Shown: positions 1 through 64,000, counted from the first letter of the stretch. The stretch is DNA of 64,000 nt from an uncultured virus (IMG/VR IMGVR_UViG_3300017917_001941) (IMGVR_UViG_3300017917_001941), one strand, 5' to 3'. The notes: generated by a model from the sequence alone, not told the origin. Translations and numbers: made by a program.

Positions 1-77
1 ATCTCAAGGCGATTGTAGACGCTCTGTTTACGACTCGTGGAAAAACTCGACATTTTCGAAAGAGCTTTCCCAGTAAG

Positions 78-398
78 TTGAACCACTACGGGGACCTTTT
101 CGGTTCCCGTGTGTACTATGTCTGGCGATTGGCGCGATTCCACGGGGGCGCCGATGTGACCATGCCGATGACGGCCGACATGGTAATTCATGGTGATCCC
201 TTCAAAGATGAACTGGACACGCTATCTGAGATGATTGCAGTGAAGGTTTTCGGGACTGATATGGCTGCCGCGTACCGGTGGGGCAGGCTTTTGGGTTTTG
301 CTCCCAAGACTCCCAAGGGGCTCCCGGCGAGTGCCTACGAGGGAGGTCCGGTAGCGGATGAGGACAAGCCTGAGTGGGAGCTTTACGAGCTGTTCTGA
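78..398 (+). CDS. hypothetical protein (true start may lie upstream of the window)
   Basis: ORF track; followed by a strong hairpin at 402-439. Confidence 0.55.
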   Translation: MNHYGDLFGSRVYYVWRLARFHGGADVTMPMTADMVIHGDPFKDELDTLSEMIAVKVFGTDMAAAYRWGRLLGFAPKTPKGLPASAYEGGPVADEDKPEWELYELF

Positions 399-401
399 GG
401 G

Positions 402-443
402 TTGAAAGGGAGCCCTGGGAAAAACAGGGCTCCCTTCAATTTA
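402..443 (+). terminator. stem-loop, possible terminator or processing site
   Basis: gggagccctg-ggaaaaa-cagggctccc flanked by ttgaa/ttcaa. Confidence 0.45.
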
Positions 444-454
444 GGAGGATTTCA

Positions 455-700
455 ATGCCCGTACCAATTCATAAGCTGAACGAAACACCTCCTTACGAGC
501 GATGTTGCTTTTGCCGCTCCGCTACCGATTTTTGGACGTTGCTCCTCAACCGCAAGCCTGGGGAGCAAGTGGCAATTTGCCAGCACTGTGCCAATAGGGC
601 GAACCCAGAGGAGGTTCCTTCAAAATCGGTTTGGATCCGCCGGGAACGAATAGCAGGTCACCCTACTTTCTCGGAGGTTTCCAAGGGTAATGGCCGATAA
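455..700 (+). CDS. small Zn-finger protein
   Basis: AGGAGG SD before ATG 455; CCFC...CQHC. Confidence 0.6.
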   Translation: MPVPIHKLNETPPYERCCFCRSATDFWTLLLNRKPGEQVAICQHCANRANPEEVPSKSVWIRRERIAGHPTFSEVSKGNGR

Positions 701-708
701 TTTCTACC

Positions 709-1368
709 GTGGAGATGTACATGACTGAAACTACCAGGAAGTACCTAGTTCAGCGTTGGAGACAAACCTTATGGACTGTTAAGGCCCCCAAGCCCTCAAT
801 GGTCCCACTGGAAAAAGTCTTAGATACCTATGAAGGAACGGGCCGTTTCTATCATACAACTCAGCACCTTCGGTCCTGCTTTGAAATCTTGGACCTTATG
901 GTACCCAAACTTCCTGAGGCAGGAATCCTAGAACTGGCCTTATGGTACCATGACTTCGTATATGACACGCATAGGCACGATAATGAGGAGGCTAGCTCTA
1001 TTGTCGCTGTGAATCAACTCACCCAGGAGTTAGAGCTTCCTGCTCGCTTAGCGGACCAAGTTCGTCAACTAATCCTTGTGACCAACCACAAGAACGAACC
1101 CTGGACCCAAGAGGCTCGGGTTCTCCTGGACGTGGACCTATCCATTCTGGGGTCTCCCTCAGAAGTCTATTGGGAGTACGAAGAAGGCATCAGGAAGGAA
1201 TATGCCTGGGTTGAAGACAAGTTGTTCCGGGAGATTCGTGGGGAGATCTTGGTAAACTTGCTGGAGCGTGATTCTATTTACCACACACGAGAGTTTCGAA
1301 ACAGTCACTACGAACGTCAGGCCAGAGAAAATTTGACGAAGGCTCTAAATAGGCTTGCTAATGACTAA
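709..1368 (+). CDS. HD-domain metal-dependent phosphohydrolase
   Basis: RFYHTTQH, WYHDFVY, LDVDLSILG, IRKEY motifs. Confidence 0.85.
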   Translation: MEMYMTETTRKYLVQRWRQTLWTVKAPKPSMVPLEKVLDTYEGTGRFYHTTQHLRSCFEILDLMVPKLPEAGILELALWYHDFVYDTHRHDNEEASSIVAVNQLTQELELPARLADQVRQLILVTNHKNEPWTQEARVLLDVDLSILGSPSEVYWEYEEGIRKEYAWVEDKLFREIRGEILVNLLERDSIYHTREFRNSHYERQARENLTKALNRLAND

Positions 1369-2597
1369 GTTGGGAGTTCTGCTTCAGTTCCCTGTCGTTT
1401 GATGCGATAATGGACATCGGTACTCAGTAGGCCAAGGTTTGCGGCTTGCGTCCCCCCACTAGCCTTACTAGTAATGTAGGTATCTCCAAGGCCAGTTCCA
1501 TTCCTTCGCATGTAAATCAGGAGGCACGTAGACTCCCTGGCCCAACTCGGCGGACTTATGGACCCTAGTGATACAATTTTTTGAACATCTATGTCACCAG
1601 GAGCGACGGGGACATCCACACCAAAGGGGGTCCACCCTGTTAGACTAGGCATCGGATACGCCGCGTAACCAGCACGGGACCAGACAAAATACCCATCCAA
1701 CCTAATGTTCAACGGAGAGGCTGGGTCTGCCATTGGTACGCAATGCAAGTGAGGGACAACTACCTTTGAATAATCCCATGTGTGGGTGAACTGATATACG
1801 AAAGACAGTTCGTCATCTTGGTCATGGCGCATGAAGTACATATTGAATCTGGTGTCCTTGTAAAACTCCAGAGTCAGATTCCCAGCGCCAGCACCTTGGC
1901 TTATGCTTCCCTGTACGTCATCCCATCGACCGTAATTTCTTGCGATCCAATAACCGCCTCCGGTTGCAGTTATGACGGTGACCCCATCTGCAACATGAGA
2001 GGTTGCCTTTTCAAGTACGTAGATATCCTCGACTTCGTTGACATACGTCATCGAACCATCAGGCAATGCTCCTGCTGGAACAGCGGCCAAGTTAACTAAG
2101 GTGTCGATGGGGGCCACGAAGGCACCACCAGCTCCGGGAGCGAGGCCATCGAGTTTGGTTTTGTCAGATCCACTCATAAAACCAGCGTTTCCGCCAGCGA
2201 TAGCAACCGAGTGGAGAGAGCCCCCGGCTTGGTCCCCATGCGAATGAACGTGGTCCGCATGAGGTACGTTAGCAGAGGACCCATCTGCATTCGCTGAACC
2301 GACTGCAACAGGGGACCCGAAAGTGATCCCACTGAGGCCATCGAGTTTGGTTTTGTCAGATCCACTCATAAAACCAGCGTTTCCGCCAGCGATGACAACC
2401 GAGTGGAGAGAACCCCCGGCTTGGTCCCCATGCGAATGAACGTGATCCGCATGAGGTACGTTAGCAGAGGACCCATCTGCATTCGCGGAGCCGACTGCAA
2501 CAGGGGACCCGAAAGTTACCCCAGTACCACTTGTGCTTAGCTTCCCAACTGTAGTACCGAGCCCATCAACTTTGCGTTCTTCCGGTGTTATTGCCAT
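1365..2597 (-). CDS. putative virion/tail-fibre protein with internal duplication
   Basis: Two 64-aa repeats ending GFMSGSDKTKLDGL (tail-fibre-type repeat); lies in the structural module. Confidence 0.65.
   Translation of the reverse strand: MAITPEERKVDGLGTTVGKLSTSGTGVTFGSPVAVGSANADGSSANVPHADHVHSHGDQAGGSLHSVVIAGGNAGFMSGSDKTKLDGLSGITFGSPVAVGSANADGSSANVPHADHVHSHGDQAGGSLHSVAIAGGNAGFMSGSDKTKLDGLAPGAGGAFVAPIDTLVNLAAVPAGALPDGSMTYVNEVEDIYVLEKATSHVADGVTVITATGGGYWIARNYGRWDDVQGSISQGAGAGNLTLEFYKDTRFNMYFMRHDQDDELSFVYQFTHTWDYSKVVVPHLHCVPMADPASPLNIRLDGYFVWSRAGYAAYPMPSLTGWTPFGVDVPVAPGDIDVQKIVSLGSISPPSWARESTCLLIYMRRNGTGLGDTYITSKASGGTQAANLGLLSTDVHYRIKRQGTEAELPT
2142..2516. repeat. near-perfect tandem duplication, 192-bp period
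   Basis: gaggccatcgagtttggttttgtcagatcc... starts at 2142 and again at 2334. Confidence 0.95.
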
Positions 2598-2602
2598 GAT
2601 CG

Positions 2603-3040
2603 TTACCCCACCCTGATTAGGAATTCGATTGGGGCCGCTACCGTATTCGTGATCGTAGCTTCAGTGAAATTCGCATTGTGCACGATGTCAATAGTCCCAG
2701 TAGCGTCCAACCAAGTCGTGACACCCCCATTCACAAGTTTTTTCAAAACCACGAGACTTGGGATATATCCCAAGTGGTGTTCAATTGTGATGGAGTTTCC
2801 AGGACCAGGAGAGGCTGCCAAAGAGGTGACATCATTTAGGGTCAGTTTCCCCACCCTTTTGAAATGAAACAAATCTCCCTTTTGCGCGGAACGAATTACA
2901 TCCGAAGTATCTGCAAGGTAAACACTCCTCCCAGGACCAATGTACAGGTCTTCCGCCCGACGAGCTTCAGTCTGACCTTGCCGAATGAGACGTAAATCCT
3001 TCAGGTAAATCGTTCCTGAAGAGATGTTCGTGACCTTCAT
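2603..3040 (-). CDS. hypothetical, probably virion protein
   Basis: ORF co-oriented with and tightly linked to the fibre gene. Confidence 0.65.
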   Translation of the reverse strand: MKVTNISSGTIYLKDLRLIRQGQTEARRAEDLYIGPGRSVYLADTSDVIRSAQKGDLFHFKRVGKLTLNDVTSLAASPGPGNSITIEHHLGYIPSLVVLKKLVNGGVTTWLDATGTIDIVHNANFTEATITNTVAAPIEFLIRVG

Positions 3041-3117
3041 GCCTTAGACCAAAAGATTGAAAGATTCGTGAGCTGAAAGTTCCGGAGCTCAACCGTTGTA
3101 GGATCAAGGAGAACACC

Positions 3118-3468
3118 ATGGAAAATGCAGTAGGGAAGAAGCCAGCTCGGGTACGAAAGCCTAAAGACTCACCATTACCGACTTACGATAACAGGTCTGT
3201 CGGACAGAAAGTTAGGGACAAAGAGTATGACATAAAACTTCCATACCCTGATCATAAGGACCCGAATTACAAGGAACTACGAAAGGCTTATTTTGCGGAG
3301 AGATCCAGACTCGAAGATTTGCTTAGGAGGGACCTTCTTGTAGAGAACGATGTCGTCGGGCACCCGAAAGCTCAGATGGTTTGGGACAAGGCCTGGGAAT
3401 ATGGGCACTATGCAGGGTACCATGAGGTTGTTAACTACTTTGAAAGCTTGGTAGAGTTGATCAAATAA
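3118..3468 (+). CDS. hypothetical phage protein
   Basis: AAGGAG SD; ORF track. Confidence 0.75.
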   Translation: MENAVGKKPARVRKPKDSPLPTYDNRSVGQKVRDKEYDIKLPYPDHKDPNYKELRKAYFAERSRLEDLLRRDLLVENDVVGHPKAQMVWDKAWEYGHYAGYHEVVNYFESLVELIK

Positions 3469-6400
3469 TGCTCCAACGGGTTCCGTTATAGACCACTGAG
3501 GTAGTCATCCAGGCTACATTAATTGGAAACGTAGCGGCTCCGTCAATATTTTTCCCATTCCCATCTAAGGTGACAGGGTAAGTTTGACAAAGACCCTCTG
3601 CATCTTTGATCACGTGATGCTCACCTGTAATAGGTGAGGATGGAAGATAGAGGGTAATTGGACCTGTTACCGTCCCTATTCCGATATACCAGTCTTCATT
3701 TGAAATTGTATCAGTAGTAGTCACTTCTCGTACAGATGCTAGATTGACCCACACTACCTCCTTTCCATTGAAGGTAAGAACTCCTCCAGCTTTATTAGGA
3801 GTCGGTTCTTCCACTGGATACCCCTGGAGCGTATCCGCGGGCCCAAGGGTTACGAAACCCCCAACTCCACTTCGGTAACCTAAGACCCCAGAAGCATAGG
3901 CTGAGACCTCATCGAAGGCACTGAAGGTGACCCAGGCTTTGGAGCTACCCAGCATGGTTACATCCATAGGTGCGGATGTGGCTGGAAGGATATCGGATCG
4001 AAGGAAAGTAAAGGTATTGGATGAAAAATCATACCGATAATCTGAGACGAAAAACTCCCCATTGTAATTCGAGAGTACTCTTAATAAGTCATAATTTCCA
4101 GGGGATTGAGCGTAGACTGAAATCCGATAGGGGTTATTTTGAACTGCCGTCTCCGTGATCTGGGAAGTACTCCCTGCAACAAGGCAGTAGAGATAGGTAT
4201 TAGAAACGAAGTAAACATTCCCTCCTGGAGAAACGGCAACGTCTAGAGCAGGATCACTTCGGTTCGTGTCTGTAGACAAATAAAACTTTTCATACTTCCA
4301 CCCTGGATACGGGTAAGTATGAATATCCAGAGTGGCTGTGAGAGTAGCTGGCCTTAGTACCCCACTAGCATCGATATAACCCGCAACCCAAAGGCGATCT
4401 GAGCTTGAACCCATCGCAGCATCTGATGGATAGAACGGAGTATTAGCTGTACTCCAGTACCCACCAGCGACATTCGGATTTTGAATATCAACATAAAATA
4501 GATACCTATCGTTGGCTTGGTCAGTTGCAGTTGCCCATACTGCCCCACCATGAACCTGAACTCCGTTTGGAATCATCAATGAGTTCAGATTTTCAAATGC
4601 GACAGCGGAATCACCACCTGGCTCAATGACCCAAACTTTACTCTCATTTTCCTCTGACCCAACAATGAAAGTGTTGCCAGTTACTGAGTCATAACACACA
4701 TCCGCAATGGAACTATTGAGGCTTCGTTGACAGAGGAAGAACCTATTCACATTGTAAGGGTTCCCTGACTGAGGGTAGTAGACCTTGGAATTAACGACCG
4801 CCCGAGCGTTCTCCAGGACGACCCAAAATTCGTCTTGTGAGACCTGGGATAGGTAAGTTGGTTTGGTTTGAGCATACCCCTTCAGAACGCCAGTTCCCCT
4901 TGTAGTGCCAGGGATCTCAAAAGGATTGACCTGAGAGCCATACTGAGGTTCCCCATCATTGACAAGCTTAGCTCCTAGGGGGAACTCCATCTTGAACTCC
5001 ATGCCGCGAAGGACAGGAGCCCTCCCATCTTTAGATATATAATCTTGAGAGATGGGTTCGATGGGGACCCCAGCGAGATGCAAGTAGGGGGCAAGCTTAA
5101 GAGACCCACCAATGGGCCAAATGGGTCCTATCTGGCCGGTGAAGTTGACAAGTGCTAGGCTGTCCCTAAACAGAAGAAAGATTCCATTATGAACCCCTAT
5201 GCAACCTACCGGATTCGAATTAGGTGCTAGTTGAGTCGAGGGCCCAAATACCATTGAGTCACTGATGTATATTGTCTTTGTGGTATTTCGAATCAACTGA
5301 AGAGTCGGATTGGGTTTGTCATAGAGTACGAAAGAGTGCCCACTTTCAGAATCAGAGAGAATGGACACCTCCTCATTACTCAACACGGCTTCCGCTCCCA
5401 TGAACTTTGGGAAGCTACCCGCTGGAATCATAATTGAATCCACGAAAGACCATGTTGGTTGTTGGTCTTGGTCTAGATACCAAGATAAGAGAGTCAGTGC
5501 CCCCGAGCCTAAATCCTGAGTATCTTTTGTGAGAATCAGAAGGCTATTGGCATACCAAGTGTACTCGCTTCCGTAACTGAGGGTCCATTCAATGGAAGAG
5601 ACTGTTCCGTTCTCAGGAGCAACAGGTAGTGTGTAATCACTCCAAGTGTACCCAGATGTTAGATCACAACGAAGGATAGTGGCACTCGTTCCGCTGAGGC
5701 CTCCAAGATAAAGCATCGGAACATTGAAAGCGCCAGCCATACTAGTAATTGCTATTGACTGAGATGGCTCAACAACTCCAATAATTGCCCCCGTAGTAGA
5801 GTTGATCTCGATTACCTTGTGACCCGTGAGGTAATTCTTGTCCAGGAACGATACCCAAACACGGTTATTACTTCGAGTGCAAGTAATCGCATTAGCTTGA
5901 TCAATCTCATAAGGTATAGCGGGATCCGGACTCGTACACGGGTATAAGTCCAGCTCGTATCTTTTTGCCGTTAGATTGATTGCGTCTACCTGCCAGAGGT
6001 AGTACTTCTTGGTTACATCCCCAGTGTAACCAAGAACCCAAACGATACCTCCTATGGCTGCCATCTGAACGGTCGTTATCAACTCAGTGACGGCAAGGGC
6101 ATCTCCGATCTTAGTAGGAAGACTGATAACATTTCGGCTTTCTGCTTGACCCGCAGTACTGGAGATGACAACTACATCTTCGTTCCGGAGAATTGCTATT
6201 CGAGTAGGATTAGGACCTTCCATTCCGAAAATGAATAGGGATAACACTTGTTTGGCTGCTATCTCATCTGACCCCTGAAGTACACAGGATGAGTCTACCT
6301 TAGCTGGTTGATTAACTACTGGGTAATTGACATAACTTTCTTCAATTTCAGGGATTCCTCGATCATATACCCTCATCGAACGAACGCCGGAAACTGTAGG

Positions 6401-7849
6401 ACTTGGAAGGGTTCCCCCTAAGTCCCCTTTGATGCCTGTCCCATACTTAATAGTGATAACGTTACAAGACCCCGCTTCCCCATGGGAGATAGTCCCCTTT
6501 AGGTACGTGATTTTTCCATTGACCTCAGCGGAACCCTGACCTCCGAAATAAACGATATCACCTATAGCAGCAACAGACTCATTGCCATTCTGAAATTCCG
6601 AGGGGCAAAAGGTAACGATTTCTAAAGTTGTAGGATTTACCCTAGCTATGTAATTGGTTTGAGTGCTACCTACAAATAGATAAGGAGCTTGGCTTGGTCC
6701 GAGGCCCTCACCGAAGGTGGCCTTCTGAATCTCTCCTGTAGAGCTATGATACCAAGCCTGAATACTCAATGAGGTTGGATTAAGTTTGAGGAAGTTCGTC
6801 TGTGTATCCGAGAGCCAAATGGAGCCCAAGGCACAAGCAACCGAAAAGCTGGCACTAGTATCTAGAGTGTAGTGAGTGCTCTCGGCGTGGATAGTTGCTA
6901 AGGTTGACTCTACAGTTAGAGTAGCTGGGTTATACCCTTCAAGAACAGCATAGTTCGTATAACCCCCATTTGTCAGCCAGAGCTTCTCGAATCCGTACCG
7001 GAGCCATCTCGCGGGATGCGCCGTAACACTGAGTGTAGGAGCCGTCGTATCGGGTGCCGTCCCAAGACAGGATGCCGTTTCCCATTTGTAGAGATACCCA
7101 GAAGTATCAACGTCTACAGGCCTTGCAAAGGCATAAAAGTTCCCTACTCCGTCTGCTGTTACTGAAACGATTCTACGATTGGACTCCCCTGCCCAACCCC
7201 ACCCAGATAGAGAAAAGGTGCTCTTGTGGATAATGGCAATGTTCCCTGTGTCCCAACATGCACAATACAAGTAAGTATCGTCTTGAGCAATGTCCCCTAT
7301 TACTGAGGCACTGACGAGGGTAGCACTCAAGTCAATAGTTCCGACTAACATCAGGTTCGGAATTCCGTCAGAACCGACACCTAAGGGAAGAACCTTGTGA
7401 ACATACGGAACACTTTCAGTTTGTGACCATTCCCCAACATAGAGAAAAGTCCCGTCGGAGACGACTGACCTAGGGCCAGTCAAAAGAGTCGAATTATTTT
7501 CGGCTTGGAGGACTGCACCAGCTACTGGGAGACTAGTAGAACCAGGTGTAGGAACCCCTTGTATCTTCGAGACGACCTGAGAGGTTGAGGTACCTGAAAG
7601 ATCTCCGCCGGGAGTGAGTGAGCCCCCACCAGAACTGAATTCGTTCCACGTTGTCAAGTCCCCAGCAAGTTGCCACATCGAGCCCTCAGCTTCGGCCCAT
7701 ACGAGCATTCCTGCTTTACGACTCGTGCTTGGAATTGCATTCCTGGCCGCGATGTTAGCAACCGCGCGGAAACCACCCTTTACGTCTTTGTCCTCGACGA
7801 GAGGGAAGCTACCTAGGGGAGATAGTAGATCTGTTAATCCAATAGGCAT
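3461..7849 (-). CDS. large tail fibre / receptor-binding protein with beta-propeller-like repeats
   Basis: 1462 aa; N-terminal ARNAIP..RKAGMLVW, GGDLSGT / GDLGGTLPSPTV linkers, C-terminal IKDAEG..TLDGNGKNIDG..VYNGTRW fibre-type domain. Confidence 0.7.
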   Translation of the reverse strand: MPIGLTDLLSPLGSFPLVEDKDVKGGFRAVANIAARNAIPSTSRKAGMLVWAEAEGSMWQLAGDLTTWNEFSSGGGSLTPGGDLSGTSTSQVVSKIQGVPTPGSTSLPVAGAVLQAENNSTLLTGPRSVVSDGTFLYVGEWSQTESVPYVHKVLPLGVGSDGIPNLMLVGTIDLSATLVSASVIGDIAQDDTYLYCACWDTGNIAIIHKSTFSLSGWGWAGESNRRIVSVTADGVGNFYAFARPVDVDTSGYLYKWETASCLGTAPDTTAPTLSVTAHPARWLRYGFEKLWLTNGGYTNYAVLEGYNPATLTVESTLATIHAESTHYTLDTSASFSVACALGSIWLSDTQTNFLKLNPTSLSIQAWYHSSTGEIQKATFGEGLGPSQAPYLFVGSTQTNYIARVNPTTLEIVTFCPSEFQNGNESVAAIGDIVYFGGQGSAEVNGKITYLKGTISHGEAGSCNVITIKYGTGIKGDLGGTLPSPTVSGVRSMRVYDRGIPEIEESYVNYPVVNQPAKVDSSCVLQGSDEIAAKQVLSLFIFGMEGPNPTRIAILRNEDVVVISSTAGQAESRNVISLPTKIGDALAVTELITTVQMAAIGGIVWVLGYTGDVTKKYYLWQVDAINLTAKRYELDLYPCTSPDPAIPYEIDQANAITCTRSNNRVWVSFLDKNYLTGHKVIEINSTTGAIIGVVEPSQSIAITSMAGAFNVPMLYLGGLSGTSATILRCDLTSGYTWSDYTLPVAPENGTVSSIEWTLSYGSEYTWYANSLLILTKDTQDLGSGALTLLSWYLDQDQQPTWSFVDSIMIPAGSFPKFMGAEAVLSNEEVSILSDSESGHSFVLYDKPNPTLQLIRNTTKTIYISDSMVFGPSTQLAPNSNPVGCIGVHNGIFLLFRDSLALVNFTGQIGPIWPIGGSLKLAPYLHLAGVPIEPISQDYISKDGRAPVLRGMEFKMEFPLGAKLVNDGEPQYGSQVNPFEIPGTTRGTGVLKGYAQTKPTYLSQVSQDEFWVVLENARAVVNSKVYYPQSGNPYNVNRFFLCQRSLNSSIADVCYDSVTGNTFIVGSEENESKVWVIEPGGDSAVAFENLNSLMIPNGVQVHGGAVWATATDQANDRYLFYVDIQNPNVAGGYWSTANTPFYPSDAAMGSSSDRLWVAGYIDASGVLRPATLTATLDIHTYPYPGWKYEKFYLSTDTNRSDPALDVAVSPGGNVYFVSNTYLYCLVAGSTSQITETAVQNNPYRISVYAQSPGNYDLLRVLSNYNGEFFVSDYRYDFSSNTFTFLRSDILPATSAPMDVTMLGSSKAWVTFSAFDEVSAYASGVLGYRSGVGGFVTLGPADTLQGYPVEEPTPNKAGGVLTFNGKEVVWVNLASVREVTTTDTISNEDWYIGIGTVTGPITLYLPSSPITGEHHVIKDAEGLCQTYPVTLDGNGKNIDGAATFPINVAWMTTSVVYNGTRWSII

Positions 7850-7850
7850 G

Positions 7851-9050
7851 TCAGTTCACCACAAAGACGAGGTTTGTGCCAGTAAGGAGGTTTGTGCTTT
7901 CATAAATATTGTAAGTACGAGTCACGCCGTTCACATTTGTAAGCTGGATCTCAGTAGGGGAGTTGAACGCAGCTGGAAACCCATTAAGGGTAAACGTGGC
8001 AGACCCAAGCATCTTTGGAAGGGCATAGTAAACTTTTTGATTGCTCGGACTGACCGTGAAACTTCGGGCCCTAGTCGCTTGAAGAGCGGTTCCAGCAAGG
8101 GCCTTCACTGCTGCTTCCGTTGACATCCCGGCTGATCCTACGCCCCACCAAACGTCAGGTACCCATTGTAACGACCAGGTTGAGGTATGAGTCACCCCAT
8201 TCTTCGTTGCATTTAGCGTAACCGCTACCGAGGGGTTTGCTCCAACATCATCCCCAAATAACTGGAGAACTCCGCTCATAGTCCAATTAGTGAATGGGCT
8301 GACTCCAACCCAGATACCCGTTTTGATATCACTGGGCGAAGTGCTCCCAGAAAAAACCATTGAAACATTGGCAGTAACTGGTGGACCTGAGGTAAAACCA
8401 GCCGAGGCTGTAATACCAGTGAAGGAGTCTCCAATTCGGCAAAGGGTGGAAGACCCCCCGTAGTTGGTTTTTGCCCAGCTAGTGATGGCAAAGGCAGGAA
8501 TAATCATTTCCTGACTCAAGCGGCCGAACTTCAGAACTCCAGCTGGATCCTCCATGAGAACCGAGTACTGCTCACCACTAGTTGGCGGCAGACCTCCACC
8601 CCCACTACCCCCAGCTCGGATCAGGGTATTCACAGTGACTGCCCAACCGAAGCTAGGATCTCCTTCGAACTTCTCCCCAACTGCACCCACACGGAACCCT
8701 TGCTCCGTTAGTGTGTAAATACCGAAGTTAGAGACTTGTCCAGCGCCACCCCCATTGACCATCGAACGAAAAACAAGAGCTCTACCAATCCCGGCCCCGG
8801 CTGGTATCACGAAGGTGACAGTTCCAGTGGGATCCGAAACGATATGCGTTTCCGGGTCTACTCCAGACAAGGCGGGGGCAACCCCTGTAACCTCGTCCAC
8901 ACCAAAGATTTGAAGAGTCCATTGAGAGACCTCAGAGGAACTGGCGAGTCTAATGGAGATTGTATTCCCGTGAGTGACATTTACTCCGTTAGTAGTCCCA
9001 ACCCAGGACCCCTCCCCATCCATAACTTGAACGACAGCTGATGCAGTCAT
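7851..9050 (-). CDS. putative virion structural protein
   Basis: Gly/Ser/Thr-rich beta-type protein directly upstream of the fibre gene. Confidence 0.65.
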   Translation of the reverse strand: MTASAVVQVMDGEGSWVGTTNGVNVTHGNTISIRLASSSEVSQWTLQIFGVDEVTGVAPALSGVDPETHIVSDPTGTVTFVIPAGAGIGRALVFRSMVNGGGAGQVSNFGIYTLTEQGFRVGAVGEKFEGDPSFGWAVTVNTLIRAGGSGGGGLPPTSGEQYSVLMEDPAGVLKFGRLSQEMIIPAFAITSWAKTNYGGSSTLCRIGDSFTGITASAGFTSGPPVTANVSMVFSGSTSPSDIKTGIWVGVSPFTNWTMSGVLQLFGDDVGANPSVAVTLNATKNGVTHTSTWSLQWVPDVWWGVGSAGMSTEAAVKALAGTALQATRARSFTVSPSNQKVYYALPKMLGSATFTLNGFPAAFNSPTEIQLTNVNGVTRTYNIYESTNLLTGTNLVFVVN

Positions 9051-9052
9051 GT

Positions 9053-9397
9053 TTACTCCTTACAGGTTTCGGGATCCTTTTTCCGGTAAACCTCGATTTG
9101 GTCACAACTCGGAACAAGCATAACGCATCGAGGATTCAGAAACGCGCCGAGACCCTGAGACGTCTTACAGAATTCAGCGCATGTCTCATTAGGGACGTCC
9201 TTGGGGCCAGGCTTATCAGAATCATAAACAGGCTCACCCTCCTCGCACTTAAGGCCCATTGGACCAATGTGCTGACACATCCTTTCACACAAGTCTGTAT
9301 CAGGTGGGGTGATTGGTGCTGGGCTCGGGGATTCCCGGTCCGTCGTGTGTGGGCACCCGCTAAGTACGGTGACGAGGAGGGCTAGCATGAGTCTCAT
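9053..9397 (-). CDS. Cys-rich lipoprotein
   Basis: MRLMLALLVTVLSG-C lipobox from ATG 9397; multiple Cys. Confidence 0.7.
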   Translation of the reverse strand: MRLMLALLVTVLSGCPHTTDRESPSPAPITPPDTDLCERMCQHIGPMGLKCEEGEPVYDSDKPGPKDVPNETCAEFCKTSQGLGAFLNPRCVMLVPSCDQIEVYRKKDPETCKE

Positions 9398-9477
9398 GCT
9401 AGCCCTTGTTGAAAGGTAGCTTAGTTGCTGGCAGAGCGAATAAACCTTGACTGAGATTCTTAGTTGGAGGCTATCAC

Positions 9478-10293
9478 ATGCACAAGCTCGGATACCGTCG
9501 AGATCCAACTGAAGGACTAAGTAAGGACTATGACTTCGCGTCTCGACTCCGACCCTATTTAGTCGGAGCCACTGACGGAGACATAGACCTTAGTCAATAT
9601 GCCACCGAAACGAACCAATATGAGCTATCAGCATGTGCTGGGAACGCTACAGCCGATGCAGTAGAGATCATTAGCGCTATCGACGAAGTTGACCGCGCAG
9701 CGGCCGAAGGTCGTGCCCCAAAACCGCAACCCCAACTCTCTCGCCTATTTGTCTACGCAATGGCCCGGTCCCTCATGGATGACAACGGCGACGGGAAAGG
9801 CGATATTGACAAGGATGAAGGCACTTACATCCGGCTTTGCTTTGAGATCCTTAGCCGGTTCGGGATCTGTGACGAGACTGTATGGCCTTACAATGAGGCT
9901 AAGGTCTTTGTGGCTCCAAGCATTAAAGCAATGCGCCAGGCAATAGGCCATAAAATTCATAGCTACTACCGAATTAAACAAGTCGGTGACGAACGCCTTG
10001 ACCAAATCATTTCCTCTCTTCGTGCTAGGCACCCTGTTGTTTTTGGGACATTGGTTGACCAAGCATTTACACAGGCCTCTGGGCCGTCTATCATCTCTCG
10101 TCCAAGTGGACCTACCGTTGGTGGACACGCAATGATAGTCATTGGTTATGTTAACGGCCGTTTCAAGATCAAGAACTCTTGGGGCCGTGGTTGGCGTGAG
10201 AATGGCTATTGCTACCTTACGCCCGAGTACCTAACCTGGAAAGATACTTGGGATCTATGGGTTCCCACCTCTGGGACCGTTTTTGGAAAATGA
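9478..10293 (+). CDS. papain-like cysteine protease (C1 family)
   Basis: NQYELSACAGNA (Q/C), GGHAMIVIGY (H), IKNSWGRGWRENGY (N). Confidence 0.92.
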   Translation: MHKLGYRRDPTEGLSKDYDFASRLRPYLVGATDGDIDLSQYATETNQYELSACAGNATADAVEIISAIDEVDRAAAEGRAPKPQPQLSRLFVYAMARSLMDDNGDGKGDIDKDEGTYIRLCFEILSRFGICDETVWPYNEAKVFVAPSIKAMRQAIGHKIHSYYRIKQVGDERLDQIISSLRARHPVVFGTLVDQAFTQASGPSIISRPSGPTVGGHAMIVIGYVNGRFKIKNSWGRGWRENGYCYLTPEYLTWKDTWDLWVPTSGTVFGK

Positions 10294-10302
10294 GCTTAGA
10301 CC

Positions 10303-10581
10303 ATGCTTACCACACAAGTCAAAAAGGCGTCATTCTTCAATGTAAATGACATCATTTTATATGGGAAGTACAAGAACAAAAAAGGGCGGATCGTGGGTTT
10401 TGGAGCTGACCAACACGGCAACCCCACAGTCGAGATTGAGCCTATTCCCAAAGGAAGAAAACAAAATAAGGTCTTTGGTCTATACAAAATTTGGCACGTT
10501 CCGGTCGAACCTAAGGTTGCTTCTGAGTTAATACTAGTGCGAAACATCATTGCCCGATACCTAGGCGACGACCCTGAATGA
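10303..10581 (+). CDS. hypothetical protein (SH3/KOW-like)
   Basis: ORF track; GKYKNKKGRIV. Confidence 0.6.
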   Translation: MLTTQVKKASFFNVNDIILYGKYKNKKGRIVGFGADQHGNPTVEIEPIPKGRKQNKVFGLYKIWHVPVEPKVASELILVRNIIARYLGDDPE

Positions 10582-10628
10582 ACCTCTTGTAGGACCCCCT
10601 GACCTGTTTTCCCTTGGAGGTTCATGAA

Positions 10629-11036
10629 ATGGGACACACTTCGAGCGCCGGGCTCCACCTGATCGCGGACGGGTACGTCGAGAACCCTTCAGTATTTACA
10701 AGAGAAACAATCGAAAGGCTTTTCTCCCAGGTTGTTTCGGCACTCGATATGAAGGCCCTGGACTTACCTCATATATATGAGGTCCCGGTGGACCCAGAGG
10801 TGCTAAAACGAGTCCAAGAAACGGGTAAGTTTGAGGACGAGGGGGGCATCACAGCTGTATGTGTGATCTCTACGAGTCACTTGAGCATTCACTGCTGGCC
10901 GCTTCAGAGTTTTTTCAGTTTAGATGTGTTCTCATGTAAGAGCTTCAACTCAGACGTGGCCTTTTCGATTATTCGGGAGGTTCTAGGAGTTAAGCAAGCA
11001 AACGTGACAGTACTTCAGAGACGCCGTCCACTCTAG
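10629..11036 (+). CDS. speD: S-adenosylmethionine decarboxylase proenzyme
   Basis: GLHLIADG, GITAVCVISTSHLSIHCWP, LDVFSC; self-cleavage site reads TSH rather than canonical ESH. Confidence 0.85.
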   Translation: MGHTSSAGLHLIADGYVENPSVFTRETIERLFSQVVSALDMKALDLPHIYEVPVDPEVLKRVQETGKFEDEGGITAVCVISTSHLSIHCWPLQSFFSLDVFSCKSFNSDVAFSIIREVLGVKQANVTVLQRRRPL

Positions 11037-11605
11037 GGCTTTCTACTCTCTCGCTTCCGTTCGCGAAGAGCGGATTTGATATTTTTCGTAACCTTCCCCA
11101 TAGTGTAAGACGAAAGAAATGGGCGGATGGTCTTACCCTCTAGGTGATCGGCTTCGTGCTGGATCGCAATGGCAAGGCGCCCTTCCGCCTCTAGGGATTG
11201 CTTAGAGCCATCCAAGTCGAGAAACGATACCCTGATAGTCTGGAATCGTTCCGTGCGTGCTAGGGCGCCTGGGAACGAAAGACACCCTTCCTCAGAGGTC
11301 TGCTTTCCAGTCCCCTCTAGGACTGGATTGATGAAAACCAAAGGGTTTGAATGCTTTGTACCCCTGACCCAATCTACATCCACCACAAATAGACGTAAGA
11401 GTTTGCCAACTTGCGGCGCTGCAAGTCCAACACCCCCTTCAAGCATCATCGTAAGAAGCATATCCTTGGCGAGTTGGCAAACCTCTTCGGTGATTTCGCT
11501 AACCTCCGAACACCCTTGGTCGAGAACACTATCGGGGAAAAAACGAAGGGGTAGTCTTGCCGGAGCACGAGCATGACAGGTGCAATTTTCGTGATTATCA
11601 TTCAC
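11033..11605 (-). CDS. def: peptide deformylase
   Basis: GVGLAAPQVG, EGCLS, QHEADHLEG. Confidence 0.95.
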   Translation of the reverse strand: MNDNHENCTCHARAPARLPLRFFPDSVLDQGCSEVSEITEEVCQLAKDMLLTMMLEGGVGLAAPQVGKLLRLFVVDVDWVRGTKHSNPLVFINPVLEGTGKQTSEEGCLSFPGALARTERFQTIRVSFLDLDGSKQSLEAEGRLAIAIQHEADHLEGKTIRPFLSSYTMGKVTKNIKSALRERKRESRKP

Positions 11606-12219
11606 GGGACTTCCTCCTTAAATTGGTTCCAACTCTTGGATGCAACCGCTCCGATTGCGTCACTCCCAACATAGTTCCCATTGTAAGGAGTTATCTCACC
11701 GGATATAGTATGGAACCGAATTTGTGCGATTCGCATGCCCGCATACACACGAACAGGATGGAGAGCAACTACTTCTAAGGTGTACTGTCCGAAAAAATTA
11801 GGATCCCCGTAACCAGCGGTCACGTGAACGCTGATAAAAAGCCTTCCCACGCTCGATTTTCCATCGAGGACCGGAACATGATGCTCCGCCCATACCTTTT
11901 CATGCGTGTGCATTAGGTAGCCGACACCAGGCTTCAGAACCCAACCTTCCTTTCCAATCTTAAAGGTTTTTGTCGGGTTGTCCTTTTTGGCGTCGAGATA
12001 GTGCGCACTTATGCCCGTGAATGGCTGAAGGTTCCTCCCATCTTGGCTTAATTCAGAATCACTGAAGTAGTTCACCTCTTCATAAACCTTAACCTCACTC
12101 CCAAGGGTAAGGTCATATGAAACTGGGTTGAGTTGCGCCGGATTGAAGGGGTGGATGACGATAGCCCTACGGCGGATTTCGTCTTCAATGGCTTTCCCCG
12201 AAAGAACTCCAAATGTCAT
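11602..12219 (-). CDS. dcd: dCTP deaminase
   Basis: NPVSYDLTLG, GKSSVGRL, TAGYGDPNFFGQYTLE, GMRIAQI. Confidence 0.92.
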   Translation of the reverse strand: MTFGVLSGKAIEDEIRRRAIVIHPFNPAQLNPVSYDLTLGSEVKVYEEVNYFSDSELSQDGRNLQPFTGISAHYLDAKKDNPTKTFKIGKEGWVLKPGVGYLMHTHEKVWAEHHVPVLDGKSSVGRLFISVHVTAGYGDPNFFGQYTLEVVALHPVRVYAGMRIAQIRFHTISGEITPYNGNYVGSDAIGAVASKSWNQFKEEVP

Positions 12220-12308
12220 GAGGTGTAACTACACCAAATGATTGTCTCAGGAGCCTATTATAGAGTTGAAAAAGATCCTACCAAAAACGTTGTACTCCAG
12301 GAGGGTCC

Positions 12309-12899
12309 ATGCTGAATTATGCAAAAATGACCGATATTATCCCTCAAAGCATCAAGGGGATCGCAAGAGTTGAGCATGTTCAGATCACTCAAGAAGCGGT
12401 AGAGTACATGAGGCTACGCTTCTTCATTACTGGGGGTCGAGAAGTTCCGACTCCCGCTGGTGATTATTGCCAGCTCTTCGTGGGAAGTACTCTCATGATG
12501 AGTGACACAAGAATGGAGAAGAATACCAACGCTGGGGTGGTCCTGGAGGCCCGTGGACACGTTTTCATCGCTGGACTGGGGCTTGGGATGATCCTGGTCC
12601 CAATCCTCGCTAAACCCGACGTGACGCGTGTCACGGTGGTAGAGAAGCACCAAGATGTCATCGACCTGATCGCACCTCACTTCCAAGACCCTCGACTGGA
12701 AATCATTCACTCCGACATCTTCGAATTCAAACCCGAAAAGGGATCCAAGTTCGATGTGATCTATTTCGATATCTGGCCGAGCATGTCAGCTGATAACCTA
12801 CCTGAGATGCGCAGACTCGAAGCAAGGTTTCGCAAGTTCAAGTCGCAAGACGGGTGGATGGATTGCTGGGCTAAGCACCAGTGTAGGCGACTGAAGTAG
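12309..12899 (+). CDS. class I SAM-fold methyltransferase / spermidine-synthase-like protein
   Basis: VFIAGLGLG, VTVVEK, FDVIYFDIW. Confidence 0.75.
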   Translation: MLNYAKMTDIIPQSIKGIARVEHVQITQEAVEYMRLRFFITGGREVPTPAGDYCQLFVGSTLMMSDTRMEKNTNAGVVLEARGHVFIAGLGLGMILVPILAKPDVTRVTVVEKHQDVIDLIAPHFQDPRLEIIHSDIFEFKPEKGSKFDVIYFDIWPSMSADNLPEMRRLEARFRKFKSQDGWMDCWAKHQCRRLK

Positions 12900-12923
12900 T
12901 TTTTGACTTGGGTACCTAAAACT

Positions 12924-13220
12924 TCACGCGGAGGGAGCGACCTGACAAATTCTCAATGTCAGTAAAGCATGTAGAAAGAGCATGGAAAGGGTCTCTTCCG
13001 ATTCTTTCCATGGAAGTTGAATGACTAGGTTTCGGGACTTCGCGAAGCCTTCGATTAGCTTTTCAAGTGCCTTTCGAACAGAGAACGGGCCCGGTTCCTC
13101 GACCATCTCCAGGATCATCTCAACGGGCGTTCCACGGTAAATTCTATAACTGTCACTTGGGATCCATATCGCCTTCGGAAGTGGATCAGACAGTTTTGTG
13201 TTGCAAAACGTGGGGATCAT
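12924..13220 (-). CDS. hypothetical protein
   Basis: Start at 13220 gives an ATGA overlap with the upstream ORF. Confidence 0.55.
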   Translation of the reverse strand: MIPTFCNTKLSDPLPKAIWIPSDSYRIYRGTPVEMILEMVEEPGPFSVRKALEKLIEGFAKSRNLVIQLPWKESEETLSMLFLHALLTLRICQVAPSA

Positions 13221-13534
13221 GTCACCTGTGTTCTCGGGGGCCGGGTCAATGCTAATTTCGCTGGAACCTGGTTTTTCACGGCTTTCCACACCGGAGCTAC
13301 TCCGGTTGCGGTCACGATAACTTCCTGCTTTAGGCTTTGGGTTGCATCCAAGCAAACCGAAGTTACCCGAAAGCTTCCATCCACGTGTAGTTCCTCGGAA
13401 CGGCCCTTGTGCTTCCTCCTAACAACAAAACACAAGTTGATCCGCGTCCCGATCGGAAGCGGGGAGGGAAGGTTGATCCGGACCGAAGGGGAATCCTTCA
13501 CATCTTCGAATCTTAGTACGCTGGATAATGACAT
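13217..13534 (-). CDS. hypothetical protein
   Basis: ORF track; GGAG SD. Confidence 0.6.
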   Translation of the reverse strand: MSLSSVLRFEDVKDSPSVRINLPSPLPIGTRINLCFVVRRKHKGRSEELHVDGSFRVTSVCLDATQSLKQEVIVTATGVAPVWKAVKNQVPAKLALTRPPRTQVT

Positions 13535-13973
13535 GCTTTATATCTCCAATCTGAGCACAGAAAAACCAAGAGTACTACCCCGAAGAAAATAAGTGACATT
13601 GGGGTCGCATTGGTGTATGCCGATTTCGCCAATGCGACCCATGGTAAAGGTCCCCTGCCCCTTGCCCCCTAATGGGGGACTCGGAACCCAGATGCTCACT
13701 GGGACCCCCGTGAAAGGCTTCCGTACCTTGGTCCTAGGTGGGTCGTCCCTCGTTCCGAGGGCTCCTAGGAAACGGCTCCTATCACCCACAGAAGAAAACC
13801 TCTTCTTGGGCCAACCAGAGGCCCGCAAGGGCCAAGGTTGGGCTCCTTCCTCAGAGAGTGAGCTAGTGACCTCTGAGGATGTCCTGACTAGGAAGGATCG
13901 GTTACTGATGTCGTTCAGAACCTACATCCTATGTCCAAGTAGTCCCAAGGAAGAATCACGACCTGGTTCAAAC

Positions 13974-14175
13974 CAAGATCTACTCAGAGGAACTACCTTG
14001 GGTTCATCCATCGGATGGACTCGTCTCTCTACTAGGGGTTCACAAGATCTACTCAGAGGAACTACCTTGGGTTCATCCATCGGATGGACTCGTTCCTCTA
14101 TTAGGGATCCCAAGAACCTACTCAGAGGGACTACCTTGGATCTATCTCATGGATGGATCCGTTCCTCTACTAGGG
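13974..14175. repeat. three tandem 69-bp repeats with internal palindrome
   Basis: ctactcagagg at 13980, 14049 and 14118; tccatc-g-gatgga palindrome in copies 1-2. Confidence 0.9.
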
Positions 14176-15139
14176 AACTTACTACCCAGGATCTTCCTCT
14201 CTTGATCCATACCCATGGGATCATGATCCATAAGGATCTGATCTCCTATAGGACTATGATCCTTAGAGATCATGATATCTTGATCCATAGAGATCATCAG
14301 ATCATGATCCATGAGGATCTGATCTCCTATAGGGTCTTGATTCTTAAGAATCTGATCTCCTTGGATAGAGAGATCGAAGTTAGTCGGCGAAGCCAAGGAG
14401 CAATTAATCACACTAACAACCTTACTATCACTAATAACCTCAGTAACATCAACGATCTTACTCACAGTATCAACATTAACAACCTTAACCGTAGCATCAG
14501 TCATAGTATCAGTATCATTAACAACCTTAGTCACAGTCTCAATCATACCCTTAGTAACCGTAACATCAACATTACCCATAACAGAAGTAATACCAGTACC
14601 CATAGGTCCAATAGTAACCCTAATTGTACCAATAGTGACAGTAACCCTAACCTTAGCACTAATGATCCTACTCATAGCATCGAGTAATGGAAGTAAGATA
14701 GGTGATGAAGTTATAGGTAAGACAGTAAGTGGATAAAGAACCCTCAGAGAGTTGATCTTCTGAGGAAGAAGAACCTGGAGGGATCCTAGTAGGGGAGTTC
14801 TGAGAGTGAACCCTCTAGGAGGAATCCTTGGGGATCCCTAAGAGGATCCTTATGTGGGTAAGCCCTATCCGGGATCTTCTAAGATGGAATCCAGTTGGAG
14901 AAATCCCTCAAGGTGGATCTCAGGGAAGGATCTATCTGGGAGTCCTCATGGGATGAACCTTGAACTATCGAGAAGGAACCCTATCCGGGGATCCTCTAAG
15001 AGGAGAGATCTAAGTTCGGATCATCTTTCATGGCTTGGATCTTAGGGAGAGGTCTAAGACCTCATTAGGTGAGTCAGTAACTTCCTTGGAGTTCTTCCCC
15101 TCATAGGGAAGGTTAACTAGAGATGGATCCGGTAGGGGA

Positions 15140-15856
15140 TCAGGGATGGGGTCTCTTAGTGAAGAAGCTGACAGCATATGTCCAACAGATGGATGGGTTA
15201 GTGGAAGTTCCGAACTGGGATCCTATGTTATTGGCCCGGTCGAAGAACCTTCGGGATTCGTCCCCTCGTCCCTTCACAAGAAGCTCGAGGGCTTTCGCCC
15301 AAAAGTTTAAGGAGAGTGTCTCAATGGACCCGTCGTCTTCTTCGGGTTCCGTTAGGTGCATTTTGTTGATGGTCTCGAGAACCTGGGTTGATCCCTCTCG
15401 GATCCAGGCTACCCAACCGAGGGCAAGTTCCTCAAACGTTCTCTTGGTCCATTTATTCCCGGATGGGGCCTTAGGTAGGATGTCGATTCGATCTTCACCG
15501 AGGATCCAGGATAGGCAGAAAACTGTCAGTTTTCCTTCAAAGGAAACCGGATCACTTTCCTGCATGGCGAGGGCTTGTCTTACGCAAGCTTTCGCACGGT
15601 CAGATGGACTCCCTTGGAAGATCGCATCGAAAACAGCCTTCAAGGCTTCCATCTCAGCTAGGATCGAACCAACATCCTCACAATCGTCAGGGAGTTCGTC
15701 CTCCGCTTCGTTTTCTAGGTCGAGTCCAAGAAAACGCGAAGCCTCCTTCACAAGAGGCTTCGCGCGAAGAGGGTCTTCCCGAGTAGGCGCTCGGGAGTCT
15801 TCTTGCTCGCTTGTACTCTTGTGTAGCTGTTTGGTCAAGGTATTTGCTCCTGTCAT
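15140..15856 (-). CDS. hypothetical protein
   Basis: 238-aa ORF with natural helical composition. Confidence 0.65.
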   Translation of the reverse strand: MTGANTLTKQLHKSTSEQEDSRAPTREDPLRAKPLVKEASRFLGLDLENEAEDELPDDCEDVGSILAEMEALKAVFDAIFQGSPSDRAKACVRQALAMQESDPVSFEGKLTVFCLSWILGEDRIDILPKAPSGNKWTKRTFEELALGWVAWIREGSTQVLETINKMHLTEPEEDDGSIETLSLNFWAKALELLVKGRGDESRRFFDRANNIGSQFGTSTNPSICWTYAVSFFTKRPHP

Positions 15857-16011
15857 TTCGATCTATTTTGTTGACACCATTTAGCTGCGTCAGCTAAGAC
15901 CGGAGCTCGCGCTACATCCATGTTCCGGTTTAGGCGCCCGGAAAATCTCCAGGGGAGGGAGGTTGAGATTTCCTACCTCTTGGTACGTTGTAGCGGGGGA
16001 AGAGGGTCTCG

Positions 16012-17157
16012 ATGGCAAAGCGTAGGGGAGCATCCGATATCCTGGATGATTACGTCCCGAAGTCCAATGATGACCTATACCACATGTATGGGTCATTTGT
16101 AGCACGTCTGGTGACACGATACAATCGTGTCTCGTCGAACTACGAGGATCTGCTTCAGCATGTGTGGTACAAGCTAGTAGAGGTGGACATCATTGCGAAG
16201 TACCACCGAGCTGGCGGATCACTTCCAAAGAAGTTGACAGCTCTACAGTCGTGTGCATTTCTACAGATAACTTGGATACAGTTCAAGAAGATCTTACATC
16301 GCCATCGTGTTGGTGATAATAGACACTTGGATCGAGTGCGTGGAGTTTCAAAGGATTTGCGCACTAAGATTTTTGAGCGGGATCATGGAATTTGTGCATG
16401 TTGCGGACGTGACATGCATCATTTTCAACAGGTCGTCGAGATCGGTAGGGCGAACCCGGAAAAGCACACGACGATATCGACGGGGGCTCGGGTAACGCAC
16501 GCGGAGCTCATTCGGGCTCTGGGTATCTCCCCCAAGCAGCGGATTTTTTGGTACACCGAAAAGACCAGTAGGGCCCCGCGTAAGGGCGATCACACACTCG
16601 CTTACAGAACAATCTGCTTTCTGTGTTGGAATCAGAGAAATTCTTCACTTCCTAAGTCCAAGTCCATCTGGGCACCGACTCCCATTCAAGGAACGTGGGC
16701 GTCAAAAAAGGCTGTCTACGCCCGTGAGGATATCGAACGCCTTAAGGCGATTCGTGAAAGTCGGAGTGATAGGTGTCGAACTCATGCGGAGATCGACCCA
16801 AGTATCTTAACCACTAAGGGCTTCTTTAAGGTTTACCTGGCCCGTGCGGTCCACAACATCTATTGCAACTGGTGTCGGACTCGGGACCGACGATACAAGG
16901 AGCATTGTCCTGGGGTGGACGAGTGGGGGAATCCGTGGGAGGAGTCCTTGGAGGATCAATCGGTATCTCATCAGGAGGACCTTTTGGCTCTTTACGAGGC
17001 CTCCAAAATCATTGCGTATAATGATCGAAATGCTGAGGGGGATTCGAAAGTCCATGAGAGGGTTCTAGTTCTCGCGGCGGATGGACGATCTCTCTCTGAG
17101 ATCGTCCAAGAGCTTTCACTGCCTTCTTCGGGGCTAGCGGCTTTGCAGGAAGGATGA
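16012..17157 (+). CDS. sigma-70/ECF-like factor with inserted HNH-like Zn-binding domain
   Basis: YEDLLQHVWYKL (region 2.2), FKVYLARAVHNIYCNWCRTRDRR (2.3-2.4), DGRSLSEIVQEL (region 4 HTH); insert IFERDHGICACCG...ICFLC. Confidence 0.6.
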   Translation: MAKRRGASDILDDYVPKSNDDLYHMYGSFVARLVTRYNRVSSNYEDLLQHVWYKLVEVDIIAKYHRAGGSLPKKLTALQSCAFLQITWIQFKKILHRHRVGDNRHLDRVRGVSKDLRTKIFERDHGICACCGRDMHHFQQVVEIGRANPEKHTTISTGARVTHAELIRALGISPKQRIFWYTEKTSRAPRKGDHTLAYRTICFLCWNQRNSSLPKSKSIWAPTPIQGTWASKKAVYAREDIERLKAIRESRSDRCRTHAEIDPSILTTKGFFKVYLARAVHNIYCNWCRTRDRRYKEHCPGVDEWGNPWEESLEDQSVSHQEDLLALYEASKIIAYNDRNAEGDSKVHERVLVLAADGRSLSEIVQELSLPSSGLAALQEG

Positions 17158-17183
17158 TCCTCTTATTCTGTTTTTAGGGTAAG

Positions 17184-17954
17184 ATGGATCCAAAACCTCG
17201 CCTTATTCAAGCTTGCCAGGAACTCCGCCGGAAAGTGTATGCCTCGCTTCCTTGGGGCATTCGTCTCGCCCGAGCCCTTTTCGAACTTCGGTTCGGGGGT
17301 ACATCGGAGGATTTCGGTCGGACAGCCTACGGTCTCTTTCTCATGTATGGTGTGACCGGCATGCCAGAGACCAAGATTGTTCCAAAAAATACCCGGGAGA
17401 TCAATAAGTTGCCGAAAACCTATGGTTCTCGGTTTGGTAAGCGAGTTGAGGGTGTTGCGCGAAAATTTGTCAGAGGTAACGACGCGGACCTGGAAGACCT
17501 CATGGCCTTTATGTGGTCAAAGTTGTTCACAGATCAAACGTTGAAAGATCTGGTTGCGGGCAAGCCACTGGATGAAGCGGAGCGCATCGTGATGCGTTCG
17601 ATTCAGAACGTAGCGAAAGACTGGCTTAGGTACGAAGGCCGTCGTCGCCACGAGGACATCGACGAGATGGTCAATGCTCCTGGTGGTATGGAACAGCTCA
17701 ATGATGTGCTTCTGGAGTCAGAGAAGGAAGAGATTATGAGTGATTTGGAGCGGGCGGTAAGTGACCGTCTAGCACCGGATCTCCCTCTATACTTCCAGCT
17801 TCTTTTGGAGGGGTACACGAACTCTGAGATTGCAGATAAGCAAATGCTTCCTAGTCTGAAAGATAGTCCGATGAGCCATCAAGCGCTTGCGAAGTATCGC
17901 AAGAAAATCGAAGAAGTTCTGCTCAAGCATATTGAGTATCGGGACGCCGCTTAG
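17184..17954 (+). CDS. sigma-70/ECF-like factor
   Basis: LEDLMAFMW, RSIQNVAKDWLRYEGRRR, LLEGYTNSEIAD...SHQALAKYRKKI. Confidence 0.65.
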   Translation: MDPKPRLIQACQELRRKVYASLPWGIRLARALFELRFGGTSEDFGRTAYGLFLMYGVTGMPETKIVPKNTREINKLPKTYGSRFGKRVEGVARKFVRGNDADLEDLMAFMWSKLFTDQTLKDLVAGKPLDEAERIVMRSIQNVAKDWLRYEGRRRHEDIDEMVNAPGGMEQLNDVLLESEKEEIMSDLERAVSDRLAPDLPLYFQLLLEGYTNSEIADKQMLPSLKDSPMSHQALAKYRKKIEEVLLKHIEYRDAA

Positions 17955-17971
17955 CGGTGTAGACTCACAGG

Positions 17972-19324
17972 GTGAACCTACCCGTCAATTCTATCATTCA
18001 TGGTAAGTGTCTTGAAGTACTTCGGAACTTTCCGGATGCTTCAGTGGATTCCATTGTAACTGACGTACCCTATGGCCTTGGGAACAAGGACCCAACTGTA
18101 GAGGAGATCATCGCTTACCTTCAAGGTTCTGATCTTCGAACGGGGGAATTCATGAACAAGGATTGGGAGATACCTTCAGTCCTTGTTTGGAAAGAGTGTT
18201 TTCGGGTTCTCAAGCCAGGAGGTTTTGTTCTGACCTTTGCGGGGACAAGAACCCAAGATCTCATTTCTATTGGGGTTCGAGCCGCTGGATTTCAGAATCG
18301 AGATACGATTGATGTTGAGATGGGTCCACCTTTTTTGAGATGGATTCGGGCTCAGGGGATGCCTAAGAGTACTGATGTTGCTAAGAGTCTTAGGAAGAGT
18401 GGGGCTGAACCCGAGGTGGTTGACCCCTGGGAGGGGTGGGGTACTGCTCTTAAGCCTTACTGGGAGCCAGTATTGATGTTCCGTAAGCCAATCTTAGAGA
18501 AGACCCTCGTTGAGCAAGTAAAAACTACCGGCTCTGGGGCGATCAACATAGATGGATGTCGAGTCAAACATGCAAGCCCCGAAGATTTTGCGAAACATAA
18601 GGCTGGGGTAGATGCCATCAAAGCTCGGGGTGGAGTGATGGCTAATTCGTGGAAAAACAGTTCGGACCTTTCCGGTGCAAATGAGGTCACGACTGGAGGT
18701 CGGTTTCCACCAAATGTGATTTTTGTTCACTCCGAGCTTTGTAGAAAGGTTGGAACTACAACTGCTCCTGTCCCTCCGATTAATCGTTTCAATGACGGCG
18801 CTAAACCTTTCGGTGGGGGCGCGGGTCATGAGTATAGTACTATCGAGCGGGGCGATGAAGTTTTGACTGTTTGGGAGTGCCACCACTCGTGTCCTGTCTC
18901 TTGGCTAAATAAGCAGAGTGGACCGATGGGAATCGTAGACTCTGGTGGGGCTTCTCGGTTTTTTCTCAATGTGGACCCAGGGTCTATGTTTTTTTATGTC
19001 CCAAAGCCTTCTGCGGATGAGAAGAACGACGGGTTGAGTGATGATGCGGAAAATGAGCATAGTACGGTGAAGCCTATCCGCCTTATGGAGTACTTAGTTC
19101 GCTTGGTTACTCGTAAGGGTGGAGTGGTTCTTGATCCGTATTGTGGGTCTGGTTCTACTTGCGTTGCCGCTGTGAATGAAGGTATGGACTTCATAGGAAT
19201 TGAAAAAGAGCTTCCTTCGTTTAGAACTGCTCAGGCTAGGACTCTAAAAGCCTTGAGGACTCATAGTGAGCGAGAGACTCAGGCGGCGGCTTTTGACTTG
19301 TCAATGACGCTCGAATCAGAATGA
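17972..19324 (+). CDS. DNA N4/N6 methyltransferase (beta class)
   Basis: IVTDVPYG, HSTVKP, VLDPYCGSGST. Confidence 0.92.
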   Translation: MNLPVNSIIHGKCLEVLRNFPDASVDSIVTDVPYGLGNKDPTVEEIIAYLQGSDLRTGEFMNKDWEIPSVLVWKECFRVLKPGGFVLTFAGTRTQDLISIGVRAAGFQNRDTIDVEMGPPFLRWIRAQGMPKSTDVAKSLRKSGAEPEVVDPWEGWGTALKPYWEPVLMFRKPILEKTLVEQVKTTGSGAINIDGCRVKHASPEDFAKHKAGVDAIKARGGVMANSWKNSSDLSGANEVTTGGRFPPNVIFVHSELCRKVGTTTAPVPPINRFNDGAKPFGGGAGHEYSTIERGDEVLTVWECHHSCPVSWLNKQSGPMGIVDSGGASRFFLNVDPGSMFFYVPKPSADEKNDGLSDDAENEHSTVKPIRLMEYLVRLVTRKGGVVLDPYCGSGSTCVAAVNEGMDFIGIEKELPSFRTAQARTLKALRTHSERETQAAAFDLSMTLESE

Positions 19325-19571
19325 TCTTCTCGGCTCTTGCAAGTTTCTTGATTTCAAGTTCCCTACGAAGAGCCTGACTCTTTCCCGAAGTTTTTTCCAG
19401 ATAGACAATGTGCCACGGGCGTCCAGCACGAGTGTACTTGGCACCTTTCCCTTCATTATGTGCCCTAAGTCTTTTAATTGGGTTAGTGGAGATCCCAGTG
19501 TAAAGCTTTTTTGACACCTCGCTCTGGAGGATGTATATGTACCAGATGGACCCTGTCACGTTTGTCTCCAA
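19236..19571 (-). CDS. GIY-YIG nuclease (UPF0213/YhbQ-like)
   Basis: YIYIL..LYTGIS..RLRAHNEGKGAKYTR..ALRRELEIK. Confidence 0.85.
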   Translation of the reverse strand: METNVTGSIWYIYILQSEVSKKLYTGISTNPIKRLRAHNEGKGAKYTRAGRPWHIVYLEKTSGKSQALRRELEIKKLARAEKIILIRASLTSQKPPPESLAHYESSRLLES

Positions 19572-20112
19572 TTTTACACTCGGAGGAGCAGAGCCGTGGA
19601 AGGCTCATCCTTTTTTAATTCGTGCGGGTGGTCACTTTTGGTCGGCGGCTTCTTCCGGGTATATGTTTGTTGGACTTCGTCAACCGGGAGCAAATCCTTG
19701 TCGGGATGTTCCGATCAAGAAGCTAACCAAGTTCATTCTGACCCCGGCAAGGCATGGGGCAGAGTTGGACCTTGCCTTGTTACGGGAATGGGTAGGAACC
19801 CCTCCCTCTGGGATGGTACCCCATGGGGATGTTGAGAACGGTCAACAGGTTGCTCTTCTTGGTATTACACTTGATCGCCGGAAGTTAGCTTGGTTTTTGA
19901 AGCATTTGAAAGAGGTCCATAAGATTTATGTCTGGGACACTACAGTGCTTCTCAGTGTCAAGTCTCTTGGATTCGAGTGGCAAGGTGGTAACGGACGAGC
20001 ACTCATTGCTGGAATTGATCGTCCCCCTGACGAGGATGATGATGTTTTTGAGATTCCGAGAACTTCCCAGGAGGATGCTTTGGACTTGATGCTTTCGTTA
20101 CCTGATGAGTAG
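19531..20112 (+). CDS. hypothetical protein
   Basis: ORF track. Confidence 0.6.
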   Translation: MYMYQMDPVTFVSNFTLGGAEPWKAHPFLIRAGGHFWSAASSGYMFVGLRQPGANPCRDVPIKKLTKFILTPARHGAELDLALLREWVGTPPSGMVPHGDVENGQQVALLGITLDRRKLAWFLKHLKEVHKIYVWDTTVLLSVKSLGFEWQGGNGRALIAGIDRPPDEDDDVFEIPRTSQEDALDLMLSLPDE

Positions 20113-20115
20113 CGC

Positions 20116-20730
20116 TTACCAAGTGAAGTCGCCTTCTGCCTTTTTCATGCGCATGCTGTGAATCAGCATTGGGCCCAAAAAAATAGAGGCGTACGTTCCA
20201 CCCGCCCATCGTTTTCGATCATAGTCCGATCCTGTTTTGGCTGCTCGCTCTCGGCGCATCTTGATATTGAAAGCGGCTGCATCTATTGCCTGTTGACGAT
20301 ACTTTCCGTAGGTTGGGGAGTGGACAAGTACCCATGTGGAAAAGTCCACGAATCCTTCGTCGTAGAATTCATCATTGGATGGGAATTGGGAGTAACTCCC
20401 ATGGACCATTTCATGGGTTAACTTCTCCAGCGTCTGCCCTGGATTACCTCCGACGGATGGGCACAGGGATAGCTGACCTGATTGCATATCGAAGGAGGCA
20501 GTAGCCCCGGACATGTGCATTCCGTCGGACATTGGCAGGATAGTGGGAAGGGGTTCTGTGCCGAAGGGCCCAAGGGCTTGTAGAAGGTACCCATGGATTA
20601 TAGGAGCCCAGCTCTCTACAAACTGGTCCCACTGGTTACCAAATACCAGGCTTTTGAACTGTTTGGTGGGTTTGGCTTGGGTTGCTGCCGTGCGGAGGTA
20701 ATCCATAGCCGATGCAGGGAAATTGTTCAT
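20116..20730 (-). CDS. HEXXH (zincin-like) protein
   Basis: THEMVH...EG motif. Confidence 0.6.
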   Translation of the reverse strand: MNNFPASAMDYLRTAATQAKPTKQFKSLVFGNQWDQFVESWAPIIHGYLLQALGPFGTEPLPTILPMSDGMHMSGATASFDMQSGQLSLCPSVGGNPGQTLEKLTHEMVHGSYSQFPSNDEFYDEGFVDFSTWVLVHSPTYGKYRQQAIDAAAFNIKMRRERAAKTGSDYDRKRWAGGTYASIFLGPMLIHSMRMKKAEGDFTW

Positions 20731-21173
20731 GTCCTAAGTGCTCTTTCACAAGAGGATCCGAAGTTGAGTTCCAACTGTGGTATAAAGTAAGACTTGAAAA
20801 AGACAATTTCTCAAAAAAAGTCCTTGACCAAATTCCCTCGGTAGTATACCTTCGTCAAAGTATCATCTCAGCAGGAGATCACCAGGTGTTATCGATCCGC
20901 ACATCCGAACCAAAACAAGCTCTCAAGGAGCTTTCGGGTCCATGTGCGCTTGATAATGGACTTTTTGTCAAGCCCTTGTACTCCACCTTCATTTATGCCA
21001 ATCAGGAGGTGGGTTCATAGGGCGGCTGAGGTAAACGGAATTCCGGAACACTGAAGCCGCCCTGGGAAACCACGGCGGCTTCAGTCGTTTTGGCAGGTAG
21101 GAGTCACGGACCGGGAGGCCGTGATAATGGTTTCGTCTGTTGTTTAGGCGGAAACGGGATTCGTGTCTTTTAT

Positions 21174-21257
21174 GGAGTCTGAATAGGTTCCTGGGAGAGC
21201 CCCTGCGCTGTAAACGCAGTGTCATTTGACTATGTAGTTCGATTCTACCAGGCTCCA
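21174..21257 (+). tRNA. tRNA-Tyr(GTA), atypical 8/4 fold
   Basis: Acceptor ggagtctg/caggctcc, anticodon arm ctgcg-ctGTAaa-cgcag, T arm gtag-ttcgatt-ctac. Confidence 0.75.
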
Positions 21258-21291
21258 CTATGGTAATAAGGTTCCACCGAAATTTGGCTAA

Positions 21292-21362
21292 GGGGTGCTA
21301 GCTCAAAGGTAGAGCAGTTGGCTTTTAACCAATTGGTCAGGGTTCGATTCCCTGGCGTCCCA
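21292..21362 (+). tRNA. tRNA-Lys(TTT)
   Basis: Cloverleaf; gttgg-ctTTTaa-ccaat. Confidence 0.85.
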
Positions 21363-21366
21363 CAAT

Positions 21367-21437
21367 GCGCTTTTAGCTCCAAGGAGGAGCACCAGACTCT
21401 TAATCTGAAGGGCAGGGTTCGATTCCCTGGAGGCGCA
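21367..21437 (+). tRNA. tRNA-Lys(CTT)
   Basis: Cloverleaf; caga-ctCTTaa-tctg. Confidence 0.85.
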
Positions 21438-21625
21438 CTGAGTAAAACTCTCCGTTCCTTGATAACCTGACAGAGGCAAAGCTCACTCGCTAGCCGGGCG
21501 TGATCGACCTTCGAGTTTACTGAAGGGCTCCAGCGACCGGTATCGAGTGAAGTTTAGCTTTTTGACTGTATGAAGTAGGGAATGGGTGCGCCTGATAAAC
21601 GCACCCATTCCCGATGGTTGGTGAT

Positions 21626-21698
21626 GCTGGCGTAGCTCTCGTGGGAGAGCACCTCACTTGTAATGAGGTTTAGGGTGGTTCGACTCCACTCGTCAGCT
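21626..21698 (+). tRNA. tRNA-Thr(TGT)
   Basis: cctca-ctTGTaa-tgagg. Confidence 0.88.
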
Positions 21699-21718
21699 CT
21701 TGTGACGTGAGTTGAGAC

Positions 21719-22114
21719 TCAATCACAGAAAACTTCTGGGTACTTTTGGTTGGAGTCAAAGAGCTTGCGCATTTGAACTTCTGCTGTAGTTAGGGCAGCC
21801 TGATAGACCATTCGTTCTTTTGGTCCAAGGGGAAAATTTTGGATTGGCCTAAAGAGACTTTTCTTGAGTCTAACTCCCTCGATGTGCCCGAATTTCTTCA
21901 GTTCCACTGGATCTTTTTCGAGTTGCGACAAGATCGCCATAGCAGCGTCGTCGGCCCCACAGGCCGCCTCTACTTGAGAGAATTGATTAGCCTTGTAAGA
22001 TTCATATAGGGCATACTTTCCGCACTGAAGGATGGTCAGATGTTTGGTCGCGGAAGCAGGAAGCTTTTCCAAGATTTTGCCCAAGGTGTTTTCATGTGAC
22101 TTTCGAACTGGCAT
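21719..22114 (-). CDS. hypothetical protein
   Basis: ORF; GGTGTA motif 15 nt upstream on the minus strand. Confidence 0.65.
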   Translation of the reverse strand: MPVRKSHENTLGKILEKLPASATKHLTILQCGKYALYESYKANQFSQVEAACGADDAAMAILSQLEKDPVELKKFGHIEGVRLKKSLFRPIQNFPLGPKERMVYQAALTTAEVQMRKLFDSNQKYPEVFCD

Positions 22115-22151
22115 AACTTAGGATACACCACTGACGGTGTACTTGAGCCTC

Positions 22152-22337
22152 ATGCCAACCTATGAGTATCAGTGCAAGGCGTGTGGGGAGATTTGGGAAG
22201 TAGACCAGCGAATTACAGAGTCTCCGCAGACGGATTGTCCCAATTGTGGGAAGCCCGAGGCAAAGAGGCTCATCAGCGGCGGGGTCAACTTCCAGCTCAT
22301 GGGTGGAGGTTGGTCTGGCGAGGGGTATTCGAAGTAG
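22152..22337 (+). CDS. FmdB-family zinc-ribbon protein
   Basis: MPTYEYQCKACG...CPNCG..RLIS..F.L.GGGW. Confidence 0.88.
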   Translation: MPTYEYQCKACGEIWEVDQRITESPQTDCPNCGKPEAKRLISGGVNFQLMGGGWSGEGYSK

Positions 22338-22349
22338 GAGGGTCGTGAG

Positions 22350-22532
22350 ATGCCCGAGAACGAGTTCACCATGGTACGCAGGCTTGAGTCAGAACCCGAG
22401 CCGACAGAAGAAAACCTCCGAAGGATGGAGGAGCAAAGGCGTCAGGTGGATGAGGAAAGGCGACTTGCCATCGAGGCTGGGGAACGGTTACCCCCTCTGA
22501 ATGGGGAACTGCTCTGGCTTACGAAGGACTGA
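22350..22532 (+). CDS. small hypothetical protein
   Basis: AGGAGG SD. Confidence 0.6.
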   Translation: MPENEFTMVRRLESEPEPTEENLRRMEEQRRQVDEERRLAIEAGERLPPLNGELLWLTKD

Positions 22533-22535
22533 TTT

Positions 22536-22619
22536 GGCTGGGTGGCGGAACGGCAGACGCCGGGGACTTAAAATCCCTTGCCCCTTGAGGGCGTGAGGGT
22601 TCGATTCCCTCTCCAGCTA
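22536..22619 (+). tRNA. tRNA-Leu(TAA)
   Basis: gggga-ctTAAaa-tccct; long variable arm. Confidence 0.9.
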
Positions 22620-22625
22620 CTCTAA

Positions 22626-22698
22626 GGTCAGGTAGCTCATACGGTAGAGCATCGGACTGAAAATCCGAGTGTAGCCGGTTCGATTCCGGCCCTGACCA
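22626..22698 (+). tRNA. tRNA-Phe(GAA)
   Basis: tcgga-ctGAAaa-tccga. Confidence 0.92.
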
Positions 22699-22700
22699 CC

Positions 22701-22853
22701 GAGTAACGAATGGTCGAAAGACTACAATATACCAAGGGCTAGCCAGGCCCGGAGCTTTGCAGGGGCAGATCCTGCCTTGAGCGGTTCGCTTCTCAAGAGT
22801 GGCATTTAGAAGGGCTCCTATACTGGCCGTCTTTCGGAAACTTGTCGTTACTT
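22701..22853 (+). ncRNA. Y-RNA-like RNA 1 (multibranch interior)
   Basis: gagtaac-GAATG...CTTGTC-gttactt; inner stem cgaaagac/gtctttcg; gACTACA. Confidence 0.65.
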
Positions 22854-22856
22854 TCT

Positions 22857-22930
22857 AGGCCGGTAGCTCAGTTGGTTAGAGCACACGTCTGATAAGCGTG
22901 AGGTGCCCAGTTCGATTCTGGGGCGGCCTA
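22857..22930 (+). tRNA. tRNA-Ile(GAT)
   Basis: cacgt-ctGATaa-gcgtg. Confidence 0.9.
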
Positions 22931-22932
22931 CC

Positions 22933-23002
22933 CTGACGAATGAATGTGAGGAGTACATTCACTGAAAATGAACCAACCCTCTTCACGCCTACTTGTCGTC
23001 AG
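22933..23002 (+). ncRNA. Y-RNA-like RNA 2 (minimal, no tRNA module)
   Basis: ctgac-GAATG...CTTGTC-gtcag; inner stem gtgaggag/ctcttcac; AGTACA. Confidence 0.65.
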
Positions 23003-23007
23003 AACTT

Positions 23008-23093
23008 GCTCGGATGCTGGAACTTTTGGCAGACAGCACCGGCTGAGAACCGGTGGCCCTAGTGGTGTGGGGGTTCAAGTCCCCCTCCGAGCA
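23008..23093 (+). tRNA. tRNA-Leu(GAG)
   Basis: accgg-ctGAGaa-ccggt. Confidence 0.88.
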
Positions 23094-23115
23094 CTTAGTA
23101 GCATGGGGAAAATTA

Positions 23116-23187
23116 CAAGGTGTAGCCCAGTGGTAGGGCGTCTGGTTCGGGTCCAGAATCTCGGGTGTTCGATTCACCCCACCTTGA
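23116..23187 (+). tRNA. tRNA-Pro(CGG)
   Basis: tctgg-ttCGGgt-ccaga; C1-G72, A73. Confidence 0.88.
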
Positions 23188-23263
23188 CAAATCGGAATGC
23201 GGGATTCGATTTCTTGGTTAACTTCTTGGTTCGATTCGTTGTAGGCTTGTCAGGAGGCATCAA

Positions 23264-23482
23264 ATGATAAGCCGAGAAGACTCAATCTACATTTTGTTTC
23301 ATGAGGTATGCCGCAGGGTCCCTTATGGGAAATCTGACGACAGGACCTATAAGGTGGAGCTACATAAGGTAGTTTCGAAGTTCTGTGAGGGTAGGGATCT
23401 CATTGACCTTGAGGCGTTAGTTCCGGATCTGGTCAAGCATGTTCGGAATTTTTACGAACCCGACTTGAGGGATCTTCCCTGA
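23264..23482 (+). CDS. hypothetical protein, paralog of 26157..26420
   Basis: MISREDSIYILFHEVCRRVP vs MITREDLISILCDEVSRRVP; shared PDL.KHVR..YEPDL. Confidence 0.75.
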   Translation: MISREDSIYILFHEVCRRVPYGKSDDRTYKVELHKVVSKFCEGRDLIDLEALVPDLVKHVRNFYEPDLRDLP

Positions 23483-23526
23483 GGGACGATACCTTAGGAT
23501 CTGTCAGAGGTCTCCGGTTGTATCTT

Positions 23527-23609
23527 GCTCAGGTGGCGGAAAGGCAGACGCAGTAGATTCAGGTTCTATTGAGGTAGTTCTCGTGGAGGTTCGAGTCCTC
23601 TCCTGAGCA
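23527..23609 (+). tRNA. tRNA-Leu(CAG)
   Basis: gtaga-ttCAGgt-tctat. Confidence 0.9.
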
Positions 23610-23610
23610 C

Positions 23611-23760
23611 CGCTATGAATGCACTGAGGACTACATTGAAAATCCTCATTCGAAAGAATATGCGGGTTCGAGTCCCGTCGTTCTGGTGTAACGGAACGTG
23701 GCGAAAAGGCAGACGCAAGGAAACCGAAAGGTTTGCAGTCTTCAAAATCTTGTCATGGCG
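23611..23760 (+). ncRNA. Y-RNA-like RNA 3 (YrlA-type, permuted tRNA-Leu-like module)
   Basis: cgctat-GAATG...CTTGTC-atggcg; T arm gcggg-ttcgagt-cccgt, loop-closed acceptor cgttctg/cggaacg, D arm tggcgaaaaggcagacgc. Confidence 0.75.
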
Positions 23761-23765
23761 AATTT

Positions 23766-23837
23766 CACGGGTTAGCCTGACGGTCAGGCGGTCGGCTCGG
23801 GACCGACACATAAGCGGTTCAATTCCGCTACTCGTGA
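23766..23837 (+). tRNA. tRNA-Pro(CGG) copy A
   Basis: gtcgg-ctCGGga-ccgac; identical copy at 27559. Confidence 0.8.
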
Positions 23838-23917
23838 CTGAGTACCTATTTATCCCTTTCAAGGGTGACAGAATGGGTTCGATTCAGAGGCTGAACTGAA
23901 ACTCAAAGTCAGCACAT

Positions 23918-23989
23918 CGGGGTGTTGGACAGTGGTAGTCCGCTTGTTTTGGGTACAAGAAGTCGGCGGTTCGAATCCGCCCACCCCGA
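23918..23989 (+). tRNA. tRNA-Pro(TGG)
   Basis: cttgt-ttTGGgt-acaag. Confidence 0.88.
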
Positions 23990-24025
23990 CTATTCGCTAA
24001 GCTATTTGTCACCAGTATAGGTGAC

Positions 24026-24886
24026 ATGATCATAAATACTATTGAACTTCGATCTGCCATCCGGTGCCTGCAACGGCAGGCGCGTCAACCAAACCCGTCT
24101 AGGATCCTTCTTGCGAGTGCCCTAGAAAAGCTAGCCGAGGAAGTCTGGGCGGCCCCTAGAAAAAAGGCTCCTAAGAAACTGCCTCCACAAGAGGTCAAGA
24201 ATATCGGTAAGATCGAACAGGATGGCCTCAAGTCCTTGTCCGATCATATTGGATATGCGATTCACTCAATAGACAGTGAGCTTCATCAGATCTCGGATCG
24301 CGCTCGTAGTTACATCACTGATGATGAGTATTCGGAAAAAGAAGCCCTAAAGAAAGCGGTGGAGCTTGGGGTCGATGTCAGTGAGGTTATCAGCGACCTT
24401 GAGCGTGGGGTTAGAGCTTTAGGGCAAGCTCTTTCGAAAACCGAGAGCGCGACGGGAGAGAAAGATTTGACCGAAGTGGTAGAGCAGTTCGAGGAGTCTC
24501 TAAACAAGGTTAGGCTGGACTGGGTTGAGGCTGTAGGCGCCCTGGAAAGTGCGAGGACGAGCTTAGTCAAGGCTCAGGACTTTGTCCCGAAGGCGCTTAC
24601 TGGGCCTGGGGCTTTGGGGAATTTGCAGAAGTGCTTCGATCTCATTGGCAAAGCTATTGATACAATTTTGAGGGATGGCCCGACGGTACCTAAGGTACCT
24701 CGTGCCCTTGATCCGGAAGATCCGAGACAGCTTGGGTTCGGATTTACAGCTTCAACAATCAAAAACGCTGCTGACCTGTGCTCTGCCTTGGATTTGGTTT
24801 ACCATATGGCTTCTTGCTCAAGCCCTTCTCGTCAAATCCTAGCAGATCAGCTTCTTCGGGTCGCAAATGCATTAAGTACCTGTTAG
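24026..24886 (+). CDS. helical hypothetical protein with repeated terminal PSR..LA..L motif
   Basis: QPNPSRILLASALEKLA / SSPSRQILADQLLRVA. Confidence 0.7.
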   Translation: MIINTIELRSAIRCLQRQARQPNPSRILLASALEKLAEEVWAAPRKKAPKKLPPQEVKNIGKIEQDGLKSLSDHIGYAIHSIDSELHQISDRARSYITDDEYSEKEALKKAVELGVDVSEVISDLERGVRALGQALSKTESATGEKDLTEVVEQFEESLNKVRLDWVEAVGALESARTSLVKAQDFVPKALTGPGALGNLQKCFDLIGKAIDTILRDGPTVPKVPRALDPEDPRQLGFGFTASTIKNAADLCSALDLVYHMASCSSPSRQILADQLLRVANALSTC

Positions 24887-24961
24887 GCGCCCGCGACCGG
24901 GTTCATACATCTCAACTTTCGATAGGTTAGTTATGTTCCTTATTCGTCAAGGGAGAGCCTC

Positions 24962-26086
24962 ATGATGTCACTGGTTGATCGGGTAGTTTTCAGGTGGATG
25001 TGCAAGCAAGCCGGATCTCTGCAAGATGTATCCAAGCTGAGGTATCAGGCTGTCTTTATGATGGGTGCTGGAGGGTCAGGTAAGGGTGTTGTCGGCCTTA
25101 GGTGGATGAAGTACATGCCCGGCTCCCCTCCCGGTGGGTTCCCTCCCGATGTTCTTCGGCAAAAACTCAAGGAGACTTTTACCGAGCAACAGCGTAGCCT
25201 ATCAAATCTGAAATTCCAGGAAGTTGTGGATCTTCTTAACAAAAAAGGCATAGAAGTTGATGTATCAGGTGGTTCCGCTAGGATTCCATTTAAGCTTTAC
25301 ACCTATGATCAAAAAGGCGGTCAGCGATTAGTCCCACCTGAAGAGTGGGAGCAGTCACTTCCTCCTGAGATCTATTCCAAGGTGAAGGGACTTACCGAGG
25401 TCATTTTCTCGGCGCCTGTTCATGAACTTCCCAGTTATTGGAGGCAGGCGGACCCGGACATGTACAAAAAAGAACTCCAGGGGTATCTAGAGAAAGAACC
25501 TGGTTATGTACATGAAATGTCCTCGGACATGTCCAAGTCTTACTTCGAAGCAGTTCTAAAATCTGGGGATCCCCTCTTCGTTGATGGTACTGGCGCGAAC
25601 GAAAAAAGTTTGTTGAGCAAGATAGACGCTGCTAAGAACGCCGGGTACCGTACGAGTTTGGTGTTCGTCTCAGTCCCCCTAGTGGTGAACCAAATTCGTA
25701 ATGCCACTAGGTCTCGAGTGGTTAGTCCGGTTGAGGTTGTTAACCAGTGGTCAAATATTAACAAGAATTATGCCGAATTGAGGGGCAAGGTTGACGTCGC
25801 CAAGGTTATCATCAATCGTAACGATAGCTCCGACATCCAGAAGTACAAGAAAGATAGGGAGTTGATTGAGAAAACCATCACTACAAGGTCGTCTTATGCG
25901 AGCTTGTATGACCTGATTCGGAAGGAAGCGCCTTCTGAGTTACGAGAGTGGGGCGAGTTGCTCAGCACTGGGGCTACTGAAAGTGTGGATAGACGTAGGG
26001 AAAGGTTTGACAGACTTGAGGATAAGCGAAAGCAGCGGGGTTTGGAGCCCCGGCCCTTCCTAGCAAGGCAGAGAATCGCTCCCTGA
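24962..26086 (+). CDS. zeta-toxin-like / AAA_33 P-loop kinase
   Basis: GAGGSGK Walker A, ADPDMYK, FVDGTG, RNATRSR lid. Confidence 0.75.
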   Translation: MMSLVDRVVFRWMCKQAGSLQDVSKLRYQAVFMMGAGGSGKGVVGLRWMKYMPGSPPGGFPPDVLRQKLKETFTEQQRSLSNLKFQEVVDLLNKKGIEVDVSGGSARIPFKLYTYDQKGGQRLVPPEEWEQSLPPEIYSKVKGLTEVIFSAPVHELPSYWRQADPDMYKKELQGYLEKEPGYVHEMSSDMSKSYFEAVLKSGDPLFVDGTGANEKSLLSKIDAAKNAGYRTSLVFVSVPLVVNQIRNATRSRVVSPVEVVNQWSNINKNYAELRGKVDVAKVIINRNDSSDIQKYKKDRELIEKTITTRSSYASLYDLIRKEAPSELREWGELLSTGATESVDRRRERFDRLEDKRKQRGLEPRPFLARQRIAP

Positions 26087-26156
26087 CTGATCAAATACAA
26101 CACATCTGGTTGAAATCCTCTGGGCTGAAACGTTGTATGGGTGTAGGAGGATCGAA

Positions 26157-26420
26157 ATGATAACCAGAGAAGATTTGATAAGCATACTGTGCGATGAGGT
26201 GTCCCGAAGAGTTCCTATTGGCCCCGATTGCAGGTCCGGGCTGGCCTACAGGGTCGAGTTGGAAAAGGTCGTCAAGAGATATTGCGAGGACAAAGAGATC
26301 GTTGACTTTGATTCGGCGGATAAACTTCTTCCGGACTTGATCAAGCATGTTCGGGAAGTATACGAGCCAGACCTGATGGACTTTCCTCATCCACTTTACC
26401 CAACGAACTATAAACCCTGA
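26157..26420 (+). CDS. hypothetical protein, paralog of 23264..23482
   Basis: AGGAGG SD; sequence similarity to the 23264 ORF. Confidence 0.75.
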   Translation: MITREDLISILCDEVSRRVPIGPDCRSGLAYRVELEKVVKRYCEDKEIVDFDSADKLLPDLIKHVREVYEPDLMDFPHPLYPTNYKP

Positions 26421-26601
26421 TCTGGAGACTTTAGCACCGATCTTTCTCGGGTTCTATCACCGAGAGGTGTTCATTTCTCTTATACAATCATCTGTTGAGG
26501 CTCTTACCAAAAAGGGCTCATTGAGTATGACGGGAAGACCCTCAAGAAGAAATATTTCGAGGCACGGGTTAGGCCCCTTATAGTCGGTGTAGTAGGAGAT
26601 C

Positions 26602-26813
26602 GATCCTCGAATGTCGATTCGGAGTACATCGACATAAAGGCACTAAGGTAGCGAACCCTCGTGAGGGGGGTAGCGATGGCACCAGTTGGAACTATGTTCC
26701 CAGAGACTTCGTAAGGAGTCGAAGGTGCGGGACGAGCGGAGGTAAACTGGAAACCAGAACCTCAATGCGTCTGCGGGCGAAAGCCCTTCTCTGAATCAAA
26801 CTTGTCGAGGGTT
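26602..26813 (+). ncRNA. Y-RNA-like RNA 4 (about 210 nt, GNRA-hairpin-rich interior)
   Basis: gatcctc-GAATG...CTTGTC-gagggtt; inner stem gattcggag/ctctgaatc; AGTACA; GGTGTA 16 nt upstream. Confidence 0.65.
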
Positions 26814-26815
26814 TC

Positions 26816-26898
26816 GCTCAGGTGGCGAAAAGGCAGACGCAGTAGGCTTAGGTCCTACTGGGGTAATTCCTGTGGAGGTTCGAGTCCTCTCCTGAGCA
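26816..26898 (+). tRNA. tRNA-Leu(TAG)
   Basis: gtagg-ctTAGgt-cctac. Confidence 0.9.
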
Positions 26899-26929
26899 CT
26901 GTTGTCTTTTTGGACGAGGGTACTTCTGT

Positions 26930-27522
26930 CGTGTTTGATGAGGTTTTAACACAGCACTTTCCGCCTCCGGTCGGCCTCTCGTCAGATCAGAAGGTTGCGC
27001 ATAAGAGCCGACTGATCTTAGAAGCACGAGTGCGCGGAAGTGCCGGTGACGCGGAAGGAGCATCTCTTCTCTTTCACCAAGCGGCCACGATTGAAGAGCA
27101 GCTGGCCGAGCTTGTGACTGATGCGCAGTCAGCCAAACCAAAGCGTTCGACTCTTTGGATTTCTGCCGCAACGTGCTATGGGCTTGCTGGGGATCTCAAC
27201 CGCGCCTTGAGATTGTTTCGTGATTGGCGGGTCATTCTCGATGAGGACTCCAAGGTGTTTGCACGAAGCCTTTCCCGGAAGGGGAAGTCGGGCTGCGGCG
27301 GAGCTTGCCGAGGCATGGGTGGAACGAGATCTCGCTCAGGTTCTTGCCGTCGGTCGCCGGTCCATCGGTCTTTTGTCACCGTGCGAGCTCCTTTGGCCTC
27401 GCTATCTTCTTGCGGAGGTCCAAAATGACCGACTTTTTGCGGTCGAGACCTTGAAAAAATTGATAGTCGCCCTTCCTTCGTGTGTTGAATTCCACCTGTT
27501 ACTTGGCGAACTTAAGGAGTGA
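26930..27522 (+). pseudogene. TPR-like helical protein split by a frameshift (start approximate)
   Basis: Protein-like reading in the 26802 frame to about 27270, then in the 27220 frame to 27522. Confidence 0.45.
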
Positions 27523-27558
27523 CTTTGCCTGCCTTCAATCTTTTGTTATGCTGAATTT

Positions 27559-27630
27559 CACGGGTTAGCCTGACGGTCAGGCGGTCGGCTCGGGACCGAC
27601 ACATAAGCGGTTCAATTCCGCTACTCGTGA
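27559..27630 (+). tRNA. tRNA-Pro(CGG) copy B
   Basis: Identical to 23766..23837. Confidence 0.8.
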
Positions 27631-27644
27631 CCCAATAGTAGTGT

Positions 27645-27718
27645 GCCCCCGTAGCTCAGTTGGATAGAGCAAGAACTTCCTAAGTTCGAGGTCAACCGTT
27701 CGAATCGGTTCGGGGGTG
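27645..27718 (+). tRNA. tRNA-Arg(CCT)
   Basis: gaac-ttCCTaa-gttc. Confidence 0.88.
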
Positions 27719-27719
27719 C

Positions 27720-27847
27720 TGCGATGAATGAGTGGAGACCAATCTAGGAGTCATGGGTTCAAGTCCCATCGTCCATCTAGGAAAGGTTGGGCGTAGCTCA
27801 GTTGGCTAGAGCGTTAGGAAAAATGTCTCTGATTCCTTGTCATCGCA
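27720..27847 (+). ncRNA. Y-RNA-like RNA 5 (YrlA-type permuted tRNA module)
   Basis: tgcgat-GAATG...CTTGTC-atcgca; atggg-ttcaagt-cccat, cgtcca/tgggcg, tagctcagttggctagagc. Confidence 0.78.
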
Positions 27848-27899
27848 TCTTTTTTCTGTAAAAAGGAGTTGTAATTAGCTGAAGATTGTGGGAAGTTAC

Positions 27900-27975
27900 G
27901 GAGCCGTAGGGGAGTCTGGTCGTCCCCGGTGTCTTGTCGCGTCACAGATCACGGGTTCAAATCCCGTCGGCTTCG
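27900..27975 (+). tRNA. tRNA-Asp(GTC), anticodon-stem mismatch
   Basis: gtgtc-ttGTCgc-gtcac; similar to the 29344 copy. Confidence 0.7.
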
Positions 27976-27992
27976 CTTGGGTGTTTTAATTT

Positions 27993-28063
27993 TGGGGAAT
28001 CGTCCAAAGGTAGGACACTAGACTTTGGCTCTAGGTATTGGGGTTCGAGTCCCTATTCCCCAA
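27993..28063 (+). tRNA. tRNA-Gln(TTG)
   Basis: ctaga-ctTTGgc-tctag. Confidence 0.9.
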
Positions 28064-28080
28064 CTTGAGGTTCTCGATTT

Positions 28081-28151
28081 TGGGGAATCGTCCAATGGCA
28101 GGACACTAGATTCTGGCTCTAGGTATTGGGGTTCGAGTCCCTATTCCCCAA
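28081..28151 (+). tRNA. tRNA-Gln(CTG)
   Basis: ctaga-ttCTGgc-tctag; near-duplicate of the previous gene. Confidence 0.9.
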
Positions 28152-28164
28152 CTTGATACGATAT

Positions 28165-28237
28165 TCCAACTTAGCTCAGTTGGTAGAGCAAGCGGCTGTT
28201 AACCGCTGGGTCGCTGGTTCGAGTCCAGCAGTTGGAG
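28165..28237 (+). tRNA. tRNA-Asn(GTT)
   Basis: agcgg-ctGTTaa-ccgct. Confidence 0.92.
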
Positions 28238-28247
28238 CTGATCAAAT

Positions 28248-28320
28248 GCTGGTGATGCTCGTGTGGACGAGCACCTGTTTCGTAAACAGGACCAAGAGGG
28301 TTCGACTCCCTTCGCCAGCT
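28248..28320 (+). tRNA. tRNA-Thr(CGT)
   Basis: cctgt-ttCGTaa-acagg. Confidence 0.85.
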
Positions 28321-28431
28321 CTTGACTGGCATCATAACCAGTGCTACAGATTATGATGCCTCGCAAAGATCCCGAAGAGAGAAGGGCATATCATCGAGAG
28401 GGTATGAGGTTCGACTCCTCCTTCTTCCGCT

Positions 28432-28505
28432 GTGGCCGTAGCTCAAAGGTAGAGCGCCTGGTTGTGGCCCAGGTGGTGTGAGTTCAATTCTCATCGGTCA
28501 CCCCA
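28432..28505 (+). tRNA. tRNA-His(GTG), CCA encoded, no genomic G-1
   Basis: cctgg-ttGTGgc-ccagg; preceding base is T. Confidence 0.9.
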
Positions 28506-28538
28506 ACCACAGCCTTCTGGTGTAGACTAGGAGGCCAT

Positions 28539-28611
28539 GTCCCTGTAGCTCAGTGGATAGAGCAACGGTTTTCTAAACCGTAGGTCGCCCGTTCGAGTCG
28601 GGCCTGGGACG
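28539..28611 (+). tRNA. tRNA-Arg(TCT)
   Basis: acggt-ttTCTaa-accgt. Confidence 0.9.
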
Positions 28612-28612
28612 C

Positions 28613-28752
28613 TGCGATGAATGACGTGGAGACTACAATACCAACCTAGATGTCGTGGGTTCGAGCCCCACCGTCCGTCCCGGAAGGGTCGGGCGTAGCT
28701 CAGTTGGCAGAGCGCCAGGCAAAAACCGGTCCCTACACCCCTTGTCATCGCA
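28613..28752 (+). ncRNA. Y-RNA-like RNA 6 (YrlA-type permuted tRNA module)
   Basis: tgcgat-GAATG...CTTGTC-atcgca; gACTACA; gtggg-ttcgagc-cccac, cgtccg/cgggcg closed by ccc-ggaa-ggg, tagctcagttggcagagc. Confidence 0.8.
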
Positions 28753-28766
28753 AACCTTTCTGACCT

Positions 28767-29231
28767 ATGGGCTACCTTCCCGATGAAGACCTGGCCTGGC
28801 TCAAGGAGCTTCACCGGAGCCTTTGGCCGACCTCACACAAGTCCAATGGCATCGAGCTGGAGGCTTACCGCCAGCTCACCCATGAGGAGCTAGAACGGGT
28901 CCTGGGGCTCATTGAGACCCACTCCCTCCTGACCTCGATGTTCAGCGTCGGGATGTTCGGTGGGTTCGGGATGAGGGTCTACGAGGATCCCCCAGCCTTC
29001 GGTCTCCCACCCGAGCAGGTGCTATGCCTGCATGAGGGCCACCTGCCTCCCCCGACCCGGCTTCAACGAGCCCTCGGGGAGGTTCCTGAGCCTCAACCCA
29101 GGGTACCCGGTTGTGGTATCCCGGAAGCCTGGGACCTGTTCTCCAAGTACACTCACTCGGAGCAGAACAAGAAGGCCCTGGCGTACTTCAAGCTGGAGCC
29201 CCCTCGGGAGCGGAGCTACTACGACTACTGA
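28767..29231 (+). CDS. hypothetical protein
   Basis: 154-aa ORF; C-rich third positions unlike neighbours. Confidence 0.65.
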   Translation: MGYLPDEDLAWLKELHRSLWPTSHKSNGIELEAYRQLTHEELERVLGLIETHSLLTSMFSVGMFGGFGMRVYEDPPAFGLPPEQVLCLHEGHLPPPTRLQRALGEVPEPQPRVPGCGIPEAWDLFSKYTHSEQNKKALAYFKLEPPRERSYYDY

Positions 29232-29286
29232 TTCAACCAACCTCCTCAGCATAGGAGCTACTACGACTACTGATTCAACCAACCTC
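29212..29286. repeat. 33-bp direct repeat x2 (42-bp period)
   Basis: ggagctactacgactactgattcaaccaacctc at 29212 and 29254. Confidence 0.9.
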
Positions 29287-29343
29287 TACAGCGAAAGGAG
29301 ATGCACCATGGATAGCGATTCTGGCGATTGTGATGATCTCTAC

Positions 29344-29419
29344 GGAGCGGTAGGGGAGTTCGGCCGTCCCCGGTGGCCTGTCACGCCACAGATCGTGGGT
29401 TCAAATCCCATTCGCTCCG
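29344..29419 (+). tRNA. tRNA-Asp(GTC)
   Basis: gtggc-ctGTCac-gccac. Confidence 0.9.
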
Positions 29420-29424
29420 CAACT

Positions 29425-29496
29425 GGACCTATACGCATCTGGTGAGGCGACCCGCCTGTCTAGCGGGCGAGGCGAGTTCGATTCTCGTTGGGTCCG
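29425..29496 (+). tRNA. tRNA-Asp(GTC), divergent body
   Basis: cccgc-ctGTCta-gcggg. Confidence 0.85.
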
Positions 29497-29500
29497 CTAC

Positions 29501-29571
29501 AGGGGTGTCGTTCAATGGTAGGACCGTGGCTTCCAATCCCACCAATGGGGGTTCGATTCCCTCCGCCCCTG
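29501..29571 (+). tRNA. tRNA-Trp(CCA)
   Basis: A1-U72, G73; gtggc-ttCCAat-cccac (one mismatch). Confidence 0.75.
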
Positions 29572-29578
29572 CAAGTTC

Positions 29579-29743
29579 ATGAAGCGTCCTTGTCCCATCT
29601 GCAAGGTCCGTCCCGTGGTCTACCTCGGGGCTGAGCACTGTTCCTACAAGTGCTGGGTGGTGTCTTTGAAGCCAGTCAAAGACAAGCGTCACGATAGACC
29701 TGCCCTCAAGCAGCTTGATCTTCTTGTTGGGTGGTGTAGGTAG
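29579..29743 (+). CDS. small YacG-like Zn-finger protein (below ORF-track cutoff)
   Basis: MKRPCPICK...EHCSYKCW, 54 aa. Confidence 0.45.
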   Translation: MKRPCPICKVRPVVYLGAEHCSYKCWVVSLKPVKDKRHDRPALKQLDLLVGWCR

Positions 29744-29753
29744 CAAGAGACTT

Positions 29754-29824
29754 TGGGGTGTCGTCCAATGGCAGGACACCGGGTTCTGGCCCCGTTAATC
29801 GGAGTTCGACTCTCTGCACCCCAG
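29754..29824 (+). tRNA. tRNA-Gln(CTG)
   Basis: cggg-ttCTGgc-cccg. Confidence 0.88.
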
Positions 29825-29828
29825 CTAT

Positions 29829-29899
29829 TCCGGCTTCGTCCAAGGGCAGGACAGAGGTCTTTGAAGCCTCGAATCGTGGTTCGATTCCACGAGCCGGAG
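29829..29899 (+). tRNA. tRNA-Gln(TTG)
   Basis: gaggt-ctTTGaa-gcctc. Confidence 0.85.
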
Positions 29900-29904
29900 C
29901 TATT

Positions 29905-29977
29905 GGGGCTGTAGCTCACTTGGGAGAGCGCCTGGTTTGCAACCAGGAGGCAAGGGGTTCGATTCCCCTCAGCTCCA
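29905..29977 (+). tRNA. tRNA-Ala(TGC)
   Basis: G3-U70; cctgg-ttTGCaa-ccagg. Confidence 0.92.
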
Positions 29978-30043
29978 CTCCGTCTCCAGGAAGGGAGGGC
30001 GACACCTGCCACAGTGGTGTGACAACTGGGAGAGACCAGACAC

Positions 30044-30119
30044 GGGGCATTAGCTCATCTGGGAGAGCGTCTGACTGGCAGTCAGAAGGTGATCGGTTCA
30101 AGTCCGATATGCTCCACCA
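30044..30119 (+). tRNA. tRNA-Ala(GGC)
   Basis: tctga-ctGGCag-tcaga; CCA encoded. Confidence 0.92.
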
Positions 30120-30300
30120 CCCTTTATCCACCTTTCCGTTGTGAGCCTAAGGTGGTACTGATGGTGAAGTCGTACTGGTAAGCTCACATTCTACCAGTAC
30201 GGAATTGTCGAGGGCGGTTGGACGGAATGGTACCGACGCGACAATGAGAGGAAGGACTTTAGCTGATCACTTCAGACACCCCTCTCATACTGCCTTTTTT

Positions 30301-30373
30301 GCGGGTATAACTCAGTTGGTAGAGTGTTTGCTTCCCAAGCAAAATGTCGAGGGTTCGAATCCCTTTACCCGCT
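30301..30373 (+). tRNA. tRNA-Gly(CCC)
   Basis: tttgc-ttCCCaa-gcaaa. Confidence 0.92.
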
Positions 30374-30374
30374 C

Positions 30375-30495
30375 TGTAGAGAATGACTGAGAGACTACAT
30401 CGGATTGGTGGCCGAGATGACTAGGCACCTCCTTGACCGGAGGCTACGCTGGTTCAAGTCCAGCCCGACAGGTCTTTCAACTTTTTGTCTCTACA
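30375..30495 (+). ncRNA. Y-RNA-like RNA 7 (non-permuted D-anticodon-T tRNA body inside)
   Basis: tgtaga-GAATG...TTTGTC-tctaca; tgagagac/gtctttca; ACTACA; T arm gctgg-ttcaagt-ccagc. Confidence 0.7.
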
Positions 30496-30629
30496 AATTT
30501 GTCAGAGGCCGAATCTTCGGGAAAACCCATTCCCCCTCAATTGAGTCCAAAGGAGCGTGACACGGCCGCTCACGATTGAGGACCAGGTTGGGGGTCGGGA
30601 CGGTTGATAGCCATCCCCCTCTGCCTTTT

Positions 30630-30699
30630 GCTGATGTATCTCAACGGTCGAGTACTTCCTTGGGTAAGGAAGTTGTGGGTTCGATTCCCATCGTCAGCT
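30630..30699 (+). tRNA. tRNA-Thr(GGT)-like with 8-nt anticodon loop
   Basis: cttcc-ttgggtaa-ggaag; 2-nt variable region. Confidence 0.55.
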
Positions 30700-30702
30700 C
30701 TC

Positions 30703-30836
30703 TCCGACAAATGACAGTGAAAACTACATCAACCCGTTAAGTTGGGAATGCGGGTTCGAGTCCCGTCGGGCAACCTCGGTTGCCTGTCCTCTAACTGGTA
30801 AGATCCTACGTCGTTTTCACGCTGCTTGTTGTCGGA
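30703..30836 (+). ncRNA. Y-RNA-like RNA 8 (YrlA-type permuted module)
   Basis: tccgac-AAATG...CTTGTT-gtcgga; gtgaaaac/gttttcac; ACTACA; gcggg-ttcgagt-cccgt, cgggcaa/ttgcctg. Confidence 0.72.
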
Positions 30837-30904
30837 TCAATCTCCCCAGGGGCTATGAGAACCCTGAGGGGTGGTGGAGGGCTAAGCCGGAAACGGCCGC
30901 CCCT

Positions 30905-30934
30905 GGGGCCCGGGAGACCCGGGCCCCCTTTTTT
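30905..30934 (+). terminator. Rho-independent terminator ending the RNA array
   Basis: ggggcccggg-aga-cccgggcccc followed by a T-run. Confidence 0.85.
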
Positions 30935-31341
30935 ATTCTTAGTTTATATCCCTGCTAAGGGCCTTGTCGGGTGGCGACGGTGTGGGGGACATAAGTGCCC
31001 TTGACGAAAGGTTCGAGGCCTTTAAGGTCCACAATTGGTAGTTTCTATCTTAGGGAGTGTAGTGATATGTTGCAGAGAGAGATGAAGGGGTTTCTTTAAG
31101 GTAGCGCCAATCGCTGCCTTAAAGGAGACTCTGTGCATACGAATTACCGTCGTTCTCCGCCTCGCTACAGGCTGTATAAGGACTATCAGAGGGCTTGGGT
31201 GAAACGTTATCATCATCACGTGTATCGGCAGAGGGTTCGGGAAGCGCTTCGCTGGGACTTTGAATCTTGTCACTTCCCGGTCTTGGATGAGGTTTGGAAT
31301 CTTTGGATCTACGACTGATTCTTCTTGGTGTACCATAGCGC

Positions 31342-31884
31342 ATGCCTGGAAAGAAACCCCTAAGGCTAGGTATTGACAACACAAAGACTACGGTGGCCGA
31401 GGCCCAGGACGCCCTTAAGCCCCATGTCCATGGGGCGGGGGTCATTTGTCCTTGTTGTCTTCAGCTCGTGAAGTTGTATGAGCGGGAGATCACTGTGTCC
31501 ATGGCCTATGTTGCCATTTTGCTTCACAGGCATTTCGTAGAGAGTCAAGCTTGGCTTCACGTTCCCGAGTACCTTTCAAACTTGTCTAAGATTGGTTCAG
31601 CTGTCCGTGGGGGCGATTGGGCTAAGCTTCGTTACTGGGGGCTCATCGAAGAAAAGCCTGAGGACAAGCGCAAGGATGGAAGTAGGCGGTCGGGGTATTA
31701 CAAAATGACCGAAAGGGGTCATCAGTTTGTGAAGGGCGAGATAAAGGTCCCCCGTAGTATCTTGCTGTATAATGAGCACTTTTTGGGTTACGGTAAAGGT
31801 GAGGTTGGAATTAGAGATTGTTTGGGAAAGGAGTTTGATTACGACGATCTTATGGCGGGTAAACTTGGGGGGTTCCTGGTTTGA
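31342..31884 (+). CDS. hypothetical protein (CPCC, winged-helix-like)
   Basis: KLRYWGLIE...GYYKMTERG. Confidence 0.75.
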   Translation: MPGKKPLRLGIDNTKTTVAEAQDALKPHVHGAGVICPCCLQLVKLYEREITVSMAYVAILLHRHFVESQAWLHVPEYLSNLSKIGSAVRGGDWAKLRYWGLIEEKPEDKRKDGSRRSGYYKMTERGHQFVKGEIKVPRSILLYNEHFLGYGKGEVGIRDCLGKEFDYDDLMAGKLGGFLV

Positions 31885-31908
31885 GTTTTGACGGTGTAGT
31901 GGTCGAGC

Positions 31909-32580
31909 ATGAAGAATCCGATTTGTTTTGCTCTTGATGGGATGCGTGCGGACGAGGCCGATTGTTATGTGGATTTGTTGGAGGATTATGTAGGTGCCTT
32001 TAAGGTTGGCCTGGAGTTATTCATTCGGGCCAAGCGCCTCCCAAGAAGTTCGAAGCCTATCATTCTTGATCTGAAGCTTCATGATATTCCGGAGACGATC
32101 AGCCGAGCGGTTGCCGCCGGGTGTGACCTTGGTGCCAAGTTTATGACGATCCATATCCAGCAACGAAGAGCTCTGGAGCAGGCTGCCCTCGTTGCTGCTC
32201 CCTACGGATGTACCCTCCTAGGAGTCACTGTTTTGACTTCAATGGACGAATCCGATTTTCGGGATCTGAACTTTGCAGATTCTGAGCCATTGTTTCGGGT
32301 AATTCGCCTCGCTCGTTTTGCGTCAGAGTGTGGACTTAAAGGATTCGTTTGCTCCCCACAGGAAGTAGGTGAACTTCACCAGCGACTCCCCGATTCTTTT
32401 TTTCTTGTTCCGGGGATTCGCCCCATCGGCTCGGATATAGCGGATCAGAAACGAGTAGGAACTCCAGGGCAGGCGGTCAGGGACGGTGCCAGTTTGATCG
32501 TTGTTGGTCGGCATATTCGGGATTCTAAAAACCCGGTTAGTGCCGCTAAGGCTATCCTTGAGGAAGTCCTTCAGGGGTGA
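31909..32580 (+). CDS. pyrF: orotidine-5'-phosphate decarboxylase
   Basis: FKVGLEL, LDLKLHDIPET, VTVLTS, VPGIR, DQKRV.TP, VVGR. Confidence 0.95.
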   Translation: MKNPICFALDGMRADEADCYVDLLEDYVGAFKVGLELFIRAKRLPRSSKPIILDLKLHDIPETISRAVAAGCDLGAKFMTIHIQQRRALEQAALVAAPYGCTLLGVTVLTSMDESDFRDLNFADSEPLFRVIRLARFASECGLKGFVCSPQEVGELHQRLPDSFFLVPGIRPIGSDIADQKRVGTPGQAVRDGASLIVVGRHIRDSKNPVSAAKAILEEVLQG

Positions 32581-35187
32581 TCATACTGGGGTTCTTAAAA
32601 CTTGCGTTTTGGTGGACCAGTATAGGTAGTTTCCGTCTTTCCAGAGCTTGTAGCTCTCGTGTCCTTGGACTACAACAATTGGAGTGCCGCCGGAGGTACT
32701 TACTTTCCACAGTTTGTGGTTACTTGACCAGTATACCCACTTGTCGTCAGCGGTCATTGCTGTTATCCAAATGTTGCTGATCATTGGTCCGAACTTGGTG
32801 ATCATGGTGTTGTTCTTCCAGATCCCGTAGTCCCCAAAGGTTGTGAAGTTTCCTGAAGTGTTGATTTTTTGTCCTGCCCAGTATACATCAGGACCGTAGC
32901 CGGTGATTACCTCATTGGAGAAGCAGGCCTGTCCGTAGTAAATAGCAAGTTTGACGTTTTGGACGACATAGCTATTTGAGTTATCTATCCTTGTGCTCGG
33001 GGTCTTGTCATAAAGGAAGGTGGTCGTGGCCTTGAATCTAGACCCTTTCCCAGGTACTACTAGCGTGACGATATTCTTGTAAGGGTATGGGAAGTATGTT
33101 CTGTTAGCGTTCCAGTTTTTGTTGTATCTCGGGGCGTAGTACCCGGAGTTGAAGTTCATGCTTTCGTAGGTCCCCTCGTGCCCTAGTTCTCGGTCATTCC
33201 AATAGACCTGGGAGTCATCGAATTGAAGATGCCAGGACCATCCCGTAAAGCCTACATAGCCTACTTGCCCTAGTCCTGTTCGATCAGCAACTATTACCTC
33301 TCCGTGTCGATTGATTCCATAGACCCCTTCGTCTTGAATTGAAAGGCCGAATACTCGTTTGGCGATTTTCAGGTCAGTTATCTCATTCGTGGAAATATGT
33401 TTCAGGAAAACTCCACGGACTGTATCCCACGGTCCGTAGCTGTTCATATAACATATCTCCTGGGCGCTTCCGGTGGAACTCCAGACCAGCTCATCATTTC
33501 GCACGTCGAAATCAACAATGTACTGGTTGTTCGTTGGCTCAATCACTGATTCTATTGCGCAAGTTCCGTTGCTGCAAACTCCGTTGGTTCCGCAAGAGAC
33601 TCCGCACCCGCCACAGTTTTTCGGGTCATTCCCGAGGATGTTGATCTCGCAACCGTCAGTTGTGGTTTGATTGCAGTCAGCCCACCCCGTAGTGCATTGC
33701 CCAATGCCACACGTTGAGTTGATGCAAGTTGCTGTTGTTGAGTTAATTGGGAGGTTACATTTAGCCCCACACGCCCCGCAGTTATTGATGTCGTTTGTTA
33801 GGCTAATCTCACACCCATCAGTCGGTGTCTTGTTGCAATCCCCCCAGCCCTCTTTGCAGCTTCCAACTCCACAACCTGAGGCTGTGCAACTTGCTGTGGT
33901 TACGTTAGCGGTTAGAGCGCATTTGATTCCACAACCGAGGCAGTTGTTAGTGTCGGTCTTTAGGCTAATCTCACATCCATTGGTGATTAAGTTGTCGCAG
34001 TTATCATATCCTGACGTACAGGCGATTGAGCAGGTACCGTTAGAACAGATTGGAGTTCCCCCTGTCGAGGGGCAGACTGAATTCTGGCAAGCTCCACAAT
34101 GAGTCGGGTCAGTTTTTAGGTTGACCTCGCACCCATCTGCCAGGTTGTCGTTGCAGTTGGCGAACCCATCCTGGCATGCATACTGACACATCCCGTTACA
34201 CGAGGCAGTCATATTGGCTGGTGGCTTACACTGAATCCCGCAACCGCCACAGTTTGTGAGGGTCATGGTATTCGTCTCACATCCATTGAGAGAGATACCG
34301 TCGCAATTTCCGACCCCCTCTAGGCAGATGACTTGGGTACACATGTAGTTTTGACAAACTTCGGTACCTGGATTGCACTTGATTCCACACCCGCCACAAT
34401 TGCTCATTGTGTAGAGTGGTGTCTCACAGCCATCAGAGAGAAGTCCGTTACAGTTACCGAAGTCTGGATCACATGCACCCAGGCCACAGCTTCCAGATTG
34501 GCAATGGCTCTTTGCATGGGCAATCTGACAGACCTTACCGCATTCTCCGCAATTGGTTGGGTCCGTGAGGAAGTTTACCTCACAACCGTCGGTTAGGTTA
34601 TGATTGCAGTCTTTTGTGTTTTTTGCGCAAACGAGGCCAGCATCTGAACCAATTGACCCGCCAGTTCCGGTATCGATTCCTCCCGAGTCTTTAGGTGTGG
34701 TGCCAGAGTCGGTTCCACCGGTTCCGGAACTCGATCCGCCAGTACCGGATTCGATCTTGCCAGAGTCCGAAGGACTTCCGCCGGTTCCGGAACTTGACCC
34801 GCCAGTACCGGATTCGGTCTTGCCCGAGTCCGAAGGACTTCCGCCGGTTCCGGAACTTGACCCACCAGTACCGGATTCGGTCTTACCAGAATCTATGGTA
34901 CCGCCGGTTCCAGAGTTTGATTCTTCAGCTTCAGGGGGTACCTTGTCATTTTGCGAATCCGTATTTTCCGGTTCGGAGCCGGACCCGCCCGAACCTGTTG
35001 AACTTCCGGACCCACCTTGACTCTCTTTTGAGGTAATGGGGTCTAACTTGGACCCAGCTTCTGTTGTGAAGCTTCTGGTTGGGTCCACCGTAGGTGGAAG
35101 GTTGATTAGTATGGTGTCGCCTTCACCGCCGCCACATCCGGTTAGAAGAAAAACGACGATGATCAGGACATATAGTTGTCGGATCAT
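32581..35187 (-). CDS. myxobacterial-type Cys-rich repeat lipoprotein with C-terminal propeller-like domain
   Basis: Lipobox LTG-C; GTGG linker; many DCN..DGCE..D..NCG.CG..C repeats. Confidence 0.8.
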   Translation of the reverse strand: MIRQLYVLIIVVFLLTGCGGGEGDTILINLPPTVDPTRSFTTEAGSKLDPITSKESQGGSGSSTGSGGSGSEPENTDSQNDKVPPEAEESNSGTGGTIDSGKTESGTGGSSSGTGGSPSDSGKTESGTGGSSSGTGGSPSDSGKIESGTGGSSSGTGGTDSGTTPKDSGGIDTGTGGSIGSDAGLVCAKNTKDCNHNLTDGCEVNFLTDPTNCGECGKVCQIAHAKSHCQSGSCGLGACDPDFGNCNGLLSDGCETPLYTMSNCGGCGIKCNPGTEVCQNYMCTQVICLEGVGNCDGISLNGCETNTMTLTNCGGCGIQCKPPANMTASCNGMCQYACQDGFANCNDNLADGCEVNLKTDPTHCGACQNSVCPSTGGTPICSNGTCSIACTSGYDNCDNLITNGCEISLKTDTNNCLGCGIKCALTANVTTASCTASGCGVGSCKEGWGDCNKTPTDGCEISLTNDINNCGACGAKCNLPINSTTATCINSTCGIGQCTTGWADCNQTTTDGCEINILGNDPKNCGGCGVSCGTNGVCSNGTCAIESVIEPTNNQYIVDFDVRNDELVWSSTGSAQEICYMNSYGPWDTVRGVFLKHISTNEITDLKIAKRVFGLSIQDEGVYGINRHGEVIVADRTGLGQVGYVGFTGWSWHLQFDDSQVYWNDRELGHEGTYESMNFNSGYYAPRYNKNWNANRTYFPYPYKNIVTLVVPGKGSRFKATTTFLYDKTPSTRIDNSNSYVVQNVKLAIYYGQACFSNEVITGYGPDVYWAGQKINTSGNFTTFGDYGIWKNNTMITKFGPMISNIWITAMTADDKWVYWSSNHKLWKVSTSGGTPIVVVQGHESYKLWKDGNYLYWSTKTQVLRTPV
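34705..34895. repeat. three 63-bp coding tandem repeats (bounds approximate)
   Basis: DSGKTESGTGGSSSGTGGSPS x3. Confidence 0.85.
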
Positions 35188-35293
35188 TAAACAATCTCTC
35201 CTGTATAATGTTGAGGTACCCTATTTTTCAATAAAGTCTAGGAGATTTTTTCTTTGATCACTAATGGCCTAACGGTTACGATTTTATGGAATC

Positions 35294-35376
35294 GCTCAGG
35301 TGGTGGAACTAGGTAGACACATCTGTCTCAAAAACAGATGCCCTATGGCGTGAGGGTTCGAGTCCCTCTCTGAGCA
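35294..35376 (+). tRNA. tRNA-Leu(CAA)
   Basis: tctgt-ctCAAaa-acaga. Confidence 0.9.
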
Positions 35377-35407
35377 CTGTTTGGTGTAAAGTGGGTTGGT
35401 CCTCAAA

Positions 35408-35753
35408 GGGAGTGACAGGTTTCGACGGGGTGCTGAAGGGATTTTTCGCGTGTAGGCGGCTCTCGATCCGCCTTGACCAAGCGAGAAAAGCATAACTGCC
35501 AACGATAACGGCAACGCTCTTCGGGCTGCGGCCTGAGAGTCGATCCACTCTGAGATAGTCCTGGTAGGGGTATGGGTCGTCAACCACGAGGGCTGGTCTT
35601 TTCTTCGGGCTTCCGGAGGGTGAGACAAGATAAACAGGAAGCTAGGTCGTTGGCCGAACCCACGAACCCCGCCGGAAGGGCAGACCGGCTACACACGTGA
35701 ATGAGGGAAATCATTAGGTGTTCCGGACCCGGGTTCGATTCCCGGCACTTCCA
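35408..35753 (+). ncRNA. ssrA: tmRNA, tag ANDNGNALRAAA*
   Basis: 5' GGGAGTGACAGGTTTCGAC, 3' GACCCGGGTTCGATTCCCGGCACTTCCA, G3-U70; tag ORF 35498-35536. Confidence 0.93.
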
Positions 35754-35755
35754 CG

Positions 35756-35791
35756 AAGCCTGACGTATGAGAGTACGTCAGGCTTTTTTTT
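35756..35791 (+). terminator. Rho-independent terminator
   Basis: aagcctgacgta-tgagag-tacgtcaggctt followed by a T-run. Confidence 0.85.
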
Positions 35792-35832
35792 GCACTCTAT
35801 AGGATTGGTTATGCGAAAACGAAGGTGACATC

Positions 35833-36396
35833 ATGGAGAGTCGAGCACTACTTCTGAATACTTGGGGGATGCCTCACGCGATTGTTCCCTGGTATGATGC
35901 AATCAGTCTTGTGTATCAGGAAAAAGTTATAGTTTTGGAGGAGTATGATGAGACAGTCAGTTCTCCTTCTACTACCTACTTTATTCCTGCTGTCATGCAG
36001 CTTAAGAAGTCTGTTGCATCTGTGAAGAAGGGTGTGAAGTTCTCTCGGATCAATATCTTCTCTCGCGACGGGTTCAAATGCCAGTACTGTGGTGACCGAA
36101 GGGTGATGCGGGAACTCAACTATGACCATGTGATTCCACGTAAACAGGGTGGAAAAACGACATGGGAGAACATTGTCACCTGTTGCTACGCTTGCAATGA
36201 CAGGAAGGGAGGAAGGACGCCAGAGCAAGCAGGGATGAAGCTTCTCCGCAAGCCGGCAAAACCGCATAGTCTACCCCTCCATGCGGTCTTCATTGGTGGG
36301 GCCGAGATTCCCCCAGTATGGGAACCCTACCTGGATTGGGCAAAAGCCCAGGCACATGGGTCGGGATTTTATATGGTAGGTCCTACAGCTGCCTAG
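35833..36396 (+). CDS. HNH endonuclease (McrA-like)
   Basis: RDGFKCQYCG, DHVIPRKQGG..WENIVTCCYACNDRKG. Confidence 0.92.
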   Translation: MESRALLLNTWGMPHAIVPWYDAISLVYQEKVIVLEEYDETVSSPSTTYFIPAVMQLKKSVASVKKGVKFSRINIFSRDGFKCQYCGDRRVMRELNYDHVIPRKQGGKTTWENIVTCCYACNDRKGGRTPEQAGMKLLRKPAKPHSLPLHAVFIGGAEIPPVWEPYLDWAKAQAHGSGFYMVGPTAA

Positions 36397-36590
36397 ACAC
36401 CGATTGTGCCTTGGTGTATAGTTGATATCGGGATCGCGCTCAGGCTTGGATCCTCTCACGGCGGAGCCGCACCTAATGGGGTTTGGGCGAAGTCGCGGAC
36501 GTAATAGTAACTGCTAGGATTTGGAAGGAATTGTCCAGCCTTCGCGTCCGAGCAACAACTTCACGTAAGCGATGGTGTATGCTCATGACT

Positions 36591-38054
36591 ATGCAAATCA
36601 AGCCCCAGTTCACATTTGATCGAGTTCGTTTTGATCAGGAAACATCCGCTCATCTTGTTTTGAGTATCACTGCACCGAAAAGTGATTGGCAGCGAAGTCG
36701 GCCCCCTATTTGTGTTATCCCAGTTTTGGATGTATCTGGGTCAATGTCCGGCCCTAAGATTGAATACGCTAAAAAAAGCCTTCTTAAGCTCGTAGAGCAT
36801 CTTTCCTCGGAGGATTACTTTGGGCTTGTTTCTTTCAGTTCCGGTGCTTTTGTTGATTTTGAGGTCTGTAAGCTTAGTCAGCAAAACAAGGAGTTAGCTA
36901 AGGGTGTCATTGGTCGGTATCAGGCAAATGGTTCGACTAATTTGTCCACTGGTATGCTTCTTGGGTTCCATTTAGCCAACAAGCTTGACTTGTCCGAGGC
37001 TGCTATTGTTCGAGTGATCTTGTTTACCGATGGGCAGCCAACACATGGAATCACTGATCAGAAAGGCATTTGTGAGCTTGTGGCAAAGCAGGCTGGAAGG
37101 ACGTCTGTGTCGGCCTTTGGTTATGGTTCCGATGCCTGTCAGGAACTTCTTTCGGAGGTTTCCACCACGGGTAAAGGTAATTACGCTTTTGTCCAAGATC
37201 CGGATGCAGCTCTCGCAGCCTTTGGGAAAGAACTTGGTGGGCTTCTTTCTAGCTATGCCCAGGATATCGTTATCGAATTGTCCTCTCATAATGGGCACCA
37301 GATTACTGAAATTGTCTCTGATGTCGATGTAGAAGAGGAGTCTACGGGTGAGGTTCGAATTAAAGTGCCTCATATGCTATCAGAAGAGACTGTGAACTTG
37401 GTTTCATCTGTTAAATTGACTCCTCAAAAGCAGCCCGGACCTCGTCAAGTAAACGCCTTTGAGTTGAAGTTGACCTATCAGGTTGTTACTTCTGAGGGTA
37501 AGTTGGAGACAAAAACTGAGGAATCGAAGGCTAAGATTCAGTTTGTCAAGGCAGGTGAGGAGCAGTCCTCTCCAACCAAGGAAGTGGACGAGATCGTTGC
37601 TCGGGCTCAGCTTGTTAAGGCTCAGGTTGAGGCTGAGGCGGCGGCTAAGCTTGGGGACTTCCAAGCAGCAGGGGTTGTATTCAAGAGGCTTAACTTGCAG
37701 GCTCGTGGTCACGGTGGAATTGCTGCTGTTGCCGATCATGTCGCGGGTTTATATTCCAGTCAAACTCGCTATGGCAGTTCCGCTGAAAATAGAATCGGAT
37801 TGCGTCGGGCAATGACATGTGGTCCTGCTGCTTCAGCCATTGCGACCGAGGATAATGTGGTACTCAAATGTGCTGGATATACCATGAGTACCTCAGCTCA
37901 AAATGAACTTTCTGAGCAATTTTCAAAAGCAAGTCAGGTTAGTGCAGGAACAGGTACCGTGAGTTCCCCCCCTGTGGAATTATCAGAAAAACCGTCAGTT
38001 CCCGTCGAACCTGAGAGAACGAGGCTTTCAAAAAGCCGAAGTGCTCGCTGGTAA
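36591..38054 (+). CDS. von Willebrand factor A domain protein
   Basis: LDVSGSM MIDAS, GSTN, LFTDG; start placed 17 nt after GGTGTA (ORF track starts at 36483). Confidence 0.88.
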   Translation: MQIKPQFTFDRVRFDQETSAHLVLSITAPKSDWQRSRPPICVIPVLDVSGSMSGPKIEYAKKSLLKLVEHLSSEDYFGLVSFSSGAFVDFEVCKLSQQNKELAKGVIGRYQANGSTNLSTGMLLGFHLANKLDLSEAAIVRVILFTDGQPTHGITDQKGICELVAKQAGRTSVSAFGYGSDACQELLSEVSTTGKGNYAFVQDPDAALAAFGKELGGLLSSYAQDIVIELSSHNGHQITEIVSDVDVEEESTGEVRIKVPHMLSEETVNLVSSVKLTPQKQPGPRQVNAFELKLTYQVVTSEGKLETKTEESKAKIQFVKAGEEQSSPTKEVDEIVARAQLVKAQVEAEAAAKLGDFQAAGVVFKRLNLQARGHGGIAAVADHVAGLYSSQTRYGSSAENRIGLRRAMTCGPAASAIATEDNVVLKCAGYTMSTSAQNELSEQFSKASQVSAGTGTVSSPPVELSEKPSVPVEPERTRLSKSRSARW

Positions 38055-38084
38055 TTCTCATCTATAGCTGTAACTTAGAGAGGG

Positions 38085-38117
38085 CAAAGCCCGGTTGTTG
38101 ACCGGGCTTTGGTTTTT
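38085..38117 (+). terminator. Rho-independent terminator
   Basis: caaagcccggt-tgttg-accgggctttg followed by gttttt. Confidence 0.75.
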
Positions 38118-38133
38118 GGTGTAACTCCTACGC

Positions 38134-38697
38134 ATGAGGAACGAAGAGATCTATGTTTCAACTGATGTGGAAACAGATGGGCCTATTCCTGGCCCTAATT
38201 CGATGCTTAGTCTAGGGGCTGCTGCTTATTTACCCGATGGGCAAATGGTGGGTACCTTCTCGGTTAACTTGGAGACCCTCCCTTTGGCTTCTGGGCATCC
38301 GGATACGATGGCTTGGTGGAAAGGGCGCCCTGAACAGTGGGCCGAGTGTCGTAAGGACCTTAAGTCACCCAAGGAGGCGATGGTTAGTTATGTTGCGTGG
38401 GTTGAGAAGCTTGGGGGCGCCCCTGTATTTGTCGGATATCCCGCGACGTTTGACTTTTTGTTCGTTTACTACTACATGATCAGTTTTGTAGGTCGGAGTC
38501 CATTTTCGTTTTCTGCCCTTGATATCAAATCTTATGCATGTGCAAAGTTGGGGCTTCCGTTTCGCCAAACGACGAAAAAGAATATGCCACTTAAATGGTT
38601 CCTTGGGTTGCCCAAGCATACTCATGTGGCTGTGGATGATGCAATCGAGCAAGGGGCGCTATTCATAAAAATTTTGAACGATAGACTAGGAAGGTAA
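38134..38697 (+). CDS. DEDDh 3'-5' exonuclease (RNase T/RNase AS-like)
   Basis: [22 protein letters not shown]. Confidence 0.88.
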
Positions 38698-38775
38698 ACT
38701 GGCCGGGGTGCCAGCGCCGACTTGAAATCGGATGGGTGGTGATGAGCCACTGGGGGTCGGGTCCTCTGCCTTCCG
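38689..38775 (+). tRNA. tRNA-Ser(TGA), 8/4 allo/Sec-like fold
   Basis: ggaaggta/tgccttcc 8-bp acceptor, G73, D stem ctggc/gccag, ccga-ctTGAaa-tcgg, long variable arm, 4-bp T stem. Confidence 0.72.
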
Positions 38776-38779
38776 CGAA

Positions 38780-39028
38780 ATGAAAGTAAAGCCTGGAATC
38801 TGTGGAATTTGTGGTATTGCCGTTGTACAACCGGATAGTAGCTCTCCAGGTTGGCATAGCGGGCACTTGTTCGAGCGAAAGCTCAAGGCTAATCAGACTA
38901 AGGAAACTGAGCTGATTTTGGTCCGAGTTCGATGCATGGGTCACAAGGAAAACGGAGACCCTCGGTACTATGATCGAAACGGTAACATTCGTGATGATCT
39001 GTGGCCGGGTGAGCTTTATCTCGGATAG
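38780..39028 (+). CDS. small hypothetical protein
   Basis: CGICG...RC.GH. Confidence 0.5.
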   Translation: MKVKPGICGICGIAVVQPDSSSPGWHSGHLFERKLKANQTKETELILVRVRCMGHKENGDPRYYDRNGNIRDDLWPGELYLG

Positions 39029-39070
39029 TAGGCTACTTCATACTGTCAATGTTAGGTTTTGGTGTTTCTC

Positions 39071-40474
39071 ATGTCATTTAAGTATGCTGCTCAGAAAACC
39101 GGAGAGAATATCTACACACTCCCTAAGTTAGGGTCAATGAAAGTTGATGCCGTGGCTTTTTTGTCAGAAGGCCTTTATGAAGCCTCAGAGGAAAGCCTTT
39201 GGAAACAGATCGCTGATGCGGCTTCTCATGAGGGGGTCCTCGGGGCGTACCTGATGCCGGATACGCATAGCGGTTTTGGCTGTCCGGTTGGTTCGGTTAT
39301 CGTGACTGACAAGACTCTGATTCAAGCAGGGTCTGGGTATGATATCTCGTGCGGAGTTCTCTGTCTGCGTGTAGAAGGAATCTCGGCTGGCAGTCTGAAA
39401 AGCAGGTATGCTCGGGAGTTTTGGGTTCGCGAGGTTGAAAAGCGTGTGGCTACAGGGGTTGGGTCGCATCGCCCAACTGAGATGCCTTCCTATACCCGGG
39501 ATAAAGTTGATGAGGTTCTTCACTTTGGGGCTAAGGCCCTTGGAGTGGTTTCGGACCTATGCGAGCGCCAATATATTCCGATACCGAAGGATTTGGATCT
39601 GCATCGGATCGAGAAGGCATACGGGAAGGCTTTGCCCCAGTTAGGGTCTCTTGGAGGTGGAAATCACTTCATTGAAATGCAGGTGGGGGGAGATGGTTCT
39701 GTTTGGGTTATGATTCACACTGGTTCAAGAGGTTATGGTTGGCAGACGGCTGATCATTTCTTCTACGAGGGGGCCAAGGCTCGTAACCTCCCAAAGAATC
39801 GTCGAGAGGAATCATGGGTTCTTCTTGAGGAGGAAATCGGTCAGGAATACTGGGCGTATCATAACTCAGCTGCTAATTACGCTGTGGCAAATCGTTATGC
39901 TATAGCTCTTTCAGTCCAGGAAGCTCTCCAAGAGGTTTTTGGGGCCTTTGGTGAAGTCTACTACGACATCAGTCATAATCTTGTTCAGGAGGAGACCTTG
40001 GTCCTTCCTGATGGATCCACGAGAAAGGGGTATGTGCATCGAAAGGGGGCGACCCGTGCTTTTCCGGCGGGCCATCCGGATTTGGTGGGTACCCGGTGGT
40101 TCGACACGGGGCATCCGGTTCTTATCCCGGGGTCAATGTATGATGGGGCTGCGATCTTGTTTCCCTCCGTTGGGGCTTATCGGTCGGCGTGCTCGGTCAA
40201 TCATGGGTCTGGTCGTTTGCTTGCCCGGGGTGCTGCCAAGCGTAAATTGGAGCACAAGCAGGATCGGATCGACGCAGAGATGCATAACGTGAAGCGAATC
40301 TTCGATGGGGTAGGTATCGAAGGGATTGTCTCTAATCATTCGCATATCCCACTTGATGAGTGTCGAGAAGTCTACAAAGACTTGGAGGCTGTTCTCGAGG
40401 TTTTGACTCAAGAGGGTGTAGCGACTGTTGCTCACCGTTTATGGCCTGTAGTTAGTATAAAAGGGTCAGACTGA
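39071..40474 (+). CDS. rtcB: RNA-splicing/repair ligase RtcB
   Basis: MPDTHSGFG, GYDISCG, GSLGGGNHFIE, HTGSRG, HRKGAT, NHGSGR. Confidence 0.95.
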   Translation: MSFKYAAQKTGENIYTLPKLGSMKVDAVAFLSEGLYEASEESLWKQIADAASHEGVLGAYLMPDTHSGFGCPVGSVIVTDKTLIQAGSGYDISCGVLCLRVEGISAGSLKSRYAREFWVREVEKRVATGVGSHRPTEMPSYTRDKVDEVLHFGAKALGVVSDLCERQYIPIPKDLDLHRIEKAYGKALPQLGSLGGGNHFIEMQVGGDGSVWVMIHTGSRGYGWQTADHFFYEGAKARNLPKNRREESWVLLEEEIGQEYWAYHNSAANYAVANRYAIALSVQEALQEVFGAFGEVYYDISHNLVQEETLVLPDGSTRKGYVHRKGATRAFPAGHPDLVGTRWFDTGHPVLIPGSMYDGAAILFPSVGAYRSACSVNHGSGRLLARGAAKRKLEHKQDRIDAEMHNVKRIFDGVGIEGIVSNHSHIPLDECREVYKDLEAVLEVLTQEGVATVAHRLWPVVSIKGSD

Positions 40475-40737
40475 TGTCCTATGTTGTAGTTGTCCCTGCT
40501 GATCAAACAATTGCCTTTGTCACTGCTGACGGCGAGGTGACAACAAAGCACTCGAAAGCGAATTTTTGGAATACCCGAGTTGAGGCTGATACTGCTTTGC
40601 AGAGGTATAATGACTCTATCCCTAGTAGTGTGAAGATTAATGGAGTTACTCATGATTTGACGCGAGAGCACTACTTTGGATGGGTTGCCGAAGTATCAGA
40701 TGAAAGGGAATTTCGATCCCGAGAGGATACTTGGTGA
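40474..40737 (+). CDS. hypothetical protein
   Basis: TGATG overlap with rtcB. Confidence 0.65.
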   Translation: MSYVVVVPADQTIAFVTADGEVTTKHSKANFWNTRVEADTALQRYNDSIPSSVKINGVTHDLTREHYFGWVAEVSDEREFRSREDTW

Positions 40738-40771
40738 CAGTTAATCCTGGTTGGGGTAGTATTTTAGCGTC

Positions 40772-41158
40772 ATGCCCCTTACTTCCGATGTCTCCACTTG
40801 GGATGGGGACCAGCTCCAGCAAGAGCTCGCGGTTCGCCTGTCCCTAGGTTGGACGTTTCAAATTATTCCGGATAGCACTATTGACCGTTGGGTGGTCAAT
40901 ATATTCAATGACAAGATGGAACAAGTTTGGCGGGGGGAGGCCCTCACCGCTCAGCTTGTTCTCTTGGATGCCCTTGGGTGGGTAGAAACTCGAAGTATAT
41001 CCTGTTCTGAGACGAGCCCATGGGTTAGGCGTCGTGAGGAACTGAACCCTCAAAGGGTTCACGAGCAACTCTTCTCTAAGTTGTTTGTGAAGGAAGATCC
41101 GCCTGATTTGGACCCAAGTGAGATTCAGGCGGTGTACAGTCGAACCAAGCGAGGGTAA
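40772..41158 (+). CDS. hypothetical protein
   Basis: ORF track. Confidence 0.65.
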   Translation: MPLTSDVSTWDGDQLQQELAVRLSLGWTFQIIPDSTIDRWVVNIFNDKMEQVWRGEALTAQLVLLDALGWVETRSISCSETSPWVRRREELNPQRVHEQLFSKLFVKEDPPDLDPSEIQAVYSRTKRG

Positions 41159-42808
<1,650 letters not shown>

Positions 42809-42857
42809 AAGATCTACCCTTGAGTCAGGGTTTGGTTGTCGGTGTATAATGACAACC

Positions 42858-43607
42858 ATGGTTTCAGCATCCCAAATTTTGTGGGTTTTATTTGGCAGCC
42901 CTTCGCCTGAAGTGCAGTGCAAGCCTTTTTCTGGTACTTGTTGGGTATGTGGGGGTGAGGCAACCCTAGGTGTACCTCGTGAGTCTTGGCTGGGAGCTAG
43001 TTTTGTAGGGCAGAATAGAGTCAAAGACCCTCGCTCTGAATGGGTTTGTATTGCATGTACCTATGTTTGTGCTCGGCTTTCTCCGGTGCCGGGTCGTCCC
43101 CCAAAAGAAGGTAAAGAGTTAGGTGGTAACTTTCGAAATTATTCTCATTTTTTTGACGATGGTGCCTATTTTAATGCAACTAAAGGGGAGAAACCTAGCA
43201 TTCTATCATTCGTATGTTCAACTCACCACGGTCCATGGTTTGCTGCGATAGCGGAGAGTGGTCAAAAGCATGTCCTACCGTGGGCCCCCGTAAACCCAGA
43301 GGGGTGCAGGAATGGGCGGGTCCTTTTTGAGGAAATGGAGGTTACCCTCCCTCTGTATGGCACAAATGAGTGGTATTTGCCGAGTGATATGATCAACCTT
43401 CTAACCGAAGGTGCTACCAAGGAATCTCTTGGGCGGGGTCAGTATACGTCTCAAGAGTGGCAACGTTGTCAGAGTATTCAAGAATTTGAAAGAAAATGGA
43501 GCTACATGAGGGATAGCCCATTTTGGGCCCTGTCTCTGTTTTTGGCTCAAAGAGATGAGATGAAGGTTCAAAGTAATGCCAAAGTTATCAGAAAGCCAAA
43601 AAGATAG
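42858..43607 (+). CDS. csf1: type IV CRISPR large subunit Csf1 (Cas8-like)
   Basis: CWVCG...CIAC Zn finger, ESGQKHVLPWAPVN; first gene of the csf cluster (alternative ATG at 42849). Confidence 0.72.
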   Translation: MVSASQILWVLFGSPSPEVQCKPFSGTCWVCGGEATLGVPRESWLGASFVGQNRVKDPRSEWVCIACTYVCARLSPVPGRPPKEGKELGGNFRNYSHFFDDGAYFNATKGEKPSILSFVCSTHHGPWFAAIAESGQKHVLPWAPVNPEGCRNGRVLFEEMEVTLPLYGTNEWYLPSDMINLLTEGATKESLGRGQYTSQEWQRCQSIQEFERKWSYMRDSPFWALSLFLAQRDEMKVQSNAKVIRKPKR

Positions 43608-43944
43608 GCTTCGTACGTTAACGGTTGAGGTTCTTCTTGAGGTAAGAATGGCATACCTTAGAACTACTGGAGCTAATTCCCTAAAGAATTGGGATATTCT
43701 TCAGACTAGGTTGAGGATAGCTACGAGGATGGCAACCACACCTGAGCAGTGGGCCACTCAGTTGATTCGTGGCTTGGGCATAACCCAAGCTATGTCGGTC
43801 AGTGGTTCTAGTGCCCTTGTTGACTTAGTTTCCGATATTCACGAAAATGGTTACTTCCGGCAGTGGAGGCACATGCTTGACACGGAATGGGGTCTCCTTA
43901 TTGCGAAGGCTCGATTAATTGTTGAGAAGCAGAAAGCAGGTTAA
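43576..43944 (+). CDS. small helical subunit, Cas11-like
   Basis: 122-aa all-helical ORF between csf1 and csf2, the IV-B cas11 position. Confidence 0.6.
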   Translation: MPKLSESQKDRLRTLTVEVLLEVRMAYLRTTGANSLKNWDILQTRLRIATRMATTPEQWATQLIRGLGITQAMSVSGSSALVDLVSDIHENGYFRQWRHMLDTEWGLLIAKARLIVEKQKAG

Positions 43945-44938
43945 AGTGTACACTCAAAAAACTTATGAGTTTGTATTACGAGCACAACAACCAATAGCTC
44001 ATAGTGCTGGAACCGAGGGAAACCATTCCTACCTAATGACACGCGGGCAAGTTCAGTTGGATGGATCAATTGTGGACATACCCATCGTTAGCGGGGATAC
44101 GATGCGTCACGGCTTAAGAGAGGCTGTTGCCTATGCCTTTTTAGATGCTGCTGGTCTTTTGGATAAGCCAGCTTTTAGCAAGGCTGCTCTTCGTCTCTTA
44201 TTCAACGGAGGGATGGTTACAGGGCGTGGTGATGCTAGTGTTATTAAGCTGGATTTGTATAGGGAGATGGTCAACTTAATTCCGCCCTTAGGCCTTCTTG
44301 GAGGGTGCGCCAATAACCGGGTAATCCAAGGCTATATTTGGGTAGATGATGCTCTACTTATTTGTGATGAGACACGGCACTTATTGCCGAGTAAGATCCT
44401 TGATTGGTGTGAAGGTCAAAATTTTGATATCTCTGAATCTACCGCATACATGGAAGTGGCCCAGCGTGTTCGAATGGATTCCACTCTCGAGCCTAATAAG
44501 GTAAGGCTCCTTTCAATCCCTGCTCGGGTGGAGTTGAATCAGACTATGGTCTTGAGTGAAGAGGCTCATACGAACGACGACATAATAGGTATCGATGAAA
44601 CTAAGTGTTCTATGATGCCTCGTACCTCAGAAAGGATTAAAGCAGGGTCTCTTTTTTATTGGTCAATTACGGGAAATATTCACTCTGACTTGGAAATGGA
44701 CACCTTTAATACGATGATTGCAACATTTTTGACCAATGCCAGGGTTGGGGGTCAAAAAGGTCGAGGTTGTGGGTTGCTCAAAGCGATTCCAGGTGGTGCT
44801 TGGGATGTATCTTGCTCACCCTTCTCTGAGAGAACCAGCAATATGGATCTTGCTCCCGAGTTGGGCAAAATGTTCAAGGCACATGTTCAAGAACGAGCAG
44901 CGCAGGTGAAGAAGTTCCTCTGTGAAGTAGACGCATGA
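43919..44938 (+). CDS. csf2: type IV Cas7-family backbone Csf2
   Basis: QPIAH, IPIVSGDTMRHGLRE, LLFNGG, PPLGLLGG, VGGQKGRGCG G-loop. Confidence 0.85.
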   Translation: MLRSRKQVKVYTQKTYEFVLRAQQPIAHSAGTEGNHSYLMTRGQVQLDGSIVDIPIVSGDTMRHGLREAVAYAFLDAAGLLDKPAFSKAALRLLFNGGMVTGRGDASVIKLDLYREMVNLIPPLGLLGGCANNRVIQGYIWVDDALLICDETRHLLPSKILDWCEGQNFDISESTAYMEVAQRVRMDSTLEPNKVRLLSIPARVELNQTMVLSEEAHTNDDIIGIDETKCSMMPRTSERIKAGSLFYWSITGNIHSDLEMDTFNTMIATFLTNARVGGQKGRGCGLLKAIPGGAWDVSCSPFSERTSNMDLAPELGKMFKAHVQERAAQVKKFLCEVDA

Positions 44939-45621
44939 TGGTGCCTTTACGCGTTACGGCGCAGTTAGCTGGGGCTATTGGCTCGGTACCTATGCTTGAT
45001 GCTATGCTCATGGCATCTAAGGCCCTTAGGGATGGGTTACCGCCGGTTGATGCGTGCCCTAATAGAAGGCCTTCTATAATCGATATACCAATAAAGCTAT
45101 CACCTTGCGGTCGGTTTCATTTGTGCTCTGGGCCAATTTATTCGCGAGTATCCTCGGAGCTTCGTTATACAAACCGTCGATTTCCAATTGAGCAGGCGGT
45201 ACACCTAGGGGACCCGAAATGGGGCAGGGTTTCTCTTAGTACGGGTCCGGAAAAGTCCTATCGGATTCCAACATCAATAGGGTTTTTGTCAGGTAATGTG
45301 GTTACTTGGTACTGTCTTGGTGAACGAGACGCTTTGATAGGGTTGTTGAAGTTCTGTAAATTTCTGGGAAAGAAGCGTAGTGTCGGCAATGGGAAAGTTT
45401 CAGCTTGGTCTGTTTTAGAATGTCTTGAGTGGGAGGGTTTTCCGGTAGTTAAGCAAGGAAAGCCTTTAAGACCTCTCCCTCCGTCTTGGCCTGGACTAAA
45501 AGAACCATCCATGGCGTACGTAGTTTTGGGGTCAGTTGGTGTATGTTATTGGGACCACACAGCGAAGGAACTTTGTGCGGTACCCGATGATGTCAACCAA
45601 ACCTTGCCCATATTGCGGTAG
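44935..45621 (+). CDS. csf3: type IV Cas5-family Csf3
   Basis: PLRVTA.L..MLDAML, WYCLG, LGKKRSVGNGKV..W.V, LRPLP, YW. Confidence 0.82.
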   Translation: MMVPLRVTAQLAGAIGSVPMLDAMLMASKALRDGLPPVDACPNRRPSIIDIPIKLSPCGRFHLCSGPIYSRVSSELRYTNRRFPIEQAVHLGDPKWGRVSLSTGPEKSYRIPTSIGFLSGNVVTWYCLGERDALIGLLKFCKFLGKKRSVGNGKVSAWSVLECLEWEGFPVVKQGKPLRPLPPSWPGLKEPSMAYVVLGSVGVCYWDHTAKELCAVPDDVNQTLPILR

Positions 45622-46594
45622 TTCGATGCCGAATGTTCCCGGGAGGTCAACCTGCGGGAAGAGTTCGTGCCGTTGTACAAGAAATGTTCGTTTGCGTTTA
45701 GGACAGGACATGCCGGTCCATCTTGGGGAGGTGACTTGTTGCGTTTGTGGTACAGAGGTTCCGCGAGTCAACTGGAATCAAGTTACATGTGGAAGTGCGC
45801 GATGCCAGAATAAGATTAAGCTTCGTTCTGTAGTAGCCAGGGAGAATAACCGGAAACGTAATCGTGCATGGGCAGAGATACATCGTAACGTGCATTCACA
45901 TAACCCGTGGCTGTTGGGTGCACCGCCGTATGAAACACATCTTCCTGGTGGAGGCATGGAACTAGAATTCCACCCAGCTCCAAAATGGCCTTTACTTCAC
46001 CGAAATATTCAAGGGTTGCATGGGGTCATTACGTCCCTTCTTGCGGTCCCTCATGAAAATGTACCAGTATTTTCCCTGATTCCGTGGCCTCGTGGATGTG
46101 GCTGGGGAGTCTATGTTCGGACGGATGCTTGGTTAACCTTGGCGAACAAGAGGTACCCTGTTAGGCTTTTTGAGCAGCGATTAGAAGCATGTTTCTCTCC
46201 TTTGCGTCGTCTCAAGGCCCCACTTGTCTCTACTAGGGGGCACCAAAAAGTTCGTATTAGTACAGTTACTCCTGTTTCTACAGGCAATGATGGTCACAAG
46301 AATACCCACCTTAGACCTACATCTGGCAACATAAAAAGTACACTGGTCCGGCACATGTCTCCTCGGTTGGGTCTGTACTTACCTCAAGAGAATGTTTGCG
46401 TCGAGGTAGTGAGACAAGAGACTGAGTCCGAGTACATCCCTATAGGTGGGAAGTTTGGGAATTTGTATGGTTGGGTTGGAATGGTCGAGTTAGAGGTTAA
46501 TGCGGTTGCCAGGTGGCTCTTGGAAGTGTCTTCAATGATTGGGCTTGGTGGCCGAACCTCTTTAGGATTTGGGCGGATTAGGCTGATAGGGTAA
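45587..46594 (+). CDS. cas6: Cas6-family RAMP fused to N-terminal Zn fingers
   Basis: ISTVTPV, GWVGMV, GLGGRTSLGFGRI (GhGxxxxxGhG); N-terminal CPYC..C...C and CVC..C...C. Confidence 0.7.
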   Translation: MMSTKPCPYCGSSMPNVPGRSTCGKSSCRCTRNVRLRLGQDMPVHLGEVTCCVCGTEVPRVNWNQVTCGSARCQNKIKLRSVVARENNRKRNRAWAEIHRNVHSHNPWLLGAPPYETHLPGGGMELEFHPAPKWPLLHRNIQGLHGVITSLLAVPHENVPVFSLIPWPRGCGWGVYVRTDAWLTLANKRYPVRLFEQRLEACFSPLRRLKAPLVSTRGHQKVRISTVTPVSTGNDGHKNTHLRPTSGNIKSTLVRHMSPRLGLYLPQENVCVEVVRQETESEYIPIGGKFGNLYGWVGMVELEVNAVARWLLEVSSMIGLGGRTSLGFGRIRLIG

Positions 46595-46597
46595 GTT

Positions 46598-47227
46598 ATG
46601 TCAGTAAGAACCTTTCGTCACCCTGATGGGATGGTACAGCGTCTTGCGGTCTCGGACCTTTGCGTTGAAGGCGTAGACGTGTTCAGGTCTTTTGGGGACA
46701 TTCATGTCGTGTATAGTGACCCACCTTGGAATCCTGGGAATGAAAAGTGGTGGCGTACGTATGCTAACTTAGACCCTCCAAAGTCATATGGCCTGTTTTT
46801 GGATTCTTGGTGTCGATGTGCCTGTTTGGGTAACCCGGAGCACATATTTTGCGAGCAGTCAGTAAATTCGAAACATCGTGACCTGCTGAAGGAAGCCGTG
46901 CTCAGGTGTGACTCCTGGGTGTTACCTTTGATTGAGGAATGGACCATTTGGTATGGGAGCCCTTCTCGCCCGAATGTGTTGATGCACTTTGGAAGATCTT
47001 CGTTAGGAGCTGACCTCACTGACATGCGTGGTGAGGAGATGGTAGCGCTCGTCTTGGACACTCTCAACTTGCCCAAGGGTTCTGTGGTTGCTGACCCGTG
47101 TATGGGCTTGGGTACGACGTCTAGGCAAGCGCATAAACATGGCTTATGCTGTGTAGGAACCGAACTTAATCCAGTTCGGTTGGATAGGACGATTGGGTGG
47201 TTGTTAAGGTCTGGGTACTCCGAATGA
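46598..47227 (+). CDS. amino-methyltransferase (N6A/N4C type), compact
   Basis: YSDPPW and VADPCMGLGTT...GTELN. Confidence 0.78.
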   Translation: MSVRTFRHPDGMVQRLAVSDLCVEGVDVFRSFGDIHVVYSDPPWNPGNEKWWRTYANLDPPKSYGLFLDSWCRCACLGNPEHIFCEQSVNSKHRDLLKEAVLRCDSWVLPLIEEWTIWYGSPSRPNVLMHFGRSSLGADLTDMRGEEMVALVLDTLNLPKGSVVADPCMGLGTTSRQAHKHGLCCVGTELNPVRLDRTIGWLLRSGYSE

Positions 47228-48084
47228 TTTGCTTGGGTTTTGACCTTTCCCAAAAAGATACCTGCCTAAACAACTATTGTGCGGAGCACGGTATCCGAAA
47301 AGTGTTTGTTCTCTCACCCGAGAAGTTCAAGCTAAGCGTTACCCTTGAGTCGGAGTTCGTTGAGTGGGCAGAGATCATTGAGTACAACTACTTTTACCGG
47401 CTACTTCAGGAAGTAGATGATAGTACCCTGGTGGTTGTAAATGAGTGTCTGAGGACACAGAATCGGAACGACCTTACCTATAACTGTATGCGGCACTTTC
47501 TGAATCAGACTAAACATCAGCTCATTTTTCAGTATCTGCCGATAATAGACACCCTGGATGACTTCATGATACTGTTTGACCTCGATACTCGGAGCAGGTG
47601 GAAGAGGTCCAAGTTTAGTGTTGGTTTGTTGTCCGAGGCGGAGGTGCGAATTCAACCTGTGCTCCCATCCTTTGAAAAGGTTCTTGTTCCCACAGGTGAG
47701 AAGCTCCGGTCGGATTACTTGAAACTGAAGCGAAAATTGATCGATGGCATAGGTCTAAAGGACCCACACACAATTCCTCGTAATCTGTACCTCTTATCGG
47801 GTAAAGCGAAGGTTGGTTACTTACATGCTAATAGGCACTATATTGGAAGGAATAACCGTTTTAAGCTCGAAAACCTAGAGACTTACAAGGAAGCGCAATA
47901 CCCGCATTCTTATACTGTGTTCGAGTTCTGTCATAACTTTGTGGACTTTTGTGACTTTCTGTCATTATCCAGGCAGAAGGACTTCGAGGTCCTCACAACG
48001 GATCTCAAGGTAGACCAGTGGTATTATGACCGATACATCGCGTGGTTGGAGAGGCTAAGGGATGCCTACTCAGCGTTACAGTGA
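47224..48084 (+). CDS. hypothetical protein upstream of ibrA
   Basis: ATGA-coupled; VVVNECLR. Confidence 0.7.
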   Translation: MICLGFDLSQKDTCLNNYCAEHGIRKVFVLSPEKFKLSVTLESEFVEWAEIIEYNYFYRLLQEVDDSTLVVVNECLRTQNRNDLTYNCMRHFLNQTKHQLIFQYLPIIDTLDDFMILFDLDTRSRWKRSKFSVGLLSEAEVRIQPVLPSFEKVLVPTGEKLRSDYLKLKRKLIDGIGLKDPHTIPRNLYLLSGKAKVGYLHANRHYIGRNNRFKLENLETYKEAQYPHSYTVFEFCHNFVDFCDFLSLSRQKDFEVLTTDLKVDQWYYDRYIAWLERLRDAYSALQ

Positions 48085-49189
48085 AAAGAATGTACTAGAG
48101 GCCGCCCGTGAGCGTATATCATTCATTTTCGACAGTATTGAGAACATAGTTCTCTCTATTAGCGGTGGCAAAGACTCTACGGTTATGGCACACCTCGTTT
48201 TGTGCGAAGCACAAAAGAGAGGCCGACGTGTAGGTGTGTTCTTCCTAGACGAAGAAGTTATGTACCAAAGTAGCGTTGATCAAGTGGAGTACCTCCTGGG
48301 ACTATTCCCGAGTAACATCAAGAGAATGTGGCTTCAGGTTCCTTTTTTTATGACGAACGCTACGTCGTTCAGTGAGAGTCAATTGAGGTGCTGGGAGCCA
48401 GGGGAGCATGAAATCTGGATGCGCCCTAAGGGTCCTTTGAATATCAAAGCTAAGCCTTGGGCAGAGGCTGATGAAAAGTTCAGAACCGGGTACAAATGGT
48501 TGGACTTTTACGGTGTAATTCAGAATTTTGAGCGGTGGCACAAGGATACAGCGTTTCTTATCGGACTTCGTGCAGCGGGGGAGTCTCCAAATCGATGGCG
48601 TGCAGTTGTCAAAAATCCGGTGGTCTTAGGGGGGAAAAATGTGTATTGGGGCACGAAGAAAGGGGAGAACTATAATCTTTACCCCATCTATGATTGGAAC
48701 TTTCACGATGTCTGGCGTTACATTTATGACGAGAAGCTAAGGTACTCTAAGATCTATGACTTTCAGTTCAAGAAGGGATACCCGATCAATCAAATGCGGG
48801 TATCCTCTTTGATCCATGAGCGGGCCTTCAAGAGCATTTGTGACTTGCCAGAGTTTGAGCCGAAGACCTACAACAGGTTGATGAAGCGCATTAGGGGGAT
48901 CTCGTTAGCTCAAGAGACAGGAAAGAGTGCGAAACTTTTTGCGGCTCGGAAGTTGCCGAAGAACTTTAAGTCTTGGTTGACCTATCGGGATTTTCTGATA
49001 CAGACTTACCCCGACCGATCCCGAAGGTCGATATTTGAGGCCCGGTTTGCAAGGCACCTACAGAACGAGTACGTTGCTCGTCAGCAGGTGCGCCAGTTAA
49101 TTTTGAATGACTATGAGAATAACATTCCTATTGATAACAAGCCTGACCCACGTGACGACTTGATTCGTTATTATGAGGAGGTTCTATGA
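48062..49189 (+). CDS. ibrA: IbrA-like PAPS-reductase-family protein
   Basis: NVLEAARERI, SISGGKDS, FLDEE, GLRAAGES.NR, YPIYDW, MRVS. Confidence 0.85.
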   Translation: MPTQRYSEKNVLEAARERISFIFDSIENIVLSISGGKDSTVMAHLVLCEAQKRGRRVGVFFLDEEVMYQSSVDQVEYLLGLFPSNIKRMWLQVPFFMTNATSFSESQLRCWEPGEHEIWMRPKGPLNIKAKPWAEADEKFRTGYKWLDFYGVIQNFERWHKDTAFLIGLRAAGESPNRWRAVVKNPVVLGGKNVYWGTKKGENYNLYPIYDWNFHDVWRYIYDEKLRYSKIYDFQFKKGYPINQMRVSSLIHERAFKSICDLPEFEPKTYNRLMKRIRGISLAQETGKSAKLFAARKLPKNFKSWLTYRDFLIQTYPDRSRRSIFEARFARHLQNEYVARQQVRQLILNDYENNIPIDNKPDPRDDLIRYYEEVL

Positions 49190-49776
49190 TCTGTTACATT
49201 GACACAGTGGAACAGTTCCTGGAAGTCAGGCGTACCTTGGTTCCCGTGTATATTCACTCGAAGACTCATGGGAAAGTGCTGGTCCCCTGTACTAACACGA
49301 TTCTTGTTCGGCCAGACCTGGTCGTAGCGAACGGGTATAACCCTAACTTTGTTCCGAGCGAGAAGATGGACCTTCTTAGGCAGTCCATTTTAGATAATGG
49401 TTTTTGTTTCCCTGTTGTAGCTATATGGGATGAGGACCAGGAGAAGTTTTGTATCATTGATGGGTTCCACCGGAGAACTGTGGGTGGTGCAGATTGGTTG
49501 GACTTTGATTACATCCCTGTCGTTTGCCTTTCTCATGATATTAAGCAGAGGATGGCGGCCACTGTGCAATTCAATAAAGCACGAGGCGTACACCAAGTAG
49601 ACCTGGATGCAGAGGTCATTCGTTCCTTGATAGAGCAGGGCATGGGTGAAGAGGATATCTCAATTCACCTTGGAATCGACCTTGAGACCATACATAGGTA
49701 CAAGCAGATTACTGGGGTTGCGGAGCTGTTCAAGAACTCAAACTACTCAACAAGTTGGTATATTGCGGATGACTGA
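49186..49776 (+). CDS. ibrB: IbrB-like ParB/Srx-domain protein
   Basis: ANGYNPN.V, SILDNGF..P, IIDGFHR, RMAATVQFNKARGVH. Confidence 0.88.
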   Translation: MICYIDTVEQFLEVRRTLVPVYIHSKTHGKVLVPCTNTILVRPDLVVANGYNPNFVPSEKMDLLRQSILDNGFCFPVVAIWDEDQEKFCIIDGFHRRTVGGADWLDFDYIPVVCLSHDIKQRMAATVQFNKARGVHQVDLDAEVIRSLIEQGMGEEDISIHLGIDLETIHRYKQITGVAELFKNSNYSTSWYIADD

Positions 49777-50578
49777 GCCAATTCTTGATGCTCATGACGT
49801 GGAAGTCTTCGATGCATGGTTGGCACAGGCTAGTGTATGGGCTCAAACTAGAGTGTACAAGGCGCGTGTGGATAAGGCTAAGCGAGTCGTTGACCAATGC
49901 CTAAGTCTCGTCCCTGATTCAGTGTGTATGTGGTCGGGGGGAAAAGATTCCACTGCTATGACTCATCTTGTTAGCATGATTCACCCAGGTATCCCGGTAG
50001 TCACTGAAAAAGATGACTTGGATTTTCCTGGTGAGCGAGCCTACGTTGAAAGGGTTCTTTCAATGTTTGGGTGGAATGTCCGTATCATTTCGCCTGAGGT
50101 GTCTCCGCAGGATTGGATCATGAAGCACGCACCTGGTCTGACATCTGAGGATGACTTCCATTCAAGATCCGCTGCCCTGAGCAAGGAATGTTTTTACAGG
50201 TTAGTGGAAGAGGCTTCTCGTAAGTACCAAGCTATCTTCTTGGGTTTACGCCAAGAAGAGTCTAGGGGTCGAGCGCTCAATAGGGCATGTCGGGGGGTGC
50301 TTTACCAAAAGAGCAATGGGCAGTATACATGTACACCAATTGCTGATTGGAGGGGGATTGATGTTTACGCTTACTTGGTATCAAACGGTATTCCTCTGTT
50401 AGATGTCTACCGTTGTGTGGGATTTATGCATGCAGATGAGCCTTTCCGTATAAGAAAGTCTTGGTGGATTCCCGGGCAGTCAGGCCGTTATGGAGGCGTA
50501 GCTTGGTTGCGACGCTACTGGCCTTCTTTGTACTATCAGTTATGTGAATGGATGCCAGATGCCAGACGTTTGACCTAA
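49769..50578 (+). CDS. cysH: CysH-like PAPS-reductase-family protein (type IV-B associated)
   Basis: WSGGKDS, GLRQEESRGR, PIADW..DVYAY, WLRRYWP. Confidence 0.82.
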   Translation: MTEPILDAHDVEVFDAWLAQASVWAQTRVYKARVDKAKRVVDQCLSLVPDSVCMWSGGKDSTAMTHLVSMIHPGIPVVTEKDDLDFPGERAYVERVLSMFGWNVRIISPEVSPQDWIMKHAPGLTSEDDFHSRSAALSKECFYRLVEEASRKYQAIFLGLRQEESRGRALNRACRGVLYQKSNGQYTCTPIADWRGIDVYAYLVSNGIPLLDVYRCVGFMHADEPFRIRKSWWIPGQSGRYGGVAWLRRYWPSLYYQLCEWMPDARRLT

Positions 50579-50623
50579 CCAAGTTAGGTCAACTTATGAT
50601 TTCAGTTATAGGTCCAGTGTAGC

Positions 50624-51013
50624 ATGGACCAGCGCCTCAAGTTCCTTCCTGGTATGCACCGTCCACATCGATTGACTCGAAACGAAACCCCGGACCTGGC
50701 TAGGGCCATAGTGGGATTCCTTCGAGGCCAAGTTGCGTGTGAAAGAGGTATCTCTGGAGGGGTTGGATATGTCTGGCTCCATGGGGATTCTGGTCATAAC
50801 ATTACAGTTAGGTATGATGACTGGGTGAAAATTGTTCCGTACCTCAAGGATGGATCATTTGATCCCACTCTGGTTCCGGTTCCTGGGTCTGTGGTTCTAG
50901 ACCCTTTGGTCAAATTTGATGGTTCAGTAGTTGGTTTGGCGGATCAGGAGCTCTATGGCCGTATCAAGACGGTCCTGGACCAGTTATTTCCAGTGGAGTT
51001 CCCGACTAGATAA
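50624..51013 (+). CDS. hypothetical protein
   Basis: ORF track. Confidence 0.6.
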   Translation: MDQRLKFLPGMHRPHRLTRNETPDLARAIVGFLRGQVACERGISGGVGYVWLHGDSGHNITVRYDDWVKIVPYLKDGSFDPTLVPVPGSVVLDPLVKFDGSVVGLADQELYGRIKTVLDQLFPVEFPTR

Positions 51014-51027
51014 AAGGAGATGCTTCT

Positions 51028-51261
51028 ATGACAAATTTTGATCCTTCGGGCACCTCTCCTGGCGTTGTTTCGCCTCAGGTGCAGGGCCCGAAAACTCAGA
51101 GTATGCGATGTCGGAACGAAGGATGCCCTTCACTTCAGGCTGTGGAGATTACACCTGAACTGAATAGAGAAAATGCAGGGGTTCCGCATCACCGTACTTA
51201 TCAATGTATTCGGTGCAAGCACACGTGGACCATGTCCGTTGGTGGGTTTGTGAACTTTTGA
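51028..51261 (+). CDS. Zn-ribbon protein
   Basis: AAGGAG SD; CRNEGC...YQCIRCKHTW. Confidence 0.7.
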   Translation: MTNFDPSGTSPGVVSPQVQGPKTQSMRCRNEGCPSLQAVEITPELNRENAGVPHHRTYQCIRCKHTWTMSVGGFVNF

Positions 51262-51296
51262 GGCAGTAGTCCTGTTGTCATGGTGTTTAGGACACC

Positions 51297-51980
51297 ATGG
51301 ACCAAAAAGACGTCATAGCGTTTGAAGATGACACCAGGGCTCTGGTTCCGGGCTTTAGGGTTGCCTGGAAGTCAGAATCATGTAGTGAGCGGTTTTTGGG
51401 TTTACTTCTTCGACCCTTCAACCCTGACTACATGACGAAGTACATCTCTACATTTTACCCGATAGTGTACTTCCCAAGCAAGGACTTATATGGAAGTTGC
51501 CCGAACTGCACCTTTACAGTTTTAGCACATGAGCGTGTTCATCTGTTGGATACTAAGGAGTATCCCTTTCGGTTTCGATTCTCCTACTTGATGCCTCAGA
51601 TCTTTGCTCTTCCTTTTTTCCTTGGTGCTTGCACTATGACTTTTTTTAGTCTTGGGGTCGCTGTGACTTTATTTGTGATGGGGCTCTTGTTTCTCGGTCC
51701 TTGGCCTAGTCCGTGGAGGGTATATTGGGAAAAGAGAGGCTATGCCATGAACATGGCAGTGTCCTATTGGATTCTAGGTACTATTCCTGCGGGCCTGATA
51801 TCCAGCATAAAGTCTCAATTTCTTGGATGGCAGTATTATCGAATGTCTTGGAGTGAAAAAGAGATTGAGCACTGGATTAGTACTACGTCAGAGTCGATTC
51901 GAAATGGCACCATAACCAAAGACCCTGTTTATGGGGCTGTTCGGTGGTTTATGTGTAGTCGTGGGTTGGTGAAGTTATGA
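51297..51980 (+). CDS. membrane HEXXH metalloprotease-like protein
   Basis: LAHERVH, hydrophobic hairpin, WEKRGY. Confidence 0.7.
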   Translation: MDQKDVIAFEDDTRALVPGFRVAWKSESCSERFLGLLLRPFNPDYMTKYISTFYPIVYFPSKDLYGSCPNCTFTVLAHERVHLLDTKEYPFRFRFSYLMPQIFALPFFLGACTMTFFSLGVAVTLFVMGLLFLGPWPSPWRVYWEKRGYAMNMAVSYWILGTIPAGLISSIKSQFLGWQYYRMSWSEKEIEHWISTTSESIRNGTITKDPVYGAVRWFMCSRGLVKL

Positions 51981-52162
51981 AAGAGTCGGCGTTCGGCGTT
52001 ATGCGGTGTATTCGTATTGGATGCGCCGGGATGTTAGGGGCTAGCGGGCAAGAGGTCACTCGTTTGGTGTGCCAGCAGTGTGGGCAAAACTACCAGGTGA
52101 GAGTTCTACTAGAGCCTATCCCCCCGAAAGAACCGGATAGATTGTTACCTCAGGGTGTCTAG
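51977..52162 (+). CDS. small Zn-finger protein
   Basis: CIRIGC...CQQCG; ATGA overlap. Confidence 0.55.
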   Translation: MKESAFGVMRCIRIGCAGMLGASGQEVTRLVCQQCGQNYQVRVLLEPIPPKEPDRLLPQGV

Positions 52163-53112
52163 TGTTAGATAACGTTGTGGGACAAGATCGAGCGGTTCGC
52201 TCCCTTCGAGGAGTGGTCACTGGTCACATTAAATCCCCGCTTTTGTTAATTGGAGATGAGGGCGTCGGCAGAAAGTTTTCCGTACTTGAGTCTATCAAGG
52301 AAATTGTGTCCGCGAAAAAAGGGCCTACAAGTTCTGATATTGTACAGGTAGCACAGAATGCTCACCCCGATGTTTTGGTTGTTTCGGCTCCGGCTGACAA
52401 AGAGCTGGGTGTGGAGCCAGTAAGAGATATCGTTACTAAGGCCGGAAGTTACCCTGTCTCTGCACCCTGTCGATTTTTCCTTGTGGATGGGGCAGATAGG
52501 ATGACCCCTGCTGCGGCTAACGCGATCCTGAAGACTTTGGAGGAGCTACCGGCTCAGTCTCGCTTTTTTTTGCTTGCAGAGTCTTATGACCGTGTGATCC
52601 CCACTATTCGTTCGCGATGCGGACGAGTGGACTTTCAAAAACTCCCTGAATCTTTTATCCTTTCGAAGATAAGTCTCTTCGAGAAGGATCCCGGTAAAGC
52701 CCTTGTCTACGCTCGTATGGGTGAAGGTTCGGTCGGCCGGGCCACTCGGTACTGGGGATTAAACCGTCTTTCTCTCAGAGATCGTGTATTTGACATGCTT
52801 CGATCAAGCGTGAATGGGGACTTGTCATCTTCGTTCTCTGTGGTGGATGAGCTGAGCAAAGATCTTCCTCTGGCCCTTCGTTTTCTGATATTCCTCCTAC
52901 ATGATGTGATGATCTGTGAACTAGAACCTCAGAGAATCATCAACCAAGATATCGAGAGTGATCTCGGCTCAATTCGTGTAAGAGCAGGACAAGTTTTACT
53001 TCATAGGCTTTGGGGGGAATTGAAGACAGTTCATGAGCGATTTGAATCCTCATATATCAATCTTCCGTTCCAGCTAAAAAGTGCGTTAGCAACAGCTTGC
53101 GTCTGCGGGTGA
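52162..53112 (+). CDS. holB: DNA polymerase III delta' (clamp loader)
   Basis: VVGQ, HPDV, ADRMTPAAANAILKTLEE, PTIRSRC. Confidence 0.9.
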   Translation: MLDNVVGQDRAVRSLRGVVTGHIKSPLLLIGDEGVGRKFSVLESIKEIVSAKKGPTSSDIVQVAQNAHPDVLVVSAPADKELGVEPVRDIVTKAGSYPVSAPCRFFLVDGADRMTPAAANAILKTLEELPAQSRFFLLAESYDRVIPTIRSRCGRVDFQKLPESFILSKISLFEKDPGKALVYARMGEGSVGRATRYWGLNRLSLRDRVFDMLRSSVNGDLSSSFSVVDELSKDLPLALRFLIFLLHDVMICELEPQRIINQDIESDLGSIRVRAGQVLLHRLWGELKTVHERFESSYINLPFQLKSALATACVCG

Positions 53113-53119
53113 TTGATTC

Positions 53120-54100
53120 ATGGGGTATCGGTTCTCCACGCCAATTGTTGTGTCTTTTGGCGAGGAAACCTTCTTCCTTGACCGTGACTTCAACTCCTTT
53201 AGGGATCAACCAAATTCGCTTGTGACTGTTCTCGACGGTGCTGATACGTCAGAGTCTGAGGTGGTCTCTGTTTGTGAAACTTTTCAGGTTGACCTCGAAG
53301 ACCCGACAAACATTAGACCTCGGGTAATCGTGGTGGACAATGCTCAGAAGTTGAAGGCGGAAAAAGCCCTTAAGTCTTATGTGGATACTCGCGAGAAAGA
53401 AGACACCTCTGCTGTTCTTGCTTTGGTTTTCCGCTCTGATAAGTGCCCCACATTTTGGACTAAGTTTGGACCCAAGGTGACCGTTTGCGAGCATAGGAAG
53501 CTCAAGACTTGGGACAACAATAATGAGGTCGTGAAGTGGGTTTTGTCTGAGGCTGAACGTATTGGACTGAGTCTAGATTCTAAAATTGCCCTATCGATGT
53601 TCCAGATCGCTGGGACAGACCTTTATGTACTGGCAAGCGAGCTTCAAAAGCTGAAGCTTCTTGTAGGCGCTAAGAGTCCGGTTAAGGTTGAGCATCTCCA
53701 GCTCGTTATGACTCCAGCCTCTACCGCAGCCTCCTGGGATGTTGCCGACGCTGCGTTTTCGAAAAACAAAAGGAAGGCAATGAATTTGCTTTCTTCGATT
53801 TACCGTTTTGCGTCGGAAGATCCTTCCCTCATGATTTTGGGTGCTCTCATGAAGAGCGCCGAGCGTCTATTTGTGGCTCGTGCTTTGATGGATAAGGGAG
53901 TGGAACCTGACGAGATTGCTGCTCGATTAGGATTACACCCATATCGTTTTCGTATGGCGTTTCAGCCCCAGGTTGAGAAGCAGACTGTCTCGGGTCTGAC
54001 GCGGACAATGCAAATACTATCCAAATTAGATGTGGATCTCAAGCGGACTAGCCACCGGCGGACACTGGTGGAATTGACTATTCTCGACCTTGCCTCTTGA
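53120..54100 (+). CDS. holA: DNA polymerase III delta (clamp loader)
   Basis: GEETFF, ELQKLKL, LGLHPYR, LDVDLK. Confidence 0.82.
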   Translation: MGYRFSTPIVVSFGEETFFLDRDFNSFRDQPNSLVTVLDGADTSESEVVSVCETFQVDLEDPTNIRPRVIVVDNAQKLKAEKALKSYVDTREKEDTSAVLALVFRSDKCPTFWTKFGPKVTVCEHRKLKTWDNNNEVVKWVLSEAERIGLSLDSKIALSMFQIAGTDLYVLASELQKLKLLVGAKSPVKVEHLQLVMTPASTAASWDVADAAFSKNKRKAMNLLSSIYRFASEDPSLMILGALMKSAERLFVARALMDKGVEPDEIAARLGLHPYRFRMAFQPQVEKQTVSGLTRTMQILSKLDVDLKRTSHRRTLVELTILDLAS

Positions 54101-54115
54101 AGGAGTTGGGCTGCA

Positions 54116-57100
54116 ATGTTGATCCTCCACACACCAACCGTATCAAATAGATTTCGGTTTTCAGAAGACTTTTTGTCTCCTTATTATGTCAAAGGAGACC
54201 CGTTCCAGAGTCTTTTGGCACGATCTACTTACTTGACTAAGTATTGCCGGGGCGGTGAAGTGTGGACTGACACAATCCGTAGGGTCGTCGAAGCTAATTT
54301 GTCCCTTGCTGCTGAGGTGGACAGCGGCGAGGCGAAGATGCTCTTCCATCTATTTTGGACCGGGCAGGCCCTTCCGCCCGGACGAGGGCTTTGGACGGGA
54401 GGTATTGAGGGAATTCCGTCGGATGCCCGTTACAACTGTTTTTCTGGTGAAACACGGTTCTGGGCAAACGGGAACCTCACTAGCTTTGAGGATTCCGTCG
54501 GTCAGACTGTTGAAGTCCTTTGCCAGGATGGCAAGTGGCGTCCTGCGGAGGTCAAGTCCTTCGGGAAGCAGGCTCTTCGTACTATCCGGATGACCGCTCC
54601 TGACCGTTCCAAGTTCTCCTTTGACTTCGTTGCAACCCCAGGGCATCGATGGATTACTAGCAATCGAGGCTTGGTAGAAGACCTTAAGGTGGGTGACCGA
54701 GTTTTGGTAACGCCAAGGGATGTCTCCGACCTTCGAGGTACCCAAGATTTCAAGGACGGCTTCGCACATGGTTTCATGTTCGGGGATGGGACTAAAGAGA
54801 CCCAGAAGGATACAACCTACAAGATCAGGCTTTGTGGTGAGAAGGATTGGCAGCACAAGGACTTGTTGAAGCAAGCAAGCCAGTTCTCGTATGAGTGCTC
54901 ACCCCCATCCTACAACGGGGATCCTGTCCTTTTCTTCAAGAGTCCCACCAACCCTCGACATAACCTTCCAGAGGATTCAGCCAGCTCTGCCTATCAAGTT
55001 GGCTTCATTGAGGGGTGGCTTGCAGCCGATGTTTCGTGGCGAACCAATGGTGTGGGTGGGAACCGCTTGAACTCCATCAATGCTACTGCGATTGATTGGG
55101 CAATCGAGAGACTTCCCTTGCTCGGTTACTGCCCAACTGGAAGGTATACCGACTCGAACGAAGAGACCAATTACGGGAAGCGTTCTGCTCCAATGCAGGT
55201 CTTGACGGTTCAACCAAAGCCTGTTGAGTATACTGTCCGATCCATCACTGACGAGGGTAGGGAGGAAGAGGTCTATTGTGTTGTTGAACCCGAGACTAAG
55301 ACCTTCACGCTTGAGGGTGGGATTGTAACAGGAAATTGTTGGTATACGACCCTTTACAGCATTGACGATTGGTGTTGGACGGCGAACCAGCTCATGCTTG
55401 GGGGCGGAGTAGGAGTAGGCCTGAATGAAATCTCATCTCTTCCAGTTGTGCAAGGCCATCTAGGGGCCAGGATGGCTGTCTGGTGCGCTGACACTCACCA
55501 GAATGTGAGTGAGGTTCAGCCTAACCCTAAGAGTTTCCTCAACGGCCAGACACCCGTATTTCGGGTTCCCGATTCACGAGAGGGTTGGGTTGCTGCTCTC
55601 CGCACGGTCCTCACCTCGGCGTTTCATGCCAAGGATCTCATTGTTGATGTGTCCGATGTCCGGGCTAGGGGTCTCCCGATCCGTACCTTCGGAGGCATCG
55701 CTTGTGGCCCTGGCCCTCTTACGCAGCTGCTTCGAAGTGCCTGGTCGATCGTTCGTGGCGCTGCTGGGCGTAAACTCAACAGCGTCGAGGCATTGGATAT
55801 TACGAATTATATCGGCCTCTGTATTAAGGCAGGCAATGTCAGGAGGTCAGCCCTCATAGCCCTTGGTGACGCGGAGGACCAAGCTTTCCGGGACGCGAAA
55901 AAGGATATGGAAAAGGTCATATCCCATAGGCATACGTCGAATAACACCATAGTTTTTCGGTCATGGCGCCAGATTCATTCATTTAACTGGCATGCTCTTG
56001 TTCGTGACATGGCCGAGAATGGATCAGGGGAGCCGGGCATACTTAACCTCCCTCTCGGGTGGCAAAAAGACCCTGGTGCAAAGGGTGTAAATCCTTGCTT
56101 CTCAGGAGATACTCAAATTGCAGTAGCGGACGGGAGGAACTCTGTATCGATTCGGCAACTTGCGGAAGAGGGTCGGGATGTTCCTGTATACTCTGTGAAC
56201 AATAGTACAGGTAAAGTTGAGATTAAGATGGGTCGAAACCCTCGCGTTACAGGGTATAGACAGACCTTGGTTCGGGTGTGGCTGGATGATGGGGGTTACT
56301 TGGATACCACTCCCGATCATAAGTTTGTCCTTCGCGATGGAACTGTGCTTCAGGCGTCAGAATTGAAGCCTGGTATGAGTTTGCCGAGGTTTACGAAGCG
56401 TCCGGAGAAACTAACCTCTAAAGGTAAGGACTACTACCATATTTACTGTGATACTAGAAGTGAGAGAAGTAATAGGGTTGCTGAACACCGTCTTATTGCC
56501 AGGTTTTTCGACCCAGAGAAGTGGCATAGTGTTTATTCCACTTGTCGAAAAAATGGGTTTGCAAATACAGGTGGGTTAGTAATCCACCACAGGGATTACA
56601 ACCCTCTTAACAATGCTCCTGATAATCTCCAAATTATGACGTTTGAAGATCATTCCAAGGCCCATGCTAAGGTGGATCAGATGGGAGAGAAGAATGGACG
56701 TTGGTCCGGAGTCCCTAATGAGTTGGTCCGGGAGCATGCGATTAGATTGACTCGTCAATTGGGGCGTAGGTTCAGTGCAGAGGATTGGGATCAGTATGCT
56801 AGGGATAACGAGCTTCCTCGTCAGTTTTCGCGTTATCGTGTACAAGCACTAGGTACTGTTCAGGGGATGGCTAAATCTTGTGCACTTGAGTTGGGTTACG
56901 AGCACACTAATGAGGACCCGCGCATTGTTAAGACCTATCAGTCTATGTTAAAGCAGGGTTATGAGACACGGATTTGCAATGGAAAAGTTTTTGTCACAAG
57001 GGTTTGTGAAACTTGCCAAGCTCAGTTTGAGGTAGAGCATTCTTATCGTGAACGGGCTTTTTGTTCACCCACCTGTGCTAGTAAGCATGTTAACTCTGAC

Positions 57101-58351
57101 ATGGAGATACATACTCGTCGCGTAAGAGGTGTGCGCAACGGTTACCGGGTCCGGATGGCTGGGGTGAAAAATAGTCAGGTTCGTGTTTGTTCTGACCTTA
57201 GGTTCAAGCTGGGTCGAGATCCGATACGCAAAGAATGGATTGAGGCTTGTAAGTCTCAGGGGGTTTCCTCAAGGATCGGACCTACACTGGTTTTCGGATT
57301 CAAGTCTTTTCAGGCTGTCAGAGAAGCTACTGAATCCTACAATCACAAGGTACTTCGGGTTGAGACTTTACCTGGGGAGCATACGGTTTTTAATATTACC
57401 GTTGATGATTTTCATACTTTGGCTGTTGTTACCTCTACAAGCCTTGTCAGTAGTGCTACTGCCTACACTGGGATATATGTAATGAACTGTGGTGAACAGC
57501 TTTTGCACGACCGAGAGAGTTGCAACCTTGCCGAGGTTTTTCCAGCTAAATTCGAAGATACTACTAATCCGGACTTGGTTTTTCGCCTTGTAACTCGGTA
57601 CTGCCTTCGTCAACGTCTCACTCCCCTTTCTGATCCCAAAAGCCAAGAGGTCGGGTTGGCTAACATGCGGGTGGGAGTCGGTCTTGGCGGCCTGTGTGAT
57701 TTCTCTTGGACAAAGCCTCAACTCAACCGTTGGTACTCTATGTGCCGTGAGGAGGCCACCCGGTATGCCAAGGAACTCGGTGTTAATGCGCCGATTACTG
57801 TAAGTACAATTAAGCCTTCTGGAACGATTAGTTTACTTAATGGCTCTAGTCCTGGCATCCATGCCCCCTACGCCCCTTATTATCTTCGTCGGACAAGGAT
57901 TGCCAAGAACGACCCTATGTCTATGGCGATGATGGAAGCAGGGGTACCATTCGAGGAGGACATCTACGACAAGTCCGGGCACACCTGGGTCTTCGCGTTT
58001 CCCATGAAGTCTACCTCGAAGATCACGGTTCAGAACGAGACCATCCGGGATCAGTTCCAGCGCCAGAAGGACGTGCAAGAGGCATGGGCGGACAATGCCG
58101 TCTCTGCTACCTTGAGCTTCAATCAGGATGAGCACGAAGAGCTGGCAAATTGTCTCAAGGAATATGTGCCGTACCTCAAGAGCACCTCTACACTTCCGAA
58201 GGCGCATGGGTATGCCCAGCCCCCGTATGAGGCAATCACTCAAAGTCAATATGAGCAGCTTTATGCTCATATTGAGCATAGTCATCCCTTGGTTCGTGGC
58301 GGTGACATGGAAGCTGAAGAGTGCCAAAATGGAGTATGTCCTGTACGATAA
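54116..58351 (+). CDS. nrdJ: class II (B12) ribonucleotide reductase with two inteins
   Basis: PPGRGLW, LMLGGGVG, GNVRRSA, NP|CGE, CNLAE, TIKPSGTISLL, C-terminal CQNGVCPVR. Confidence 0.92.
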   Translation: MLILHTPTVSNRFRFSEDFLSPYYVKGDPFQSLLARSTYLTKYCRGGEVWTDTIRRVVEANLSLAAEVDSGEAKMLFHLFWTGQALPPGRGLWTGGIEGIPSDARYNCFSGETRFWANGNLTSFEDSVGQTVEVLCQDGKWRPAEVKSFGKQALRTIRMTAPDRSKFSFDFVATPGHRWITSNRGLVEDLKVGDRVLVTPRDVSDLRGTQDFKDGFAHGFMFGDGTKETQKDTTYKIRLCGEKDWQHKDLLKQASQFSYECSPPSYNGDPVLFFKSPTNPRHNLPEDSASSAYQVGFIEGWLAADVSWRTNGVGGNRLNSINATAIDWAIERLPLLGYCPTGRYTDSNEETNYGKRSAPMQVLTVQPKPVEYTVRSITDEGREEEVYCVVEPETKTFTLEGGIVTGNCWYTTLYSIDDWCWTANQLMLGGGVGVGLNEISSLPVVQGHLGARMAVWCADTHQNVSEVQPNPKSFLNGQTPVFRVPDSREGWVAALRTVLTSAFHAKDLIVDVSDVRARGLPIRTFGGIACGPGPLTQLLRSAWSIVRGAAGRKLNSVEALDITNYIGLCIKAGNVRRSALIALGDAEDQAFRDAKKDMEKVISHRHTSNNTIVFRSWRQIHSFNWHALVRDMAENGSGEPGILNLPLGWQKDPGAKGVNPCFSGDTQIAVADGRNSVSIRQLAEEGRDVPVYSVNNSTGKVEIKMGRNPRVTGYRQTLVRVWLDDGGYLDTTPDHKFVLRDGTVLQASELKPGMSLPRFTKRPEKLTSKGKDYYHIYCDTRSERSNRVAEHRLIARFFDPEKWHSVYSTCRKNGFANTGGLVIHHRDYNPLNNAPDNLQIMTFEDHSKAHAKVDQMGEKNGRWSGVPNELVREHAIRLTRQLGRRFSAEDWDQYARDNELPRQFSRYRVQALGTVQGMAKSCALELGYEHTNEDPRIVKTYQSMLKQGYETRICNGKVFVTRVCETCQAQFEVEHSYRERAFCSPTCASKHVNSDMEIHTRRVRGVRNGYRVRMAGVKNSQVRVCSDLRFKLGRDPIRKEWIEACKSQGVSSRIGPTLVFGFKSFQAVREATESYNHKVLRVETLPGEHTVFNITVDDFHTLAVVTSTSLVSSATAYTGIYVMNCGEQLLHDRESCNLAEVFPAKFEDTTNPDLVFRLVTRYCLRQRLTPLSDPKSQEVGLANMRVGVGLGGLCDFSWTKPQLNRWYSMCREEATRYAKELGVNAPITVSTIKPSGTISLLNGSSPGIHAPYAPYYLRRTRIAKNDPMSMAMMEAGVPFEEDIYDKSGHTWVFAFPMKSTSKITVQNETIRDQFQRQKDVQEAWADNAVSATLSFNQDEHEELANCLKEYVPYLKSTSTLPKAHGYAQPPYEAITQSQYEQLYAHIEHSHPLVRGGDMEAEECQNGVCPVR
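54437..55336 (+). mobile_element. intein 1 with LAGLIDADG-type homing endonuclease (300 aa)
   Basis: N|CFSGET...TPGHRW...GFMFGDG...GWLAAD...VYC..IVTGN|C. Confidence 0.88.
56096..57487 (+). mobile_element. intein 2 with HNH homing endonuclease (464 aa)
   Basis: P|CFSGDT...TPDHKF...EHRLIA...HHRDYNPLNN...VFNITVDDFHT...YVMN|C. Confidence 0.88.
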
Positions 58352-58483
58352 TGTAGTCATGTTCTTTGGTAAAATCTAGGTATTCCTCCCTGGGGTCGAA
58401 ACCCTGTCCCTAGAAGCTTCCTTCGGTGTTATTGGGGGAAGCTTCAGTCATTTCAGGAATCAACTCTAAACTTCTACTGTAGG

Positions 58484-58786
58484 GTGACTAGCATGACTCA
58501 AGAAAATGAGTTGGATATCAAGAGTTTAGGCGTGTATCTGATTGAGGGTGTGGCAGAGGTAGACCCCATCACGGATAGGGTTTACGTTCGTACTGTGGAT
58601 CAGCAAGGGAACCCAATCGAGTTTGACCCTGTTCCGGTACTGAGGAAACTCAAGGGGCAGGAAGTTAGGGTCGTGGTTATCCCACTTTCTTCCGTCGCAC
58701 AACTGGAGGAGTTAGCTCGCAAAATAGATGCGGCTGGTACATCGGTAGAATCGGTGACCCCTGAGACTGAGCCCAAGGCGAACTGA
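58484..58786 (+). CDS. hypothetical protein
   Basis: ORF track. Confidence 0.6.
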   Translation: MTSMTQENELDIKSLGVYLIEGVAEVDPITDRVYVRTVDQQGNPIEFDPVPVLRKLKGQEVRVVVIPLSSVAQLEELARKIDAAGTSVESVTPETEPKAN

Positions 58787-58795
58787 GGTACCTTC

Positions 58796-60694
58796 ATGTT
58801 GACGGATGTGGAACGTTTGGAGCGGATCAAGAAGCTTGAGGCTCAAATCTCTGAGGCTCGAGATTCATACTACAATAAGTCGCCTCTTGTGTCGGATGAA
58901 ACTTATGACGCTTGGGTTGACGAGCTTTCTGAGCTTGACACCTTGAGTAAGGTTCTCGCGGAAATCGGATCCCCTCCAGTTTCTGAGTGGCTTAAGGTTT
59001 CGCACAGTAATCCGATGGGTAGTCTAGATAAGGTCAATACTTTCGAGGAAATGACATCTTGGGTTATGACCTATGCCTCGGGTGAGCCTCTTCTAGTGTC
59101 GGAGAAACTGGATGGTATCTCAATTCAAGTGTGTTACCTCAACGGTAGACTCACTCAGGCTGTTACCCGGGGGGATGGGCATATTGGAGAGGACATTACC
59201 CAGAATGTCCTTCGGATGAAGGGCATTCTTCCTAAACTTCCTAAGCGAATCTCGTGCTGTATTCGCGGCGAAATCATTCTCCGAAAGAGTGACCACCAGC
59301 AGTATTTCAAGGCTGACTACGCTAATACTAGGAATGCTGCCTCGGGGATCGCCAAGCGTTACGACGGTCGGGGTTGTGAAAACCTGACCGTTTTGTTTTA
59401 TCGTGTGATGAGCGGAATTACATTCTCGACTTGTGAGGAACAGCTCAAGTTCATTGATAGCCTAGGTCTGTTGACTCCTTGGTGGGCGCTCTCTGGTATG
59501 TGGGTCGGAATTAAGACCCCCCATGACATTTGGGCTGAATATCAACAGGTGAAGCGAGATAAGTTAGACTATGACATAGATGGACTCGTAGTTGAAATCA
59601 ATGACCTTGCAAAGCAGTTTGCTCTTGGGGAGAAAGATCTCCGTCCTCTTGGGGCGGTTGCTTTCAAGTTTGCTCCGATTACGCGTGAGACAATCCTTCG
59701 GAGCATCACCCTTCAAACTGGGGGCACCGGTCGGATTACTCCTGTTGGTAACTTTGACACAGTGAATCTTTTAGGTACTCAGGTATCCAATGCGAGTTTG
59801 TATAATTGGAAGTACGTCCAGACGTTAGGGTTGGATATTGGGGCTCGTATTTTGGTCGCTAGGGCGAATGACGTGATCCCCCGTGTGGTTGCTACTGTTC
59901 GTGGGACTGAGACCGTGGCCCAGCCTCCGAACACTTGTCCATCCTGTGGGGCTACCGTGATTCAGGATGGGGAGTTTCATGTTTGCCCTAACAGAAACAA
60001 TTGTCCCGCCCAGGTAGTAGGTCGCCTTGGTCAGTGGGTCACGAGTTTGGGGGTTCTGGAGTGGGGTGACGCTCTCTTAGAGAAGTTGGTTAGTTCGGGT
60101 TTGGTAAAGTCGATCCCAGACCTATACAGGCTCACTGAGGGCCAGCTTGCTGGTCTGGAGCGTATGGGCGAGGTTTCGGCGGCTAATGCTCTTAGTCTTC
60201 TTCATGCTAAAAAAGTTCTTCCAATGGAGGTTATGCTTGGCTCACTCTGTATTCCTGGTATTGCTACATCAACGATCAAGCTTGTCATGGATGCGGGTTA
60301 TGATACGTTTGAAACCCTTCTTGGAATCACTTTGGACAAGCTTGGTAAAATCAAGGGCATTGGGCCTGTGAAGGCTGCGTCCCTCTACACCTGGCTACGA
60401 AATCACAGCAACGTGGTGGTCGAACTTCGAAGCGTAGGGGTTTTTATTCAGGACCCAGTTCGAGGAAAGTTCTCGGGCATGTCTTTTTGCTTCACTGGGG
60501 AGATGACGAACAAGAGGGGAGACCTTGAGGCAATGGTTAAGTCTTTGGGTGGAGAGGTAAAAAACAGCGTGACCAAAAAGCTTTCTTACTTGGTCATTGC
60601 TGACTCTTTTAATTCCGTTAAGGCCACTACTGCTCGTAAGTATGGAACTAAGTGCTTGTCCGAGGATGATTTTCTGGTCTTGGTCAACGGTTAG
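58796..60694 (+). CDS. ligA: NAD-dependent DNA ligase
   Basis: EKLDG, TRGDG..GEDIT, IDGLV, AFKF, Zn finger, HhH, BRCT. Confidence 0.96.
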   Translation: MLTDVERLERIKKLEAQISEARDSYYNKSPLVSDETYDAWVDELSELDTLSKVLAEIGSPPVSEWLKVSHSNPMGSLDKVNTFEEMTSWVMTYASGEPLLVSEKLDGISIQVCYLNGRLTQAVTRGDGHIGEDITQNVLRMKGILPKLPKRISCCIRGEIILRKSDHQQYFKADYANTRNAASGIAKRYDGRGCENLTVLFYRVMSGITFSTCEEQLKFIDSLGLLTPWWALSGMWVGIKTPHDIWAEYQQVKRDKLDYDIDGLVVEINDLAKQFALGEKDLRPLGAVAFKFAPITRETILRSITLQTGGTGRITPVGNFDTVNLLGTQVSNASLYNWKYVQTLGLDIGARILVARANDVIPRVVATVRGTETVAQPPNTCPSCGATVIQDGEFHVCPNRNNCPAQVVGRLGQWVTSLGVLEWGDALLEKLVSSGLVKSIPDLYRLTEGQLAGLERMGEVSAANALSLLHAKKVLPMEVMLGSLCIPGIATSTIKLVMDAGYDTFETLLGITLDKLGKIKGIGPVKAASLYTWLRNHSNVVVELRSVGVFIQDPVRGKFSGMSFCFTGEMTNKRGDLEAMVKSLGGEVKNSVTKKLSYLVIADSFNSVKATTARKYGTKCLSEDDFLVLVNG

Positions 60695-60697
60695 CTT

Positions 60698-62968
60698 ATG
60701 GACTCAATTCGTATTCGTATTTGGAGTGTCATCCATAAAACGGATGATTTCTATATTTTTTCAGCGGAGCCTTGTGATCGTGACATTTTGAAGCATGACC
60801 GTAAGGTTACTTGCAAGGGTCGTCTTTTTGGGATCCTTGGAATCGCTCCTGGAATCCCCTTGGAGTTGTTTGGTCGGTGGGTATTTCATCCAAAATTTGG
60901 CCGTCAATTTGATTTGTCCGGATGGGCCCCATGGGCCGATTCTTCTGTGGGGGTTGAGTTATTCTTTCGGCATTGCCTCGGAGTGATTGATGAGGTTCAG
61001 ATTGCGTCTTTGGTAGATGACTTTGGTACGGATACTTATCGTGTTTTGTCGGAAGAGCCCAATAGGTTATTCGGGGTCGTTGGATTCGATGAGGAATCAG
61101 CTCAACGGGTTATAGATGCTTGGGCTGAGGCCAGGACCAGTTCTGACCTATCTACTTTTTTCTCTGGGTATAACGTTACGTCGGAACAGATGAATAATCT
61201 TTTCCGAACATTTGGGGCTGATGCGAAGAGGATTGTAGAGGGCAATCCTTATAGGCTTCTGGAGGTCGTTGGGTTTCTATTCCACCAGGTAGATGAAATT
61301 GCTCAGTCTTTAGGACTGACTTTGACAGACCCTAGGAGATTTGAAGGGGCTGTGTTTTGGGTCCTTCGAGAGGCCGCTTCCTATGGGCATTTGTGTGTTC
61401 GTCGAGGTGAGTTAGCTAGTCAACTCAAAGAATTAGTTCGAGTTACTAGTGAGGTAACTCCTTTCGAGGAGTATAATCTCTCAAGTGCCTTGATGGATGC
61501 CGTCAAGCGCATAGAGTCTCGTAATGGGGTTGTAGTTGATCCACGTTTAGGTGTGTATCTCCCCAAGCTATTCAAGTTCGAACGAGATTCTGCTAACCTT
61601 CTTTCTAAGTTTATCGCGCCGGTCAAGCTTGAAGTAGACTTGCCTCATTTTTTGGGAACCTATGAGACTCTTCATCAGATCATCTTGTCAGAGGCTCAGA
61701 AGGAGGCTGTAGAGAAGCTAGTCAATAACCGTGTTCTTGTTTTAACGGGGCTTCCTGGTACCGGAAAAACAACGGTTGTCAAGACATTCGTTAAGCTTTT
61801 TGAGGAGGCTAAAATAAGTTTTGTGCTCATGGCTCCGACGGGGATTGCTTCGAAGCGTTTGGCTTCGGTTACGGGGCACGAAGCGGCGACTATTCATCGA
61901 ACCCTTCACTACAATGGGGAAACCTGGGGATACAATCGCGACAATAAGTACCCTATTGGGGCGGTCGTTGTAGACGAAGCTTCTATGGTAGATCAGGAGC
62001 TTTTCTACCATATCCTGGACGCCCTTGAGGACGGGACAATGCTGGTCCTTGTTGGAGATGATGCTCAGCTTCCCTCTGTTGGCCCAGGGAATGTACTTCG
62101 TGAGTTGGTTCGATGTCCGGTTATCCCTACAGTCCGCCTTACCCAAATTTTTAGGCAGGCTGAGCAAAGCGACATCATTCTTAATTCTCATCGGATCAAT
62201 AGGGGGGAGTCTATTGTCCCCGGTGGTTCTGAGTCGGATTTTCGTTTTGTTCCCATTCAGGACGAGGGCAAGATTGCGGATTTGATCGTTCAGATGGCGA
62301 TTAAGTTGAAGAGCCGGGATGCAAACTTTCAGATTTTATCCCCTAAGTATGATGGTCTTGTGGGTGTAACTCACCTGAATGACAGGCTTAGAGAGGTTTT
62401 GAATCCCGCTGAGTCTGGAAAAAAGGAGTTCCTAGTCGGGGGTGACCTCAAGTTCCGAGAGGGTGACCGACTTATGGTAGTCAAGAATGACTACAAGCTT
62501 GGGGTTTACAATGGGGATATGGGTAAGTTGTTGCAGGTTCAGTATGATCACTTTAGGGTCAAAATCCACGGAATCGGAGAGGATGGGTTGGATGTGATTG
62601 TTGAGATCCCCCGTAAAGAGGTTCTTCAAAAGCTACGTCTCGCGTATGCCATTTCCGTGCATAAAAGTCAGGGTTCAGAGTTTGATACAATCATTTTGCC
62701 AATGGTGCGAACGCATGGTCGAATGCTCCAGCGAAACCTCTTCTATACTGCTGTAACGAGAGCCAAGAAATGTGTTTGGCTTTTGGGGGATTCCACTTCG
62801 ATTCAACGGGCCATTCAAAATGATAACGTGATTTTGCGTAACACGGGGTTTGGGCGTGCAATCCTTTCCGCTGTGGCCTCCGAGGATGTGCACGAGACTG
62901 TAGGGCTTGGTGTAATGTCTGGGGATGAGCAATTCAAGGTTGCCTCTGTCGGAGGCTCAAAAAACTAG
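60698..62968 (+). CDS. recD2: RecD2-like SF1B helicase
   Basis: GLPGTGKT, APTG, VDEASM, GDDAQLPSVGPG, AYAISVHKSQGSE, YTAVTRAK. Confidence 0.94.
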   Translation: MDSIRIRIWSVIHKTDDFYIFSAEPCDRDILKHDRKVTCKGRLFGILGIAPGIPLELFGRWVFHPKFGRQFDLSGWAPWADSSVGVELFFRHCLGVIDEVQIASLVDDFGTDTYRVLSEEPNRLFGVVGFDEESAQRVIDAWAEARTSSDLSTFFSGYNVTSEQMNNLFRTFGADAKRIVEGNPYRLLEVVGFLFHQVDEIAQSLGLTLTDPRRFEGAVFWVLREAASYGHLCVRRGELASQLKELVRVTSEVTPFEEYNLSSALMDAVKRIESRNGVVVDPRLGVYLPKLFKFERDSANLLSKFIAPVKLEVDLPHFLGTYETLHQIILSEAQKEAVEKLVNNRVLVLTGLPGTGKTTVVKTFVKLFEEAKISFVLMAPTGIASKRLASVTGHEAATIHRTLHYNGETWGYNRDNKYPIGAVVVDEASMVDQELFYHILDALEDGTMLVLVGDDAQLPSVGPGNVLRELVRCPVIPTVRLTQIFRQAEQSDIILNSHRINRGESIVPGGSESDFRFVPIQDEGKIADLIVQMAIKLKSRDANFQILSPKYDGLVGVTHLNDRLREVLNPAESGKKEFLVGGDLKFREGDRLMVVKNDYKLGVYNGDMGKLLQVQYDHFRVKIHGIGEDGLDVIVEIPRKEVLQKLRLAYAISVHKSQGSEFDTIILPMVRTHGRMLQRNLFYTAVTRAKKCVWLLGDSTSIQRAIQNDNVILRNTGFGRAILSAVASEDVHETVGLGVMSGDEQFKVASVGGSKN

Positions 62969-63338
62969 ATTTCGGGAGTCCCTCTCTTCCATTCAAGTGG
63001 ATAAGGTTACGGTTTCTTTTTCGATTGAGGAAAGAGACCTTAGTGGGCGAAAGAAGAGTGTGTTTGTGTCTCTTACTGCGTCAAGGGGGGCTGGTGCGGA
63101 GGTACCACAGATGCATGAGGATTCTAGGCCTACTGGTTATACAATGGAAGAGGCTAGAATTGTCAGGCTTGCCCTTTCAAGGGAAGTTGTGAAGGCGGCA
63201 TATGATGATGCTTTCCGGAGACGTGTCCTTTCCCGGGACGAAGAGACCTTATTTGAGATGAAGACGGTCTTAAAGAGCTATACAGATATTTTGGACCAAG
63301 TGGTTGGTGTTGATGCTGACTCTAAGGGTGGCCCTTAG
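62925..63338 (+). CDS. hypothetical protein
   Basis: ORF; GGTGTA 16 nt upstream. Confidence 0.65.
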   Translation: MSNSRLPLSEAQKTRFRESLSSIQVDKVTVSFSIEERDLSGRKKSVFVSLTASRGAGAEVPQMHEDSRPTGYTMEEARIVRLALSREVVKAAYDDAFRRRVLSRDEETLFEMKTVLKSYTDILDQVVGVDADSKGGP

Positions 63339-63357
63339 TGATTGATGTGAGGTGAGT

Positions 63358-64000
63358 ATGGACCAGAAGAGGGTTGATGAGATCTATCGAATCATCGAAC
63401 GCTTGCAAATCGACCTAGATCCAGATCCGACTATTTTGGGCCCTCGGTATATTATGGACAAGGTTGCCAAGTGCCGGAATAACGTCAACATTGTGTCTCA
63501 GATTCGTCAAACTATCGCTCGTGAGCGTCGTGAGTTGAAGAGGCAGTTGGCTGGTGAAGAGGCGATGTTCTCTATCGAGCGGGATCAACTTCTTGCCAGT
63601 GATGAGACTGTACGGAGGCAACCGAATATCCGGGATCGCGAGGCTGTGGTTAACACCCTCCTTCGGGAGCGTCTGTATAGGATCTCAAACCTTAAGGCAG
63701 ACATCATGGATCTAGATACCGTGGAACAGCCTGTGAAGATGGTTCATGATGAGCTCACCAGAACGGCGACTGAAATCAGGACCCAGCGATCAATGATCCA
63801 AGCTGATCGTATTTCCGGAGCAGGTTATGGGGACGAGTCCGAAAAAGAATCTCGTGGGTTGATTCAGGAGGACTCAATTGATGAGGACGAGCTTGATCGC
63901 ATTATGCGGGAGGAGGCTCCTCTGGTTGTGCCAAAAACTATAACCTCAAGGGTTATACCCGACTTAGCACATCCTGAAATCTCCGAGCCTTCTAAGGCGC
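63358..64000 (+). CDS. coiled-coil protein, truncated by window end
   Basis: MDQKRVDEIYRIIERL...; absent from the ORF track, consistent with no stop before 64000; GAGG SD. Confidence 0.65.
   Translation, partial: MDQKRVDEIYRIIERLQIDLDPDPTILGPRYIMDKVAKCRNNVNIVSQIRQTIARERRELKRQLAGEEAMFSIERDQLLASDETVRRQPNIRDREAVVNTLLRERLYRISNLKADIMDLDTVEQPVKMVHDELTRTATEIRTQRSMIQADRISGAGYGDESEKESRGLIQEDSIDEDELDRIMREEAPLVVPKTITSRVIPDLAHPEISEPSKA

What the first reader, a model, noticed from the sequence alone, without database searches (positions are those of the whole stretch)
42841..50578. Array-less type IV-B-like Cas operon with Cas6, a methyltransferase, IbrAB and CysH in one coupled unit
Seen: ten overlapping or abutting genes: csf1, cas11-like, csf2, csf3, ZnF-cas6, DPPW methyltransferase, unknown, ibrA, ibrB, cysH. 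The flanking intergenic gaps are under 50 bp and I find no CRISPR array, cas1/2 or dinG in the window. Established: type IV-B loci carry csf1-3, cas11 and cysH, typically lack an array and cas6, and their function is unresolved. Inference: two PAPS-reductase-family enzymes (the fold of DndC), a ParB/Srx protein and an amino-MTase beside an RNA-binding Cas complex suggest RNA-guided nucleic-acid modification or an anti-defence/crRNA-hijacking machine.
Basis: partly seen in the sequence, partly recalled or inferred. Interest (0 to 1): 0.88.

Follow-up and report, generated by a model that had tools for sequence, protein, structure and literature searches.

The report
Phage type IV-B CRISPR, IbrAB cassette
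A very large phage carries an array-less type IV-B CRISPR-like protein complex whose operon also holds its own RNA-cutting Cas6 and a conserved set of predicted DNA-modifying enzymes, a combination that gives a testable clue to what this unexplained CRISPR subtype does.

Summary
Ten co-directional, overlapping or abutting genes at 42849-50578 encode Csf1, Cas11, Csf2, Csf3, a zinc-finger Cas6, a beta-class DNA methyltransferase, an unnamed protein, IbrA (PP-loop/DUF3440), IbrB (ParB-like) and a CysH-like protein. I found no array, cas1/2 or dinG in the 64 kb. The host replicon is a large phage (30 tRNAs, tmRNA, GroEL, RtcB, clamp loader, RNR). The unnamed protein folds as an SNF2-type two-lobe core without recognisable ATPase motifs.

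Comparative findings:
- csf1-cas11-csf2-csf3 occur together in 43 of 47 related phage-like loci.
- Cas6 is present in 28 of those 47, so it is common in this lineage.
- The block g7-IbrA-IbrB plus methyltransferase is a separate, highly conserved phage cassette.
- On 43 contigs fetched with its genes, it sits next to type IV-B genes on 11, directly behind an SNF2 helicase on 20, and never next to both.
- In IV-B loci it usually lies inside the operon, in at least six gene orders.

Best reading (0.45): an RNA-loaded Csf complex takes the place of the SNF2 motor and delivers a DNA-modifying enzyme set.

This is a new variant of a known kind. The scan met the same association before on other DNA (e1-5327793). 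Guide RNA, target and chemistry remain unknown.

The parts
42849..43607 (+). csf1 (Cas8-like large subunit with CxxC...CxxC zinc finger). It lacks the C-terminal Q..L[FW] tail seen in most relatives.
   Evidence: PADLOC typeIV_Cas8 1.3e-23 and NCBIfam cas8u_csf1 2.8e-07. Tail comparison.
43576..43944 (+). cas11 (small subunit)
   Evidence: PADLOC typeIV_Cas11 at 0.0039 for the window protein. 11 of 16 aligned family members match typeIV_Cas11 (best 4.6e-10). The profile's top PDB chain is 7JHY Cas11, at a weak E of 0.18.
43946..44938 (+). csf2 (Cas7 backbone). The ORF opens at 43919; the database copy starts at 43946.
   Evidence: PADLOC typeIV_Cas7 5.5e-40. The profile hits 7JHY type IV-B Csf2 at 8.6e-16. 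617 homologues at E<1e-5.
44935..45621 (+). csf3 (Cas5). Its start overlaps the csf2 stop by 4 nt.
   Evidence: PADLOC typeIV_Cas5 9.7e-26.
45587..46594 (+). Zinc-finger Cas6 endoribonuclease. The ORF opens at 45536.
   Evidence: Pfam CRISPR_Cas6 at 26.5 bits (cut-off 25). AF2 pLDDT 86.7. All listed Foldseek matches (to rank 50) are Cas6/Cse3, best 6FJW at 6.2e-09. Two invariant His and a glycine-rich loop across 20 homologues.
46598..47227 (+). Small beta-class (DPPW) amino-methyltransferase, most like DNA adenine methyltransferases
   Evidence: Pfam N6_N4_Mtase at 1.9e-05 (25.2 bits, just under the cut-off of 26.7). The family profile hits CcrM at 7e-12 and DpnA at 5.5e-11. DPPW and the DPCMGxG motif are invariant or nearly so.
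47224..48084 (+). g7: SNF2-like two-RecA-lobe protein of an unnamed family, probably ATPase-dead. It is encoded directly in front of IbrA in nearly all loci where the upstream DNA is present.
   Evidence: No Pfam, PHROG or NCBIfam hit. AF2 pLDDT 93.7. VIA-align Z 18.0, rmsd 3.4 A, 276 of 286 residues on CSB, and ranks 1-15 are all Snf2-family. No GxGKT motif, and NECL stands where Snf2 has DExH.
48062..49189 (+). IbrA-like PP-loop enzyme (PAPS_reduct + DUF3440) with an intact SGGKDS motif
   Evidence: Pfam 1.4e-12 and 1e-08. phrog_2302 at 1.2e-85. 58-70% identical across 38 of the 40 viral loci (the other two 32-34%). Mean column identity is 71%.
49186..49776 (+). IbrB-like ParB/Srx protein. 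Its start overlaps the ibrA stop by 4 nt.
   Evidence: phrog_2159 at 1.6e-41 and NCBIfam parB_part at 8.2e-05.
49769..50578 (+). CysH-like type IV-B accessory protein. PP-loop intact, no conserved C-terminal catalytic cysteine. The ORF opens at 49646.
   Evidence: Pfam PAPS_reduct 1.4e-15. PDB PAPS reductases at 2.8e-07. SxGKDS is invariant in 19 homologues and no Cys column is invariant.
50570..50592 (+). 10-bp perfect hairpin over the cysH stop codon; a possible operon terminator (weak evidence)
   Evidence: Consensus scan (13 sites found against 16.4 expected, so not enriched). Sequence read.

Best explanation
This is a phage-borne variant of subtype IV-B CRISPR-Cas. It encodes a complete Csf effector (Csf1, Cas11, Csf2, Csf3), its own zinc-finger Cas6, and the CysH-like PP-loop protein. 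A conserved phage cassette is inserted between cas6 and cysH: a DNA adenine-type methyltransferase, a dead-SNF2-like DNA-gripping protein, the PP-loop enzyme IbrA and the ParB-like IbrB.

Most likely mechanism, with the basis of each step:
1. The ten genes are expressed as one unit with the phage's replication genes. This is inferred from co-orientation and 4- to 35-nt overlaps.
2. Cas6 binds and cuts a hairpin RNA of still unknown origin, and the Csf subunits assemble on that RNA. This is inferred by homology with IV-A and the 7JHY complex.
3. The ribonucleoprotein binds DNA without cutting it. No nuclease was found.
4. It does for the enzyme cassette what an SNF2 translocase does in the cassette's other version: it gives CysH, IbrA, IbrB and the methyltransferase access to duplex DNA. 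The result would be an ATP-dependent (adenylation-type) modification plus methylation, for the phage's benefit. That benefit could be protecting its own DNA or marking or silencing other DNA.

Shown here: gene identities, folds, synteny, and the exclusive SNF2-or-Csf pairing. Inferred: guide, target, physical coupling and chemistry.
For: Identity of all ten products.

Phage context: 30 tRNAs and a tmRNA, and GroEL, RtcB, clamp loader, RNR and ligase.

The family is large and phage-like. Csf2 has 617 homologues. In 47 loci fetched with the Csf2 profile, 43 have all four core genes, 38 a CysH-like gene and 28 a Cas6.

The cassette is a unit. g7-IbrA-IbrB occur in that order wherever the upstream DNA is present, except in the two distant loci L092 and L093. 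The methyltransferase sits before g7 or after IbrB.

Partner exclusivity on 43 distinct contigs fetched with g7 or IbrA:
- 11 carry Csf2, even after profile iteration.
- 20 carry one orthologous SNF2 helicase directly upstream of g7.
- 0 carry both.
- The window has no such SNF2.
- In L091, SNF2 and g7 are one ORF.

Nesting: PADLOC confirms Csf genes in nine of these loci, all of Csf1, Csf2 and Csf3 in six, with at least six gene orders. In most of them the cassette lies between csf genes and cysH or csf3.

Module exchange:
- L007, L009 and L016 share 96-98% identical Csf1-3 and CysH, but their IbrA is 38-61% identical and IbrB 33-60%.
- Window against L048: IbrA 73%, IbrB 78%, g7 62%, but Csf2 only 20%.

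Pointers to DNA:
- The methyltransferase profile is nearest to CcrM and DpnA.
- g7 has a Snf2 fold.
- IbrB is ParB-like.
- 25 of 41 Csf1 relatives end in a Q..L[FW] motif, against a mean of 0.17 in shuffled tails. This resembles the sliding-clamp-binding motif, whose consensus I recall and did not take from a call.

Published analogies, read as passages in PMC12839542 and PMC8175902: DndC (PAPS-reductase family) with DndB (ParB family), and DpdA with the ParB-like ATPase DpdB.
Against: - No guide RNA, array, solitary repeat or target was found.
- Most IV-B relatives work without the cassette (IbrA in 5 of 47 loci), and most cassettes work without Csf.
- On the IbrA tree the partner label needs only 2 changes. 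The swap was therefore rare, and the exclusivity is partly phylogenetic inertia.
- On the Csf2 tree the AU test does not reject one clade for the window plus L007, L008, L009 and L016 (p 0.38). Repeated independent capture within the main clade is not shown.
- g7's likeness to SNF2 rests on a predicted structure only. Profile-profile comparison with the co-occurring SNF2 family gives 2.5% probability.
- The solved IV-B complex bound heterogeneous non-CRISPR RNA (PMC7937560, abstract only). PP-loop enzymes are often tRNA modifiers (my own knowledge), so an RNA target is not excluded.
- 59 kb of the contig is unseen.
Confidence: 0.45

Rival explanations
1. Two independent phage accessory modules share one variable slot. 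The type IV-B operon and the IbrAB cassette each work alone, and their adjacency reflects insertion hot spots and co-transcription convenience, not a joint mechanism.
For: - The cassette occurs without csf on 20 contigs with SNF2, and alone in cultured phages such as FCL-2, where ParB and the PAPS reductase lie between terminase and portal.
- IV-B occurs without the cassette in 42 of 47 loci.
- Only about 2 partner changes are needed on the IbrA tree.
- Other unrelated enzymes also fill the slot after csf3: radical SAM in L002, L039 and L046; a ParB-MTase and SNF2 in L020; a helicase in L024.
Against: - The cassette lies inside the operon, between csf3/cas6 and cysH or between cysH and csf3, with overlapping reading frames, in several different orders.
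- No contig has both SNF2 and Csf (0 of 43).
- Nearly identical csf-cysH operons keep an IbrAB cassette while exchanging its version.
Confidence: 0.25
2. Anti-CRISPR or guide hijacking. The phage Cas6 processes the host's pre-crRNA, or the Csf complex soaks up host crRNAs. This would disarm host CRISPR immunity or redirect the host's guides for the phage.
For: - Cas6 has conserved histidines and a glycine-rich loop but no array within reach.
- The setting is a phage.
- The idea is discussed, and judged unlikely, in PMC7038947 (passage read).
Against: - Ten genes is far more than any known anti-CRISPR uses.
- The host and its repeats are unknown, so no repeat match could be sought.
- It does not explain two PP-loop enzymes, ParB, the methyltransferase or the SNF2 alternative.
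Confidence: 0.1
3. The operon acts on RNA. The Csf filament coats RNA (tRNA, tmRNA or mRNA) and presents it to the PP-loop enzymes for base modification, as part of the phage's large translation-related gene set.
For: - The solved IV-B complex bound heterogeneous RNA (PMC7937560, abstract).
- The window holds 30 tRNAs, a tmRNA and RtcB just upstream.
- Many PP-loop enzymes modify tRNA (my own knowledge).
Against: - The cassette's constant partners are DNA-type proteins: a Snf2 fold, ParB, a methyltransferase of the CcrM/DpnA kind, and an SNF2 helicase in the other version.
- Most Csf1 relatives carry a clamp-like tail.
- Related loci mostly lie in ordinary phages without tRNA arrays.
Confidence: 0.1
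4. A conventional guided system whose array lies elsewhere. A cognate CRISPR array in the unseen 59 kb of the phage genome supplies crRNAs that Cas6 matures, for ordinary IV-A-like transcriptional interference.
For: - 2 of 47 related loci have true arrays within 10 kb: L013 with at least 6 repeats and L039 with 14.
- Archaeal-virus IV-B loci have a mini-array (PMC10541130, passages read).
- Cas6 looks functional.
Against: - 45 of 47 related loci have no array within 10 kb, although 28 have Cas6.
- I found no array in 64 kb here.
- There is no adaptation module.
Confidence: 0.08

Closest known systems
Subtype IV-B CRISPR-Cas (csf1-cas11-csf2-csf3 plus cysH-like), e.g. Mycobacterium sp. JS623, PDB 7JHY
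   Same: Same four effector genes in the same order. A CysH-like PP-loop protein without the catalytic cysteine. No array, adaptation genes, DinG or nuclease. Csf2 is closest to the 7JHY chain.
   Different: - Carried by a large lytic-type phage, not a plasmid.
- Has its own zinc-finger Cas6. PMC7038947 reports only 12 IV-B loci with a Cas6.
- cysH is displaced to the end of the operon by a four-gene IbrAB cassette.
Phage SNF2 / dead-SNF2 / IbrA / IbrB cassette (unnamed; E. coli IbrAB are the named relatives)
   Same: Same g7-IbrA-IbrB core with a methyltransferase. IbrA is 58-70% identical.
   Different: The active SNF2 helicase is absent. Csf1-3, Cas11, Cas6 and CysH stand in its place.
Subtypes IV-A and IV-D (Csf complex with DinG or RecD helicase)
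   Same: A nuclease-less Csf complex works with a DNA motor or enzyme recruited to the bound site. Cas6 matures the guide.
   Different: No helicase in the operon, no array, and cas11 and cysH are present. The only RecD-type gene is 10 kb away in the replication module.
Dnd (DndB-DndC) and Dpd (DpdA-DpdB) DNA modification systems
   Same: A PAPS-reductase-family PP-loop enzyme or base-exchange enzyme works with a ParB-family protein on DNA (passages in PMC12839542 and PMC8175902).
   Different: No cysteine desulfurase, DndD/E, TGT or restriction partner was found in the window. IbrA matches DndC only weakly (5.8e-05). The chemistry is unknown.
Type IV-B of Bathyarchaeia 'Fuxiviridae' viruses (PMC10541130)
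   Same: Virus-encoded IV-B with an adjacent CysH-like gene.
   Different: Those loci carry a mini-array, and in the passages read no Cas6 or IbrAB cassette is mentioned.

Membership tests
Subtype IV-B CRISPR-Cas | Csf1, Csf2 (Cas7) and Csf3 (Cas5) effector genes | tested here: met
   PADLOC 1.3e-23, 5.5e-40 and 9.7e-26. NCBIfam csf1/2/3 hits fall below the curated cut-offs.
Subtype IV-B CRISPR-Cas | Cas11 small subunit between csf1 and csf2 | tested here: met
   Weak for the window protein (0.0039), but 11 of 16 aligned homologues match typeIV_Cas11, best 4.6e-10.
Subtype IV-B CRISPR-Cas | Associated cysH-like gene with a PP-loop but without the catalytic cysteine | tested here: met
   PAPS_reduct 1.4e-15. 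SxGKDS is invariant and no Cys column is invariant in 19 homologues.
Subtype IV-B CRISPR-Cas | No CRISPR array and no adaptation module | tested here: met
   None in 64 kb. 59 kb of the contig was not available.
Subtype IV-B CRISPR-Cas | No helicase (DinG/RecD) in the locus | tested here: inconclusive
   None in the operon. A RecD2 gene at 60698-62968 matches typeIV_RecD at 3.8e-76, but it lies 10 kb away among replication genes.
Subtype IV-B CRISPR-Cas | No Cas6 | tested here: not met
   A Cas6 is present. This makes the locus a variant. 28 of 47 related loci share it.
Cas6 endoribonuclease | Two RRM-like domains with a C-terminal glycine-rich loop | tested here: met
   All listed Foldseek PDB matches (to rank 50) are Cas6/Cse3, with about 250 aligned columns. 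The loop GLGGRTSLGFGR is conserved.
Cas6 endoribonuclease | A cognate repeat RNA that it binds and cuts | tested here: not met
   No repeat or array was found in the window. Activity itself is not testable with these tools.
IbrA/IbrB pair | PAPS-reductase PP-loop domain plus DUF3440, encoded next to a ParB/Srx protein | tested here: met
   Pfam PF01507 and PF11922. phrog_2302 and phrog_2159. The genes overlap by 4 nt.
SNF2 ATPases (for g7) | Two RecA-like lobes in the Snf2 arrangement | tested here: met
   Predicted model only: Z 18.0, rmsd 3.4 A, 276 of 286 residues. Ranks 1-15 are all Snf2-family.
SNF2 ATPases (for g7) | Walker A (GxGKT) and DExH motifs; sequence-level homology | tested here: not met
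   No GxGKT in 25 homologues. NECL stands at the DExH position. No Pfam hit. hhalign against the neighbouring SNF2 family gives 2.5%. g7 is therefore not filed as an SNF2 member, only as SNF2-like in fold.
Beta-class N6A/N4C DNA methyltransferases | Motif IV (DPPW/Y) before motif I (SAM-binding glycine loop) | tested here: met
   DPPW at residues 41-44 and DPCMGLG at 166-172. The profile hits CcrM, DpnA, M.MboIIA and M.RsrI. Pfam scores 25.2 bits, just under the cut-off of 26.7.
Dnd phosphorothioation system | DndC together with DndA (cysteine desulfurase) and DndD/E | tested here: not met
   Only weak DndC-like hits (5.8e-05). No DndA, DndD or DndE among 61 window ORFs scanned with PADLOC.

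The most novel reading that the evidence does not exclude
Type IV-B Csf complexes are RNA-guided DNA-access modules. In phages they have replaced an SNF2 motor to aim a PP-loop/ParB/methyltransferase enzyme set at chosen DNA sites. That would be natural RNA-guided epigenetic modification of DNA, and the long-sought function of subtype IV-B and of the IbrAB enzymes at once.
Probability: 0.2. Interest if true: 0.9.

Novelty: new variant of a known kind. Interest (0 to 1): 0.7.

Why it matters
Subtype IV-B is the one common CRISPR-Cas subtype whose function is still described as uncharacterised. A 2024 review (PMC11656645, passage read) says so, and the 2025 classification (PMC12669027, passages read) reports no experimental IV-B function.

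This locus and its relatives tie the Csf complex to a defined, strongly conserved enzyme set that elsewhere depends on a DNA translocase. That turns 'function unknown' into a concrete experiment: does the Csf complex bring IbrA, IbrB, CysH and a methyltransferase to DNA, and what mark do they leave?

It also gives the widespread but biochemically unsolved IbrA/IbrB pair a likely substrate, duplex DNA. And it shows that in phages Cas6 is a normal part of IV-B, so a defined RNA ligand should exist and can be looked for.

Tried and rejected
- DNA-level search of the operon in 50,697 phage records found no match.
- A tblastn of Csf2 in those records found one distant hit, Skermania phage SPI1 at 24% identity, with all genes annotated hypothetical.
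- Close relatives of the window's Csf2 were not found in IMG/VR or JGI metagenome contigs. No whole genome is held for the window. The rest of the contig and the 64-68% identical relatives listed could therefore not be read.
- The ESM Atlas gave nothing usable for g7 (best score 0.82).
- The Cas6 profile against PDB sequences gave only E 0.35 to Cas6, so the fold search was needed.
- hhalign of g7 against the neighbouring SNF2 family gave no homology.
- Independent capture of the cassette within the main Csf2 clade is not shown. The AU test gives p 0.38.
- A link between the cassette and SAM decarboxylase appears on only one other contig, so I dropped it.
- The 'IbrA/B CRISPR/Cas' phage in PMC4490671 carries a type I-E system with arrays and is not a precedent.
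- Dnd-type phosphorothioation is rejected as membership for lack of DndA, DndD and DndE.
- RecD2 as a IV-D-type helicase of this system was considered and set aside. It lies 10 kb away behind the clamp loader, RNR and ligase, and it matches a phage RecD family at 1.7e-137.
- Promoter and terminator scans show no enrichment over shuffles.
- Literature searches for the IV-B plus IbrAB or SNF2 association found no paper that describes it. Subscription journals and supplements were not covered.

Full report
**Observation.** The window has ten + strand ORFs between 42849 and 50578 that overlap or abut. The gaps to the neighbouring genes are 40 bp upstream (after a GroEL gene) and 45 bp downstream.

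Profile searches name nine of the ten genes:
- Csf1: PADLOC typeIV_Cas8, 1.3e-23.
- Cas11: 0.0039.
- Csf2: 5.5e-40.
- Csf3: 9.7e-26.
- Cas6: Pfam 26.5 bits against a cut-off of 25.
- An N6_N4-type methyltransferase: 25.2 bits, just under the cut-off of 26.7.
- IbrA: PAPS_reduct + DUF3440; phrog_2302 at 1.2e-85.
- IbrB: phrog_2159, ParB-like, 1.6e-41.
- A second PAPS-reductase-family protein: 1.4e-15.

NCBIfam's csf models match only below their curated cut-offs, so the proteins are divergent members.

The weak Cas11 call is backed by its family. Of 16 aligned homologues from the same gene slot, 11 match typeIV_Cas11 models (best 4.6e-10). The profile's first PDB chain is the Cas11 of 7JHY, though only at E 0.18. 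The Csf2 family profile is closest to the Csf2 of the solved type IV-B complex 7JHY (8.6e-16).

Homologues support later starts for four genes: 43946, 45587, 47224 and 49769.

**Absences.** I found no CRISPR array with Tandem Repeats Finder, with two direct-repeat searches or with a pair scan of my own. Rfam at gathering score finds only 28 tRNAs and the tmRNA. None of 51 ORFs outside the operon matches cas1, cas2 or dinG in PADLOC.

There are two caveats. The window is 64 kb of a contig given as 123,040 bp, and the rest could not be fetched. A RecD2-type helicase at 60698-62968 best matches PADLOC's typeIV_RecD model (3.8e-76). However, it lies 10 kb away behind the clamp loader, RNR and ligase genes, and it matches a phage RecD family even better.

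**Context.** The replicon is a large phage. It has 30 tRNA genes and a tmRNA at 21.3-35.8 kb. It also has GroEL, RtcB, a DEDDh exonuclease, clamp-loader subunits, an intein-bearing class II RNR, NAD ligase, a tail-fibre-like 1462-aa protein, dCTP deaminase, peptide deformylase and further methyltransferases.

**The two proteins that profiles left open.**

*Cas6.* Twenty homologues share two invariant histidines and the C-terminal glycine-rich loop, and most have one or two N-terminal zinc fingers. The AF2 model (pLDDT 86.7) matches only Cas6 and Cse3 structures among all listed Foldseek hits (to rank 50). The best is S. thermophilus Cas6 6FJW at 6.2e-09, and the list includes the type IV Cas6 6NJY.

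*g7 (47224-48084).* It has no Pfam, NCBIfam or PHROG hit, only a marginal PADLOC AbiEi match (0.0097), and no usable Atlas neighbour. Its 25-member alignment gives a model with pLDDT 93.7. That model aligns over 276 of 286 residues to Snf2-family ATPases. The Z-score is 18.0 with rmsd 3.4 A on CSB, and ranks 1-15 of a search of 48,161 representative chains are all Snf2-family. Foldseek agrees.

The family has no GxGKT motif and carries NECL where Snf2 enzymes have DExH. Profile-profile comparison with a true SNF2 family gives no signal. I therefore call it SNF2-like in fold and probably ATPase-dead, not an SNF2 member.

*Other products.* The methyltransferase family profile is nearest to CcrM (7e-12) and DpnA (5.5e-11). 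The CysH-like family keeps SxGKDS and the PAPS-reductase core motifs but has no invariant cysteine. This is what PMC8175902 (passages read) reports for the type IV-B CysH.

**Relatives of the Cas part.** Csf2 has 617 homologues at E<1e-5, mostly about 50% identical and from metagenomes. A profile of 23 of them fetched 33 IMG/VR loci and 14 contigs filed under MAGs of scattered phyla.

By phmmer with the window's proteins:
- 43 of 47 loci have all four core genes. The four exceptions are short or cut contigs.
- 38 have a CysH-like gene.
- 28 have the Cas6, placed either before csf1 or after csf3. One more locus has a Cas6e-type gene.
- Only 5 have IbrA and IbrB.

Two of the 47 have real arrays within 10 kb: L013 with at least 6 repeats and L039 with 14.

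The slot after csf3 is variable. It holds radical SAM enzymes (L002, L039, L046), a ParB-methyltransferase with an SNF2 helicase (L020), a helicase (L024) or ParB (L042).

PMC7038947 (passages read) reports IV-B as largely confined to predicted plasmids, sometimes prophages, with Cas6 in only 12 instances. The Cas6-bearing phage lineage seen here is therefore under-described, though not unknown in kind.

**Relatives of the enzyme block.** g7 and IbrA used as queries fetched 46 loci on 43 distinct IMG/VR contigs. IbrA is 58-70% identical in 38 of the 40 loci it fetched. The mean column identity of 25 aligned copies is 71%.

Wherever the upstream DNA is present, g7 directly precedes IbrA and IbrB follows, except in the two distant loci L092 and L093. 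The methyltransferase sits before g7 or after IbrB. A GNAT is added in at least two contigs.

The 43 contigs divide as follows:
- 11 carry Csf2, a number unchanged after profile iteration.
- 20 carry one orthologous SNF2 helicase directly upstream of g7 (over 500 bits each).
- 2 carry fragments of that helicase.
- 6 end at the cassette.
- 4 have neither.
- None has both.

The window itself has no such SNF2. In L091, SNF2 and g7 form a single ORF.

PADLOC confirms Csf genes in nine of the Csf2-bearing loci. They show at least six gene orders:
- csf1-csf2-csf3-cas6-MT-g7-ibrA-ibrB-cysH (L048, the window's order).
- csf1-cas11-csf2-csf3-(MT/GNAT)-g7-ibrA-ibrB-cysH (L071, L076).
- csf1-cas11/csf2-cysH-g7-ibrA-ibrB-MT-csf3 (L060; L061 has the same order as far as its contig reaches, without csf3).
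- csf2-csf1-cysH-MT-g7-ibrA-ibrB-csf3 (L054).
- csf...-g7-ibrA-ibrB-MT-cysH (L063, L079).
- MT-g7-ibrA-ibrB-csf1-csf2-csf3 (L086).

L009, L011 and L016 add a further order, csf...-cysH-MT-g7-ibrA-ibrB.

**How strong is the coupling?**

*For coupling.* The cassette is mostly internal to the operon. The SNF2-or-Csf choice is exclusive. There is also clear module exchange. L007, L009 and L016 have Csf1-3 and CysH at 96-98% identity, but IbrA at 38-61% and IbrB at 33-60%. The window and L048 share IbrA at 73%, IbrB at 78% and g7 at 62%, but Csf2 at only 20%.

*Against over-reading.*
- On an IbrA tree of 43 rows the partner label needs only 2 changes. Nine rows were left out because they share contigs with other rows or are truncated: L011, L050, L055, L059, L064, L084, L085, L088 and L089.
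- On a Csf2 tree of 50 rows the cassette label needs 3 changes, of which 2 are forced by well-supported branches. Nine rows were left out as duplicates or fragments.
- An AU test does not reject one clade for the window plus L007, L008, L009 and L016 (p 0.38).

The association is therefore old and clustered. It is not a swarm of independent captures.

**A further pointer to DNA.** Of 41 distinct Csf1 proteins, 25 have Q..L[FW] within the last 30 residues, and 16 have QL[SDGAT]LF. Shuffled tails give a mean of 0.17 and a maximum of 2 in 1000 shuffles. This resembles the beta-clamp-binding motif, whose consensus I recall from memory.

The window's Csf1 and the four other cassette-bearing Csf1 proteins lack it (0 of 5). 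These represent about three lineages, so this is only suggestive.

**Mechanism.** The committed mechanism is the four-step one stated under Best explanation: co-expression, Cas6-nucleated Csf assembly on an unknown RNA, nuclease-free DNA binding, and the Csf complex (with CysH) doing for the enzyme set what the SNF2 motor does in the other cassette version. The two PP-loop enzymes, the ParB-like IbrB, the SNF2-like g7 and the adenine-type methyltransferase would then modify DNA.

Precedents for PP-loop or base-exchange enzymes working with ParB-family proteins on DNA are DndC with DndB and DpdA with DpdB (passages in PMC12839542 and PMC8175902).

The identities, folds and synteny are shown here. 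Everything about guide, target, contacts and chemistry is inferred. I give the whole reading 0.45. The rivals are:
- Independent modules in one slot, 0.25.
- crRNA hijacking, 0.10.
- An RNA target, 0.10.
- A conventional array elsewhere, 0.08.

**Novelty.** Searches of the held library and passages read in PMC7038947, PMC8175902, PMC10541130, PMC11656645 and PMC12669027 show that IV-B is still uncharacterised. None of them mentions an IbrAB cassette or an SNF2 alternative. Subscription papers and supplements were not covered.

The scan itself met this before on other DNA:
- e1-5327793: the IbrAB block inside a IV-B operon, with the SNF2 alternative.
- e1-5351890: a dead Snf2 in front of IbrA.
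- e1-6121281: a zinc-finger Cas6 in phage IV-B.

I re-tested those claims here and they hold. This window adds a huge-phage example with the order cas6-MT-g7-ibrA-ibrB-cysH, and the module-exchange and exclusivity counts.

Noticed in passing
window 21292-35756: 30 tRNA genes in several clusters plus a tmRNA (tag ANDNGNALRAAA). There are near-duplicate tRNA pairs and a duplicated 99-nt block at 23740 and 27533. This is typical of huge phages.
   Followed up: partly
window 60698-62968: A RecD2-type helicase matches PADLOC's typeIV_RecD (IV-D) model at 3.8e-76 over nearly its full length. It lies 10 kb downstream of the csf operon, within the replication module. It is probably an ordinary phage RecD2, but PMC11656645 notes that some IV-B variants have a RecD homologue.
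   Followed up: partly
Loci L001-L046, Csf1 C-termini: 25 of 41 distinct Csf1 proteins of this phage family end in a Q..L[FW] motif (16 with QL[SDGAT]LF) after a disordered acidic linker, like a sliding-clamp-binding tail. It is absent in the window and in all other cassette-bearing loci examined.
   Followed up: yes
L091:7756-10026: The SNF2 helicase and the g7-like protein form a single 756-aa ORF. This natural fusion suggests the two act together.
   Followed up: partly
window 10614-11036; L053:13773-14189: An S-adenosylmethionine decarboxylase gene lies in the window, next to dCTP deaminase and a methyltransferase. A related one sits directly after the cassette's methyltransferase on one other contig. 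This hints at a non-methyl SAM-derived modification. It was seen only twice.
   Followed up: partly
L002, L039, L046 (downstream of csf3): A ~490-aa radical SAM enzyme occupies the slot after csf3, where CysH usually sits. L039 also has a 14-repeat CRISPR array 6 kb upstream.
   Followed up: no
window 54116-58351: A class II ribonucleotide reductase is interrupted by an intein with an HNH homing endonuclease (1411 aa in all).
   Followed up: no
window 13593-14687 and 34650-34900: Coding regions with 69-nt, 24-nt and 63-nt tandem repeats. The second lies inside an 868-aa minus-strand ORF with no family match.
   Followed up: no
window 42840-42860: A TATAAT hexamer overlaps the first ATG of csf1, and a second in-frame ATG lies 9 nt downstream. 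The operon might have its own promoter and a leaderless start. This comes from reading the sequence only.
   Followed up: no
L094 (Flavobacterium phage FCL-2) and L007, L009, L049, L058: ParB-like and IbrA-like genes, or the whole cassette, often lie next to the large terminase gene in ordinary-sized phages. In the window the cassette sits in the replication module instead.
   Followed up: partly
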